From NCBI GenBank assembly GCA_021814805.1, contig JAKAHT010000001.1:29027-67297 (forward strand): a stretch of DNA of 38,271 bases, given 5' to 3'. The notes below the pieces were generated by a model that saw only the letters and a list, made by a program, of their open reading frames with translations, did no database searches and was not told where the DNA came from. Positions 1-38,271 of the stretch are shown here, one piece after another. How positions within the stretch are numbered: position 1 is the stretch's first letter; every line of letters begins with the position of its first letter. The translations under genes and the position numbers were made by a program. The stretch is from a bacterium. Its GTDB lineage: Bacteria > Patescibacteriota > Minisyncoccia > UBA6257 > GWB1-50-10.

Positions 1-2360
1 CCGTGTTTCACTTCTACTTTGAGGGGTACCGCAAATTTATCAATGTTCTCCATTATTTTTCTTATTTTATCTGCGGCTTCAATTAGAATATCATCACGAA
101 TTTCAAAGAGCAATTCATCGTGTATGGTGAGGATAAGCTTTATTCCCGAACCGAGGCGGTTTGTTTTTATCATGGCTGTTTTTATTATATCGGCTTCAAG
201 GCTTTGGATGGGCATGTTTATGGCCGCCCTTTCGTTATCAGAGATTATTTTCTGGTTGAGTGATTTATCAAACCATCTCTTGCGGCCGTTTTTATTTTCG
301 ACGAATCCGTTTTCGGCGGAGAAAAGCTTGGTTTCATCCTGCCATTTTTTTATGGTTGGGAAAGTGTCGAAATATTTTTTTATGAAGATAGCAGCTTCAT
401 TCTGGCTAACACCCGACATCTCACTGAAAGCTCTCGGTCCCATTCCGTAAACCACCCCAAAATTCAGAGTTTTCCCCACGCGCCTCTCTTCTTTGGTTAC
501 TTTTTCTTCTGGGATGCCGAATATTTCGCTGGCTGTTTTTGTATGAATATCCAAATTTTTTAAAAAAGCGTCTATGAGGTTTATGTCACCCGATACATCG
601 GCGAGGAGTCTTAATTCGAGTTGAGAGTAATCAAACGAAACCAAGCTCCAGCCTTCGTCTGAAATGAAAACGTCTCTTATTTTTTTGGACCAGGATGATT
701 CCTGGGGTATGTTTTGAAGATTTGGTTTTTCCGAAGATAATCTGCCGGTTGAGGTGCTTGTTTGTACAAAACTGGTTCTCAGTCTGTTGTCGTCGTCGGA
801 TAAATTTATTATCGGCGCGAGGTAGGTGGATTCCATTTTAAATGTTTCCCGGTAGCTTAATATTAAATCTATTATTTTTTCCCCTCTGATCGAAGATAGG
901 GCCTCAAAAGAAGTAGATGGCTGACCTGACTTGGTTTTCTTTATTCTTTTGGATTTTAATTCTCGTCCCTTAAATATTATTTCCGAGACTTGTTTGGGTG
1001 AGTTTATATTGAAGACTGAGCCAGCTTCTTTATATATATCCCGTGACAAACCTTCTAAAACATTTCTCATCTCACCCAGCGTCTTTTGAGCCGACGCCTT
1101 GTCTATTTTTATCCCAATCATTTCCATTTCAGCCAGAACTTCCACGAGCGGCATCTCTATTTCATAAAAAACCTTACTCAAACCGTTTTTTTCTATTTTA
1201 TTTTTGAGTATCAAGAAAGAGTTTTTCCAATCAGACTCGTCTTCGGAAGGTTCCCGGCCGGTTAGGTTTTTTATTATGATTTCTTTAGAAAGACGTACGG
1301 ATTCTGGCTTGTTAAGCCAAAAAGCCACGAAAATATCGAAGATATTTAGAGGCGTTTCCCTATCTTTCTTTATTAATGATTTTATTATCGGTTTCCATTC
1401 CCAAGCCACCTTGAAGTTTTTGCTTCTCAATTTTGTCTCATTAAGATCTTCTTCTTTTGATATAAAAAAAGCATTCAGTATTTTTGTCTCGCTCTCTTTA
1501 GGTGTGCCTTCTATTCTTCCTGATAAGCTCTTGAAGTCCCATCTCTTAAAATAATCCTCCAATTCATTCTTAGGGAGCGATTTTGTTTTAAGATCGATGA
1601 TGTTCAAATTTAACGGGACGTCGCATTTTATTTTGCCCAACTCCTTGGAAATCAGGGCTATCTCTTTAAAAGGTAGGATATTTTTTAATTCTTTGTCTTC
1701 GGGCGATCCTTCGGAAAATATATTTTCCAGACTTCCGAACCGCTTGAGGAGTTTTTCGGCCGTTTTCGGCCCCACGTTTTTTATGCCGGGAATGTTGTCT
1801 GATTTGTCTCCTACCAATCCCTTGTAGTCCGGAAGTAAGGCGGGGGGCAGGCCATATCTTCCAATGACCGCCCCTTCGTCGTAAAGAGAGGTTTCGCTTA
1901 CACCTTTTTTCAGTATTTTTACCAGCACTTTGCCGTCGTCGACAAGCTGAAGGGAATCTAAGTCCCCGGTTAAAATAGTTACGGAAATGTCCTCGTGGCC
2001 GAATTTTTTCGCCAGCGTTCCTATTATGTCATCCGCTTCGAATCCCGGTTTTTCAAATGTTTTTATATTGAAAACCTTGAAAAGTTCCCTTGCTTCTATT
2101 ATTTGGGAAATAAGTTCATCCGGAGCTTTTGGCCTCTTGGCTTTGTAATCATCAAACATCTCCTTGCGGAACGTCGGCTCGGGCCTGTCAAAGGCGGCAG
2201 CCACATAATCAGGCTTTTCTTCTTTTAGTGTTTTTATGAGCAAACTCGAGAGACCGTAAAGAGCGCCCGATGGCCGGCCATCACTCGAGATTAAAGGCGG
2301 CAGAGCATGAAAAGCCCGGTGTATTAAGGAATTTGCGTCTATTAGGAGCAGCTTCTTCAT
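1..2360 (-). CDS. polA: DNA polymerase I (5'-3' exonuclease plus polymerase domains); the last ~10 C-terminal residues are cut off by the window edge
   Basis: My own minus-strand translation from the ATG at 2360-2358 gives MKKLLLIDANSLIHRAFHALPPL (5' nuclease). Further on it gives DYSQLELRLLA (motif A), RRVGKTLNFGVVYGMG (motif B) and TIHDELLFE (motif C). The frame is open to position 1, so it is absent from the ORF track (no stop in the window). The + ORFs at 19-2228 are its shadows. Confidence 0.95.
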   Translation of the reverse strand, partial: MKKLLLIDANSLIHRAFHALPPLISSDGRPSGALYGLSSLLIKTLKEEKPDYVAAAFDRPEPTFRKEMFDDYKAKRPKAPDELISQIIEARELFKVFNIKTFEKPGFEADDIIGTLAKKFGHEDISVTILTGDLDSLQLVDDGKVLVKILKKGVSETSLYDEGAVIGRYGLPPALLPDYKGLVGDKSDNIPGIKNVGPKTAEKLLKRFGSLENIFSEGSPEDKELKNILPFKEIALISKELGKIKCDVPLNLNIIDLKTKSLPKNELEDYFKRWDFKSLSGRIEGTPKESETKILNAFFISKEEDLNETKLRSKNFKVAWEWKPIIKSLIKKDRETPLNIFDIFVAFWLNKPESVRLSKEIIIKNLTGREPSEDESDWKNSFLILKNKIEKNGLSKVFYEIEMPLVEVLAEMEMIGIKIDKASAQKTLGEMRNVLEGLSRDIYKEAGSVFNINSPKQVSEIIFKGRELKSKRIKKTKSGQPSTSFEALSSIRGEKIIDLILSYRETFKMESTYLAPIINLSDDDNRLRTSFVQTSTSTGRLSSEKPNLQNIPQESSWSKKIRDVFISDEGWSLVSFDYSQLELRLLADVSGDINLIDAFLKNLDIHTKTASEIFGIPEEKVTKEERRVGKTLNFGVVYGMGPRAFSEMSGVSQNEAAIFIKKYFDTFPTIKKWQDETKLFSAENGFVENKNGRKRWFDKSLNQKIISDNERAAINMPIQSLEADIIKTAMIKTNRLGSGIKLILTIHDELLFEIRDDILIEAADKIRKIMENIDKFAVPLKVEVKH

Positions 2361-2361
2361 C

Positions 2362-2805
2362 TTAGCTGATTAAAAAAATCCTTTTGTTCTCGTTCTTGTG
2401 TTTTATGTATATGGATAGAGTTTTGTTTTTAAGGTGTTTTTTTATCAAATCAGCCCACTCCACCGCTATGATATTGTTTTGTCCGGAAAGGGCGGCTTCT
2501 ATTCCGGTCACCTCCAAGTCTCTTTTTGTTTTTATGCGATAAGCGTCTACGTGGTAAAAGTTTTTATATTTTTTGTTTTTGAGGATGCTATATCTTCTGA
2601 CCATTAAAAAAGTCGGGCTGGTTATTTTGTTTTTTATTCCCAAGCCCCTACCCAGTCCTTTTATAAATGTCGTTTTACCGGACCCCAAATCGCCGTTTAG
2701 GGCTATTAAAAAATTACCAGATCCGTTTTTTAATATTTCTTCGCCGAGCACTCTGCCTAGTTTAACTGTCTCTAAGTTTGACTTAGTTTCTATTCTCAAT
2801 TTCAT
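2362..2805 (-). CDS. tsaE: tRNA t6A37 biosynthesis ATPase TsaE (YjeE family)
   Basis: 147 aa. Has the P-loop GDLGSGKTTF, then SPTF and HVDAYR, which are hallmarks of TsaE. Its stop lies 1 nt from the polA start, and its ATG overlaps the ruvB stop (TAATG). Confidence 0.85.
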   Translation of the reverse strand: MKLRIETKSNLETVKLGRVLGEEILKNGSGNFLIALNGDLGSGKTTFIKGLGRGLGIKNKITSPTFLMVRRYSILKNKKYKNFYHVDAYRIKTKRDLEVTGIEAALSGQNNIIAVEWADLIKKHLKNKTLSIYIKHKNENKRIFLIS

Positions 2806-3806
2806 TAGATCAGTTTACGCGTTTTATCGAGCTTCAGGTGTTTATAAGCAAGATCGGTTGCCGTCCGGCCGGACGGAGTTCTATTTAATAGTCCGATTTT
2901 CATAAGAAACGGTTCATAAACTTCTTCAATTGTATCCATTTCCTCGTTCAGGGCAGCCGCCAGAGTTTTCAAGCCGACCGGTCCGCCACCGAATTTTGTC
3001 ATTATTGTTTTTAAGAGTTCGCGGTCGGCCTCCTCGAGTCCTAAAGAGTCCACCTCGAGCATTTCCAGTGTTTTTTCAACCACTTCGCCGCTTATTTCTT
3101 TTTTCTTGTTAACTTGGGCATAATCTCTGGCTCTCTTTAACAATCTATTGGCGACCCTCGGTGTAAATCTAGAAGCTTCGGCAAGTTTTTTAATTGCTTC
3201 TTCTGCTATTTCGACGTTCAGTATCTTAGCCGATCGCTTTATTATTTTTTCCACGTCCTCGTTTTGATAATAATCCAACCTAAACGTCGCTCCGAATCTG
3301 GAACGGAGAGGAGAGGAAAGTAAGTTGACTTTAGTTGTGGCCCCTATGACGGTAAAAGGCGGCAGATCCAAGGTGAAGGTTTTAGCCGCCGGACCCTTGC
3401 CTATTATAAGGTGCAGTTTTCTGGACTCCATGGCCGGATAAAATATTTCTTCCACCAGTTTGTTTATCCTGTGTATTTCATCTATAAAAAGTATCTCGTT
3501 GGGTTCGAGGTTAGATAATATGGCGGCTATGTCGCCCGGCTTTTCCAGAGCCGGACCCGAAGTGGATCTGACCCCCACGCCCATTTCTTTGCCTATTATA
3601 TAAGCTAAGGTGGTTTTTCCGAGACCGGCCTGACCGTAAAATAAAAGGTGGTCCGAACTTTCGCCTCTTTCTTTAGCCGCTCCGATTATGAGCTTGAGAT
3701 GATTTTTTATCTTGTCTTGGCCAACATATTCGCCGAAAGTTTTGGGTCTTAAGAGCTGCTCTATGCTTTCCGATTCCTCGTTTGTTGTTTTTTCTTTTTT
3801 ATCCAT
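2805..3806 (-). CDS. ruvB: Holliday junction branch-migration helicase RuvB
   Basis: 333 aa. LRPKTFGEYVGQD...LLFYGQAGLGKTTLA (Walker A), ILFIDEIHR (Walker B) and a C-terminal winged-helix region typical of RuvB. Confidence 0.97.
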   Translation of the reverse strand: MDKKEKTTNEESESIEQLLRPKTFGEYVGQDKIKNHLKLIIGAAKERGESSDHLLFYGQAGLGKTTLAYIIGKEMGVGVRSTSGPALEKPGDIAAILSNLEPNEILFIDEIHRINKLVEEIFYPAMESRKLHLIIGKGPAAKTFTLDLPPFTVIGATTKVNLLSSPLRSRFGATFRLDYYQNEDVEKIIKRSAKILNVEIAEEAIKKLAEASRFTPRVANRLLKRARDYAQVNKKKEISGEVVEKTLEMLEVDSLGLEEADRELLKTIMTKFGGGPVGLKTLAAALNEEMDTIEEVYEPFLMKIGLLNRTPSGRTATDLAYKHLKLDKTRKLI

Positions 3807-3878
3807 AACCCTGTTTATTGGTTATTATACACCAAAAAAGCTTTATTTTTCCTACATTTTGGAGGGAGAGTTATACCC

Positions 3879-3907
3879 TTGACATTTATATATGTTTATG
3901 CTAATAT
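3879..3907 (+). promoter_or_regulatory. sigma70-type promoter TTGACA-17 nt-TAATAT with no protein gene downstream
   Basis: TTGACA at 3879-3884, an exact 17-nt spacer, TAATAT at 3902-3907. The tRNA-Gly promoter at 33559-33587 has the same architecture (TTGATA-17-TAATAT). Confidence 0.5.
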
Positions 3908-3913
3908 GGTCCT

Positions 3914-4063
3914 TGTCTTTAATTGGAGGCCTGTGGGCAGGAGATATTCTCCAGAATTTGGACTGCTTGGTTCCGGCTGGGCTAATCCTCGAGAAAATCT
4001 CACATAAAGCCTCTCCTTACGGCATTATGCCCACAGACCTCCCACTAAAGGCTTTTTTATTTT
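3914..4063 (+). ncRNA. unclassified structured small RNA (~150 nt, rod-like); family not recognised and strand tentative
   Basis: It begins about 7 nt after the -10 box. The 5' end GUCUUUA-AUU-GGAGGCCUGUGGGCA (3915-3939) pairs with UGCCCACAGACCUCC-CAC-UAAAGGC (4028-4052): 7 bp, a 3x3 loop, then 14/15 bp. An inner helix pairs GAGAUAUUCUC (3941-3951) with GAGAAAAUCUC (3991-4001), 10/11 bp. A U-tract UUUUUUAUUUU (4053-4063) follows directly. Confidence 0.5.
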
Positions 4064-5738
4064 AAGAAATGTCCCAAATTAAGGGGCCGGTTAATCTTTC
4101 TATCTCATCGAGGCTTGTTATGCCTTGCAAAACTTTAAGTAGCCCATCCTCTTGCATCGTCACCATACCTTGGGCCCTGGCTAGATCCTTAAGTTGTATT
4201 TCGGTTGGGTTCCCGTAAATGGCCGATTCTATTTTTTCGTCCACGACAAAAAGTTCAAAGACCGAGGTTCTACCTTTATATCCCAAACCGGCGCACTTGT
4301 CGCATCCCACAGCGCTCCAAATTTTATAGTTTTTATACAGTGATGTATCAACCCTTTTAGGAAGCCTTTTAAGTAGTTTTTCTATGTTGTTTTTGGTTGT
4401 TTCGTCGAGTTCTTTTTCTTTTTTGCACGAAGAACAAAGTTTTCTTACGAGTCTTTGGGCTATAATGAGGCTTAAAGAAGGTCCCAGTATATTAGATGGA
4501 ACATCGAGGTCCATAAGTCTCGGTATGGCTCCCACGGCGTCGTTGGTGTGGAGAGTGGAGAAAACCAGGTGGCCTGTCAGGGCGGCGTTTAGAGCTATTT
4601 CGGCCGTCTCTTTATCTCTTATTTCGCCGACTAGTATTATGTTCGGATCCTGTCTCAAGATAGATCGAAGTCCGGAAGCAAAGGTGTAGCCTGCGTCCTG
4701 GTCTATTTGAGTTTGAGAAATCCCAGCCAGATGGTATTCTATCGGATCTTCGACTGTTATTATCTTTATTTCCGGTTTAAACACCTTCCTTAAAAAGGCA
4801 TAAAGTGTGGTGGTTTTACCCGATCCGGTGGGTCCGGTATTCAATATGAGCCCGTTAGGTTTTTTTATTTCGCTTTCCACTATCTCTAAATCGTCCGGTC
4901 GCCACCCGAGTTCTTCCAGATTTACTTTCAAAGATAACGGATCCAAGAGTCTTAAGACCACGGTTTCTCCGTAGTCGGAGGGTATTATCGATGTCCTTAT
5001 TTCTATGTCTCGGTCGGACAGAGCTATGGTGAAGCGGCCGTCCTGCGACTCGTTGGTTATGTTTATTTTTAAATTAGACAGGAGTTTTATCCTGGTAACG
5101 ATAGATTTATAAGTTATTTGGTTGAATTTATCGTAAGCATTATGCAGTAATCCGTCGATTCTAAGTCTCAGTATCCCATTCTCTTCGGCCGGCTCCAAAT
5201 GAATATCCGAAGCTCCGAGGGCTATGGCACCCGAAAGTATTATTTCTAGGATTTGAGATAAATAAGGACTATCGAAATCGGTCAGTAGTTTATTCAGGTC
5301 TTCTAAGCTTTTTATTTTTTGCTGCAATTCTTTTAATTTGCTCTCGTCTATCTCAACTTTACCGCTGATTTCTTTGTCCGGGACTATATATTTGTAGTAG
5401 CTCCAAGCGTGATTCAGGCTCGACATTGAGACGGTATAAAGAGAAACATCCAGTTTTTCTTTTATCTTCTGTATAATTTTTTTTGTCTCTTCGAGTTCCG
5501 GATCGAAAACAGCCACTGAAGCCACTTTATTAACTATCCGAAAAGGCGCGAGAAGAGCTTTTTTTGAGTCCGATTCCGGAATGAGCTCCATAGCCTTTAT
5601 TTCGGTCGGGACCTTATTGGAGATCAGATTCAAATAAGGGAGTTTATTTTTATCAGCGCGTCTTTTGGCGTCATTTTCTTCGGCGTCTCTTTTTTGATTT
5701 TTCAGTTCTTCTTCTATGTCTTTTTTGGATTGAAACAT
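4062..5738 (-). CDS. pilB: GspE/PilB-family secretion ATPase (type IV pilus assembly / T2SS E protein)
   Basis: 558 aa. Walker A GPTGSGKTTT, Asp box/Walker B ILVGEIRD, His box TGHLVFSTLHTN, and a tetracysteine motif CSSC...CDKC. No other pilus genes occur in the window. Confidence 0.88.
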   Translation of the reverse strand: MFQSKKDIEEELKNQKRDAEENDAKRRADKNKLPYLNLISNKVPTEIKAMELIPESDSKKALLAPFRIVNKVASVAVFDPELEETKKIIQKIKEKLDVSLYTVSMSSLNHAWSYYKYIVPDKEISGKVEIDESKLKELQQKIKSLEDLNKLLTDFDSPYLSQILEIILSGAIALGASDIHLEPAEENGILRLRIDGLLHNAYDKFNQITYKSIVTRIKLLSNLKINITNESQDGRFTIALSDRDIEIRTSIIPSDYGETVVLRLLDPLSLKVNLEELGWRPDDLEIVESEIKKPNGLILNTGPTGSGKTTTLYAFLRKVFKPEIKIITVEDPIEYHLAGISQTQIDQDAGYTFASGLRSILRQDPNIILVGEIRDKETAEIALNAALTGHLVFSTLHTNDAVGAIPRLMDLDVPSNILGPSLSLIIAQRLVRKLCSSCKKEKELDETTKNNIEKLLKRLPKRVDTSLYKNYKIWSAVGCDKCAGLGYKGRTSVFELFVVDEKIESAIYGNPTEIQLKDLARAQGMVTMQEDGLLKVLQGITSLDEIERLTGPLIWDIS

Positions 5739-5871
5739 TGGTTAAATTATAACCCAAAAGTCGCCTTTAGTAACCGGCGGAGGCATTAGATATATTGACT
5801 TATATTGGATATTATTGTATGGTATTAAAGACAAGCAATATAAACAATTTGGAAAGGAGGTGAAGGCCGTT

Positions 5872-6309
5872 ATGACTTTCATCGTAAAAATTTTATCCGC
5901 ATTTATCTTGATAGCCGCCTTGATGAGCCTTAATGGATGCTTTACCTTGTATCCGTATAAGACAACCATTGTTGATGTCGGCAGAGGGGAAATCATACAG
6001 AAGGGAGGGTTCCCTATAACTTTTGGAGGAGTAAAAGCCATAAACAATTCGCCCTATCATGTTGATTTCATAGAGAGCGGCAAATGGGGCGAGGAATATT
6101 ATGCTCTAAATGTTCCTCCCGGAGGCAGCTGGTTCTTCTATTGGGATTATGATGAATATCCCAGCATGCTTCTCACGGCGAGATTGACCGGGACAGGAAA
6201 GACAGTTTCTCAATCCTTTACCGGAGGGTATGGGTCCTATACGCCACCACCGAGATCTTGGACAGTATACCTGGATAACTATGGAAACCTCGGGGCTTAC
6301 TCAAGATAG
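5872..6309 (+). CDS. small putative lipoprotein (hypothetical)
   Basis: I prefer the internal ATG at 5872, which lies 11 nt after AAGGAGG (5852-5858). The product MTFIVKILSAFILIAALMSLNGC has a signal peptide with a lipobox-like LNGC. It is followed by its own terminator. No family recognised. Confidence 0.5.
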   Translation: MTFIVKILSAFILIAALMSLNGCFTLYPYKTTIVDVGRGEIIQKGGFPITFGGVKAINNSPYHVDFIESGKWGEEYYALNVPPGGSWFFYWDYDEYPSMLLTARLTGTGKTVSQSFTGGYGSYTPPPRSWTVYLDNYGNLGAYSR

Positions 6310-6320
6310 GCGATTGAAAG

Positions 6321-6361
6321 GCGGCATGTCTCTGCAATAAAGAGCATGCCGCTTTTGCTTT
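6321..6361 (+). terminator. rho-independent terminator
   Basis: GCGGCATG (6321-6328) pairs with CATGCCGC (6345-6352) around a 16-nt loop, followed by TTTTGCTTT. Confidence 0.7.
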
Positions 6362-6410
6362 ATATATCATTGTGCTTGAAAATTGAGCCCCAAAAATCGA
6401 AAATTTATAT

Positions 6411-7280
6411 ATGCCGGAATTACCGGAAGTTCACATCATGGTTTCGGGTCTCGATAAAGCCGTCTCTGGAAAAAAGATAATCGGCCTTTGGACTGAGTGG
6501 CCGAAGTATTTCAAGTACCCGGAAGGCGAGCCGGCTTTTACTAGGAACATTCTCAGAAAGAAAATCGTCGGAGTGGAAAGGCTCGGTAAAAATATATTGT
6601 TTCGTTTATCAGGAGGATATCTGATGCTTGTCCATCAAAAGATGACCGGTCGTTTTTTGATTGGTCGGTGGAGGGGTGAAATGACGAAAGAAAATTTTAA
6701 AAGTGGAACCGACGACCCCAAGGATAAATTCGCGAGGTTGATACTATTCTTGGAAGGGGGTTGGGCGTTGTCTTTTGTCGATATGAGGAAATTCGGAAAA
6801 TTCTTGAGCGGTCGGGAAAGTGAGATTTTAGGCATGCCTGGAGTCCGTGATGTGGGATTAGATCCGTTTTCTCCCGATTTCAAATTCGAGACTTTCCGGA
6901 AGATGTTGAAAACAAGGAGAGTTGCTGTAAAAAAATTCCTTTTGGATCAAAAATTTGTAAGCGGTATTGGCAATATCTATGCCGATGAGATGCTCTGGTA
7001 CGCCAAAATAAATCCCCTCAAAAAATCCAACTCCTTGAGTTCCGCGGAAGCGCGGGTATTGTTTGGAGCCCTGAAGATCATCCTTAAGAAGAGTATAAGA
7101 CTCGGCGGTTCATCGATATCGGACTATCGGGATCTTTTCGGTCGGAAGGGCCGCTATCAGAAGAACTTCTTTGTTTATGGTAAAAATGGCGAAAGATGTT
7201 CTCGTTGCGGCGTAAGCATTAAAAGGATTAAAATCGGAACGAGGAGCGCTCATTTTTGTCCCAAGTGTCAAAAGATATGA
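6411..7280 (+). CDS. mutM: formamidopyrimidine-DNA glycosylase (Fpg/Nei family)
   Basis: 289 aa. N-terminal MPELPEV catalytic signature and a C-terminal zinc finger CSRCG...HFCPKCQ. Confidence 0.92.
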   Translation: MPELPEVHIMVSGLDKAVSGKKIIGLWTEWPKYFKYPEGEPAFTRNILRKKIVGVERLGKNILFRLSGGYLMLVHQKMTGRFLIGRWRGEMTKENFKSGTDDPKDKFARLILFLEGGWALSFVDMRKFGKFLSGRESEILGMPGVRDVGLDPFSPDFKFETFRKMLKTRRVAVKKFLLDQKFVSGIGNIYADEMLWYAKINPLKKSNSLSSAEARVLFGALKIILKKSIRLGGSSISDYRDLFGRKGRYQKNFFVYGKNGERCSRCGVSIKRIKIGTRSAHFCPKCQKI

Positions 7281-8092
7281 TTCATTATTTTTACGGCCCT
7301 GATTCCCTGAGAAGGAATCTTAAATTCAAAGATGCTTTAAACGAAATCTCCAAGAAGTCCGGCACTGTCGAGGAGATGGATGTCGATTTGGATGAAAAAG
7401 AAGATGCTTGGAAAGAAATCAAAGAGTTTGTAAACCAGCAGTCGATTTTCGGCGGGGTGAAGGTGGCGGTAGTCAGAAACCCTTCTTTTTCTGAAGATGA
7501 AAGATGGCTGGATTTCCTGAGGCAAAAGATATCTGACGGCAATATTCATATTTTTATGTCCGAGAGCCGCGCAAAGCCCCTTAAGGCCTTTGAATTTTTA
7601 GTCAAAAAACCTTCGGATTTTTACGAGTTCCAGGAACTTACCGGCAGCAACCTTTCTTCTTTCGTCGTATCGGAATCTAAAAAAAGAGGTTTCTCTTTTT
7701 CGCCTGAGGCTCTGTCTTTTTTTGTCTCATTTTTGGAAGGGCAAAAAGAAGGCAAAAGTTGGATGGCTGTAAATGAAATTGAAAAATTTTCTTTTTTAAG
7801 CAGAGAAACGATTTCCTTGGAGGATATGGCGAAGTCATCCCGTTTCCCTGACTTCGATGAGGTTTGGGTTTTGACCAAAAGGATTTTGAATTCGGATAAA
7901 TTGGGAGAAAGAGCTTATTTTCTGGAAAAACTTTTTATGGAAGAGGCTGACCCTTCTTATGTGTTTAACTCCCTAGCTTTCGGAGCAAAAGGCAGGGATC
8001 TTATGAAACTATCCGACTACGATATTATGGTAAAAAGCGGGAAACTTGATTTTCCCGAAGCGTTATTTAGTTTTGTTTTGGGAGGAGTTTAA
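7277..8092 (+). CDS. holA: DNA polymerase III delta subunit-like (HolA)
   Basis: I prefer the ATG at 7277, an ATGA overlap with the mutM stop. MIHYFYGPDSL resembles the delta N-terminus (YLLYGEE..L). NEIEKFSFLS..ISLEDM resembles the ELEKL..IT.EDV segment. This is a weak family call made by eye. Confidence 0.55.
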   Translation: MIHYFYGPDSLRRNLKFKDALNEISKKSGTVEEMDVDLDEKEDAWKEIKEFVNQQSIFGGVKVAVVRNPSFSEDERWLDFLRQKISDGNIHIFMSESRAKPLKAFEFLVKKPSDFYEFQELTGSNLSSFVVSESKKRGFSFSPEALSFFVSFLEGQKEGKSWMAVNEIEKFSFLSRETISLEDMAKSSRFPDFDEVWVLTKRILNSDKLGERAYFLEKLFMEEADPSYVFNSLAFGAKGRDLMKLSDYDIMVKSGKLDFPEALFSFVLGGV

Positions 8093-8338
8093 TCTCTTGG
8101 ATAGCCTGGATTTTAAGCGATTGGCTTTACCCTTCTTTATAAAATTCACCTTAGACATCTTGTCGAGAGTCTTATAAACCTCCGGCAGTGATTTGCCAGC
8201 TTCTTCAATTTTTCCGCTCTCGATTAATTTCTTAAAAGTGTTCAGGCTGGACCTCATCTTTTTCTTGCGGCTGAGGTTGATTTCTTTTTTCCTTAAGCTT
8301 TGTCTTAGGGCTTTTTTGGCTGATTTGGTTATTGGCAT
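8063..8338 (-). CDS. rpsT: 30S ribosomal protein S20
   Basis: 91 aa. MPITKSAKKALRQSLRKKEINLSRKKKMRS is a typical basic helical S20. It converges on holA with a 30-nt overlap. Confidence 0.9.
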   Translation of the reverse strand: MPITKSAKKALRQSLRKKEINLSRKKKMRSSLNTFKKLIESGKIEEAGKSLPEVYKTLDKMSKVNFIKKGKANRLKSRLSKRLNSSQNKTK

Positions 8339-8384
8339 ATTATTTGTGAAATGGTAACTTTTTGGGGGCTTATTGTCAATCAGT

Positions 8385-8414
8385 TCGACACTCGGGCCAG
8401 GAGACGGTTATAAT
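8385..8414 (+). promoter_or_regulatory. candidate promoter TCGACA-18-TATAAT, placed 7 nt before the ruvA ATG (leaderless geometry)
   Basis: TCGACA at 8385-8390 and TATAAT at 8409-8414, with the ATG at 8422. There is no Shine-Dalgarno sequence in between. Confidence 0.4.
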
Positions 8415-8421
8415 TAAGAAA

Positions 8422-9009
8422 ATGATTTATACCGTCTCCGGGCTGGTGTCTAAAAAGAAGGAAAATTTTCTAGTAGTGGAATCTTATGGGGTTGGTTTCA
8501 AGATTTTTTCCAATAGCCAGACCATCTACAGATCTCCCAAAGAAGGGGAATCGGTCAAGGTGTATTGCCACACCCACGTGAAAGAGGATGCTATAGAATT
8601 GTACGGTTTTTTGGACGAAGGTGAACTTGGATTTTTCGAAATGCTGATATCAGTTTCCGGCGTCGGGCCCAAAACAGCGCTCTTGATACTGGACTTGGAT
8701 TCTTTTCCGAATGTTATGGCAGCCATAGTCGGGAAGAAAGCCGACGTTTTAAGTCGGGCTTCCGGCGTGGGTAAAAAAACCGCCGAGAGAATAATATTGG
8801 AGTTGCACAGCAAAATAAACATATCGGAAGTAAAAGGACTGGACAAAGCAACCGAAGTTAATATAGAAGTTGAAGACGCCTTGGTGGGCTTGGGATATGA
8901 CAGGAGTCTCATAAAACGCGTTTTAGGAGAGCTTAAAGAGTCCCCGGAGTCATCTTTGGAAAATAAATTAAAGAGCGCTCTGAAAGTCTTGGGTAATAAT
9001 AAAAAATAA
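8422..9009 (+). CDS. ruvA: Holliday junction DNA helicase RuvA
   Basis: MIYTVSGLVSKKKENFLVVESYGVGFKI is an OB-fold N-terminus. The helix-hairpin-helix motifs ISVSGVGPKTAL and SRASGVGKKTAERI follow. The ORF-track start at 8362 (TTG) adds a non-homologous extension. Confidence 0.9.
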   Translation: MIYTVSGLVSKKKENFLVVESYGVGFKIFSNSQTIYRSPKEGESVKVYCHTHVKEDAIELYGFLDEGELGFFEMLISVSGVGPKTALLILDLDSFPNVMAAIVGKKADVLSRASGVGKKTAERIILELHSKINISEVKGLDKATEVNIEVEDALVGLGYDRSLIKRVLGELKESPESSLENKLKSALKVLGNNKK

Positions 9010-9012
9010 TGT

Positions 9013-10293
9013 ATGAAGAAAATAATCGCTTTTTTAAGATCGACCTACCATTTTGTTTTGGCTTTCACGGGTAATGTGCTTTTTGGTTTTCCTTCCAGAA
9101 AGATGTTTGTTATAGGAATCACTGGCACAAAAGGCAAGTCATCGACGATAGAATTTTTGGATTTCGTCCTTACGAAAGCTGGTAAAAAAACAGCTGTACT
9201 TTCTTCAGCTAAAAAGAAAATATTGGGTTCGGAAGAATCCAATTCTTCCGGGAATACTATGCCCGGACGTTTTCAAATACAAGAGTTCTTAAGGAAGGCT
9301 GTTAGGTCAGGGGCCGAGTATGCGATAGTGGAAGTTACCTCTCAGGGGGTTCTACAGTGGCGGGACAGGTTTATAAATTGGGATGCGGGCTTTTTTATGA
9401 ATCTGCATCCGGAGCACATAGAATCCCACGGGTCATTTGAAAATTATCGGTCAGCCAAAGTCAGGTTTTTCAAGGATGTTTTAAAATCCAAGAAACACAA
9501 GAAATACTTCTTCGTAAACAGTGACGATGAAAATTATTCTTATTTTTCTCAAGCTGTCGAAAATAATGAAGGAGCCGAAGTTTTTTATTTCAATAAAGAA
9601 TCTTTCATAAAAAGAGCTGAAGGCTGGGGATGGAACGTTAAAGAAGCCAAAGATCGTGGCTTGATAAGCGATTGGTTGCTGCCGGAATTTAATTTATATA
9701 ACTCATCAGCTGTCCTGAGCTTTGCCGACGTGATCGGAATACCGGAGGAAACGGAAAAAGAAGCCCTTAGGGAATTTGGGGGCCTTCGGGGCAGGTTTGA
9801 TTTTGTTCAAAAGGATCCTTTTACGGTGGTTGTGGACTACGCTCACACGCCTGATTCTTTGGAGAAAATATATTCCTCTTTAAGGGAATCGTTTCTCGTT
9901 TCCGGCAGAAATAAAATGATATGTATTTTGGGTTCGGCGGGCGGCGGCCGAGATAAATGGAAAAGAAGCGTGATGGGAGAAAAAGCCGGTCGTTACTGTG
10001 ATGAAATAATTTTGACCGACGAAGATCCTTACGATGAGGATCCTGAAGAAATATTGAATCAAATAGAAGGAGGGCTGAAAGATTATCGTGGCAAGGTTTT
10101 TAAAATACTGGACAGACGCGAAGCCATAAGAAAGGCTCTTTCCGATGCCAAAGAAGGCGACGTGGTTGTGGGTACTGGTAAGGGCAGCGAGACATCGATA
10201 CATTTGGCCTCCGGTCGCAAAATTCCCTGGAACGAAAAAGAAATTATGAGAGGAATGCTCATGGAACTCTTTCATTCTGGGAAAGAAGCTTAA
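9013..10293 (+). CDS. murE: Mur ligase family protein, MurE-like (UDP-MurNAc-tripeptide synthetase-like), lacking the N-terminal domain
   Basis: 426 aa. The P-loop GITGTKGKSS already sits at residues 35-44. DYAHTPDSLEK is a MurE-type motif. TDEDPYDEDP stands in the position of the DNPR segment. Confidence 0.7.
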   Translation: MKKIIAFLRSTYHFVLAFTGNVLFGFPSRKMFVIGITGTKGKSSTIEFLDFVLTKAGKKTAVLSSAKKKILGSEESNSSGNTMPGRFQIQEFLRKAVRSGAEYAIVEVTSQGVLQWRDRFINWDAGFFMNLHPEHIESHGSFENYRSAKVRFFKDVLKSKKHKKYFFVNSDDENYSYFSQAVENNEGAEVFYFNKESFIKRAEGWGWNVKEAKDRGLISDWLLPEFNLYNSSAVLSFADVIGIPEETEKEALREFGGLRGRFDFVQKDPFTVVVDYAHTPDSLEKIYSSLRESFLVSGRNKMICILGSAGGGRDKWKRSVMGEKAGRYCDEIILTDEDPYDEDPEEILNQIEGGLKDYRGKVFKILDRREAIRKALSDAKEGDVVVGTGKGSETSIHLASGRKIPWNEKEIMRGMLMELFHSGKEA

Positions 10294-10297
10294 TAAA

Positions 10298-11653
10298 ATG
10301 AAACTTACTTTTTGCGGAGCAGCTAAGAATGTAACCGGTTCGAACTATCTCTTGGAATCCGGGAGTACAAAGATATTGATAGATTGCGGGCTGAACCAAG
10401 GAAGCGAATTTTGCGATGATTTAAACTATGAAAAATTTCCATATGAACCGGAGGAAATAACCGCCGTTATCATAACCCATGCTCATATAGATCACATAGG
10501 CAAATTACCCAAGCTCGTGAAGGAGGGATTTAAGGGAACAATCTATTCCACTTATCCCACGAGGGATTTCGCCGAATCGATGCTTTTAGATACGGCTCAC
10601 GTCCTTTTCGAGGAGGCTGAAAAAAAAGGGCGTCCGCCTCTTTATGACATAAGGGACATAGAAAAGACTATGCTTCTTTGGCAGTGTCGTGATTACCACG
10701 AAGATTTAGACATTGGCCCATTTTCCGTTGAATTATATGATGCCGGGCACGTTCTAGGATCGGCTTCGGTTCTCATGAGAGTCGAGAATAAAAAGATAGT
10801 TTTTTCAGGTGACTTGGGAAATGCCCCCGCCCCCTTCTTGAAAGAGACAGAATATCCCCAGGGCGCCGACTTTGTTTTAATAGAATCGGCTTATGGGGAC
10901 AGGTTGCATGAGCATTTGAATGAAAGGAAAAAACTTCTCGAGGAAACCGTAAAGAGAGCGATTGGATCTGGAGGCGTTCTTATGATTCCGGCCTTTGCCT
11001 TGGAGCGGACTCAGGAAATGCTTTTTGAGCTCAACGAACTCATGGAAAAAAACAGTCTGCCCAAGGTCCCGGTCTTCGTGGATAGTCCGTTGGCTATAAA
11101 GCTTACCGAAGTTTACGAGAAGTACTCCGAAAATCCGATGTATTTTAATGATAAAGTCATAGGTCTTATAAAATCGGGAGAAGATATTTTTAATTTTCCC
11201 GGTCTCCGGATGACTTTAACCAAAGACGAATCGAAGGCTATAAATGAAGTGCCGCCGCCGAAAGTCGTAATAGCCGGCGCCGGCATGTCCAACGGCGGAA
11301 GGATTCTTCATCACGAAATGAGATATCTGCCGGATCCTAAAAGCACCCTTCTGATAGTCGGTTATCAAAGCGTCAATTCTTTAGGAAGAAAACTTTTGGA
11401 AGGAGAAAAGGAGATATCTATTTTTGGAGAAGAAATAAAAGTTAAGGCCAAGGTAGCTTTCATAAGCGGCTACTCGGCCCATGCCGATCAAAAACAACTT
11501 CTTAAATGGGCCGCTTCGGTCGGTAAGGATTCAAAAAGAGTATTCATCGTCCAAGGAGAGGAAAATTCAGCAGATGCTTTGAGAAATAAAATAAAAACAG
11601 AATTGTACTTGAATGCCGAGATTCCTTCACTGAATGAAACGGTATTGTTATAA
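10298..11653 (+). CDS. MBL-fold beta-CASP family (CPSF/RNase J-like) metallo-nuclease
   Basis: 451 aa. HAHIDHIG (motif 2), DAGHVLGS, and the beta-CASP C-terminal motif GYSAHADQKQL. Confidence 0.8.
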   Translation: MKLTFCGAAKNVTGSNYLLESGSTKILIDCGLNQGSEFCDDLNYEKFPYEPEEITAVIITHAHIDHIGKLPKLVKEGFKGTIYSTYPTRDFAESMLLDTAHVLFEEAEKKGRPPLYDIRDIEKTMLLWQCRDYHEDLDIGPFSVELYDAGHVLGSASVLMRVENKKIVFSGDLGNAPAPFLKETEYPQGADFVLIESAYGDRLHEHLNERKKLLEETVKRAIGSGGVLMIPAFALERTQEMLFELNELMEKNSLPKVPVFVDSPLAIKLTEVYEKYSENPMYFNDKVIGLIKSGEDIFNFPGLRMTLTKDESKAINEVPPPKVVIAGAGMSNGGRILHHEMRYLPDPKSTLLIVGYQSVNSLGRKLLEGEKEISIFGEEIKVKAKVAFISGYSAHADQKQLLKWAASVGKDSKRVFIVQGEENSADALRNKIKTELYLNAEIPSLNETVLL

Positions 11654-11660
11654 TTTAAAT

Positions 11661-12323
11661 ATGCCGAATACTAAAAGAACAAAAGAAGTTTCCAAAAAGA
11701 TAAAAGAAAAAGACGGGCTTGATAAGTTTTTGAATCACGGAAGGACCAATCACTTGAAATACAAGATTTGTGTTTCGGGAGCGGCTGAAACGGGCCATTG
11801 TTCCAAAGATTCTTTTGAGAAAGCTGAAGCGGTAGGAAGAGAGATAGCCAAGCGTGGCTTGATACTTGTTACCGGCGCGACGACGGGCATGCCTTATTGG
11901 GCGGCCAAAGGTGCCAAAGAAGCTGGTGGGATAGTGGTGGGACTTTCTCCGGCAGTTTCGAAGATTGCTCACATAAAGACCTACCATCTGCCTCTCGATT
12001 ATCATGATTTGATAATCTACACCGGTTTTGATTATGCCGGCCGCAACCTTCTTCTCACAAGATCAGCTGACGCCATAATAACCATCTGCGGTAGGATGGG
12101 AACGCTCAATGAATTTACGATAGGATTTGAGGACAAAAAACCGATAGGGGTTCTTGAGGGAACGGGCGGCACGGCTGATATGTTGAGAGATATATTGGAA
12201 AAAGCTCACAGGGGATCTTCTAATGTGGTTTTTTCTGACGACCCATCCAGCCTTTTGGATAAAGTGATGGAGCTCGTGAAAATAGAGGAAAAGAAAAACG
12301 GCATCGACGGTAAAATACTATGA
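11661..12323 (+). CDS. TIGR00725/LOG-like (SLOG superfamily) Rossmann-fold protein
   Basis: VSGAAETGHC...LVTGATTGMPYWAAKGAKEAGG..VGLSP...ICGRMGTLNEF matches the LOG/TIGR00725 glycine-rich pattern. I prefer the ATG at 11661, because the track start at 11634 overlaps the upstream gene. Confidence 0.6.
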   Translation: MPNTKRTKEVSKKIKEKDGLDKFLNHGRTNHLKYKICVSGAAETGHCSKDSFEKAEAVGREIAKRGLILVTGATTGMPYWAAKGAKEAGGIVVGLSPAVSKIAHIKTYHLPLDYHDLIIYTGFDYAGRNLLLTRSADAIITICGRMGTLNEFTIGFEDKKPIGVLEGTGGTADMLRDILEKAHRGSSNVVFSDDPSSLLDKVMELVKIEEKKNGIDGKIL

Positions 12324-12372
12324 GAAAGGACCGGCGGTTGGCGCCGGAAAGGTCGTAGGTAAAATAAAAACT

Positions 12373-12642
12373 ATGGCCGATACAAATGCCGGAGAAAACG
12401 CCAAAAAAATTGGCGTCATTACTCATTACTACGGGAAAATAGGTGTGGCTGCCGTGAAACTTGAAGATTCTCTTAAGGTTGGGGACAAGGTGAGATTTGT
12501 TGGTAATACTACGGATTTTGAAGACGTTATAAAATCCATACAAATAGAGCATGGGCCTGTCGACGAAGCCGGTTTCGGAGACGAGGTGGGAATAAGAGTC
12601 AGGGATAAAGTAAGGGACGGAGATAGATTATATTTGATTTAA
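12373..12642 (+). CDS. small beta-barrel protein resembling EF-Tu domain 2 (hypothetical)
   Basis: 89 aa. The pattern G.V.HYY.KIGVAAVKL...LKVGD.V.F......F...V.S.Q......V.EA..GDEVGI.V.....DGD.LY is typical of translation-factor domain-II-like barrels. Function unknown. Confidence 0.45.
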   Translation: MADTNAGENAKKIGVITHYYGKIGVAAVKLEDSLKVGDKVRFVGNTTDFEDVIKSIQIEHGPVDEAGFGDEVGIRVRDKVRDGDRLYLI

Positions 12643-12673
12643 TTACATAAATTCACGTACAATTTCACTACGA

Positions 12674-14002
12674 ATGGGAAATTCGAGCATGTCTTTTGAT
12701 TTTAAAAAGCTACTTCTTTATTTGATAATTTTTTCTTTGCCGATAGGGACGAAAAAATTCCTTTATTCTTTCAGTCTGCCTTTTAAATTACCGATCTCTT
12801 ACGGATCGGCCTTTCTTTATGTGTTAGATATCTTTGTTTTACTGTTCATATTTTTAAATATCAAAAGAATACACTTCAAGAAGATTTCTATATTCGCGTT
12901 TTTGGGCTTGGTCTTTTTGTCCGTGATTTTTTCATACAATTTTCCTCTGGCTTTATATTCATTCATTCATCTTATTCTCTTTTCCTTGTTTTCTCTGATC
13001 TTGGCCGACTTTTTGAAAAGAAAAGATGTCGATTTGAAGGACATTTTTTCTGTCGTCGGCGTGTCGGCTTTTCTCGAGGCCGTGGTTGGGATATTGCAAT
13101 TTAGGAATCAAGCGAGTCTGGGTCTTAAGATTCTCGGTGAGTCGGTATTGGGACCAATGACCGAAGGAGTGGCTAGAACCTCGACTGAGTTCGGTAATTT
13201 TCTCAGGGTTTACGGCACCATGCCTCACGCGAATATTTTAGCCGCTTTTCTTGTTTTGGGTTTTGCCGGATTGACTTATGTTTTTATGAAGTCGAGAAAC
13301 AAATTTGTTTTGGCGCCGATGTTTGTAATATTTTCCGGATTATTTCTGACTTTTTCTAGGTCCGGCTGGATAATATTCATATTTTTTGCCTCAGCTCTTT
13401 TGGTTTATGGTCTTTTGTCTAAGAATTTGAGAAGCAGGGCTTTTTTATTGGTAGGGGCGGTCGTCTCCTTTGTGATTTTTTTGGTTTTGATATTCGGTTC
13501 TCTGACTACGGCGAGAAGCAGTTTTTCAACTACGGAACCGTCGGTCACTTATCGCATAGATTATGATCTTATAGCCCTGAATCTCATAAGGTCTTATCCT
13601 TGGCTTGGTGTGGGAGCAGGCAATGAAATAATCGGCGGATTGCGGGGAGGGTTCTATCAAAAAGAGGGTTTGACTGAAAGTTGGCAGTGGCAGCCAATAC
13701 ATAATATTTATCTTCTTATTGCTTCAGATACCGGGCTTTTAGGATTGGCTTCCTTTTTGGTATTTTTATGGAGTGTGTTTTATCCGCTCATGAACAGTTT
13801 TTGGAGGGAGAGAAAAAACGAGCTTGGATTAGATCTTTTTTTCCCGTTGATTCTTGGTTTAGGCTGGCTATTTTTCGGTTTGGTGGATCACTTTTTTTGG
13901 GATTTAGAATCCGGCAGTTTGATGTTCTGGACGACCCTCGGTATCATGATGGGAGTCTGCCCCCGTAGTTCAACGGATAGAGCGCAAGCTTCCGAAGCTT
14001 GA
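12674..14002 (+). CDS. O-antigen ligase / Wzy_C-family polytopic membrane protein
   Basis: 442 aa with about 10 hydrophobic segments. LTFSRSGWI and HNIYLLIASDTGLLGL resemble the O-antigen ligase loop motifs. The last 44 nt, including the stop at 14000-14002, lie inside tRNA-Arg. Confidence 0.65.
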   Translation: MGNSSMSFDFKKLLLYLIIFSLPIGTKKFLYSFSLPFKLPISYGSAFLYVLDIFVLLFIFLNIKRIHFKKISIFAFLGLVFLSVIFSYNFPLALYSFIHLILFSLFSLILADFLKRKDVDLKDIFSVVGVSAFLEAVVGILQFRNQASLGLKILGESVLGPMTEGVARTSTEFGNFLRVYGTMPHANILAAFLVLGFAGLTYVFMKSRNKFVLAPMFVIFSGLFLTFSRSGWIIFIFFASALLVYGLLSKNLRSRAFLLVGAVVSFVIFLVLIFGSLTTARSSFSTTEPSVTYRIDYDLIALNLIRSYPWLGVGAGNEIIGGLRGGFYQKEGLTESWQWQPIHNIYLLIASDTGLLGLASFLVFLWSVFYPLMNSFWRERKNELGLDLFFPLILGLGWLFFGLVDHFFWDLESGSLMFWTTLGIMMGVCPRSSTDRAQASEA

Positions 14003-14030
14003 AATAGAGGTTCGATTCCTCTTGGGGGCA
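13959..14030 (+). tRNA. tRNA-Arg (anticodon CCG)
   Basis: Hand-folded cloverleaf. Acceptor GCCCCCG/TGGGGGC, D stem GTTC/GAGC, anticodon stem CAAGC/GCTTG with loop TTCCGAA, T arm AGAGG-TTCGATT-CCTCT, discriminator A. 72 nt. CCA is not encoded. Confidence 0.93.
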
Positions 14031-14036
14031 CATCAA

Positions 14037-14972
14037 ATGCAAAAAAAAGATTTTATACAGTTTTCAATAAAGAAAAATACATCTCTTAAGACCATGAGCA
14101 CTTTCGGGATAGGGGGGCGGTCGGAGTATTTTTGTTCCGTGGACAGCCCGGATAAATTTGTAGCTGTCTACGAGTGGGGCAAAAGAAATAATCTTAAGTT
14201 GAATATTTTTTCTGGCGGCAGCAATGTTGTTTTCCCGGACGAGAAACTTCGTGGTTTGACTTTGAGATTCTTCGGCGGTCGGATGTTTTTTAAGGATAAG
14301 ACTTGTCTTTCTGATGCCGGAGTTCTTCTTGGCGAAGTGATTAAAAAATCGCTGAGCCGAGGCTTAATGGGTCTTGAGACGCTTTCTGGAATACCCGGTA
14401 CCTTGGGCGGAGCCGTGGTCGGCAACGCCGGGGCTTATGGCCGCTCTATTTCAGAAATTGTGAAGAGAGTGGAAATATGGGATGGTAAAAAAAAGCAGTG
14501 GATTTCCAGGGAAGAATGCCGATTTTCCTATCGCGACAGCGTTTTTAAGCATAAACCCGTCTTAGTTTTAAGAGTTGAATTGGAATTTAAGAGTGGTCAT
14601 TCAGCTGAGCTTAGAAAGATATCGAGATCGATAATAAAAATAAGAGAAAAGAAGTATAAGCCAGGCTTGAAATGTCCGGGCAGTTTTTTCAAGAATGTGC
14701 TTATTTGCGATTTGTCTAAAAATTCGATGTCTAAAATAGATAAATCAAAAATAATAGAAGGCAAGGTTCCGGCCGGTTACCTTCTCGAGTCGGTGGGTTC
14801 CAAGGGAATGGTCTTTAAGGGCCTCAAGGTGGCTGATTTTCATGGCAATCTCATAATTAATAGCGGCAAAGCTAAAAGCTCGGATGTAAAAAAATTAGCC
14901 GATTTATTAAGGAAGAAGGTTTATAAAAAATTCGGCATCGTCCTCGAGGAAGAAGTGAGATACTTGCTATAA
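14037..14972 (+). CDS. murB: UDP-N-acetylenolpyruvoylglucosamine reductase
   Basis: TFGIGGRSEYF and FSGGSNVVF form the FAD-binding region, and the C-terminal domain is MurB-like. I prefer the ATG at 14037, which is 6 nt after the tRNA. The track start at 14022 lies inside the tRNA. Confidence 0.88.
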   Translation: MQKKDFIQFSIKKNTSLKTMSTFGIGGRSEYFCSVDSPDKFVAVYEWGKRNNLKLNIFSGGSNVVFPDEKLRGLTLRFFGGRMFFKDKTCLSDAGVLLGEVIKKSLSRGLMGLETLSGIPGTLGGAVVGNAGAYGRSISEIVKRVEIWDGKKKQWISREECRFSYRDSVFKHKPVLVLRVELEFKSGHSAELRKISRSIIKIREKKYKPGLKCPGSFFKNVLICDLSKNSMSKIDKSKIIEGKVPAGYLLESVGSKGMVFKGLKVADFHGNLIINSGKAKSSDVKKLADLLRKKVYKKFGIVLEEEVRYLL

Positions 14973-14981
14973 TAAGCGTAT

Positions 14982-15332
14982 ATGGTGCTGATTTATTTGG
15001 CTGAAAGGTTTTTATGGAGATTGATTGATTTTTTGAGGCATTGGTATGTTAGAAGTCTCAAAATATATTCAAATCGTGTACTAAACGAGCTTGAGAAGCT
15101 GGATAAGATTTTAGCTTGGAAAATAACACTAAAAAATTTATTTTCTCCTCTGTATAAAGATTACACTTTTATAGGCTATATTTTGGGCTTTGTCTTGAGA
15201 TTGGGACGTCTTATAGTGGCTTCGGGATTTTATTTGGTATTTTTCGTTTCGGCCTTTTTCTTATACTTGTTATGGCTCTTAATTCCGCCCGTTCTCGTGG
15301 GTATATTTTTAGGCATGATAAGAATCAGCTGA
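14982..15332 (+). CDS. small hypothetical membrane protein
   Basis: 116 aa. The C-terminal half carries two or three hydrophobic helices (FIGYILGFVLRLGRLIVASGFYLVFFVSAFFLYLLWLLIPPVLVGIFLGMI). It lies directly upstream of the Clp-like ATPase. Confidence 0.5.
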   Translation: MVLIYLAERFLWRLIDFLRHWYVRSLKIYSNRVLNELEKLDKILAWKITLKNLFSPLYKDYTFIGYILGFVLRLGRLIVASGFYLVFFVSAFFLYLLWLLIPPVLVGIFLGMIRIS

Positions 15333-15339
15333 TATTGTT

Positions 15340-17832
15340 ATGGCGAATATTTATTTTAAAAACAATAGGATTTTCTTGAACCGAGGCGAAGATTTTATAG
15401 TGAGGCTCGCGGATTATTCTTTTTATATCTTTTTAGGAGCGGCGACTTTAATGCTTGTCATGTCTGGCAATTTAAGATTGACGGCCCTGGGTATCTTATT
15501 CTCTTTGTTTTTAATCGATAGGGTTTTGCATATAGGGGAAGGAGAGAAAAGCATCACAGAGCTCAAGGGTAAGGATATCAATATTTCTTATGCTCTTACC
15601 AATGACTCGGTGAGAATTTTAGGTTATGCCATAAGAAAATCTAAAATAACCAAAGAAAGTTTTTATCTGGCTCTTTTGACTGTCTTAGCCGACAGAAAAG
15701 ATATAAAGGAAATATTAAAAAGATTGGACGTTGATCCGGAAGAATTTATCAAAAAAACCGAGGCCATACTAGGTAATAAAAGTAATTTCACCGATGAAAG
15801 TTACGCCGAGGTTTTGAATAATCTCGTGCTTACTGCTTATGAAAACGCCATCTTGAATAACGATGAATTCATTTACCCCAGGAATCTCTTAACCGCCGCC
15901 CTTGATGTTAAAGATGGGGACTTGTCGAGAATATTTTTAGCCTCTGGTCTCACTAAAAAGGATATAGAATTGGCTGTTGTTTTTGGAAAGTGGAGAAAAA
16001 TATTCGGAGGGTTAAGGTTTTTGCCTAAAATGGTTGGCGGTTTTGCTCACCGGCCGAGGGTTCTTAGGCACAGGGTTATGAATAGGGCCTGGACGGCTAA
16101 GCCGACTCCGACACTCGATAAATTCAGTACTGATTTGACTGATTTGGCTCGCGAAGAAATGGTCGGGCTTTTGATAGGTCACAAAAGAGAATATGACGGA
16201 TTGATTCAGGTTATATCAAGACCGGGCAAGCCGAACGCTCTTCTTGTCGGAGAAGCTGGCGCAGGCAAGTCCACTATAATAGACCATTTGGCTATGAGCA
16301 TAATCAGAGATGATGTCCCGGAGGTTTTATTTGATAAGCGTTTGGTTTCTCTTGAAATGGGTAATCTTATGGCAAATGCCACGGAAGATGTGCTTAGCGC
16401 CAGACTGAAGGAAATGACTGATGAAATAATAATGGCCGGCAATATAGTTCTTTTCGTACCCAATATCCATGATTTGTTCAGAACCTCGGAATCTTCTTTG
16501 AATGCCATAGATATAGTCTTGCCGATAATAAGGAGTGGAAGTATTCCGGTTATAGGGGAAACATACCCCAGAGAGTTTAAGGAGTACATCGAACCGAGGA
16601 CGGATTTTTTAGATCAGTTCGAGGTGGTGAGGGTGGAAGAGGTAACAGAAGAGGAGGCTGTTCAATTTTTGATTTATCAAAGTCTTCTTCTTGAAAAAGA
16701 ATATGATGTTTTCATACCTTTCAGCTCCATAAAAGAGTCAGTTTATCTCGCTAAGCGTTATTTTCATTCAAAGCTTTTGCCGGGGAGCGCGGTTGATTTG
16801 TTGAAACAATCATTGGCCAAGACAAAAGAAAGCAAAGAAAAGATTCTTACGGTCGGTGTTGTGGATGCTGTTGCCGAGAGTCTTTCCAGAATTCCCATAC
16901 AAAAAGTAACCGCCGGTGAGGCCGAAAAACTTTTGAATTTGGAGGAAACCATACATAAGAAACTTATAAATCAAAATGCGGCAGTTTCGGCCGTAGCTAA
17001 GGCCCTGAGGGAATATCGAAGCGGTCTTTCGAGAAGGGAAGGTCCGATAGCTTCCTTCTTGTTCGTCGGACCGACCGGTGTCGGCAAAACCGAACTTTCC
17101 AAAATATTGGCTGAAGTTCATTTTGGTTCTAAATCGGCCATGCAGAGATTTGATATGTCGGAGTTCCAGGATAAGACAAGTATTTGGAGGCTTGTCGGCA
17201 ATCCCGACGGATCAAAGTCTGGAGAATTGACCGACGCGGTTTTCGAAAATCCTTATACCCTCATACTTTTGGATGAATTTGAGAAGGCTCATCCCGATGT
17301 GCTTAATGTATTTTTGCAGGTATTCGACGACGGGAGACTGACCGATGGTTTGGGTAAGACTGTCGATTTTAAGAATACGATAATTATAGCCACTTCAAAT
17401 GCCAACTCCGATTTTATAAAATCGGAGATAGAATCCGGTAAGAAGGTGGAAGATATATCCGACGAATTGAAGAAAAAACTATCGGGTTATTTCAAGCCGG
17501 AACTTTTGAACCGATTTTCCGATATAGTGGTTTTTAGGGATCTTAAGGAAGACGAAATAAGGCAAATAGCCGGGCTTTTGGTCAAAGAAATCAAAGAAAC
17601 CATCGGTGAGGAAAAGGGTATAGACATAACGTATGACGATGCTGTCTTATCCGAACTTGGCCGGCTGGGATATGACCCTGTTTTTGGTGCAAGGCCGTTG
17701 AGGAAAGTGATATCTGACAGCATAAAGAGCGTTTTAGCCGAATATATACTGAAAGGGCAGCTCAAAAAGGGTGATACGGTCAGCATTTCCTTTGAAAACG
17801 GCGATTTCAAGTTTAAAATTTCCGGCGATTAG
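15340..17832 (+). CDS. Clp/Hsp100-family AAA+ ATPase (ClpB/ClpC-like) with an N-terminal membrane anchor
   Basis: 830 aa. D1 Walker A GEAGAGKST; D2 Walker A GPTGVGKTE, Walker B LILLDEFEKAHPDV, and FDDGRLTD. Residues ~25-60 form two hydrophobic helices. Confidence 0.85.
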   Translation: MANIYFKNNRIFLNRGEDFIVRLADYSFYIFLGAATLMLVMSGNLRLTALGILFSLFLIDRVLHIGEGEKSITELKGKDINISYALTNDSVRILGYAIRKSKITKESFYLALLTVLADRKDIKEILKRLDVDPEEFIKKTEAILGNKSNFTDESYAEVLNNLVLTAYENAILNNDEFIYPRNLLTAALDVKDGDLSRIFLASGLTKKDIELAVVFGKWRKIFGGLRFLPKMVGGFAHRPRVLRHRVMNRAWTAKPTPTLDKFSTDLTDLAREEMVGLLIGHKREYDGLIQVISRPGKPNALLVGEAGAGKSTIIDHLAMSIIRDDVPEVLFDKRLVSLEMGNLMANATEDVLSARLKEMTDEIIMAGNIVLFVPNIHDLFRTSESSLNAIDIVLPIIRSGSIPVIGETYPREFKEYIEPRTDFLDQFEVVRVEEVTEEEAVQFLIYQSLLLEKEYDVFIPFSSIKESVYLAKRYFHSKLLPGSAVDLLKQSLAKTKESKEKILTVGVVDAVAESLSRIPIQKVTAGEAEKLLNLEETIHKKLINQNAAVSAVAKALREYRSGLSRREGPIASFLFVGPTGVGKTELSKILAEVHFGSKSAMQRFDMSEFQDKTSIWRLVGNPDGSKSGELTDAVFENPYTLILLDEFEKAHPDVLNVFLQVFDDGRLTDGLGKTVDFKNTIIIATSNANSDFIKSEIESGKKVEDISDELKKKLSGYFKPELLNRFSDIVVFRDLKEDEIRQIAGLLVKEIKETIGEEKGIDITYDDAVLSELGRLGYDPVFGARPLRKVISDSIKSVLAEYILKGQLKKGDTVSISFENGDFKFKISGD

Positions 17833-17847
17833 TTTAAAATCATTCTT

Positions 17848-18516
17848 ATGAAGTTACCACGACTAAAAATAAGTTTTGGAGAACTTAAAATGAATAGAGT
17901 GGTCAAGTTTTTCATACTGTCCGACTTTTTGTTTTGGGGAGGCTGGGGTCTTTTGAGTCCTATTTTTGCTGTCTTTATTCTTCAAAGATTAGGATCGGCC
18001 AACGTTTTCACCGTCGGTGCCGCCGCTGCGCTGTATTATCTTACAAAAGCCGTGGCTGAAGTTCCTATTTCTTTTTATCTCGACAAACACGAAGGAGAAA
18101 AAGACGATTTTCACGCCCTCCTCCTCGGACTTTTGCTCGGCGGATGCGTTTCCTTGATATTCCTTTCAATAAGGAGCCTGCCGGCTTTGTTTTTATCGAT
18201 GATCGTCCAAGGTGTGGCTTTTGCCCTTTATTCTTCCTCCTGGCCGGCCATATTTTCGAGGCACTTGGACAAAGATCATTTTTCTTTGGAGTGGACGATG
18301 GATCATTTCGGCATAGATTTGATTTCGGCTGGTACTGCCTTTTTAGGAGGAAGCTTGGCTTTATTTTTAGGTTTTAATTTTATATTTATCTTGGCCGCCG
18401 CGGCCGCTTTCACGGCCGTAGCCTTATTGTTCTTTGTTCCCGATTTGATACTGCCCAAAGAAACGTTAAAAGAACCTATTTTAAGAGACCATGTTGGACC
18501 AACCATCGGCAAATAA
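17848..18516 (+). CDS. hypothetical 6-TM membrane protein (half-size MFS-like)
   Basis: 222 aa with six hydrophobic segments. An alternative start is the ATG at 17890 (MNRVVKF). Function not recognised. Confidence 0.5.
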   Translation: MKLPRLKISFGELKMNRVVKFFILSDFLFWGGWGLLSPIFAVFILQRLGSANVFTVGAAAALYYLTKAVAEVPISFYLDKHEGEKDDFHALLLGLLLGGCVSLIFLSIRSLPALFLSMIVQGVAFALYSSSWPAIFSRHLDKDHFSLEWTMDHFGIDLISAGTAFLGGSLALFLGFNFIFILAAAAAFTAVALLFFVPDLILPKETLKEPILRDHVGPTIGK

Positions 18517-18976
18517 AACACCAGACAATCTTTCCGTATCCGCCGGCGTCATAATATTCCGACGGACTGAGGAAGGAATAAAGTTTTTACTCCTTTATCA
18601 CGGAGGGTCTTATTGGAATTTTCCCAAAGGCAAACTCGCGGAAGGAGAAAAGAGTTTTAAGGCTGCCTTAAGAGAGGTGGAAGAAGAAACGGGAATAAAA
18701 AGCAGGGATCTCCGGTTTATGAATTGGTTCAAAGTATCCGACAGGTTTGTTTTCTATACCAAAGATAAAAAAAGGATACCCCGGCTCGTCATTTATTACT
18801 TGGCGGAAACCAAGCGTGAGGAAATAAAAATAGTCCCTCGAGAACACCAGGGCTATGCTTGGTTTCTTATGAGGGACGCTATGAAGGTTTTAAAGGCTCC
18901 TAACCTTAAATCTAACCTGAGGAAAGCTTACAATTTAATAACTAGATCTTCTTCACGGAATCAACCAACTTCTTAA
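18491..18976 (+). CDS. NUDIX hydrolase
   Basis: NUDIX box GKLAEGEKSFKAALREVEEETGI (GX5EX7REUXEEXGU). It overlaps the upstream gene by 26 nt. Confidence 0.85.
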   Translation: MLDQPSANKTPDNLSVSAGVIIFRRTEEGIKFLLLYHGGSYWNFPKGKLAEGEKSFKAALREVEEETGIKSRDLRFMNWFKVSDRFVFYTKDKKRIPRLVIYYLAETKREEIKIVPREHQGYAWFLMRDAMKVLKAPNLKSNLRKAYNLITRSSSRNQPTS

Positions 18977-19292
18977 AGGCTTCCGGTTCGTTGGCGGCCA
19001 GGTCGGCCAATACTTTCCGGTCGAGTTTGATATTCTCTTTTTTGAGAAGATTTATAAACTCGCTGTATTTCACTCCATTCAGCCTGGAGCCGGCATTTAT
19101 TTGAGTCTGCCAAAGTGTCCTGTAAACTCTCTTTTTTTCTTTTCTTCCTTTGAACTTTCTGGAAAGTCCGTGAAGTAAAGCTTCTTTCGCGGCTCTTTCT
19201 TTTGATTTTCTGTCCCAGCGGTAGCCTTTGCTTTTTTTGAGAAGTCTCTCTCTTTTTTTGTGGGCGGTAACGCCTCTTTTTACTCTCGGCAT
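18942..19292 (-). CDS. rplT: 50S ribosomal protein L20
   Basis: MPRVKRGVTAHKKRERLLKKSKGYRW is a canonical L20 N-terminus. Confidence 0.97.
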   Translation of the reverse strand: MPRVKRGVTAHKKRERLLKKSKGYRWDRKSKERAAKEALLHGLSRKFKGRKEKKRVYRTLWQTQINAGSRLNGVKYSEFINLLKKENIKLDRKVLADLAANEPEAFKKLVDSVKKI

Positions 19293-19460
19293 TTAATTGT
19301 TTTTTATTTTTTTAACGTCTATTTCTAAAATTCTGGCGCCCTTTTTCCTTTTTATTTGGGTGGTTCTTTTGTTGGCTCGCGAATGACCTAAGGCCATCGC
19401 TCTCCTTACAACCTTGCCCGATTTGGTTATTTTTACCCTGCTTGATATGCTTTTTTTCAT
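19293..19460 (-). CDS. rpmI: 50S ribosomal protein L35
   Basis: Not in the ORF track (55 aa). My translation is MKKSISSRVKITKSGKVVRRAMALGHSRANKRTTQIKRKKGARILEIDVKKIKNN. It sits between infC and rplT, the conserved operon position, and its stop abuts the rplT ATG. Confidence 0.9.
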   Translation of the reverse strand: MKKSISSRVKITKSGKVVRRAMALGHSRANKRTTQIKRKKGARILEIDVKKIKNN

Positions 19461-19464
19461 AATC

Positions 19465-20004
19465 TTATTTTTTGGTTATTTGCATCACGTAGCCTCTGCC
19501 TCCTTGTCTCGGTTCCATGGTTGTTTGATAAGGGACGTTTATCATCGATGCAAATTCTTTCATTTTCATGAGAGCCCAATCTTTATTGGCTTTTTCGCGT
19601 CCCCGGAGTTGCAGGTTGATTTCGACTTTATGACCCTCGCTCAAGAATTTTTCCGCCAACCTGGCTTTTATAATGAGATCGTTCTGGGCTATTCTCGGAG
19701 AAATCCTGACTTGTTTTAGTTCTTTTTGTTTCTGGGCTAAGCGGCTTTTCTTTTCTTCTTTTTCTTGCTTATACCTCCATTTATCGAAGCTCATTATTTT
19801 GGCGACCGGCGGTTTGGCTCCCGGGGCTATTTCTATAAGATCCAGTCCGGCTTCCCGAGCTTTAATGAGAGCTTCCTCTCGCTTCATCGTTCCGATATTT
19901 TCGCCGTTTTCGTTTATAACCCTCAGTTCGGCGGCGGTTATTTGTCCATTAACTTTTTGCCGGACTTCGGTTGGCGTTGTTCTGTATGGTCTTTGGTAAG
20001 CGAT
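19465..20004 (-). CDS. infC: translation initiation factor IF-3, with a non-AUG start (ATC at 20004 or ATT at 20025)
   Basis: The track ORF starts at M (19887), which is inside the conserved N-domain. The in-frame upstream sequence reads IAYQRPYRTTPTEVRQKVNGQITAAELRVINENGENIGT, matching the IF-3 N-terminus (I..I.A.E.RVI...GE..G). No ATG, GTG or TTG occurs between the in-frame TAG at 20029-20031 and 19887. Confidence 0.9.
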   Translation of the reverse strand: MAYQRPYRTTPTEVRQKVNGQITAAELRVINENGENIGTMKREEALIKAREAGLDLIEIAPGAKPPVAKIMSFDKWRYKQEKEEKKSRLAQKQKELKQVRISPRIAQNDLIIKARLAEKFLSEGHKVEINLQLRGREKANKDWALMKMKEFASMINVPYQTTMEPRQGGRGYVMQITKK

Positions 20005-20055
20005 AGAAAAATAGTAATAAAAAATGCCCTAAAAAGCAAATGAAAAGCTGTTTTG

Positions 20056-20398
20056 TGGAGGTGGAGGGATCGAACCCTCGTCCAAGAAATTATTTAAAAG
20101 CATTCTACAAGTTTAGTGCCGAGCCGAGCCTGGCGCAGATGTGCTTCCTGTTATTTAATCCGTTTTACCGGAAGCTTTCTCAAACGGACGGGTCCGCGAT
20201 ATGACACCGGTTGTTCTCTAGCGGACGTTGAGGACCGATGTCCGGTTTAACGAATTAAACCGGAGCCGGCATTAAGCAAAAGCGAATGCCGGGGCTGCAA
20301 CTTTGTTGTTGTCAGTTCTTTTTTTGCTGTAGTTTTACGAGTTACCGCAACTCGACTTGCTGCTTTTAAAGAACTTTCCTGTCGAAACGTACACCCCC
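20056..20398 (-). ncRNA. ssrA: tmRNA (SsrA)
   Basis: The 5' end GGGGGUGUACGUUUCGACAGG pairs with the 3' end GAGGGUUCGAUCCCUC-CACCUCC-A. The acceptor stem GGGGGUG/CACCUCC carries the G3:U identity pair. An internal tag frame ends ...GUU GCA GCC CCG GCA UUC GCU UUU GCU UAA (VAAPAFAFA*). The gene follows smpB directly. Confidence 0.9.
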
Positions 20399-20838
20399 TA
20401 TTTATTAAACCTTTTTATTTCCTTTTCGACTTCGCGTTTACGAATAGTCTCGCGCTTGTCTTCTTTCTTTTTGCTTTTTCCTAAACCCATTTCAACCTTT
20501 ATTATGTTGTTTTTATTATACAATCTAAGAGGCAGGAGTGTCAACCCTTTTTCTTTTATTTTCCCGATCAAACTCCTCGTTTCTTGTTTTTTTACAAGAA
20601 GCCTCCTTGTTCTTTTGGGGTCGTAGCTTTTTATGCTGTTTTGCGATTGATAAGGTGGGATATCCAAGTTTATTATCCAAAGCTCTTCGTCTTTTACGGT
20701 TGCGTAAGCCCCGCTTATGTTGGCTCTCCCATTCTTTATGGATTTTACTTCAAATCCTTTGAGCTCTATGCCGGCCTCGAATTTCTCGAGTATGTTGTAA
20801 TCGAAATAGGCTTTTTTATTATCGGTTATCGTCGGCAT
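20398..20838 (-). CDS. smpB: SsrA-binding protein SmpB
   Basis: 146 aa. NKKAYFDYNILEKFEAGIELKGFEVKSI and the basic C-terminal tail are canonical SmpB. Confidence 0.95.
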   Translation of the reverse strand: MPTITDNKKAYFDYNILEKFEAGIELKGFEVKSIKNGRANISGAYATVKDEELWIINLDIPPYQSQNSIKSYDPKRTRRLLVKKQETRSLIGKIKEKGLTLLPLRLYNKNNIIKVEMGLGKSKKKEDKRETIRKREVEKEIKRFNK

Positions 20839-20882
20839 AGTATTTATATTATCTTATATTGTTATATACTAGAAATGTGAAA

Positions 20883-22466
20883 ATGAGTATCAAGGAGAAA
20901 ATAAGCGGCGCCTTAGCCGAATTATTGGGAGAAGAAAATGGTTTTTCGGTTGATTTGCCCGATCGGAAGGCGACCGATGCCGATTATTCGACCAATGCCG
21001 GATTTGTCTTAAGCAAGAAGTCTGGGGAAAACCCAAACGCTTCGGCCGAGGCGGTCTCGAGAAAATTAAAGGAATCGTATCCTAATCTTTTCGATAAAAT
21101 AGAAACCAAGGGAGGTTTCATAAATATGTGGGTGAGCCCCCTGGTCCTTAAAGAGGAAATCCTTCTTGTTTTAAAGGATGAAGGGAGATATGGATCTTCC
21201 TCCGCTCTCGAAGGGAGGAATATTCAGGTTGAGTTTATTTCAGCCAATCCTACAGGACCTTTGACTTTGGCAAATGGCCGAGGTGGTTTTTATGGCGATG
21301 TTTTATCGAACATTCTGGAGTTTTCCGGGGCTAAAGTGGAAAGAGAATATTATGTGAATGATGCCGGAAACCAGGTTTTGACGCTTGGAAAATCAATCTT
21401 GTCGGCTCTGGGATTCATTGAAGACGAAGAAGAATTTTATAAGGGTTCTTATATCAAAGAATGGGCTTTAAAAAACAGTTCTGTTGTCGAAAAAAGAAAA
21501 GCTGACCCTTCTGGGGTTGGAGAATCGGCTGCTCATGATTTTCTTTCTTCCATAAAATCCGTCGTTGAAGGGAAAGCCCGCATAAGGTTTGATAGATATA
21601 CTTCCGAGAAAAATCTTGGAGAGGAAGGTTTGGTTAAAAAAGCCTTGGAGGTATTGAAAAAATCAGGTTTGGTATATGACTCTGAAGGAGCCACTTGGCT
21701 AAGGACTACCGATTTTAAGGACGATAAGGATCGTGTTCTTATAACGAGCGACGGGTTGCCGACTTATTTTCTGTCGGATGCCGGCCACTACCTTGAAACC
21801 TTGGAGAGAGGATTTGATTGGAAAATAAACATACTTGGACCAGACCACTATGGTTATGTCAAAAGAATACAGGCCGTAGCCAAAATTCTGGGTTTTCGCC
21901 GGTCGGAGGTCTTGATAACTCAGGCTATTTTAATAAAAAAGGACGGCGAATTTGTCAGGATGTCCAAGCGAAAGGGTGAATTTGTAACCTTTGAAGAGCT
22001 GGTGGATGAAGTCGGCGTCGATACGGCCAGGTTTTTCTTTCTTATGGTCGGTCGGGAATCTCATATTGATTTTGACTTAGCATTGGCCAAAGAAAAATCA
22101 TCGCGCAATCCGGTTTTTTACGCCGAATATGCTTATGTGAGGGCCAATAAAATAATATCCAATTATGGAAAGAGTTTTGACTTATCGGCGGATTTGGCTT
22201 GCTTGAATTCTTCTCCGGAAAGGGAATTGATGTCGGTCATATCGCGCCTGCCGGATGTCGTTTCTTATTCATCCAAGACTTATGAAATCCACCATCTGAC
22301 CAAATACGCTCTGGATTTAGCCCGGGCTTTTCATAACTTCTACGAGAAGGAAAGAGTGATAGGCGAAAAAGAAGAAACGGCCAGGTTGATTCTGGTTTCC
22401 GCCTTCCTTTCTGTTATGCAAAATACTCTCCGCCTTTTAGGAATAGTTCCCCCGGAAAGTATGTAG
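20883..22466 (+). CDS. argS: arginine--tRNA ligase
   Basis: FISANPTGPL..., DHYGYVKR, RMSKRKGEFV (KMSKS-like) and a C-terminal DALR anticodon-binding region. I prefer the ATG at 20883 (MSIKEK) to the TTG at 20859. Confidence 0.88.
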   Translation: MSIKEKISGALAELLGEENGFSVDLPDRKATDADYSTNAGFVLSKKSGENPNASAEAVSRKLKESYPNLFDKIETKGGFINMWVSPLVLKEEILLVLKDEGRYGSSSALEGRNIQVEFISANPTGPLTLANGRGGFYGDVLSNILEFSGAKVEREYYVNDAGNQVLTLGKSILSALGFIEDEEEFYKGSYIKEWALKNSSVVEKRKADPSGVGESAAHDFLSSIKSVVEGKARIRFDRYTSEKNLGEEGLVKKALEVLKKSGLVYDSEGATWLRTTDFKDDKDRVLITSDGLPTYFLSDAGHYLETLERGFDWKINILGPDHYGYVKRIQAVAKILGFRRSEVLITQAILIKKDGEFVRMSKRKGEFVTFEELVDEVGVDTARFFFLMVGRESHIDFDLALAKEKSSRNPVFYAEYAYVRANKIISNYGKSFDLSADLACLNSSPERELMSVISRLPDVVSYSSKTYEIHHLTKYALDLARAFHNFYEKERVIGEKEETARLILVSAFLSVMQNTLRLLGIVPPESM

Positions 22467-22472
22467 GTTTTT

Positions 22473-22501
22473 TTGCCAAAGACCCGGTAACCGGATAAAA
22501 T
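22473..22501 (+). promoter_or_regulatory. candidate promoter TTGCCA-17-TAAAAT, placed 7 nt before the ileS ATG (leaderless geometry)
   Basis: TTGCCA at 22473-22478, a 17-nt spacer, TAAAAT at 22496-22501, ATG at 22509. The 7 nt in between contain no Shine-Dalgarno sequence. Confidence 0.45.
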
Positions 22502-22508
22502 ACTACTT

Positions 22509-25500
22509 ATGTTCGACGATCTCGATAAATTTTCCTTGCCGGAACTCGAAGAAAAGGTTTTGGGGTTTTGGGAAAGAAACGGCATATTTGAAAAGTCTTT
22601 AAGTAAAAATAAATCGAAGAAGAAGTTCGTATTTTACGAGGGTCCGCCTTACGCGAACGGTCGCCCTGGCATACATCACGTTTTGGCCCGTGTGGTTAAG
22701 GATGTGGTTTTGCGCTACAAAACAATGAGAGGTTTCGAGGTGCCCCGTAGAGCCGGCTGGGATACGCACGGTCTCCCTGTTGAAATGGCGGCCGAAAAAG
22801 CTTTGGGATTGAAATCAAAAAAAGAGATAGAAAAATACGGAGTAAAACTCTTCAACGAAAAGGCCAAGGAGCAGGTATGGGTGTACAAGGATGAATGGGA
22901 AAATCTTACCCGCCGGATAGGCTATTGGCTGGATTTGAAAAATGCTTATGTGACCTATGCCCCGGAATACATAGAGACCATCTGGTGGACTCTCTCCGAA
23001 ATACATAAAAAGAATCTTCTTTATAAAGATCACAAGATAGTTCCTTGGTGTACGAGATGCGGCACGGCCCTGTCTTCCCATGAACTGGCCCAAGGTTATA
23101 AAACAGTCGAAGATAATTCCGTTTATGTTAAGTTCAAGCTCAAGCCCGGCCAAAAAATAGGCAGCCTCTTTGTTTCTGATGATAATACTTATATTTTGTC
23201 CTGGACGACCACGCCCTGGACCCTGCCGGGAAATGTGGCTTTGGCTGTCGGCGAGAATATTAAGTATGCAGTTTTAGGCACTGATGAAAATTCCGAAAAA
23301 TATGTGATTGCTTCGTCGTTGGCGGATAAAGTTTTGGGTGCTAATAACAAGTCGATTGATGGTTTGAGCGGCAAAGATCTGATCGGTTTGTCTTATGAAT
23401 CGTTGTTCAAGGTAAATTTCTTAGAAACTGATAAATCGTACAAAATATATCAGGCGGATTTCGTTACCACCGGAGACGGGACTGGAGTAGTCCACACGGC
23501 TGTTATGTACGGCGAGGATGATTATGTTTTAGGAAAGAAGGTCGGCTTGCCCGGCAAACATACCGTGGATGAAGAGGGGAAATTCGTGGAGGGGGTACCC
23601 GGATTACAGGGACTTTATGTCAAATCCAAGGAGACGGAAGATAAAATTTTCGAACATTTGAAACAAAATGGTAATTTGTTGAAAATAGAGCCTTATTCGC
23701 ATGAGTATCCTCATTGTTGGCGTTGCGGGACTCCGATAGTTTATTACGGCCGGACTTCTTGGTTTATAGCCATGTCCAGGTTGAGAAAAGAACTTTTAAA
23801 TCGGAATAAAAAAATAAACTGGATGCCGGAACACGTTAAGGAAGGCCGATTTGGTGAGTGGCTTCGCGAAGTGAAAGATTGGAATCTCTCAAGAGAAAGA
23901 TACTGGGGTGCGCCACTTCCCATATGGGAGTGCGGTAGTTGCAATCATGTCGAAGTTGTGGGCAGCTTGCCGGCTTTAAATAAGCTTGCCGGAGGTTCTA
24001 AAAATAATTATTGGGTGATGAGACACGGTGAAGCCGAAAATAATGTTCTGGATTTGATAGATTCCGGTTCTGGAAATTTCCATCTGACATCCAAAGGAAA
24101 AAGGGAGGTGGAACTTTCCATCAGTAAATTAAAAAAAGAGCTGGCTTTAAAACATCAGAAAATAGATTTTATTATATCTTCCGACATTCTCCGAACAAAA
24201 GAGACCGGGAAGATAGACGAGAAAATTATTTCCGGATCCAATTTTGAGATCGATAAAAGACTGGAGGAAATACATTTAGGACCGGGACTTTCCGGATGCC
24301 ATGACGAAAAGTACCATAAATTTTTCCCGACTTATGAATCAAAGTTTGAAAAGAGACCGGATAAAGGAGAGTCTTTGAGAGATCTAAGAACGCGCTTGTG
24401 GAATTTTATGCGTGACCTTGAGAATAAATACCAGGATAAAAATATATTAATAGTCACTCACGAATATCCCATTTGGATGCTTTTTGAGATATCCGAAGGC
24501 TGGAGTGAAAAAAGGGCCGTGTTGGAAAAAGAAAAAAGAGGCAAGGATTTCGTTTCTTTTGCCGAAATAAAGAAACTTGATTTCAAAAGTGTTCCCAGAA
24601 ATGACAGCGGGGAGATAGACATTCATAGACCCTTTGTTGATGAGATAAATTTTAAATGCCCGAAGTGTAATAATTCGGTCATGAAGAGAATTAAGGAAGT
24701 GGCTGATGTTTGGTATGATTCCGGGGCTATGCCTTTCGGTGAGGAGCATTTCCCGTTTGAAGAAGGCGTTAGAAGTATTAAAAATATTAAACCCGGCAAA
24801 CTAATACCTTTTCCAGCGGATTATATAGCAGAAGGTATGGATCAAACCCGCGGCTGGTTTTACACGCTTCTCGCCATTTCGACCGCCTTGGGCTACGAAG
24901 CTCCCTATAAAAACGTTATAACTTTCGGCCTCATCAACGACAAGTTCGGCCAAAAAATGTCCAAATCAAAAGGCAATATAGTAGAGCCGTTTTCGGTGAT
25001 AAATAAATACGGAGTCGATGCGGTAAGATGGTATTTCATGAGCGGTACACCCTTCGGGGAGCCGAAAAATTTCGATGAAAACGAAATAGCCAAAAAACTG
25101 CGCCAAATTCATCTCATTGTTTACAACTCATTTATTTTCTGGAAAACCTATGCCTTGCGAGACGCCAAAATTTTGAAACGGAAGGGCTTCAAGTCTTCTA
25201 ATATTCTCGACAAGTGGATTGTTTCGAGATTAAACAGTTTGATAGACGAGACGACAAAAATGCTCGATAAATATGAGATACGAGAGGCTTCTCTTGAAAT
25301 AGAGTCGTTCTTAGATGACTTTTCGAGGTGGTATATAAGAAGATCCAGAAGACGTTTCCAGAAACCGGAAGATAAAAAAGATTATGAATCGGCCTCCACG
25401 GTTATGTATTCGGTGCTTCTGACTCTTTCTAAAATCATGGCCCCGTTCACTCCGTTTTTCTCGGAAGCTTTATATTCGTCCCTTAATGCTTCCAAAATAT

Positions 25501-26048
25501 CTGTCCATCTTGAGGATTGGCCGAAAGCCGACAAAAAGCTCATAGATAAAAAGCTTTCTCAATCGATGATTTTTGTGAGAGATTTGGCGAGTAAGGTATT
25601 GTCCGAGAGGGCTGAAATCGGCATAAAAGTAAGGCAACCGCTTTCTCTTTTAAGTATTAAAGGATCCAAATCAGACCTTGCGCCGGCGCTCGTGGAAATA
25701 TTAAAGGAGGAAGTGAATGTTAAGAAAATATCTTTTGATTCTGAGCTTTCTAAGGATTTTGTCTTGGATGCCACGATAACGCCCGAACTAAAAGAAGAGG
25801 GAATGGTGAGAGAATTAATAAGGATGATTCAAGATTTAAGACAAGACGGGGGATTCACGCCCAAGGACCGGGTGGTAGTTATGTTGGAGGCTTCTCAGGA
25901 TTTAAATTCCGTTGTTTTGAAAAATAAATCAATCCTTCAAAAAGAAGTTAATGCCAAGGATGTAGTCCTGAAAAAATCTGACAAGTTCGATGTGGAATTT
26001 GAGACTAAATTCGAATCCTCTCCCATTTGGCTAGGTCTTAAAAAGTAA
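22509..26048 (+). CDS. ileS: isoleucine--tRNA ligase (type 2) with an internal histidine-phosphatase-like insertion
   Basis: 1179 aa. PPYANGRPGIHHVLAR (HIGH region), the editing domain TTTPWTLPGN, KMSKSKGN, and zinc Cys pairs CGSC (475-478) and CPKC (717-720). Residues ~499-698 carry RHGEAENN, SSDILRTKET and IVTHE. Confidence 0.96.
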   Translation: MFDDLDKFSLPELEEKVLGFWERNGIFEKSLSKNKSKKKFVFYEGPPYANGRPGIHHVLARVVKDVVLRYKTMRGFEVPRRAGWDTHGLPVEMAAEKALGLKSKKEIEKYGVKLFNEKAKEQVWVYKDEWENLTRRIGYWLDLKNAYVTYAPEYIETIWWTLSEIHKKNLLYKDHKIVPWCTRCGTALSSHELAQGYKTVEDNSVYVKFKLKPGQKIGSLFVSDDNTYILSWTTTPWTLPGNVALAVGENIKYAVLGTDENSEKYVIASSLADKVLGANNKSIDGLSGKDLIGLSYESLFKVNFLETDKSYKIYQADFVTTGDGTGVVHTAVMYGEDDYVLGKKVGLPGKHTVDEEGKFVEGVPGLQGLYVKSKETEDKIFEHLKQNGNLLKIEPYSHEYPHCWRCGTPIVYYGRTSWFIAMSRLRKELLNRNKKINWMPEHVKEGRFGEWLREVKDWNLSRERYWGAPLPIWECGSCNHVEVVGSLPALNKLAGGSKNNYWVMRHGEAENNVLDLIDSGSGNFHLTSKGKREVELSISKLKKELALKHQKIDFIISSDILRTKETGKIDEKIISGSNFEIDKRLEEIHLGPGLSGCHDEKYHKFFPTYESKFEKRPDKGESLRDLRTRLWNFMRDLENKYQDKNILIVTHEYPIWMLFEISEGWSEKRAVLEKEKRGKDFVSFAEIKKLDFKSVPRNDSGEIDIHRPFVDEINFKCPKCNNSVMKRIKEVADVWYDSGAMPFGEEHFPFEEGVRSIKNIKPGKLIPFPADYIAEGMDQTRGWFYTLLAISTALGYEAPYKNVITFGLINDKFGQKMSKSKGNIVEPFSVINKYGVDAVRWYFMSGTPFGEPKNFDENEIAKKLRQIHLIVYNSFIFWKTYALRDAKILKRKGFKSSNILDKWIVSRLNSLIDETTKMLDKYEIREASLEIESFLDDFSRWYIRRSRRRFQKPEDKKDYESASTVMYSVLLTLSKIMAPFTPFFSEALYSSLNASKISVHLEDWPKADKKLIDKKLSQSMIFVRDLASKVLSERAEIGIKVRQPLSLLSIKGSKSDLAPALVEILKEEVNVKKISFDSELSKDFVLDATITPELKEEGMVRELIRMIQDLRQDGGFTPKDRVVVMLEASQDLNSVVLKNKSILQKEVNAKDVVLKKSDKFDVEFETKFESSPIWLGLKK

Positions 26049-26086
26049 AGAGCACTCTTGATTAAAAATTTGAGTGCTCTTTGTTT
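26047..26086. terminator. bidirectional rho-independent terminator between the convergent ileS and trpS operons
   Basis: AAAGAGCACTC (26047-26057) pairs with GAGTGCTCTTT (26072-26082) around a 14-nt loop. A-rich sequence lies before it and T-rich sequence after. Confidence 0.75.
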
Positions 26087-26095
26087 AGATGGATA

Positions 26096-26293
26096 TTAAC
26101 GAGTAGTGATTTGCTGAGCTTCATCTATTATCTCCTCGTCGGTCATATTTAATTTCTGTCTTATTTCCTCCATCTCTTTTTCGATACTGCCATCTTGGCC
26201 ATTTTTCTGGCCTATGGCGAGCCTTACATATTTAAAGATGAGTCCGTGCCTTTCCGATTGACTCATCTCGTTATTTTTGTTACTCTTTTCCAT
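26096..26293 (-). CDS. hypothetical small acidic protein (65 aa)
   Basis: An ORF that overlaps the upstream 151-aa gene by 14 nt and is the last gene before the terminator. No motif recognised. Confidence 0.4.
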   Translation of the reverse strand: MEKSNKNNEMSQSERHGLIFKYVRLAIGQKNGQDGSIEKEMEEIRQKLNMTDEEIIDEAQQITTR

Positions 26294-26735
26294 TGCTATT
26301 CCTTTCTCTTTGAAATTCTTTCAGTGCTTTATAAGTTGTGACAAGAGCAAATTTTCCGTAGTCAGCCCTTGATTTAAACATTTTTATCCAACTTGCGTCC
26401 CGGCCTGATTTTTGAATGGCTCTGGCTAAAATGTTTATTGAGTCAACTGCCGCATCGTGAACTATTTTTCTTGTCCGATCTATTTCTTCAAATTCTTTCT
26501 GATTATCTTTAGTAAGGTTGCTTAACACTTCGTGGAAAGCGGCTACAGTTTCCGTGTATCTTTCTGAGTATTCAATGGCATCCTCTGTCAGCTTTTCCAA
26601 AATAGAATCTCCTTTAACCTCTTCTTTAAGTTTTTTAAGGTCTACTATCGGTAGAAGTTTTTCTGGATCGCCTAATTGCCTTTCCATTTCCGGTAGAGCG
26701 TGGGGAAATTTGTCGGTAAATCCATTTATATTCAT
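26280..26735 (-). CDS. hypothetical helical protein (151 aa)
   Basis: An ORF 45 nt downstream of trpS on the same strand. The composition looks all-helical. No motif recognised. Confidence 0.5.
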   Translation of the reverse strand: MNINGFTDKFPHALPEMERQLGDPEKLLPIVDLKKLKEEVKGDSILEKLTEDAIEYSERYTETVAAFHEVLSNLTKDNQKEFEEIDRTRKIVHDAAVDSINILARAIQKSGRDASWIKMFKSRADYGKFALVTTYKALKEFQRERNSNGKE

Positions 26736-26780
26736 ATTTTTATAAACTCTGCTTTTTATATAATAAAATATAATAGTGTT

Positions 26781-27770
26781 TCAGTCAATAGTAAGCCCTA
26801 GTTTGATTTTAATGTCTTCAATTTTTTTTGTAGCTGCCAAGCCGGCTCTTTTGTTGCCGGAGATGATTATTTTTTTTACGGCCGTTTTGTTCTTTATTAG
26901 TTTCTTTTTTCTTATTTGGAAAGATGAAAGGTTTTTTATTATTTCTTCCGAAATATCTTTTTTAAAGTCTCCGTAGCCCTTGTTTTCGAATTTCTTTTCC
27001 GTTTGTTTGATGGTTATTCCCGAAAAATTTGAGTAAATGATAATAAGGTTGGATATGGCTGGCTTATCTTCCGGGTTATACTTTATTTCATGCCCAGAAT
27101 CGGTAACAGCCCTTTTTATTTTCTCTTTTATGGTTTTTTCATCATCATCCAAGAAGAGGCATCCGGCCGGCCGTGATTTGGACATTTTTTTGGTCGGATC
27201 GTCCAGGCTCATTATCCTTTTTGCTTCGGTGAGGATCGGCTGAGGCTCCAAAAAAATTTTCCCGAATTTTAAATTGAATTTTCTCGCCAAGGTTCTTGTG
27301 AGTTCAAGGTGCTGTAACTGGTCTTCGCCGACCGGCACGAATTTGGCATCATAAAGGAGAATGTCAGCAGCCATTAAAACCGGATAGTTAAAAAGTCCGA
27401 CATTGGCATTTTCCGGTTGAGATTCGCTTTTATCCTTGAATTGAGTCATTCTTCTAAGCTCTCCGAAAGGAGTGATATTGGATAAAAGCATCTGAAGTTC
27501 GCTGTGGGCCGGTATTTCCGATTGCTGGAATATAACCGATTTCTTTGGGTCAAGGCCGGCTGCGAGATAGTCCAGGGCCACATCCATTATTTGATCCGGT
27601 TTTTCTTTGGGATCGAAATTCTCCGTCAAAGAATGCAGATCGGCTATGAAAAAATAACACTCGTATTTGCCGGAGTTCTGAAGCTCGACGAAGTTTTGGA
27701 GTGAGCCCAAATAATTTCCTATATGAAGTTTTCCCGTTGGTTGAATGCCTGAAATCAAAACTGGTTTCAT
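26781..27770 (-). CDS. trpS: tryptophan--tRNA ligase
   Basis: 329 aa. SGIQPTGKLHIGNYLG (HIGH), KMSKS, and the class Ic TrpRS length. Confidence 0.95.
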   Translation of the reverse strand: MKPVLISGIQPTGKLHIGNYLGSLQNFVELQNSGKYECYFFIADLHSLTENFDPKEKPDQIMDVALDYLAAGLDPKKSVIFQQSEIPAHSELQMLLSNITPFGELRRMTQFKDKSESQPENANVGLFNYPVLMAADILLYDAKFVPVGEDQLQHLELTRTLARKFNLKFGKIFLEPQPILTEAKRIMSLDDPTKKMSKSRPAGCLFLDDDEKTIKEKIKRAVTDSGHEIKYNPEDKPAISNLIIIYSNFSGITIKQTEKKFENKGYGDFKKDISEEIIKNLSSFQIRKKKLIKNKTAVKKIIISGNKRAGLAATKKIEDIKIKLGLTID

Positions 27771-27800
27771 ACTTCAATTATGAGGCATGAAACCAGTTTT
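27757..27800 (-). promoter_or_regulatory. perfect 14-bp inverted repeat covering the trpS start codon (terminator/translation-control hairpin)
   Basis: AAAACTGGTTTCAT (27757-27770) is the exact reverse complement of ATGAAACCAGTTTT (27787-27800), with a 16-nt loop. On the mRNA strand the 3' arm is the first 14 nt of trpS. Confidence 0.6.
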
Positions 27801-27814
27801 AGTCCACCTTGTGA

Positions 27815-29626
27815 TTAGATTTCTATTACCACAGGCAGAATCATTGGTCTTCTTTTGGTTTTGTTGTACAAGAATTGACCTACCTGATCCCTTATTAAAG
27901 CTTTCAGGTAATCTGCGTCCATGGGCTGATAGTGGGGTATTCGGCTGATAATGCCTCTTACCTTTCTTCTTATTTCATCCAGAAGTTCCTGATTTTCTCT
28001 GAGATATATGAAACCTCTCGAGATAATGTCGGGGTTTTTCAGTATGTGTCCGGTTGCTCGATCTATAGTGGTTATAATGACAAACATACCTTCTTGGGAA
28101 AGCATGCGCCTGTCTCTCAGGACGACATCGCTTACGTCTCCCACACCCAAACCGTCGACTAAAACATACGAAGCGGGGACTCTTTCTCTTAAAACCTCCA
28201 CTTTGTCCTTGTAAAGAAGTCCGACATCTCCGTTGTCGAGAATGGTAACTCTGTCTTTTTGGATATCGACTTCTTTGGCGAGTTTAACGAGGGCTTTACG
28301 CATAAAGTAATAAGCGTGGATAGGGAAGACGAATTTCGGTTTTACAAGTTTCATTACGAGTTTCAGGTCTTCGCTATGAGCGTGTCCGCTTGAATGGATA
28401 TCGAGAAGCTTAGTGTTGTAAACTTCGTCGACTTGGCGAGAAATATTATCCTGAAGACCCTGAACGCTCCTTTCATTGCCTGGTATAACCGATGAAGAAA
28501 AAATAACCGTATCGTCGGGTTTCAGCCTCACTGATCTGTGTTCACCGTTTACTATTCTCATAAGCCCGGCGTTTGGTTCTCCTTGGGCTCCGGTCGTGAG
28601 TATCATGACTTTGTCGTCCTTGTATTTATTCAGGTCTTCGAGCGGAATCATAGTTCCCGGCTTAGGCTTGAAATATCCGAGCTGCTGAGCCACGGTCATA
28701 TTGTCCCGCATCGATCGGCCGTTCAGGGCGACTTTCCGGTTGTGCCTCTCGGCTATTTGGATTATTTCGAATACGCGGGTCAAAAGGGAAGCGAATGTGG
28801 CTATAATTACCCGCCCTTTGGATTTGGATATCAATTCCTCCAAGTTATCGTCGACGGTCATTTCGGAAAAGGAAAATCCGGGCCTTAAGGAATTTGTGCT
28901 GTCCATAAAGACGCTATGGATGCCCATTTCTCCGACTTTCTTGTATATTTCGGTATCCACCGGCTTACCTTCTTTATTGGTTCGGAGCCGGAAGTCTCCG
29001 AAATTGACCATATTGCCGACGGGTGTTTTGAGAACGAACCCCAAGGCGTCGGGTATGGTGTGATCAACATTAAAGAATTCGACTTCTAAGTTTTCGCTTA
29101 TTTTTCTCCTATCGCCGTGTTTTACGACGTCGAAGTGAAGCTTCGGGGCGTTGGTGAATTCCTCGTGCCTTTTTTCCACCACCGCTTTTGTAAAGTCGGC
29201 TGTATAAATAACAGGGTTGCCGATCTTGCCTATTACGTAGTGAATGGCGGCTATGTGATCGTAATGACCGTGAGTAAGAAAGATGGCTTTTATCTTATCC
29301 TTTCTTTCTTCAAGGTAAGTTACGTTGGGTATTATATAATCTATGCCCGGAGTAGTTTCTTCCGGGAATTGTATACCCACGTCGACTATGACTATTTCAT
29401 CGTTGTACTCAAAGAAGGAGCAATTGCGTCCCACTTCTTCCAACCCGCCCAACGGCACGAACCTGACCACCGGTTCTTTGGTTTCTTTGGCGGCCGGCCG
29501 GCTGGTTTTGGTGGAAAGAGAAGTCCTTCTTTCTTCCGACGGTAATGCTTCCGTTTTCCTCCTGCGAGGGCCGGAAGACTTGTTCGCTTGAAAGCGCGAA
29601 CGAGCATTTTCTGATTGTCTTAACAT
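27815..29626 (-). CDS. rnj: ribonuclease J
   Basis: 603 aa. VRFVPLGGLEEVGRNC, LTHGHYDHIAAI, beta-CASP and C-terminal domains. An N-terminal extension of ~55 aa is rich in Arg, Ser and Lys. Confidence 0.9.
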   Translation of the reverse strand: MLRQSENARSRFQANKSSGPRRRKTEALPSEERRTSLSTKTSRPAAKETKEPVVRFVPLGGLEEVGRNCSFFEYNDEIVIVDVGIQFPEETTPGIDYIIPNVTYLEERKDKIKAIFLTHGHYDHIAAIHYVIGKIGNPVIYTADFTKAVVEKRHEEFTNAPKLHFDVVKHGDRRKISENLEVEFFNVDHTIPDALGFVLKTPVGNMVNFGDFRLRTNKEGKPVDTEIYKKVGEMGIHSVFMDSTNSLRPGFSFSEMTVDDNLEELISKSKGRVIIATFASLLTRVFEIIQIAERHNRKVALNGRSMRDNMTVAQQLGYFKPKPGTMIPLEDLNKYKDDKVMILTTGAQGEPNAGLMRIVNGEHRSVRLKPDDTVIFSSSVIPGNERSVQGLQDNISRQVDEVYNTKLLDIHSSGHAHSEDLKLVMKLVKPKFVFPIHAYYFMRKALVKLAKEVDIQKDRVTILDNGDVGLLYKDKVEVLRERVPASYVLVDGLGVGDVSDVVLRDRRMLSQEGMFVIITTIDRATGHILKNPDIISRGFIYLRENQELLDEIRRKVRGIISRIPHYQPMDADYLKALIRDQVGQFLYNKTKRRPMILPVVIEI

Positions 29627-29678
29627 AAAATTAAATTATTTATTCGACTTTATTTAATTTTTAAGAGTTTTGCTCTTG

Positions 29679-29762
29679 TGCGGAGAGAGGGACTTGAACC
29701 CTCACGAGATTGCTCTCACAGGCTCCTGAAGCCTGCGCGTCTGCCGATTCCGCCACCTCCGC
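29679..29762 (-). tRNA. tRNA-Leu (anticodon CAG), type II with a long variable arm
   Basis: The minus strand reads GCGGAGGTGGCGGAATCGGCAGACGCG-CAGGC-TTCAGGA-GCCTG-TGAGAGCAATCTCGT-GAGGG-TTCAAGT-CCCTC-TCTCCGC-A. 84 nt. CCA is not encoded. Confidence 0.93.
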
Positions 29763-29769
29763 AAATAAC

Positions 29770-30726
29770 TTAATGAACTTTCTTTAATCTTTTTATCGTG
29801 TTGACTTCCACCGGGTTTTCTTTTGATCTTTCAGCCAAAGACCAGCTTGTGAAGTGCGACAGGATTATGCCATTCCAAGTTTTTTCGAAAATATTTTTGC
29901 CGGGTATTTTTATATCCAATGATTTTATCTTTTTATTTTTAAGTTCTTTTTTTAAAAACTCTTTTTTGTGATTGAATTTTCCAAAGTCATCCAAGAAAAT
30001 TACCGTCCACTTTCCCGATATATTTTTAAACCCTTCTATCTCGTTGTGGTTTATTTCAGGGTAAGAGTTTACAAAAGCAGCCTTTTTAGAAGTTTCGTTA
30101 AAATTATTTTTCCATAAAAGGGACAAGTGATAAAGGTTATTCAAGGAATAAACTATTATATTGCCCTCTATTTTCTTTGAGATATCCATCCCTGCTTTCC
30201 GGAGCTTGGGTATTGTCTCCAGTTTGAAACGGGGGATTCTTACATCAAAAACGGCTTCTAAGATATTTATAACTCCGTAGTACATTAAACCGCTTGCTTG
30301 CCTTGGTGTCAAGTCACCCAGGTCGAACGAAGCAATGGCCGTTTTGTTTTTTATTGATTCTTCTTTGAGTTTTCCTCCGCCTGTGACTGCGGCTATATTC
30401 TTTTTACCGAACTTTCGAATGGCTGATTTGAAAGCGTTTAGCGTCTCTTCGGTGTCTCCGGAAAAGGAGACCGATATAAAAAGTGGGCTTTTAGTGTAGG
30501 TTTTGGGAAGGACATTGTCTTTCAGCACGAAGACAGGGACTTTTAAGTTTATGCTTTCGGCGTTGTCTTTCAATATTTCTCCTATTACTCCCGATCCGCC
30601 CATGCCGGCTATTACGACCGAGTCGAATCTCCTGCCGGATAAGCTCTTTAAATATTCCGTGGTTATGTTTTCGGACGAGAGTTGTTTCTTAAAATCAACT
30701 GTATTTTTTTCGTAGATATCCGTCAT
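29770..30726 (-). CDS. bifunctional phosphoglucose/phosphomannose isomerase (SIS domain)
   Basis: 318 aa. VVIAGMGGSGVIGEIL and SFSGDTEETL are SIS-domain motifs. The size and layout match the archaeal-type PGI/PMI family. Confidence 0.72.
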   Translation of the reverse strand: MTDIYEKNTVDFKKQLSSENITTEYLKSLSGRRFDSVVIAGMGGSGVIGEILKDNAESINLKVPVFVLKDNVLPKTYTKSPLFISVSFSGDTEETLNAFKSAIRKFGKKNIAAVTGGGKLKEESIKNKTAIASFDLGDLTPRQASGLMYYGVINILEAVFDVRIPRFKLETIPKLRKAGMDISKKIEGNIIVYSLNNLYHLSLLWKNNFNETSKKAAFVNSYPEINHNEIEGFKNISGKWTVIFLDDFGKFNHKKEFLKKELKNKKIKSLDIKIPGKNIFEKTWNGIILSHFTSWSLAERSKENPVEVNTIKRLKKVH

Positions 30727-32324
30727 TTTATGACTCTAACCTCTGCTATGGACCATTTTTCAACGTTATTGAATAAATCGCGAGGGGATTTCAAATTGCT
30801 CAAATCAAAGCCCCTTAATTCATTTGAGTGTATGTAGAAGTAGGGCAGTGAAAATAAGAAGGCTGCTGGATTGTCGTTTTTGATTATGCTTCCTAATGCG
30901 GAAAGCATGGTTTGTCTCGTAGTCTCGTCGGAGGTCCCTCTTATTTGCTCCATTAAATTATCGGCTTTCTGATTTTGATAACCGGCAAGATTGAGACCCG
31001 GGTACATTTTTTGGGAAGAATGCCAGAAAGGGAACAAATCTTCTTCATTTTGAAGGAAGTTGCCGAATAGAAGGACATCGTAATCCCTGGTTTTCAGGGG
31101 AGAGTTTATGGGGTCGTTCATATCAACAACTTGAACGTTTACGGTGTCTATGCCGATGGACTGCCAATCGTTCTTTATCATGTCGGCTGTCTTTTTTAGG
31201 AAGTCAACGTCAGGCACCGATATTGTTACGGTTATCTGTGAATTCTTATTTTTCGACTTGTATTGGGAAATCAAGGCCGAGGCTGAAGTCGGGTCGTAGG
31301 TCGAAGAAGAATTATCTTCTCCTATGACCGGACTTTTCACTTCGCTGCCCTCATTCCCGAGAATCTGGGATATTATGGCCGATCTGTCTATTCCCAAGGA
31401 AAGAGCCTCTCTTATATTAGGATCCTTGAGAACTGGATTGGTATTTTGATTGAAAAAAACGGCGTAATAATCGGGCATGGATATTTTTTCCGTGAGATAA
31501 CTTTTCAAAGATGACGTATCAAATCCTATTGGCCACATTGAGTCATAGCCATTTATTTCGTGAAGTTCCAGGGCTTTATACACGTCGCTTGTGCTTTCAA
31601 AAAATCTGAAATAAAAATCCGGTATATAGGGTTTGTCTCCCGAAAAATAAGGATTGGGTATTAAGTGATAAGAAGTTATAAAACCGTCTTTTCTTTTTGA
31701 AAAATCCTTGAATTCATACGGACCGCTGCCCACCGGTTGGAGTTTGTATTCGGAAAGCGAAAAATTTTCTATGGGTATTGAACCGTAAATATGTTCCGGT
31801 ATCACGGGAAGATTTTTGAGATTGCCGATGAAAAATTCGTTTGGATTAAGAAGGGTTAATTTGATCTGTATTTTACTGACTCTTTCTGCTGATACTCCCT
31901 GCCAGCTTCCGTAAAAAGGCGAATGAGAATTGTAGTCTTCCGCTGTGTTTATGGTAAAGATGACGTCATCGCTTGTTAGATCCTCCCCGTCGCTCCATTT
32001 GAGGCCATCCTTTAGCTCCAGTGTATAAGTTTTGCCATCGGGGCTTACGCTCCAGGTCTGAAGCAAGTTATAAAGCGGTAGATATATAAGAGAGCTTATT
32101 TCTCCGTCGGCCTGATTTTTTGATAATATCGGGTTGACGTTTATGGGTTGTCCGATAATCCCTTCCGTGTAGGAGCCGCCCGGTATCGAAACGAATGTGC
32201 CGTCTTCTTTTATTATGAGATAAACAAGCGCTATCAAGGCCAAGACTAGAACTAAAATACCTCCCAAAAACATTTTCTTTTCATTGGGAGAAAACTTTTG
32301 AAATAGTGTGTTTAATAAAGACAT
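30723..32324 (-). CDS. ABC-transporter substrate-binding protein, family 5 (peptide/nickel type), membrane-anchored
   Basis: 533 aa. An N-terminal TM helix (MFLGGILVLVLALIALVYLII) is followed by the SBP_bac_5-like pattern (KWSDGEDLTSDDVIF). No permease or ATPase genes are adjacent. Confidence 0.75.
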   Translation of the reverse strand: MSLLNTLFQKFSPNEKKMFLGGILVLVLALIALVYLIIKEDGTFVSIPGGSYTEGIIGQPINVNPILSKNQADGEISSLIYLPLYNLLQTWSVSPDGKTYTLELKDGLKWSDGEDLTSDDVIFTINTAEDYNSHSPFYGSWQGVSAERVSKIQIKLTLLNPNEFFIGNLKNLPVIPEHIYGSIPIENFSLSEYKLQPVGSGPYEFKDFSKRKDGFITSYHLIPNPYFSGDKPYIPDFYFRFFESTSDVYKALELHEINGYDSMWPIGFDTSSLKSYLTEKISMPDYYAVFFNQNTNPVLKDPNIREALSLGIDRSAIISQILGNEGSEVKSPVIGEDNSSSTYDPTSASALISQYKSKNKNSQITVTISVPDVDFLKKTADMIKNDWQSIGIDTVNVQVVDMNDPINSPLKTRDYDVLLFGNFLQNEEDLFPFWHSSQKMYPGLNLAGYQNQKADNLMEQIRGTSDETTRQTMLSALGSIIKNDNPAAFLFSLPYFYIHSNELRGFDLSNLKSPRDLFNNVEKWSIAEVRVIK

Positions 32325-32531
32325 TCAGAGCAGGTTAGCTATGGCGAGTCCTGCAAAAATAGCAGCAAAAACTATAGTCAAATAAAATACGCTCTTTTCC
32401 AGACCTCTCCTTGTTTGATAAGGCGTCGCTCCCTGGCCGCCGAAAACTCCTGAAATCCCACTGGCCCTTTCTTGTATTATGACCAAGACGATAAGTATTA
32501 TCGAAACTATTATTTGTAGTATTAAGATCAT
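32325..32531 (-). CDS. secG: preprotein translocase subunit SecG
   Basis: 68 aa with two TM helices. The IQERASGISGVFGGQG loop is typical of SecG. Confidence 0.8.
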   Translation of the reverse strand: MILILQIIVSIILIVLVIIQERASGISGVFGGQGATPYQTRRGLEKSVFYLTIVFAAIFAGLAIANLL

Positions 32532-32890
32532 TTTTTATATTCCAGTTTTGCTGATGAGCCTATAAGGAAGTTGACGAAGCTGATTATGAGGGTAGCTATT
32601 ATAAGCTCTTCCAATCCTTGAATTGTAATTGCTTGAGAAAGTATGTCAAGGACATAGATAAGTATGGCGTTTATAACCAAGGTAAAAAGGCCGAAGGTAA
32701 GAAGTATAATTGGCCCGGTTATAAGTTTTATAATAGGTTTCAATATTATATTTATGACGGTGAGTATGAGAGCTGCTAATCCGAGAGATTTTAAATCACC
32801 GGAAAAAAATCCAGGCAAGAAATAGTTGGTTATGAGTATAGCGACGGCGTTTACAAATATGTGGAATATGAACTTGGCTATGAGTCTCAT
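32528..32890 (-). CDS. phage holin family IV / DUF360-type 4-TM membrane protein
   Basis: 120 aa. The LPGF..., ..N..LKPI..L.T.P...LT.GLF.LV.NA pattern is characteristic of the YvlD/DUF360 family. Confidence 0.6.
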   Translation of the reverse strand: MRLIAKFIFHIFVNAVAILITNYFLPGFFSGDLKSLGLAALILTVINIILKPIIKLITGPIILLTFGLFTLVINAILIYVLDILSQAITIQGLEELIIATLIISFVNFLIGSSAKLEYKK

Positions 32891-33510
32891 TGTCCCAGTG
32901 ATTTGTTGAAATCGCTTATTTTTTGGTTAAGAGTTTGATTTAATGTGTTTATTGAATCAACCTTCTCGTTTATTGAGGCTAAGCTTGCTTTTATTTCGTT
33001 TTCAATGGCCGGGGTGTCGTTCGGAATCGAGGAGGACAGAAGGTCCAAAAAATTACCCATGAGTTTCGTGTAGTCCATAAACTCATTGGTCAAGGATATT
33101 TCGTCTGAAATGGCCTCGGATAGTATTTTCTGATCACCGGGCACCGCGGCGTTTCCTATCGATTGAGAAAACTTTTGAAGCCCGTCGGATAATGATTTGG
33201 CTTTATCGTACGACAGAGAATTGGTATCCTTGGCGGTTTTTATGAGAGCTAAAGTCTTTCCGGTGTCGCTCGTCTTTCTGGATTCTTGTATGGCTCTTAT
33301 TTCGTCTGACATTTTGCTATTGAGGCCGGCTATGTCCTCACTTATTTGAGAGAGGCCCTGCCGGGCTTCTAAAATATTTTGGGAGGCTTCTTGGTTTTTT
33401 TGACTGGCTGTTGCGTAATAAACCGAAGAAGCCGCTATGATGAGCACTGGCAGTATGACGAAAATAAGCTGCTTTTGTACTTTATTGTCGTTGTTTTTGC
33501 GTTTAAACAT
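32887..33510 (-). CDS. hypothetical membrane-anchored helical protein
   Basis: 207 aa with one N-terminal TM (LIFVILPVLIIAASSVYYA). The remainder is Ser/Asn/Gln-rich and helical. It is the first gene of the minus-strand operon. Confidence 0.5.
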   Translation of the reverse strand: MFKRKNNDNKVQKQLIFVILPVLIIAASSVYYATASQKNQEASQNILEARQGLSQISEDIAGLNSKMSDEIRAIQESRKTSDTGKTLALIKTAKDTNSLSYDKAKSLSDGLQKFSQSIGNAAVPGDQKILSEAISDEISLTNEFMDYTKLMGNFLDLLSSSIPNDTPAIENEIKASLASINEKVDSINTLNQTLNQKISDFNKSLGQ

Positions 33511-33558
33511 CGTAAGTTCCCAATAATATTATCACGTGTTTCTGTTTTTTAGAAGTTC

Positions 33559-33587
33559 TTGATATATGGTACGTTTTAAGTTAATAT
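33559..33587 (+). promoter_or_regulatory. sigma70-type promoter for tRNA-Gly: TTGATA-17-TAATAT
   Basis: TTGATA at 33559-33564, a 17-nt spacer, TAATAT at 33582-33587. The tRNA begins at 33609. Confidence 0.55.
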
Positions 33588-33608
33588 TTCTTTCTGTATA
33601 AGGAACTG

Positions 33609-33679
33609 GCGGGATTAGTTTAATGGTAGAACGCGAGCCTTCCAAGTTTGAGGCACCGGTTCGATTCCGGTATCCCGCA
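33609..33679 (+). tRNA. tRNA-Gly (anticodon UCC)
   Basis: GCGGGAT-TA-GTTT-AATGGTA-GAAC-G-CGAGC-CTTCCAA-GTTTG-AGGC-ACCGG-TTCGATT-CCGGT-ATCCCGC-A. 71 nt. CCA is not encoded. Confidence 0.93.
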
Positions 33680-33808
33680 CAAAAGATTTATGTTTTAGTT
33701 TTGACTGCCTTATCGGTAGCTGTTACCATGATTTTAACGGCCGTTACAGCTTGTTACACAGCCCGAAAAGGGGTGAGAAACAAAACATAAAAACTATCGT
33801 TTTAAATT

Positions 33809-34369
33809 ATGGAGGACGAAAAGCTCCTTAAAAGAGCCAAAAAAGGTGAAAGTGCTGCTTTCGGTCAGATATATGATAAATACGCCCCGAGCATATACAG
33901 ATTTATATTCTTGAAACTCGGAGGTAAAAAAGGAGAAACCGAGGATTTGACCCACGAAGTGTTCTTGAGTGTTTGGAAGAACATTGAAAGTTTTGACATA
34001 AGGGGCGTTCCGTTCTCGAGCTACCTTTATAAGGTGGCGAGAAATGCTGTTATAGATTACTGGAGGACCAAAAAACAGACTTTTGATATAGAAAATGTTT
34101 CGGAAGATTTTTTCTCCGAGGACCCCGATCTGGAGGGAAAAATTGACTTGAGTTCTAATGTTGAGCTCGTGAAGAAATGTATCGCCTTCCTCGATCCGTC
34201 ATACCAAGACGTCCTCTTGCTGAAATTTGTTGAAGATTTGTCCAATAAAGAAATAGGGGAGATGCTAAAGAAGACAGAAGGAGCAGTGAGAGTTATTCAA
34301 CACCGAGCATTGAAACAGCTTAAAAATGAGATAGAAAAACATGAATCAAGATTTGATAAGACAACTTAA
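33809..34369 (+). CDS. ECF-type RNA polymerase sigma factor (sigma-70 family, regions 2 and 4)
   Basis: 186 aa. AFGQIYDKYAPSIYRFIFLKLG..ETEDLTHEVFLSVW is region 2. LSNKEIGEMLKKTEGAVRVIQHRALKQL is the region 4 helix-turn-helix. Confidence 0.9.
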   Translation: MEDEKLLKRAKKGESAAFGQIYDKYAPSIYRFIFLKLGGKKGETEDLTHEVFLSVWKNIESFDIRGVPFSSYLYKVARNAVIDYWRTKKQTFDIENVSEDFFSEDPDLEGKIDLSSNVELVKKCIAFLDPSYQDVLLLKFVEDLSNKEIGEMLKKTEGAVRVIQHRALKQLKNEIEKHESRFDKTT

Positions 34370-34805
34370 AAGTTTGAGGAACATAGAGCCCGATGCCGGA
34401 TTTTTAAGAAAAAGCCGGGCTGTTATAGTTTCTCATGAGAAACAAAAGAAATTTGGTTTCGGCTCGTATTTAGCTGCTTGGTCCGTTTCTTTTGCTTTGG
34501 TTTTCCTCATAATTTTAGGTTATGTATTTTTACCGGTTAAAAATGAACAGATACCCGTGGCGAGTGCCGAAACGCTGCATAATGAACTTGATAATATGAA
34601 TGTGAACATAACCTTGAAGGAAATAAGTTACAATACCGAAGTCAATCAAACTATAGACAACACTCTTTCCGAAATAGTTACAAATAAAGCCTCGCATTTG
34701 AATGCGGGTATATTGGAATCGGAAAGCTCTGGGCTTGCCGGTCAGGGTACGACTACTTCCCAAAGTCACCAAATAAACCAATTACTGGATCAAGTTCTGC
34801 AATAA
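34341..34805 (+). CDS. putative anti-sigma factor (single-pass membrane protein)
   Basis: It overlaps the sigma gene by 29 nt. A single TM helix (YLAAWSVSFALVFLIILGYVFLPV) follows a short cytoplasmic N-terminus. The call rests on position only. Confidence 0.4.
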   Translation: MNQDLIRQLKSLRNIEPDAGFLRKSRAVIVSHEKQKKFGFGSYLAAWSVSFALVFLIILGYVFLPVKNEQIPVASAETLHNELDNMNVNITLKEISYNTEVNQTIDNTLSEIVTNKASHLNAGILESESSGLAGQGTTTSQSHQINQLLDQVLQ

Positions 34806-35725
34806 TGACCAAAAAATTATTAATAATTACAGCTGTGGCTTTCGTGGCCCTCATGGGGTCTTCAAGGCCGGTTTTTGCTGATGATGGCGGTGCCGTAAAT
34901 CAGGTTTTTCAAAGCGCCAAGGATGCCTTGGACAGTTTGGTCACAGCCAAAGATGAGGGAAATGCCAATGACGTGACTTTGAGAATAAACGCCTTCGAGC
35001 AGGTTTTGGATTTGTCGACGTCGGAAGCCAAGGATTTAGAATTAAAACTTCTGACAGCCGACAAGAACCCCGATTATGATATTTGGGTTAAAAGTGCCGT
35101 GAGCGGTTTAACTGAAGCTCTGGTATATTATGACTCCGAAAGGCAGCTTGTATCATCGAGTTCTTCGCTCGATGTGGCTGGTATCAAGGCTATAGCGGAA
35201 GATTTCAAAACGTGGAGAGACGACAAATATTTGCCTTTAGTTAATCAAATACAGGACTTTCTTTTGGTTAAACAAGAGTTTTCGGCCTTGGACACTTCCG
35301 AGAAACGCTTGAACAATATCACAAGTGATGTATCGTCCTTGAATCTTAAAACCAAGGATAGAAAAACAATAAATGATTTTTTGAATGTGGCTAAAGGCGA
35401 TATAAAATCAGGACGCGATTTAAACAGTCAAGCTTATGAACTTTTCTTGACTAAATATGTGTCCGGACTTTCAGCCGCTTCTTCAACGACTAAAGATCAA
35501 ACATCAAATGCATCGTCTTCTGATTCCATTTCTTCGGTGACTTCCACCGAAATTTCCACTTCAACCATTGAAGCGACAAGTTCTAGTTCTACCGAAGCGG
35601 CCGCCGGAGAGGCACCTCAAGAAGTATCAGTAAAGGATCTGGTGAATTCTTCTTTGATGAAAATCAAGGATGCCTACCGGAACTTTATTGGTATAAGTAA
35701 CTTGGTGAGGAAGTTACTTCAGTAA
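34805..35725 (+). CDS. secreted hypothetical protein with a Ser/Thr-rich C-terminal region
   Basis: Signal peptide MTKKLLIITAVAFVALMGSSRPVFA-DD. TAATG overlap with the upstream gene. A low-complexity S/T tract lies near the C-terminus. Confidence 0.5.
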   Translation: MTKKLLIITAVAFVALMGSSRPVFADDGGAVNQVFQSAKDALDSLVTAKDEGNANDVTLRINAFEQVLDLSTSEAKDLELKLLTADKNPDYDIWVKSAVSGLTEALVYYDSERQLVSSSSSLDVAGIKAIAEDFKTWRDDKYLPLVNQIQDFLLVKQEFSALDTSEKRLNNITSDVSSLNLKTKDRKTINDFLNVAKGDIKSGRDLNSQAYELFLTKYVSGLSAASSTTKDQTSNASSSDSISSVTSTEISTSTIEATSSSSTEAAAGEAPQEVSVKDLVNSSLMKIKDAYRNFIGISNLVRKLLQ

Positions 35726-35745
35726 ATGTAAAATAAATATAAAGC

Positions 35746-35772
35746 AAAAAACTCCCCTTGGGGGAGTTTTTT
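35746..35772. terminator. bidirectional rho-independent terminator
   Basis: AAAAAACTCCCC-TTG-GGGGAGTTTTTT is a perfect 12-bp palindromic hairpin between convergent genes. Confidence 0.85.
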
Positions 35773-35802
35773 GTTAAGAAGTCTTCTCAAAACAAGAAGC
35801 CG

Positions 35803-36078
35803 TTATTTGACCGCTTCTTTCAAGAGCTTGCCGGCTCTGAATTTGGGTTTGGTTGAAGCCGGTATTTGTATCTTTTCTCCAGTTTTGGGGTTTACTCCCA
35901 TTCTGGCGGCTCTTTTCGCTACTCTGAAAGTACCAAAACCAGCTATGGCAACTTCATCTCCTTTCGACAGCGCTTTGACTATTGTGTCAAAAACGGCATC
36001 TACGGCCTGCTGGGCTTGTTTCTTCGTTTCTGTATTGGCTGCTTTTATGACAGCTTCTACGAGTCCGTCTTTCTTCAT
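35803..36078 (-). CDS. hup: DNA-binding protein HU
   Basis: 91 aa. GFGTFRVAKRAARMGVNPKTGEKIQIPASTKPKFRAGK is the canonical HU arm. On the minus strand, TGgTATAAT (an extended -10) lies about 40 nt upstream. Confidence 0.95.
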   Translation of the reverse strand: MKKDGLVEAVIKAANTETKKQAQQAVDAVFDTIVKALSKGDEVAIAGFGTFRVAKRAARMGVNPKTGEKIQIPASTKPKFRAGKLLKEAVK

Positions 36079-36213
36079 TGTGGTTTTGAATTTAGCGACC
36101 TTTTGTTTTTCTTGAAAACATTATACCAAATCTATCCCTCTATTACTACATTATTAACATTTTCTCAAAAAGGAAGTGTCGCGTACGTCTTGAAGGGGCT
36201 TGCGCCGTTCTCT

Positions 36214-37731
36214 CTATCTCGCGTATTCCACTGCTCTCACTTCTCGTATTACGGTTACCTTAATTTCTCCCGGATATTGAACATCGGATTGGATTTTATT
36301 GGATATTTTCTTGGCTAACTCCAGAGCTCCGAAGTCGTCTATTTTTTCCGGCACTACGAAAACCCTGACCTCGCGGCCGGCGGAAACGGCATAGGATTGC
36401 TTCACTCCTTCAAAGCTTCCCACCACTTTCTCGATATCTTCCAATCTTTTTATGTATTTTTCGAGCGTATCGCGTCTTGCTCCGGGTCTCGCGGCTGATA
36501 TGATGTCGGCGGCGGCCACTATATACGATTCCGGTGAAGAGTAAGGGTATTCCTCGTGATGTGATTCCATCGCCTGGATCACCTTGTCGTCGATGTTATA
36601 CTTTTTCAGGAGTTTTCTTCCTATTTCGACGTGTGTACCTTCCACTTCGTGGTCTATCGCTTTGCCTATATCATGAAGTAGAGCTCCCTTTTTTGCTATA
36701 TCAACATTCAAATGGAGTTCTTGGGCCATTATGCCTGATATGTGCGCCATTTCTATGGAGTGGAGTAATACATTTTGGCCATAGCTGGTTCTGAAATTCA
36801 ATCTTCCGAGGAGGTAAGTGATTTCTTTAGGCAAATCCAAAACGCCCACTTCATAAGCCGCCTCATCTCCTATTTTTTGGATTCTTTGTTCTAACTCTTG
36901 TCTTGATTCTTCCACTTTTTCTTCTATCTTGGCCGGGTGAATCCTGCCGTCCTTTATGAGTTTCTCAAGTGCCATCCTGGCAAGTTCCCTCCTCAATGGA
37001 TCGAAAGAAGACAGGACAACGCTTTCCGGGGTTTCGTCCACTATAACTTCGACGCCGGTTAGTCTTTCAAATGATCTGATATTCCTTCCTTCTTTACCTA
37101 TTATTTTAGCCTTAAGATCCTCGTCGGGTAGATTTACCACGCTCGTCGTGACATCGGCTACTGCATTTCTGGAATATCTTTGGATGGCCGTGGTTATTAT
37201 TTCGTTGGCCTTAGATTCTACCTCATCTCTCTTCTCCTTTTCGAGCTTGGTTATGGAATTGGCTAAGTCTTGTCTGTATGAAGACTCTACTTCCTCGAAA
37301 ATAGCCTTCTTAGCTTCTTCTCTTGTGAGTCCCGAGACATGCTCGAGCTCGCTCAAGGCCTTTTGCTTGATTTCTTGTATATCGTTTTCCGCCTTCTTTA
37401 TTTCGCCCTCCTTAGTCTTAAGATATTTTTCTTCTCCTTCGAGATCTTTGAATTTTTGATCGAGCGAATCTTCGCGCTTGATGAGCCTGTCTTCAAGCTG
37501 TCTTAGTTCTTGTTTTCTTTCCTTTTCCTCTTTGTTTATTTCGGAAAGTATCGAAGAGGCTTTATCTTTAGCCTCGACGATTATTTCTTTAGCCTCTCTT
37601 TTTGCGGTTTCAAGTTCTGCTTCGGCTTTTTGCTCTATCGAGTTTTGTATTTTCTTCGCAACCGATAATCTTATTAAATAGCCTATTCCCAAGCCTAATA
37701 AACCGCCTGCTATCCAGGGGATTAAGTTCAT
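36214..37731 (-). CDS. rny: ribonuclease Y
   Basis: 505 aa. An N-terminal TM helix, a coiled coil, a KH domain (IIGKEGRNIRSFE) and an HD domain (LLHDIGKAIDHE). Confidence 0.95.
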   Translation of the reverse strand: MNLIPWIAGGLLGLGIGYLIRLSVAKKIQNSIEQKAEAELETAKREAKEIIVEAKDKASSILSEINKEEKERKQELRQLEDRLIKREDSLDQKFKDLEGEEKYLKTKEGEIKKAENDIQEIKQKALSELEHVSGLTREEAKKAIFEEVESSYRQDLANSITKLEKEKRDEVESKANEIITTAIQRYSRNAVADVTTSVVNLPDEDLKAKIIGKEGRNIRSFERLTGVEVIVDETPESVVLSSFDPLRRELARMALEKLIKDGRIHPAKIEEKVEESRQELEQRIQKIGDEAAYEVGVLDLPKEITYLLGRLNFRTSYGQNVLLHSIEMAHISGIMAQELHLNVDIAKKGALLHDIGKAIDHEVEGTHVEIGRKLLKKYNIDDKVIQAMESHHEEYPYSSPESYIVAAADIISAARPGARRDTLEKYIKRLEDIEKVVGSFEGVKQSYAVSAGREVRVFVVPEKIDDFGALELAKKISNKIQSDVQYPGEIKVTVIREVRAVEYAR

Positions 37732-37798
37732 ATGTCAAAAAATTTATTTTTTTAAGATTCATCGACTTTGGTACTTTGATTATATTAGAATTTAATTG

Positions 37799-38271
37799 AT
37801 GAAGCAAACAACTGTATTGGTGGTTTTGGATGGGTGGGGAATAGGTCCGATGGACGGTTCCAACCCCATCTATAGAAGTGAGCTTGCGACCATAAATTAT
37901 TTGCAGGCCAATTTTCCCTGCGGAGCTCTCCAAGCTTCGGGCATGTCGGTCGGTCTTCCTTATGATGAAGAGGGTAACAGCGAAGTGGGTCATATGACCA
38001 TGGGGGTCGGTCGGGTTTTTTGGGAGCATTTTCCAAGGATATCCCTTTCCATAAAATATAAAAATTTCTTCGAGAATAAAGCGATACTCCAGGCTTTTAA
38101 TTGGGCTAAAGAAAAGAAATCTGATTTGCACCTTGTGGGACTTTTAACCGAGGCTAATGTCCATTCTTCTCTTGAGGTTTTGGAGGCCTTAATCAAGATG
38201 GCCGGCGATCAAGGAGTGGAAAATTTTTATCTCCATATTTTTTCCGACGGGCGGGACAGTGCTCCGGAGTC
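37799..38271 (+). CDS. gpmI: 2,3-bisphosphoglycerate-independent phosphoglycerate mutase, N-terminal part (runs off the window)
   Basis: My translation reads MKQTTVLVVLDGWGIGP...NSEVGHMTMGVGRV...HLVGLLTEANVHSS...HIFSDGRDS, which are iPGM signatures. It is not in the ORF track because there is no stop in the window. The minus ORFs at 37610-38196 are shadows. Confidence 0.9.
   Translation, partial: MKQTTVLVVLDGWGIGPMDGSNPIYRSELATINYLQANFPCGALQASGMSVGLPYDEEGNSEVGHMTMGVGRVFWEHFPRISLSIKYKNFFENKAILQAFNWAKEKKSDLHLVGLLTEANVHSSLEVLEALIKMAGDQGVENFYLHIFSDGRDSAPE

Follow-up and report, generated by a model that had tools for sequence, protein, structure and literature searches.

A previously uncatalogued family of structured non-coding RNA encoded beside ruvB in Parcubacteria-type bacteria

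Among the described RNAs that resemble the one reported here, 6S RNA (SsrS, RF00013) is a rod-shaped mimic of open promoter DNA that sequesters the sigma70-RNA polymerase holoenzyme and templates product RNA, 4.5S SRP RNA (RF00169) carries a functional module at the apical end of a hairpin-like molecule, and the Y RNAs and YrlA are partners of Ro60/Rsr. The raiA, HEARO and OLE RNAs were orphans when first found. CPR/Patescibacteria genomes retain little beyond the essentials, and any RNA gene that they retain is set against that background. Many CPR bacteria are said to lack the SRP subunits (PMC8080830), and Nelson and Stegen detected neither ffh nor ffs in any Parcubacteria genome (PMC4508563). 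Here we describe an RNA gene in a 38,271 nt stretch of a Patescibacteria genome (referred to below, as a whole, as the window). It represents a previously uncatalogued family of structured non-coding RNA that occurs almost universally within one large family of Parcubacteria-type CPR bacteria and extends more widely in the class. No description of such an RNA was found in the literature on non-coding RNAs of Saccharibacteria, Patescibacteria, CPR or Parcubacteria; the novelty claimed here is that of the RNA family.

The RNA gene lies on the plus strand in a gap of 255 nt between ruvB and a pilB-like gene, both of which are on the minus strand. It is a stand-alone, single-copy gene for a structurally constrained RNA of ∼145 nt, and is preceded by a near-consensus promoter. 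The coordinates of all features are given in Table 1. The initial annotation had proposed an independent, promoter-driven and highly structured plus-strand RNA with a U-tail at this position, and promoter conservation, covariation and the asymmetry of wobble pairs all bear this out. The proposed promoter, TTGACA-17-TAATAT, is present with its 17-nt spacer, and seven bases separate the -10 hexamer from the first paired base (3915). One site of this kind was found and 1.3 are expected in shuffled sequences, so that alone it is not above chance; its significance derives from its conservation in relatives. Of 43 homologues, 39 have a promoter that matches at 9 or more of 12 positions, on the same strand and no more than 70 nt upstream, almost always in the form TTGACA-17-TG-n-TAnnnT, and the TG-n-TAnnnT element is typically 6–9 nt ahead of the first paired base. 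Two loci, L091 and L095, appear to be exceptions, although the promoter is present in both and overlaps the start of the model hit. A tRNA-Gly promoter at 33559 was originally described as having the same architecture; it is similar but not the same, since it reads TTGATA-17-TAATAT (9/12 matches) and has no TG. This -35 box (TTGATA, not TTGACA) is the sole correction to the earlier coordinates, all of which are otherwise right.

At the other end of the gene, a U-tract immediately follows the closing helix P1, as initially noted, and overlaps the stop codon (4062–4064) of the convergent pilB-like gene. P1 and the U-tail together look like an intrinsic terminator. In the relatives, either a T-run begins right after P1 or a distinct terminator with a G+C-rich hairpin lies 20–40 nt downstream on that strand. 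From this arrangement of promoter and terminator the transcript is predicted to start at about 3914–3915 and to end inside the U-tract. It is probably strongly and constitutively transcribed, and we infer that it is abundant and stable on account of the consensus extended -10 promoter, the 24 bp that lock its ends and the U-tail. The gene order, with ruvB on the minus strand, the RNA on the plus strand and pilB on the minus strand, is kept across the class, and adjacency to ruvB with divergent promoters persists in candidate homologues outside the class, where pilB is gone.

Table 1. Features of the RNA gene and its neighbours in window coordinates. R1 and R2 are the covariance models described in the text.
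Feature	Position	Strand	Remarks
RuvB gene	2805-3806	-	RuvB_N, lid and C domains (Pfam)
-35 box TTGACA	3879-3884	+	17-nt spacing kept in nearly all homologues
Extended -10 TGcTAATAT	3899-3907	+	TG 3899-3900, hexamer TAATAT 3902-3907
Structured RNA core, 138 nt	3915-4052	+	Full-length match, 147.6 bits (R1), 125.6 bits (R2)
P1a 5' strand	3915-3929	+	Pairs with 4038-4052; sequence varies between genera, covaries
C3930 opposite A4037	3930	+	Conserved C/A mismatch inside P1
P1c 5' strand CUGUGGGCA	3931-3939	+	Pairs with UGCCCACAG at 4028-4036; nearly invariant within family
P2 5' strand GAGAUAUUCUC	3941-3951	+	Pairs with 3991-4001
Asymmetric internal loop, 5' side C-AG-AAUUU	3952-3959	+	AG conserved in at least 95%
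P3 5' strand GGA	3960-3962	+	Pairs with UCC 3986-3988; GG/CC invariant
P4 hairpin UGCUUGGU-UCCG-GCUGGGCU	3964-3983	+	UYCG loop at 3972-3975
Conserved 3' element UCC-UC-G	3986-3991	+	P3 3' strand, two loop bases, first P2 3' base
P2 3' strand GAGAAAAUCUC	3991-4001	+	Pairs with 3941-3951
Variable third arm of three-way junction	4002-4027	+	Hairpin GCC (4009-4011)/GGC (4021-4023)
P1 3' strand	4028-4052	+	UGCCCACAG, then A4037, then CCUCCCACUAAAGGC
U-tract UUUUUUAUUUU	4053-4063	+	Directly 3' of last P1 pair
T2SSE/PilB-like ATPase gene	4062-5738	-	Pfam

The two ends of the RNA are joined in a 24-bp closing helix, P1, in which 24 of 25 positions are paired. The initial annotation had drawn 3915–3939 against 4028–4052 as 7 bp, a 3x3 internal loop and 14/15 bp with the C3930/A4037 mismatch, and this pairing was recovered here, as was the inner helix P2, in which 10 of 11 positions are paired in the window and which covaries in relatives. 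At the mismatched position of P1, 46 distinct sequences include 34 with C/A, five with C-G and three with U-A. Within the family the near-invariance of P1c may be due in part to low divergence, and in other families it is changed to CUGUAGGC, CUGCGGGU and the like. Beyond P2 the homologues have an asymmetric loop with C-AG-N4-5 on its 5' side and UC on its 3' side; G3954 probably pairs with C3990, as the corresponding columns (52/112) carry G-C in 41 of the 46. Two of the P3 pairs never vary and the third is A-U, G-U or C-G. Three tandem wobbles of P4 (U.G, U.G and G.U) are near-invariant, with G.U in 43 of 46 sequences and the two U.G pairs in 35 and 30 of 46. The string most widely conserved across the class is the UCC-UC-G element, and the most persistent class-wide signature is AG-N3-6-GGR, a hairpin with UUGG/CUGG, and YUCCUCGR. 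In the window the third arm bears a 9-nt, CU-rich hairpin loop (UCUCCUUAC, 4012–4020); in other genera this arm is 23–60 nt long with one or two hairpins. In most relatives the minimum free energy fold of the single sequence is likewise a P1-P2-P3/P4 rod that bears a side hairpin. By inspection, neither a K-turn nor a loop-E reading suits the sequence of the internal loop. A conformational switch, in which an alternative GGCA-loop-UGCC hairpin would compete with P5 and P1c, was rejected, the GGC element being missing in many lineages, and a hammerhead-like CUGAUGA in some relatives is within the covarying P1a and is coincidental.

A covariance model (R1) was built from eight sequences of the same genus with a hand-drawn structure. 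Of the 96 genomes that represent the GTDB family, 80 have exactly one full-length copy by this model, 135–175 nt long, and these belong to 37 of 43 genera. BLASTN detects the element in 22 of the 96, with matches that begin exactly at the -35 box. A second model (R2), built from 30 sequences, was applied to a phylum-wide sample of 401 genomes with seven candidates per genome scored. Among these candidates there are matches in at least two of three genomes of the same order and at least six of about 24 of the same class, and at least four weaker candidates in other classes; the phylum counts are lower bounds, because only seven candidates per genome were scored. Homology of the weakest hits outside the class (L094, L096, L097 and L099) is no more than plausible. 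The labels of records with model hits are Harrisonbacteria, Wolfebacteria, Minisyncoccia/Minisyncoccales and Patescibacteria group. When both halves of P1c (18-nt anchors) were used as an exact pattern, 80 loci were returned, most of them chance palindromes in unrelated phyla. The strong hits among these are all in CPR-type or unlabelled MAG records; the ∼60 loci in records without a CPR label served as negative controls for the model and yielded one weak hit (36 bits, in a Prevotellaceae record). In its own assembly (480.6 kb, 27 contigs, 93% complete) the element is single-copy, which together with its fixed synteny rules out a repeat or mobile element (MITE).

The earlier failure to assign the RNA to a family also holds up. 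A cmscan search of the window with all 4227 Rfam 15 families at gathering thresholds reported tmRNA and three tRNAs and nothing else, and nothing credible was found at E≤10 in 3780–4120. Weak minus-strand hits to mir-763 and CbSR14 (E about 1) are noise. There was no Rfam match at E≤5 or E≤1 in 29 homologous loci (17 in the family and 12 in other families or classes), and in further ruvB loci that were scanned the element is likewise unmatched. The window sequence combines full-length matches to R1 and R2 with its own promoter, P1, P2, the AG loop, GGR/YCC, the G:U hairpin and UCCUCG, on which basis we assign it to a new family. Over the whole assembly, Rfam at gathering thresholds reports only 16S rRNA, tRNAs, tmRNA and an L10 leader. 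A targeted search located the RNase P RNA of this genome at G000:C13:17605-17960 with 87 bits, below the Rfam cut-off of 100, and 87 of the 96 family genomes contain an RNase P RNA; since this sub-threshold RNA was found, the search can find diverged RNAs in such genomes. The element itself is not RNase P RNA: the genome has its own copy elsewhere, and at 138 nt with no RF00010 hit the element compares with about 330–400 nt for the P4 pseudoknot core. A 5S rRNA reading was also discarded, with no hit to RF00001 at E≤10; 5S rRNA is a 120-nt three-way junction with a conserved loop E / helix IV-V arm, and here the arm at that position is the variable one.

The helices covary strongly, and the absence of the helix from relatives, which the initial annotation had named as refuting evidence, did not occur. 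Standard pairs fill 94.6% of the 2275 pair cells in the alignment of 46 distinct sequences, compared with 38–52% when partners are slid by 1–3 columns, and 44 of 51 pairs have compensatory changes on both sides, although the alignments used for these counts were fitted to the covariance model and thus lean towards its structure. Changes on both sides affect 23 of the 24 pairs of helix 1 and all 11 of P2, in which 94.7% of cells are paired; none of 500 shuffles reaches any of the observed pairing measures. An independent analysis with MAFFT and RNAalifold recovered P1 and P4, with 20 compensatory pairs, and did not recover P2.

The strand of the RNA, the product it might encode and its relation to the flanking genes can be considered together. 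The initial annotation had cautioned that several helices would favour the minus strand, and both strands do fold far better than shuffled sequences: the plus strand at -54.7 kcal/mol (z -3.97) and the minus strand, better still, at -59.7 kcal/mol (z -5.43). This energy difference, and the fact that the element always adjoins ruvB even in other classes, would suit a cis element of the minus-strand genes, either a ruvB leader or a 3' UTR or terminator of pilB. However, G:U or U:G cells outnumber A:C cells by 340 to 29 in the 46 sequences (238 to 13 in a smaller set), such that the helices hold only on the plus strand, and the P4 wobble pairs would become A/C mismatches on the minus strand; the conserved C/A mismatch is the sole position favouring the latter. 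Model scores of 125–150 bits on the plus strand compare with 25–37 bits on the reverse strand, and the promoter and terminators are on the plus strand, not that of the flanking genes. Judged from these sequence comparisons and the same-strand promoter of the homologues, the RNA strand is the plus strand, and we regard the question as settled. On the minus strand the hairpin has no trailing U-tract, and a TATAAT box on that strand (3829–3824) lies between the element and the ruvB start, so that the element is probably outside the ruvB transcript. A cis-acting role is thus highly improbable. We attach next to no probability to the reading in which the gene encodes a small protein. A 57-codon plus-strand ORF (3892–4065) does exist, as previously listed, together with a GUG-initiated ORF inside the RNA, and reading by eye shows a similar peptide from one frame of the P4 region in some relatives. 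However, the ATG of the longer ORF (3892) is upstream of the -10 box, as was already pointed out, and its product has no Pfam match. The homologues, 135–189 nt in length, fall into all residue classes modulo 3, close relatives are put out of frame with each other by single-nucleotide indels, and substitutions on one side of a helix are compensated on the other; a comparison of covariation with codon-like change finds neither substitutions nor indels with a 3-nt periodicity. We take the element to be non-coding because its length varies in this way without codon periodicity.

We favour, at a probability of roughly 55%, the view that this is a stable protein-binding RNA that acts as scaffold or ligand of a protein partner, by analogy with known ribonucleoproteins (RNPs). 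The ∼145-nt RNA folds with its 5' and 3' ends in the 24-bp closing helix, which leads to a three-way junction with one conserved and one variable arm. The conserved arm consists of P2, the asymmetric loop with its conserved AG, GGR/YCC and the G:U-rich hairpin capped by UYCG. The basal helix and apical module would be the docking sites in an RNP of the general type of SRP RNA, 6S RNA or Y RNA. This role is favoured because conservation is concentrated in helices, one internal loop and one hairpin rather than in an extended single-stranded segment, and the ends are locked in a helix. The conserved columns are CUG...CAG in P1c, AG, GG, UUGG.U..G/GCUGG and UCCUC, and it is the third arm, with the sole long unpaired region, that varies. 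We recognised no established protein-binding motif in the RNA.

Other functional readings have been weighed against this one, and antisense pairing is, we think, less likely than an RNP role. The main rival, a trans-acting sRNA, would use the CU-rich tract of the third arm to base-pair with mRNAs at their purine-rich ribosome-binding sites, and the remainder of the molecule would be a stabilising scaffold. In the window this tract resembles an anti-Shine-Dalgarno sequence and is displayed in the hairpin loop, and the first 16 nt of the third arm are 68% pyrimidine compared with 54% for the whole RNA. Of the 46 sequences, 34 have a CU-rich 4-mer in this arm, where shuffles give 21 on average and 33 at most, albeit that this test overstates significance as the sequences are related. 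The third arm is nonetheless the part least conserved in sequence and length, with the strongest conservation elsewhere; one distant candidate homologue is without any third arm, and larger variants have most of the CU tract base-paired inside the hairpin to which it belongs. We therefore consider base pairing doubtful as the principal function. The initial annotation had also invoked the design of 6S RNA, and size, paired ends, rod-like shape and strong promoter all fit the lineage's 6S RNA or a second 6S-like RNA. The 6S slot moreover looked empty, as RF00013 gave nothing above its cut-off in this genome and none of the 96 family genomes reached the gathering score of 46.4 bits. The comparison stands as an analogy of design but fails as membership. 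There is no hit to RF00013 at E≤10 in 3780–4120 and no central bubble, the 5' junction strand between P1 and P2 being only 1–5 nt and P2 a covarying 11-bp helix. A better candidate lies in the same genome directly after ndk (G000:C10:13512-13666). It combines a closing stem with a -10 box of its own, the 5' strand of its bubble is rich in A/U, and it shows the arrangement GGGA...CCCACCUGG that typifies 6S. The same 6S-like design follows ndk in many Patescibacteria loci. Genome G081 carries both RNAs at different loci; its orthologue of the ndk-linked candidate scores 27.3 bits against RF00013, in a promoter-to-terminator RNA downstream of aspS. With no central bubble and a better ndk-linked candidate, a 6S identity for the ruvB-pilB RNA is quite unlikely.

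A highly diverged or relic 4.5S RNA can be argued from the hairpin-like form with paired ends and a conserved apical module whose asymmetric loop has a long 5' and a short 3' side, and from the lack of any detectable SRP RNA in the 96 family genomes (RF00169 gave none there or in the window's own genome, while control searches succeeded in 13 of 14 reference genomes). A minus-strand string, CAGCCGGAACCAAGCAG, recalls the SRP domain IV consensus (the GGAA..AGCAG resemblance). That string, however, is on the strand that is not the RNA; read on the plus strand, the loop is of the UYCG and not the GNRA type, the symmetric loop is replaced by a G:U-rich helix, and neither RF00169 nor RF01854 gives a hit locally even at E≤10. 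The protein partners are missing as well. The Ffh M domain (PF02978) and an SRP54-type GTPase above cut-off (PF00448) were each found in none of the 96 family genomes, and a search of the window's own genome for the DTAGR motif gave no credible ORF apart from L31; Ffh, FtsY and 4.5S RNA are thus absent from the entire family, in line with what is already published for Parcubacteria (PMC4508563, PMC8080830). Without Ffh or FtsY, and with the SRP-like string on the wrong strand, an SRP RNA is very unlikely. A related notion is that the RNA is a subunit of an unrecognised RNP specific to SRP-less CPR bacteria, for example a descendant or functional replacement of 4.5S RNA that acts with another protein or with the ribosome or insertase in membrane-protein targeting. 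The apical module has an SRP-like layout, and all carriers that were checked lack Ffh and FtsY: the 96 family genomes and, in another class, G254, which has a weak candidate homologue only and was checked by motif only. We rate this as a long shot, and return to the general RNP role as the preferred reading.

A single-copy, strongly promoted RNA under structural selection in dozens of genera is likely to have a core function, given that the genome is reduced (0.48 Mb, with few Rfam RNAs) and that the RNA is kept across so many genera. It offers a handle on the biology of organisms that are mostly not culturable. It also exposes a gap in annotation: pipelines that rely on Rfam leave this gene unannotated, and in these genomes they also miss the 6S candidate and many of the RNase P RNAs.

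The parallels with described systems are of several kinds. Like 6S RNA, the ruvB-pilB RNA is stand-alone and strongly promoted, falls in the range of 140–190 nt, holds its 5' and 3' ends in a long closing helix within an interrupted rod, and is single-copy and housekeeping-like, but it lacks the large central bubble and a match to the model and has a three-way junction with a variable arm. With 4.5S SRP RNA it shares paired ends and an apical position of the functional module in a hairpin-like RNA, in which an asymmetric internal loop is followed by a short helix and tetraloop hairpin. The tetraloop is UYCG here and GNRA there, a G:U-rich helix stands where 4.5S RNA has its symmetric loop, the model gives no match, and the Ffh and FtsY partners are absent from the whole family. 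Y RNAs and YrlA also have a long stem formed by the ends, with conserved sequence and a single mismatch or bulge, as well as variable distal parts and a 3' U-tail; the RNA described here differs in having neither a match to the Rfam Y RNA or YrlA models nor a tRNA-like module. Its status is closest to that of raiA, HEARO and OLE when they were discovered, as a lineage-restricted orphan defined by covariation and conservation. It differs from all three in sequence and structure, is smaller than OLE and HEARO, and is tied to the ruvB neighbourhood.

An RNA directly 3′ of ndk, in the gene order aspS-ndk-RNA, is likely the 6S RNA of this lineage. It has a TGTGCTATAAT box of its own, a closing stem formed by GUCCCGUUC paired with GAACGGGAU, and the GGGA...CCCACCUGG arrangement. 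The Rfam 6S model (RF00013) scores 27 bits, under its cut-off, in G081, a family genome that also carries the ruvB-adjacent RNA, and a search of the genome containing the window (G000) with this model did not report the candidate on contig C10 at all. The RNase P RNA of G000 likewise scores below the Rfam gathering score of 100. RNase P RNA was found in 87 of the 96 family genomes and passes the cut-off in only 30, so annotation at the gathering threshold overlooks it in most of them. No match to 23S or 5S rRNA was obtained at gathering thresholds across the whole G000 assembly (loci L100-L137 and the window); these genes probably lie within the unassembled 7%.

Features of the window and of other loci in G000 and its relatives
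Feature	Location	Strand	Remarks
Candidate 6S RNA	G000 C10:13512-13666	+	outside window; directly after ndk
Candidate 6S RNA, further loci	L141:1501-1646
Candidate 6S RNA, 3′ of ndk	L144, L146, L148, L158, L159, L164-L166, L168, L170
RNase P RNA	G000 C13:17605-17960	-	outside window; 87 bits
16S rRNA gene	G000 C7:1616-3102
TATAAT box	window 3829-3824	-	within TGGTGTATAAT (3824-3834); 17 nt ahead of ruvB ATG at 3806
tRNA-Gly(UCC) promoter	window 33559-33587		TTGATA-17-TAATAT, without TG extension

The SRP system is wholly absent from G000 and the other 95 family genomes: neither an Ffh M domain, nor an SRP54-type GTPase above its cut-off, nor an SRP RNA was found in any of the 96. The genome G254, which is 100% complete and belongs to another class, contains no DTAGR-motif ORF either and has a weak homologue of the ruvB-adjacent RNA. 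That Parcubacteria lack SRP has been published earlier (PMC4508563), and its absence from many CPR bacteria has also been noted (PMC8080830); in this respect the lineage resembles Parcubacteria in behaviour.

Public labels of near relatives conflict (L061-L073, L143-L170, L172-L248). Automated TPA MAGs are labelled 'uncultured Candidatus Saccharibacteria', and other records for the same loci read Harrisonbacteria, Wolfebacteria, Minisyncoccia/Minisyncoccales, Paceibacterota or Parcubacteria group.

Given the position of the minus-strand TATAAT box 5′ of the ruvB ATG, ruvB probably has a separate promoter with a very short leader, standing back to back with that of the ruvB-adjacent RNA. The latter promoter and that of tRNA-Gly(UCC) are similar, not identical. 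In most lineages a pyrimidine-rich (CU) tract opens the variable third arm of the RNA (4002-4027 in the window, and the corresponding arm of homologues); in the window this tract is the loop UCUCCUUAC, which bears a likeness to the anti-Shine-Dalgarno end of 16S rRNA.

Follow-up and report, generated by a model that had tools for sequence, protein, structure and literature searches.

A histidine-phosphatase domain nested in, or encoded directly upstream of, the isoleucyl-tRNA synthetase of Patescibacteria

Based on the comparison of the ileS gene in the window (the whole 38,271-nucleotide stretch of DNA that was analysed) with its relatives, a type-2 isoleucyl-tRNA synthetase (IleRS) with an inserted histidine phosphatase (HP) has been recognized. 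Judged from alignments and gene order, this HP subfamily is dedicated to IleRS and alternates between a nested form, found in three flexible surface loops and in one to four copies, and a small separate gene directly upstream of an ileS that lacks the insert. The separate-gene form, the other insertion sites and the copy-number variation of the IleRS-linked HP are new here. The gene, its upstream neighbour and its main features are as follows.

20859..22466 (+): argS, the upstream neighbour, an ORF 42 nt before ileS
22509..26048 (+): ileS, type-2 isoleucyl-tRNA synthetase with nested phosphatase (ORF, TIGR00392, Pfam, Foldseek)
22668..22679 (+): class I signature in the non-canonical GXHH form, G54-I-H-H57 (translation)
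23931..23942 (+): first Cys pair of the CP3 zinc knuckle, C475-x-x-C478 (translation; invariant in 71 close homologues)
23991..24611 (+): inserted HP domain, residues 495-701, site A (PF00300, gap in the 8c8w alignment, AF2, Foldseek)
24021..24029 (+): R505-H506-G507, nucleophile motif (aligned to R9/H10 of PhoE 1EBB)
24192..24194 (+): R562, second phosphate-binding Arg (aligned to the Arg of PhoE '..GRALET')
24267..24269 (+): E587, predicted general acid (aligned to the Glu of PhoE 'RLREIHLG')
24459..24461 (+): H651, second catalytic His (aligned to the His of PhoE 'IVTHG')
24657..24668 (+): second Cys pair of the CP3 zinc knuckle, C717-x-x-C720 (translation; invariant in close homologues)
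24954..24968 (+): KMSKS motif, K816-S820 (translation)

The ileS gene is a single unbroken ORF of 1179 aa, as a sequence-only reading of this DNA had stated, and no second ileS was found within the 38-kb window. The protein passes the curated ileS equivalog threshold (TIGR00392 of NCBIfam, 878.4 bits against a cut-off of 621.4), and Pfam recognizes tRNA-synt_1 (E-value = 1e-114, split), Anticodon_1 and DUF5915 (residues 1009-1160) in addition to His_Phos_1, while residues 196-402 match structures of the CP1 editing domain (1wk8/1wny/1ue0). Full-length homology extends to the IleRS2 of Priestia megaterium (8c8u/8c8v/8c8w; E-value = 5e-236 for 8c8w) and the IleRS of Thermus thermophilus (1ile; 2e-233), with Foldseek TMt values of 0.79 for 8c8v and 0.91 for 1ile. 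The signature motifs, the CP1 editing domain and the type-2 C-terminal domain are present, the best-matching structures are IleRS2, and the domain order (CP1, CP3 zinc knuckle, KMSKS, DUF5915) is that of the type-2 (eukaryote-like, mupirocin-resistant) enzymes; by these matches, the 1179-aa protein is a complete type-2 IleRS host. Among 71 close homologues, P53 and H57 of the signature region are invariant and H56 is nearly so, and K816, M817, K819 and S820 of the KMSKS motif are invariant, with S818 nearly so. The GXHH variant, which is common to this IleRS and some IleRS2, has been tied in IleRS2 to mupirocin hyper-resistance (PMC10485003). A link between that resistance and the phosphatase was rejected, because nested, separate-gene and HP-free IleRS all include examples of HXGH as well as GXHH.

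The sequence-only reading had placed a motif-complete HP in frame between the two Cys pairs of CP3, and this is borne out by the ORF, by PF00300, by the residue alignment to PhoE and by AF2; the residues that it named (W473, C475/C478, R505/H506 at nt 24021-24026, R562, E587, H651 and C717/C720) are all correct. The Pfam model His_Phos_1 (PF00300) matches residues 502-665 with 84.4 bits in the full protein (cut-off 21.7, E-value = 1e-23) and with 89.1 bits on the insert alone, the E-values ranging from 1e-23 to 4e-25 overall. In the alignment with the type-2 structure 8c8w, residues 10-494 correspond to chain positions 10-478 and residues 702-1130 to 485-908; the gap between these blocks means that about 207 residues, an independent enzyme domain, replace about six residues at the tip of the CP3 zinc-knuckle hairpin. 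The full-length AF2 model (pLDDT 87.9, pTM 0.80) has pLDDT values of 90-97 in the insert region, and the insert modelled alone has a pLDDT of 94.6. Foldseek relates the insert, with a probability of 1.00, to 6s2q, 9mmh, 1h2e, 4ij5 and 4pza, and it shares the fold of PhoE/YhfR (1EBB, 1H2E), PspA (4IJ5), GpgP Rv2419c (4PZA), 6S2Q and 9MMH (TM 0.68-0.76), of which 6S2Q is mycobacterial hydrolase 1, 9MMH the riboflavin-pathway HFP and 4IJ5 a phosphoserine phosphatase. The small-molecule branch-1 HPs are, like the insert, about 200 aa long, and their R-H...R...E...H set aligns with it residue by residue; however, identity is only 17-24%, the insert scores under every curated subfamily cut-off and, unlike them, this HP is always nested in IleRS or encoded directly upstream of ileS.

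In 248 full-length nested homologues, R505, H506, R562 and H651 are kept in 100%, G507 in 98% and E587 in 97%, and on this alignment the HP catalytic set is under strong purifying selection; the cap/pocket region of the HP (residues 588-620) is poorly conserved. With a PF00300 score above threshold, the RHG motif, two Arg, a second His and an acidic donor, and the alpha/beta HP fold, the insert is apparently a complete branch-1 histidine phosphatase and is predicted to be active. It had also looked, by eye, more AT-rich than its flanks. This is modestly so: the insert has a GC of 0.377, compared with 0.443 for the N part and 0.404 for the C part, and a GC3 of 0.382, compared with 0.484 and 0.445, respectively, but other stretches of the same ileS are as AT-rich as the insert.

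More specific identities were disfavoured or rejected. The curated models for dPGM score far under their cut-offs (dPGM_arch, 57-59 bits versus 225; PRK01295, 21-26 versus 316; GpmB PRK03482, 30-35 versus 261), as do those for SixA (23.7-27.2 versus 74.5), CobC or alpha-ribazole phosphatase (TIGR03162, 48.7-53 versus 162.9) and PspA (36.9-41.3 versus 350). A moonlighting dPGM-type role, raised earlier as a speculation, is disfavoured both by these scores and by an iPGM-like gene in the window; the iPGM-like N-terminus starts at 37799 (+), where it had already been noted, and was recognized by eye from its LDGWG motif. The sequence after E587 is EIHLG, against what is presumably ERHYG in dPGM. 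The model for IleRS with a GNAT domain (NF040702, ileS_w_GNAT) provides an earlier case of a bacterial IleRS with an enzyme domain inside it, the inserted enzyme class being different; the present protein reaches 330.8 bits versus its 1999, and Pfam finds no GNAT domain in it. An intein or mobile element was rejected, because Pfam finds no Hint, intein or endonuclease domain in the protein and the insert co-diverges with its host. Intein junctions have a Cys/Ser/Thr and His-Asn pattern, which is absent from the junctions of the insert (...LAGGSKNNYW... and ...RNDSGEIDIHRP...). A relation to defence systems was also rejected, since PADLOC models gave no match at E<=0.01 to the insert and two free-standing homologues.

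The nested HP is not a one-off but the standard form of IleRS among the relatives of this organism, a large group of ultra-small bacteria. PF00300 is present in all 120 of the best IleRS homologues, and 77 of 80 GTDB species-representative loci (Patescibacteria wherever a taxon is named) contain the full IleN-HP-IleC ORF, so that the nested architecture proposed earlier extends across the relatives. The identical protein occurs on at least six contigs. A junction-insert-junction profile matches 806 clusters (50% identity) at E<=1e-30; of the 150 best clusters, almost all cover it in one stretch. Because the same nested junctions recur in hundreds of independent assemblies, a chimeric assembly is excluded. 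Pairwise distances of insert and host correlate among the nested forms (r = 0.53), and the levels of identity are similar, at 45% in the insert and 50% in the anticodon-binding domain. In searches that were built around the IleRS junctions, all proteins that contain this HP subfamily were IleRS. The relatives in databases include some fragments that are split or frameshifted. One protein (P0011), in which the C-terminus of His_Phos is combined with the zinc knuckle of IleRS and with adenylate kinase, looks like a mis-join at CxxC motifs.

Besides the CP3 tip, two low-confidence AF2 loops serve as insertion sites in other IleRS.

24768..24797 (+): site C, loop 754-763, empty in this ileS (AF2 pLDDT <50)
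25152..25202 (+): site B, linker 882-898 just before the anticodon-binding domain, empty in this ileS (AF2 pLDDT 68-75)

In other lineages, site C accommodates either a second phosphatase or a domain of the P-loop kinase-like or GNAT type (insertions in P0117/P0151, P0144 and P0166, and in P0109 by motif-based site call only). Of these, P0144 has the P-loop kinase-like domain beside the HP, in a single cluster with weak matches (Pnkp1, E-value = 0.06), and P0166 combines GNAT domains and the HP in one protein. Site B is occupied by a phosphatase in Abawacabacteria/Gracilibacteria-type and other IleRS (P0156, P0117, P0151, P0069 and P0126). A form with site B only exists in Abawacabacteria/Gracilibacteria, and because its nearest insert-free relatives (62-63% identity) include a Gracilibacteria IleRS, an independent insertion is indicated. 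Sites A and C emerge from strands flanking the active-site motifs DWxxSRxRYWG...PIW and DVWxDSG...DQTRGW. Tandem arrays of two to four HP copies are found in some lineages. In the multi-copy and alternative-site proteins, the complete extra copies always keep R/H/R/E/H, and two C-terminally truncated copies keep the catalytic residues in their preserved part, the later positions being missing or misaligned.

The same HP also exists as a separate gene. Six free-standing homologues were looked up, and each of them immediately precedes an ileS that has no insert, at a distance of -4 to +8 nt. The free-standing gene usually comes right after argS: the order is argS-HP-ileS at four loci (L083, L084, L088 and L089), and at L087 argS and HP are separated by two further genes. 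The order argS-ileS is that of L082. In a metagenome scan, the high-scoring free HPs with enough downstream sequence are all followed by ileS on the same strand, overlapping it or at most about 40 nt away in all but one case (L105, about 715 nt), whereas ileS was beside none of the 22 lower-scoring HPs of the same scan. The free HPs are up to 75% identical to a nested domain, keep the general acid and the nucleophile His, and are very basic (pI about 10), as are control HPs from the same metagenomes (median pI 9.8). At the loci examined, no gene for a kinase, a toxin or repair is a constant neighbour. The IleRS tree requires six switches between the nested and separate forms, a number obtained with the full data and again in each of 60 bootstraps. 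The neighbour-joining tree of the HP domains is star-like, and for this reason the question of one or several acquisitions was judged from the insertion positions and the IleRS-core tree.

By the chemistry of the family, H506 would attack a phosphomonoester held by R505, R562 and H651, E587 would protonate the leaving group, and the phospho-histidine would then be hydrolysed. Since the insertion site is not fixed and the free and nested forms interchange, the HP would need no fixed geometry relative to the synthetic site; its anatomy suggests that the target is something that comes into contact with IleRS, which the HP probably reaches in trans or by means of a flexible tether. We tentatively favour, at somewhat under even confidence, a bifunctional enzyme in which an IleRS-dedicated HP would remove a phosphate that blocks isoleucylation, the de-blocking role itself being a speculative guess of low confidence. 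The blocking phosphate could lie on the acceptor end of tRNA-Ile, as a 2'/3'-phosphate or a pyrophosphorylated CCA, or alternatively on IleRS as phospho-Ser/Thr/His, and its removal would keep one essential charging reaction going. It is possible but doubtful that the HP provides charging with its own quality or rescue function, unblocking the tRNA or IleRS itself; it would take a 2'/3'-phosphate or a toxin-added (pyro)phosphate off the CCA end, or reverse an inhibitory phosphorylation by Hip-like kinases. The poor conservation of residues 588-620, the basic free forms and the P-loop kinase-like variant hint weakly at a macromolecular substrate over a metabolite. Against the de-blocking reading we counted that control HPs are equally basic, that the nearest folds are all small-molecule phosphatases, that tandem arrays of active-looking copies fit enzyme dosage better than one-to-one repair or self-regulation, and that neither a consistently adjacent kinase, toxin or repair gene nor a PADLOC match was found. 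We know of no HP-fold enzyme that acts on RNA ends. As an analogy, the HP-fold kinase-phosphatase 6-phosphofructo-2-kinase/fructose-2,6-bisphosphatase (1TIP) joins an HP to another nucleotide-using enzyme, and the RNA end-healing kinase-phosphatases T4 Pnkp and bacterial Pnkp1 are a further one. The situation here is different from that of these bifunctional enzymes in that the partner is an aminoacyl-tRNA synthetase and the domain is inserted internally rather than fused end to end.

Several other explanations have to be weighed against de-blocking. We can lend only limited credence to a housekeeping phosphatase for small molecules or nucleotides (for example a sugar phosphate, phosphoserine or a nucleotide) that is merely co-expressed with IleRS or tethered to it; the gene would lie near ileS by chance, its proximity would lead to repeated in-frame capture into permissive loops, and tethering would mean stoichiometric expression only, with no mechanistic coupling to aminoacylation. 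The closest structures (PhoE, PspA, GpgP, the riboflavin-pathway HFP and mycobacterial hydrolases) are indeed all small-molecule HPs, free and nested forms interchange while the position in IleRS varies, two to four tandem copies fit dosage, and the insertion sites are just the most flexible loops. However, the ileS linkage is exclusive for this subfamily, the 22 other HPs of the same samples being unlinked, and it spans deep divergence and several IleRS lineages; at least three insertion sites are retained in an essential enzyme; the substrate-cap region has none of the conserved specificity pocket expected of a dedicated metabolite enzyme; and the dPGM, CobC, PspA and SixA models are all far under their cut-offs. 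It is improbable that the HP hydrolyses PPi or AMP, products of the IleRS reaction that arise in excess through its editing cycles, and so drives activation locally. IleRS is an editing synthetase with a high futile use of ATP, sites A and C emerge from strands beside active-site motifs, and extra copies would raise turnover, but PPi and AMP come from all aminoacyl-tRNA synthetases, yet the HP subfamily was found in IleRS (by junction-based searches). Moreover, HP enzymes are not known to us as pyrophosphatases, AMP dephosphorylation would be wasteful for nucleotide-salvaging organisms, site B is distant in the chain from the catalytic core, and the free HP is untethered.

An even less probable explanation is that the domain is catalytically silent and serves for structure or tRNA binding, the HP fold being a scaffold or a clamp for phosphates, for instance those of the tRNA (backbone or 5'-phosphate). 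Added synthetase domains often bind RNA, and the Arg/His pocket could hold a backbone phosphate; however, pseudoenzymes normally lose the general acid or the nucleophile His, whereas here E587 (97%) and the nucleophile His (100%) are kept in the 248 sequences, in every complete duplicated copy and in the free-standing forms. Almost no weight is given to an artefact or selfish element, be it a chimera of the assembly, an intein-like element left unspliced, or a segment recently inserted by horizontal transfer. Although the GC and GC3 of the insert are under those of the flanks and split or frameshifted fragments exist among database relatives, the same junctions are found in hundreds of assemblies and in 77 of 80 species representatives, the identical protein is on at least six contigs, Pfam detects no Hint/intein or endonuclease domain, and insert and host co-diverge (r = 0.53; identity of 45% versus 50% in the anticodon-binding domain).

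No paper describing an IleRS with a phosphatase domain was found, IleRS phylogeny papers included, which is in line with the earlier impression of an undescribed synthetase architecture; the papers naming CP3 gave its position, and tRNA contacts of CP3 were absent from them. Where the nested proteins are named, NCBI calls them only 'class I tRNA ligase family protein' and JGI isoleucyl-tRNA synthetase, and the omission of the phosphatase from the NCBI names is an annotation gap.

Aminoacyl-tRNA synthetases are among the most conserved enzymes, and bacterial ones with a second, unrelated catalytic domain are, to our knowledge, rare. The HP module is maintained as a nested domain or as an adjacent upstream partner gene across much of Patescibacteria, and its presence in intact form inside or beside IleRS across hundreds of lineages, in three loops and with repeated switching, is strong 'Rosetta-stone' evidence for a functional pairing, which is so far without a published explanation. 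The insertions also provide a natural map of the places at which IleRS tolerates the insertion of whole domains, useful for engineering. If the rescue reading is true, this would be the first case of an aminoacyl-tRNA synthetase equipped with an unblocking phosphatase, a new functional class of bifunctional synthetase, and a new substrate class for the histidine-phosphatase fold. In short, the pairing may reveal a new step that sustains tRNA charging, by repair, regulation or defence against toxins.

The ileS gene of the window encodes a type-2 isoleucyl-tRNA synthetase (IleRS) with a histidine phosphatase (HP) nested inside it in frame. This architecture, proposed earlier from a sequence-only reading, is borne out by Pfam, in which His_Phos_1 matches residues 502-665 at 84 bits (cut-off, 21.7), and the residue numbers and nucleotide positions given in that reading were all correct. 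The gene and its surroundings are as follows.

22509-26048, + strand: ileS, type-2 IleRS with nested phosphatase, 1179 aa, a single unbroken ORF
20859-26048, + strand: argS-ileS block
20053-20838, - strand: tmRNA (127 bits; tag DNNKVAAPAFAFA) and smpB, divergent from and upstream of argS-ileS
11634-12323, + strand: SLOG cluster4 (LDcluster4) family protein, adjoining a beta-CASP/RMMBL RNA-type metallo-hydrolase
13959-14031, + strand: tRNA-Arg(CCG), overlapping two predicted ORFs
36214-37731, - strand: RNase Y, a large gene (RNase_Y_N, KH and HD domains) directly before the ORF at 37799
37799-38271, + strand: partial ORF starting MKQTTVLVVLDGWGIG..., which by eye resembles the N-terminus of cofactor-independent phosphoglycerate mutase

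The tRNA-Arg(CCG) gene covers the last ~44 nt of the mechanically called ORF 12674-14002 (Wzy_C/O-antigen-ligase-like) and the first nucleotides of the murB-like ORF 14022-14972, both of which are probably shorter in reality than listed. Two ORFs, 7256-8092 (+, 278 aa) and 32887-33510 (-, 207 aa), have no Pfam match.

Besides His_Phos_1, Pfam recognizes in the IleRS a class I synthetase catalytic domain in two pieces, an anticodon-binding domain and DUF5915, the C-terminal domain of type-2 IleRS, and the protein reaches 878 bits with the curated ileS equivalog model TIGR00392 (cut-off, 621). The host belongs to type-2 IleRS. In the alignment to IleRS2 of Priestia megaterium (8c8w), residues 10-494 and 702-1130 correspond to residues 10-478 and 485-908, and therefore ~207 residues of the window protein stand in place of ~6 of the reference. 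The insert, which scores 89 bits against His_Phos_1 when scanned alone, is flanked by the two cysteine pairs of the CP3 zinc knuckle (C475/C478 and C717/C720). Its AT-rich appearance, noted by eye before, is real to some extent: GC is 0.377 as against 0.443 and 0.404 in the flanks, and GC3 is 0.382 as against 0.484 and 0.445.

The signature motif of the synthetase, G54-I-H-H57 (22668-22679), is GXHH in place of HXGH, a swap that in IleRS2 leads to mupirocin hyper-resistance (PMC10485003). Both motifs occur among relatives with and without the phosphatase; the variant does not track the presence of the HP, and a link between the two is ruled out.

The insert can be aligned to PhoE of Bacillus (1EBB/1H2E) and PspA of Hydrogenobacter (4IJ5), with R505/H506, R562, E587 and H651 coinciding with the catalytic residues of both. 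AlphaFold2 modeled the entire protein with a pLDDT of 87.9 and a pTM of 0.80 (90-97 pLDDT in the insert), and the isolated insert with a pLDDT of 94.6. By Foldseek, the entire model matches IleRS2 and the IleRS of T. thermophilus (TMt 0.79-0.91), and the insert matches small histidine phosphatases (TM 0.68-0.76, 17-24% identity), its fold resembling the mycobacterial hydrolase 6S2Q, the riboflavin-pathway HFP 9MMH, PhoE, PspA and GpgP. None of the curated HP subfamilies tested fits the insert; dPGM, GpmB, CobC, PspA and SixA all score far under their cut-offs. The guest belongs to branch 1 of the histidine phosphatase superfamily, outside every curated subfamily tested. Across 248 aligned full-length homologues, R505, H506, R562 and H651 are each 100% conserved, as is S558, followed by E621 (99%), G507 (98%), R629 (98%) and E587 (97%); the substrate-cap region (residues 588-620) is poorly conserved. 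Identity to the window protein averages 45% in the insert, 50% in the anticodon-binding domain and 38% in the C-terminal domain; the insert evolves about as fast as the anticodon-binding domain and more slowly than the C-terminal domain. Judged from these alignments and models, the insert is predicted to be a real folded phosphatase, apparently active, and its active site is under purifying selection in all of the forms.

An artefact or a rarity is ruled out by the distribution. At least six contigs, from NCBI, ENA and Logan assemblies, carry the identical 1179-aa protein, and PF00300 is present in all 120 of the best full-protein homologues (56-66% identity). A scan of GTDB, with one genome per species, gave at least 80 loci, and 77 of the 80 listed have IleRS-N, phosphatase and IleRS-C in a single ORF. 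All of the titles that name a taxon belong to Patescibacteria: Paceibacteria/Parcubacteria, Yonath-, Taylor-, Nomura-, Vogel-, Zambryski-, Colwell-, Yanofsky-, Magasanik- and Doudnabacteria. Among 1.84 billion representatives, 806 clusters (50% identity) fitted a junction-insert-junction profile at E ≤ 1e-30, and in almost every one of the best 150 the match ran over both junctions as one stretch; the few matched in several stretches are multi-copy and other-site variants.

In the database annotations of P0029, P0178, P0187, P0194 and others, nested proteins, where named at all, appear in NCBI under no more specific title than "class I tRNA ligase family protein" and in JGI as isoleucyl-tRNA synthetase; one annotation pipeline, it seems, fails to name them specifically because of the insertion. 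Of the forms from Abawacabacteria/Gracilibacteria with the HP just ahead of the anticodon-binding domain, most bear the name "isoleucine--tRNA ligase" and one is a "hypothetical protein". Six short called proteins (P0003-P0006, P0014 and P0022) end or shift frame in or beside the phosphatase region despite contigs of up to 194 kb, and are probably assembly frameshift errors, not genuine split genes. In P0011 (298 aa, on a 10.5-kb JGI contig), an unrelated N-terminus is combined with the phosphatase's C-terminal half, the Cys pair of the IleRS CP3 and a C-terminal portion of adenylate kinase, as if similar CxxC zinc motifs had been mis-joined or had recombined.

Among free-standing proteins, the closest homologues are 184-221 aa long and 35-41% identical to the insert. 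All six whose loci were inspected (P0013, P0015, P0016, P0017, P0018 and P0024) are encoded immediately upstream of, and on the same strand as, an insert-free ileS (926-977 aa), with a 4-nt overlap or a 3-8 nt gap. At the loci with upstream sequence, argS precedes the free HP as it does in the window, directly in four and with two other genes in between in L087. A further 80 loci came from a metagenome scan for which the free-standing forms served as seeds. Every high-scoring free HP (at least 176 bits on the insert HMM, with enough downstream sequence; 19-20 loci) is followed on the same strand by an insert-free IleRS, within ~40 nt or overlapping except in L105 (~715 nt); none of the 22 lower-scoring histidine phosphatases in the same scan adjoins ileS. 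Distant relatives, whichever form of the phosphatase they have, repeat the order smpB, argS, (phosphatase), ileS, and infC-rpmI-rplT often belongs to the block too. A complete IleRS and an equally complete HP make up a conserved unit, realized either as an internal-insertion fusion or as adjacent genes. With the insert taken out, a neighbour-joining tree built on the IleRS core (902 columns, 112 taxa) calls for six changes between the nested and separate states, with the full data and in 60 of 60 bootstrap replicates. The changes may have run in either direction, and may also reflect differential loss from an ancestor with both forms. Free-standing P0024 and the nested domain of another lineage, L115, share 75% identity over 193 residues.

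Alignment of the unusual matches revealed two further insertion points, B and C, besides the zinc-knuckle site (A). Site C lies between DVWxDSGxMP and PADxIxEGxDQTRGW (window residues ~746-768; pLDDT below 50 at 754-763), and site B just ahead of the anticodon-binding domain (window residues ~882-898; pLDDT 68-75). Proteins of the P0156 type (nine clusters, 68-100% identical; Candidatus Abawacabacteria/Gracilibacteria where named) carry the HP solely at B. Their nearest relatives (62-63% identity, one named Gracilibacteria) have no phosphatase, which points to an independent insertion. P0117 and P0151 have one HP at C and one at B, P0069 has HPs at both A and B, and two to four tandem copies exist in P0104, P0109, P0133, P0139, P0153 and L141 (2134-6621). 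The R, H, R, E and H are retained in every complete copy; one copy each in P0104 and P0173 is cut off C-terminally and lacks the later catalytic positions. In some IleRS lineages that carry the HP, other enzymes also occupy site C: a P-loop kinase-like domain in P0144 (residues ~722-905; AAA_18 32.6, AAA_33 27.5 and Zeta_toxin 25.6 bits) and a GNAT acetyltransferase domain in P0166 (residues ~900-1060), which has a second GNAT at residues ~265-415, within the first 420, apparently in the CP1 editing domain (a placement made without alignment). The loops of IleRS appear to be hot spots for whole-enzyme capture. The P0117 contig (L171, GC 0.48) carries purA, DAHP synthase, PFOR and an SLH-domain protein, and P0166 (L170) lies in DNA with a GC of 0.58 and has identical copies on contigs of up to 2.1 Mb. 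Because such surroundings are unusual for Patescibacteria, the hosts of these two proteins may lie outside the phylum, and the architecture may reach other phyla.

By the chemistry of the family, catalysis would pass through a phospho-H506 intermediate, with the phosphate held by R505, R562 and H651, and E587 serving as the acid. Because the HP occurs in three loops, in tandem arrays and in a free form, it would need no set geometry relative to the synthetic site, and may work in trans or tethered on something that meets IleRS. Our proposal, speculative and rather more apt to fail than to hold, is that the HP strips a phosphate that blocks isoleucylation, from the acceptor end of tRNA-Ile or from IleRS itself. 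The exclusive linkage of this HP subfamily to ileS, the apparent absence of a conserved metabolite pocket, the basic character of the free forms (a poorly controlled comparison) and the single variant with both kinase and phosphatase are all consistent with such de-blocking. The main rival is that the HP is a small-molecule phosphatase with no tie to ileS beyond co-expression. Against de-blocking, the folds nearest to the insert in Foldseek are small-molecule phosphatases, the tandem copies suggest dosage, and we know of no HP-fold enzyme that acts on RNA ends. Moreover, we could not find any partner kinase, toxin or repair gene conserved near the HP/ileS loci, and the PADLOC models gave no match.

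One catalogued precedent for an enzyme domain embedded in IleRS is NCBIfam ileS_w_GNAT, of which the window protein is not a member, and no mention of a phosphatase in any IleRS was found in the literature, including the full text of recent papers on IleRS phylogeny and structure. The data are not new, the sequences being in public databases with automatic domain annotation; the new part lies in recognizing and interpreting them. The conclusions at the level of architecture are, we consider, practically certain, and the original observation is both correct and wider than it first seemed. This IleRS is an accreted-domain synthetase; the added part is a second catalytic domain, one that has a counterpart encoded by a separate gene.
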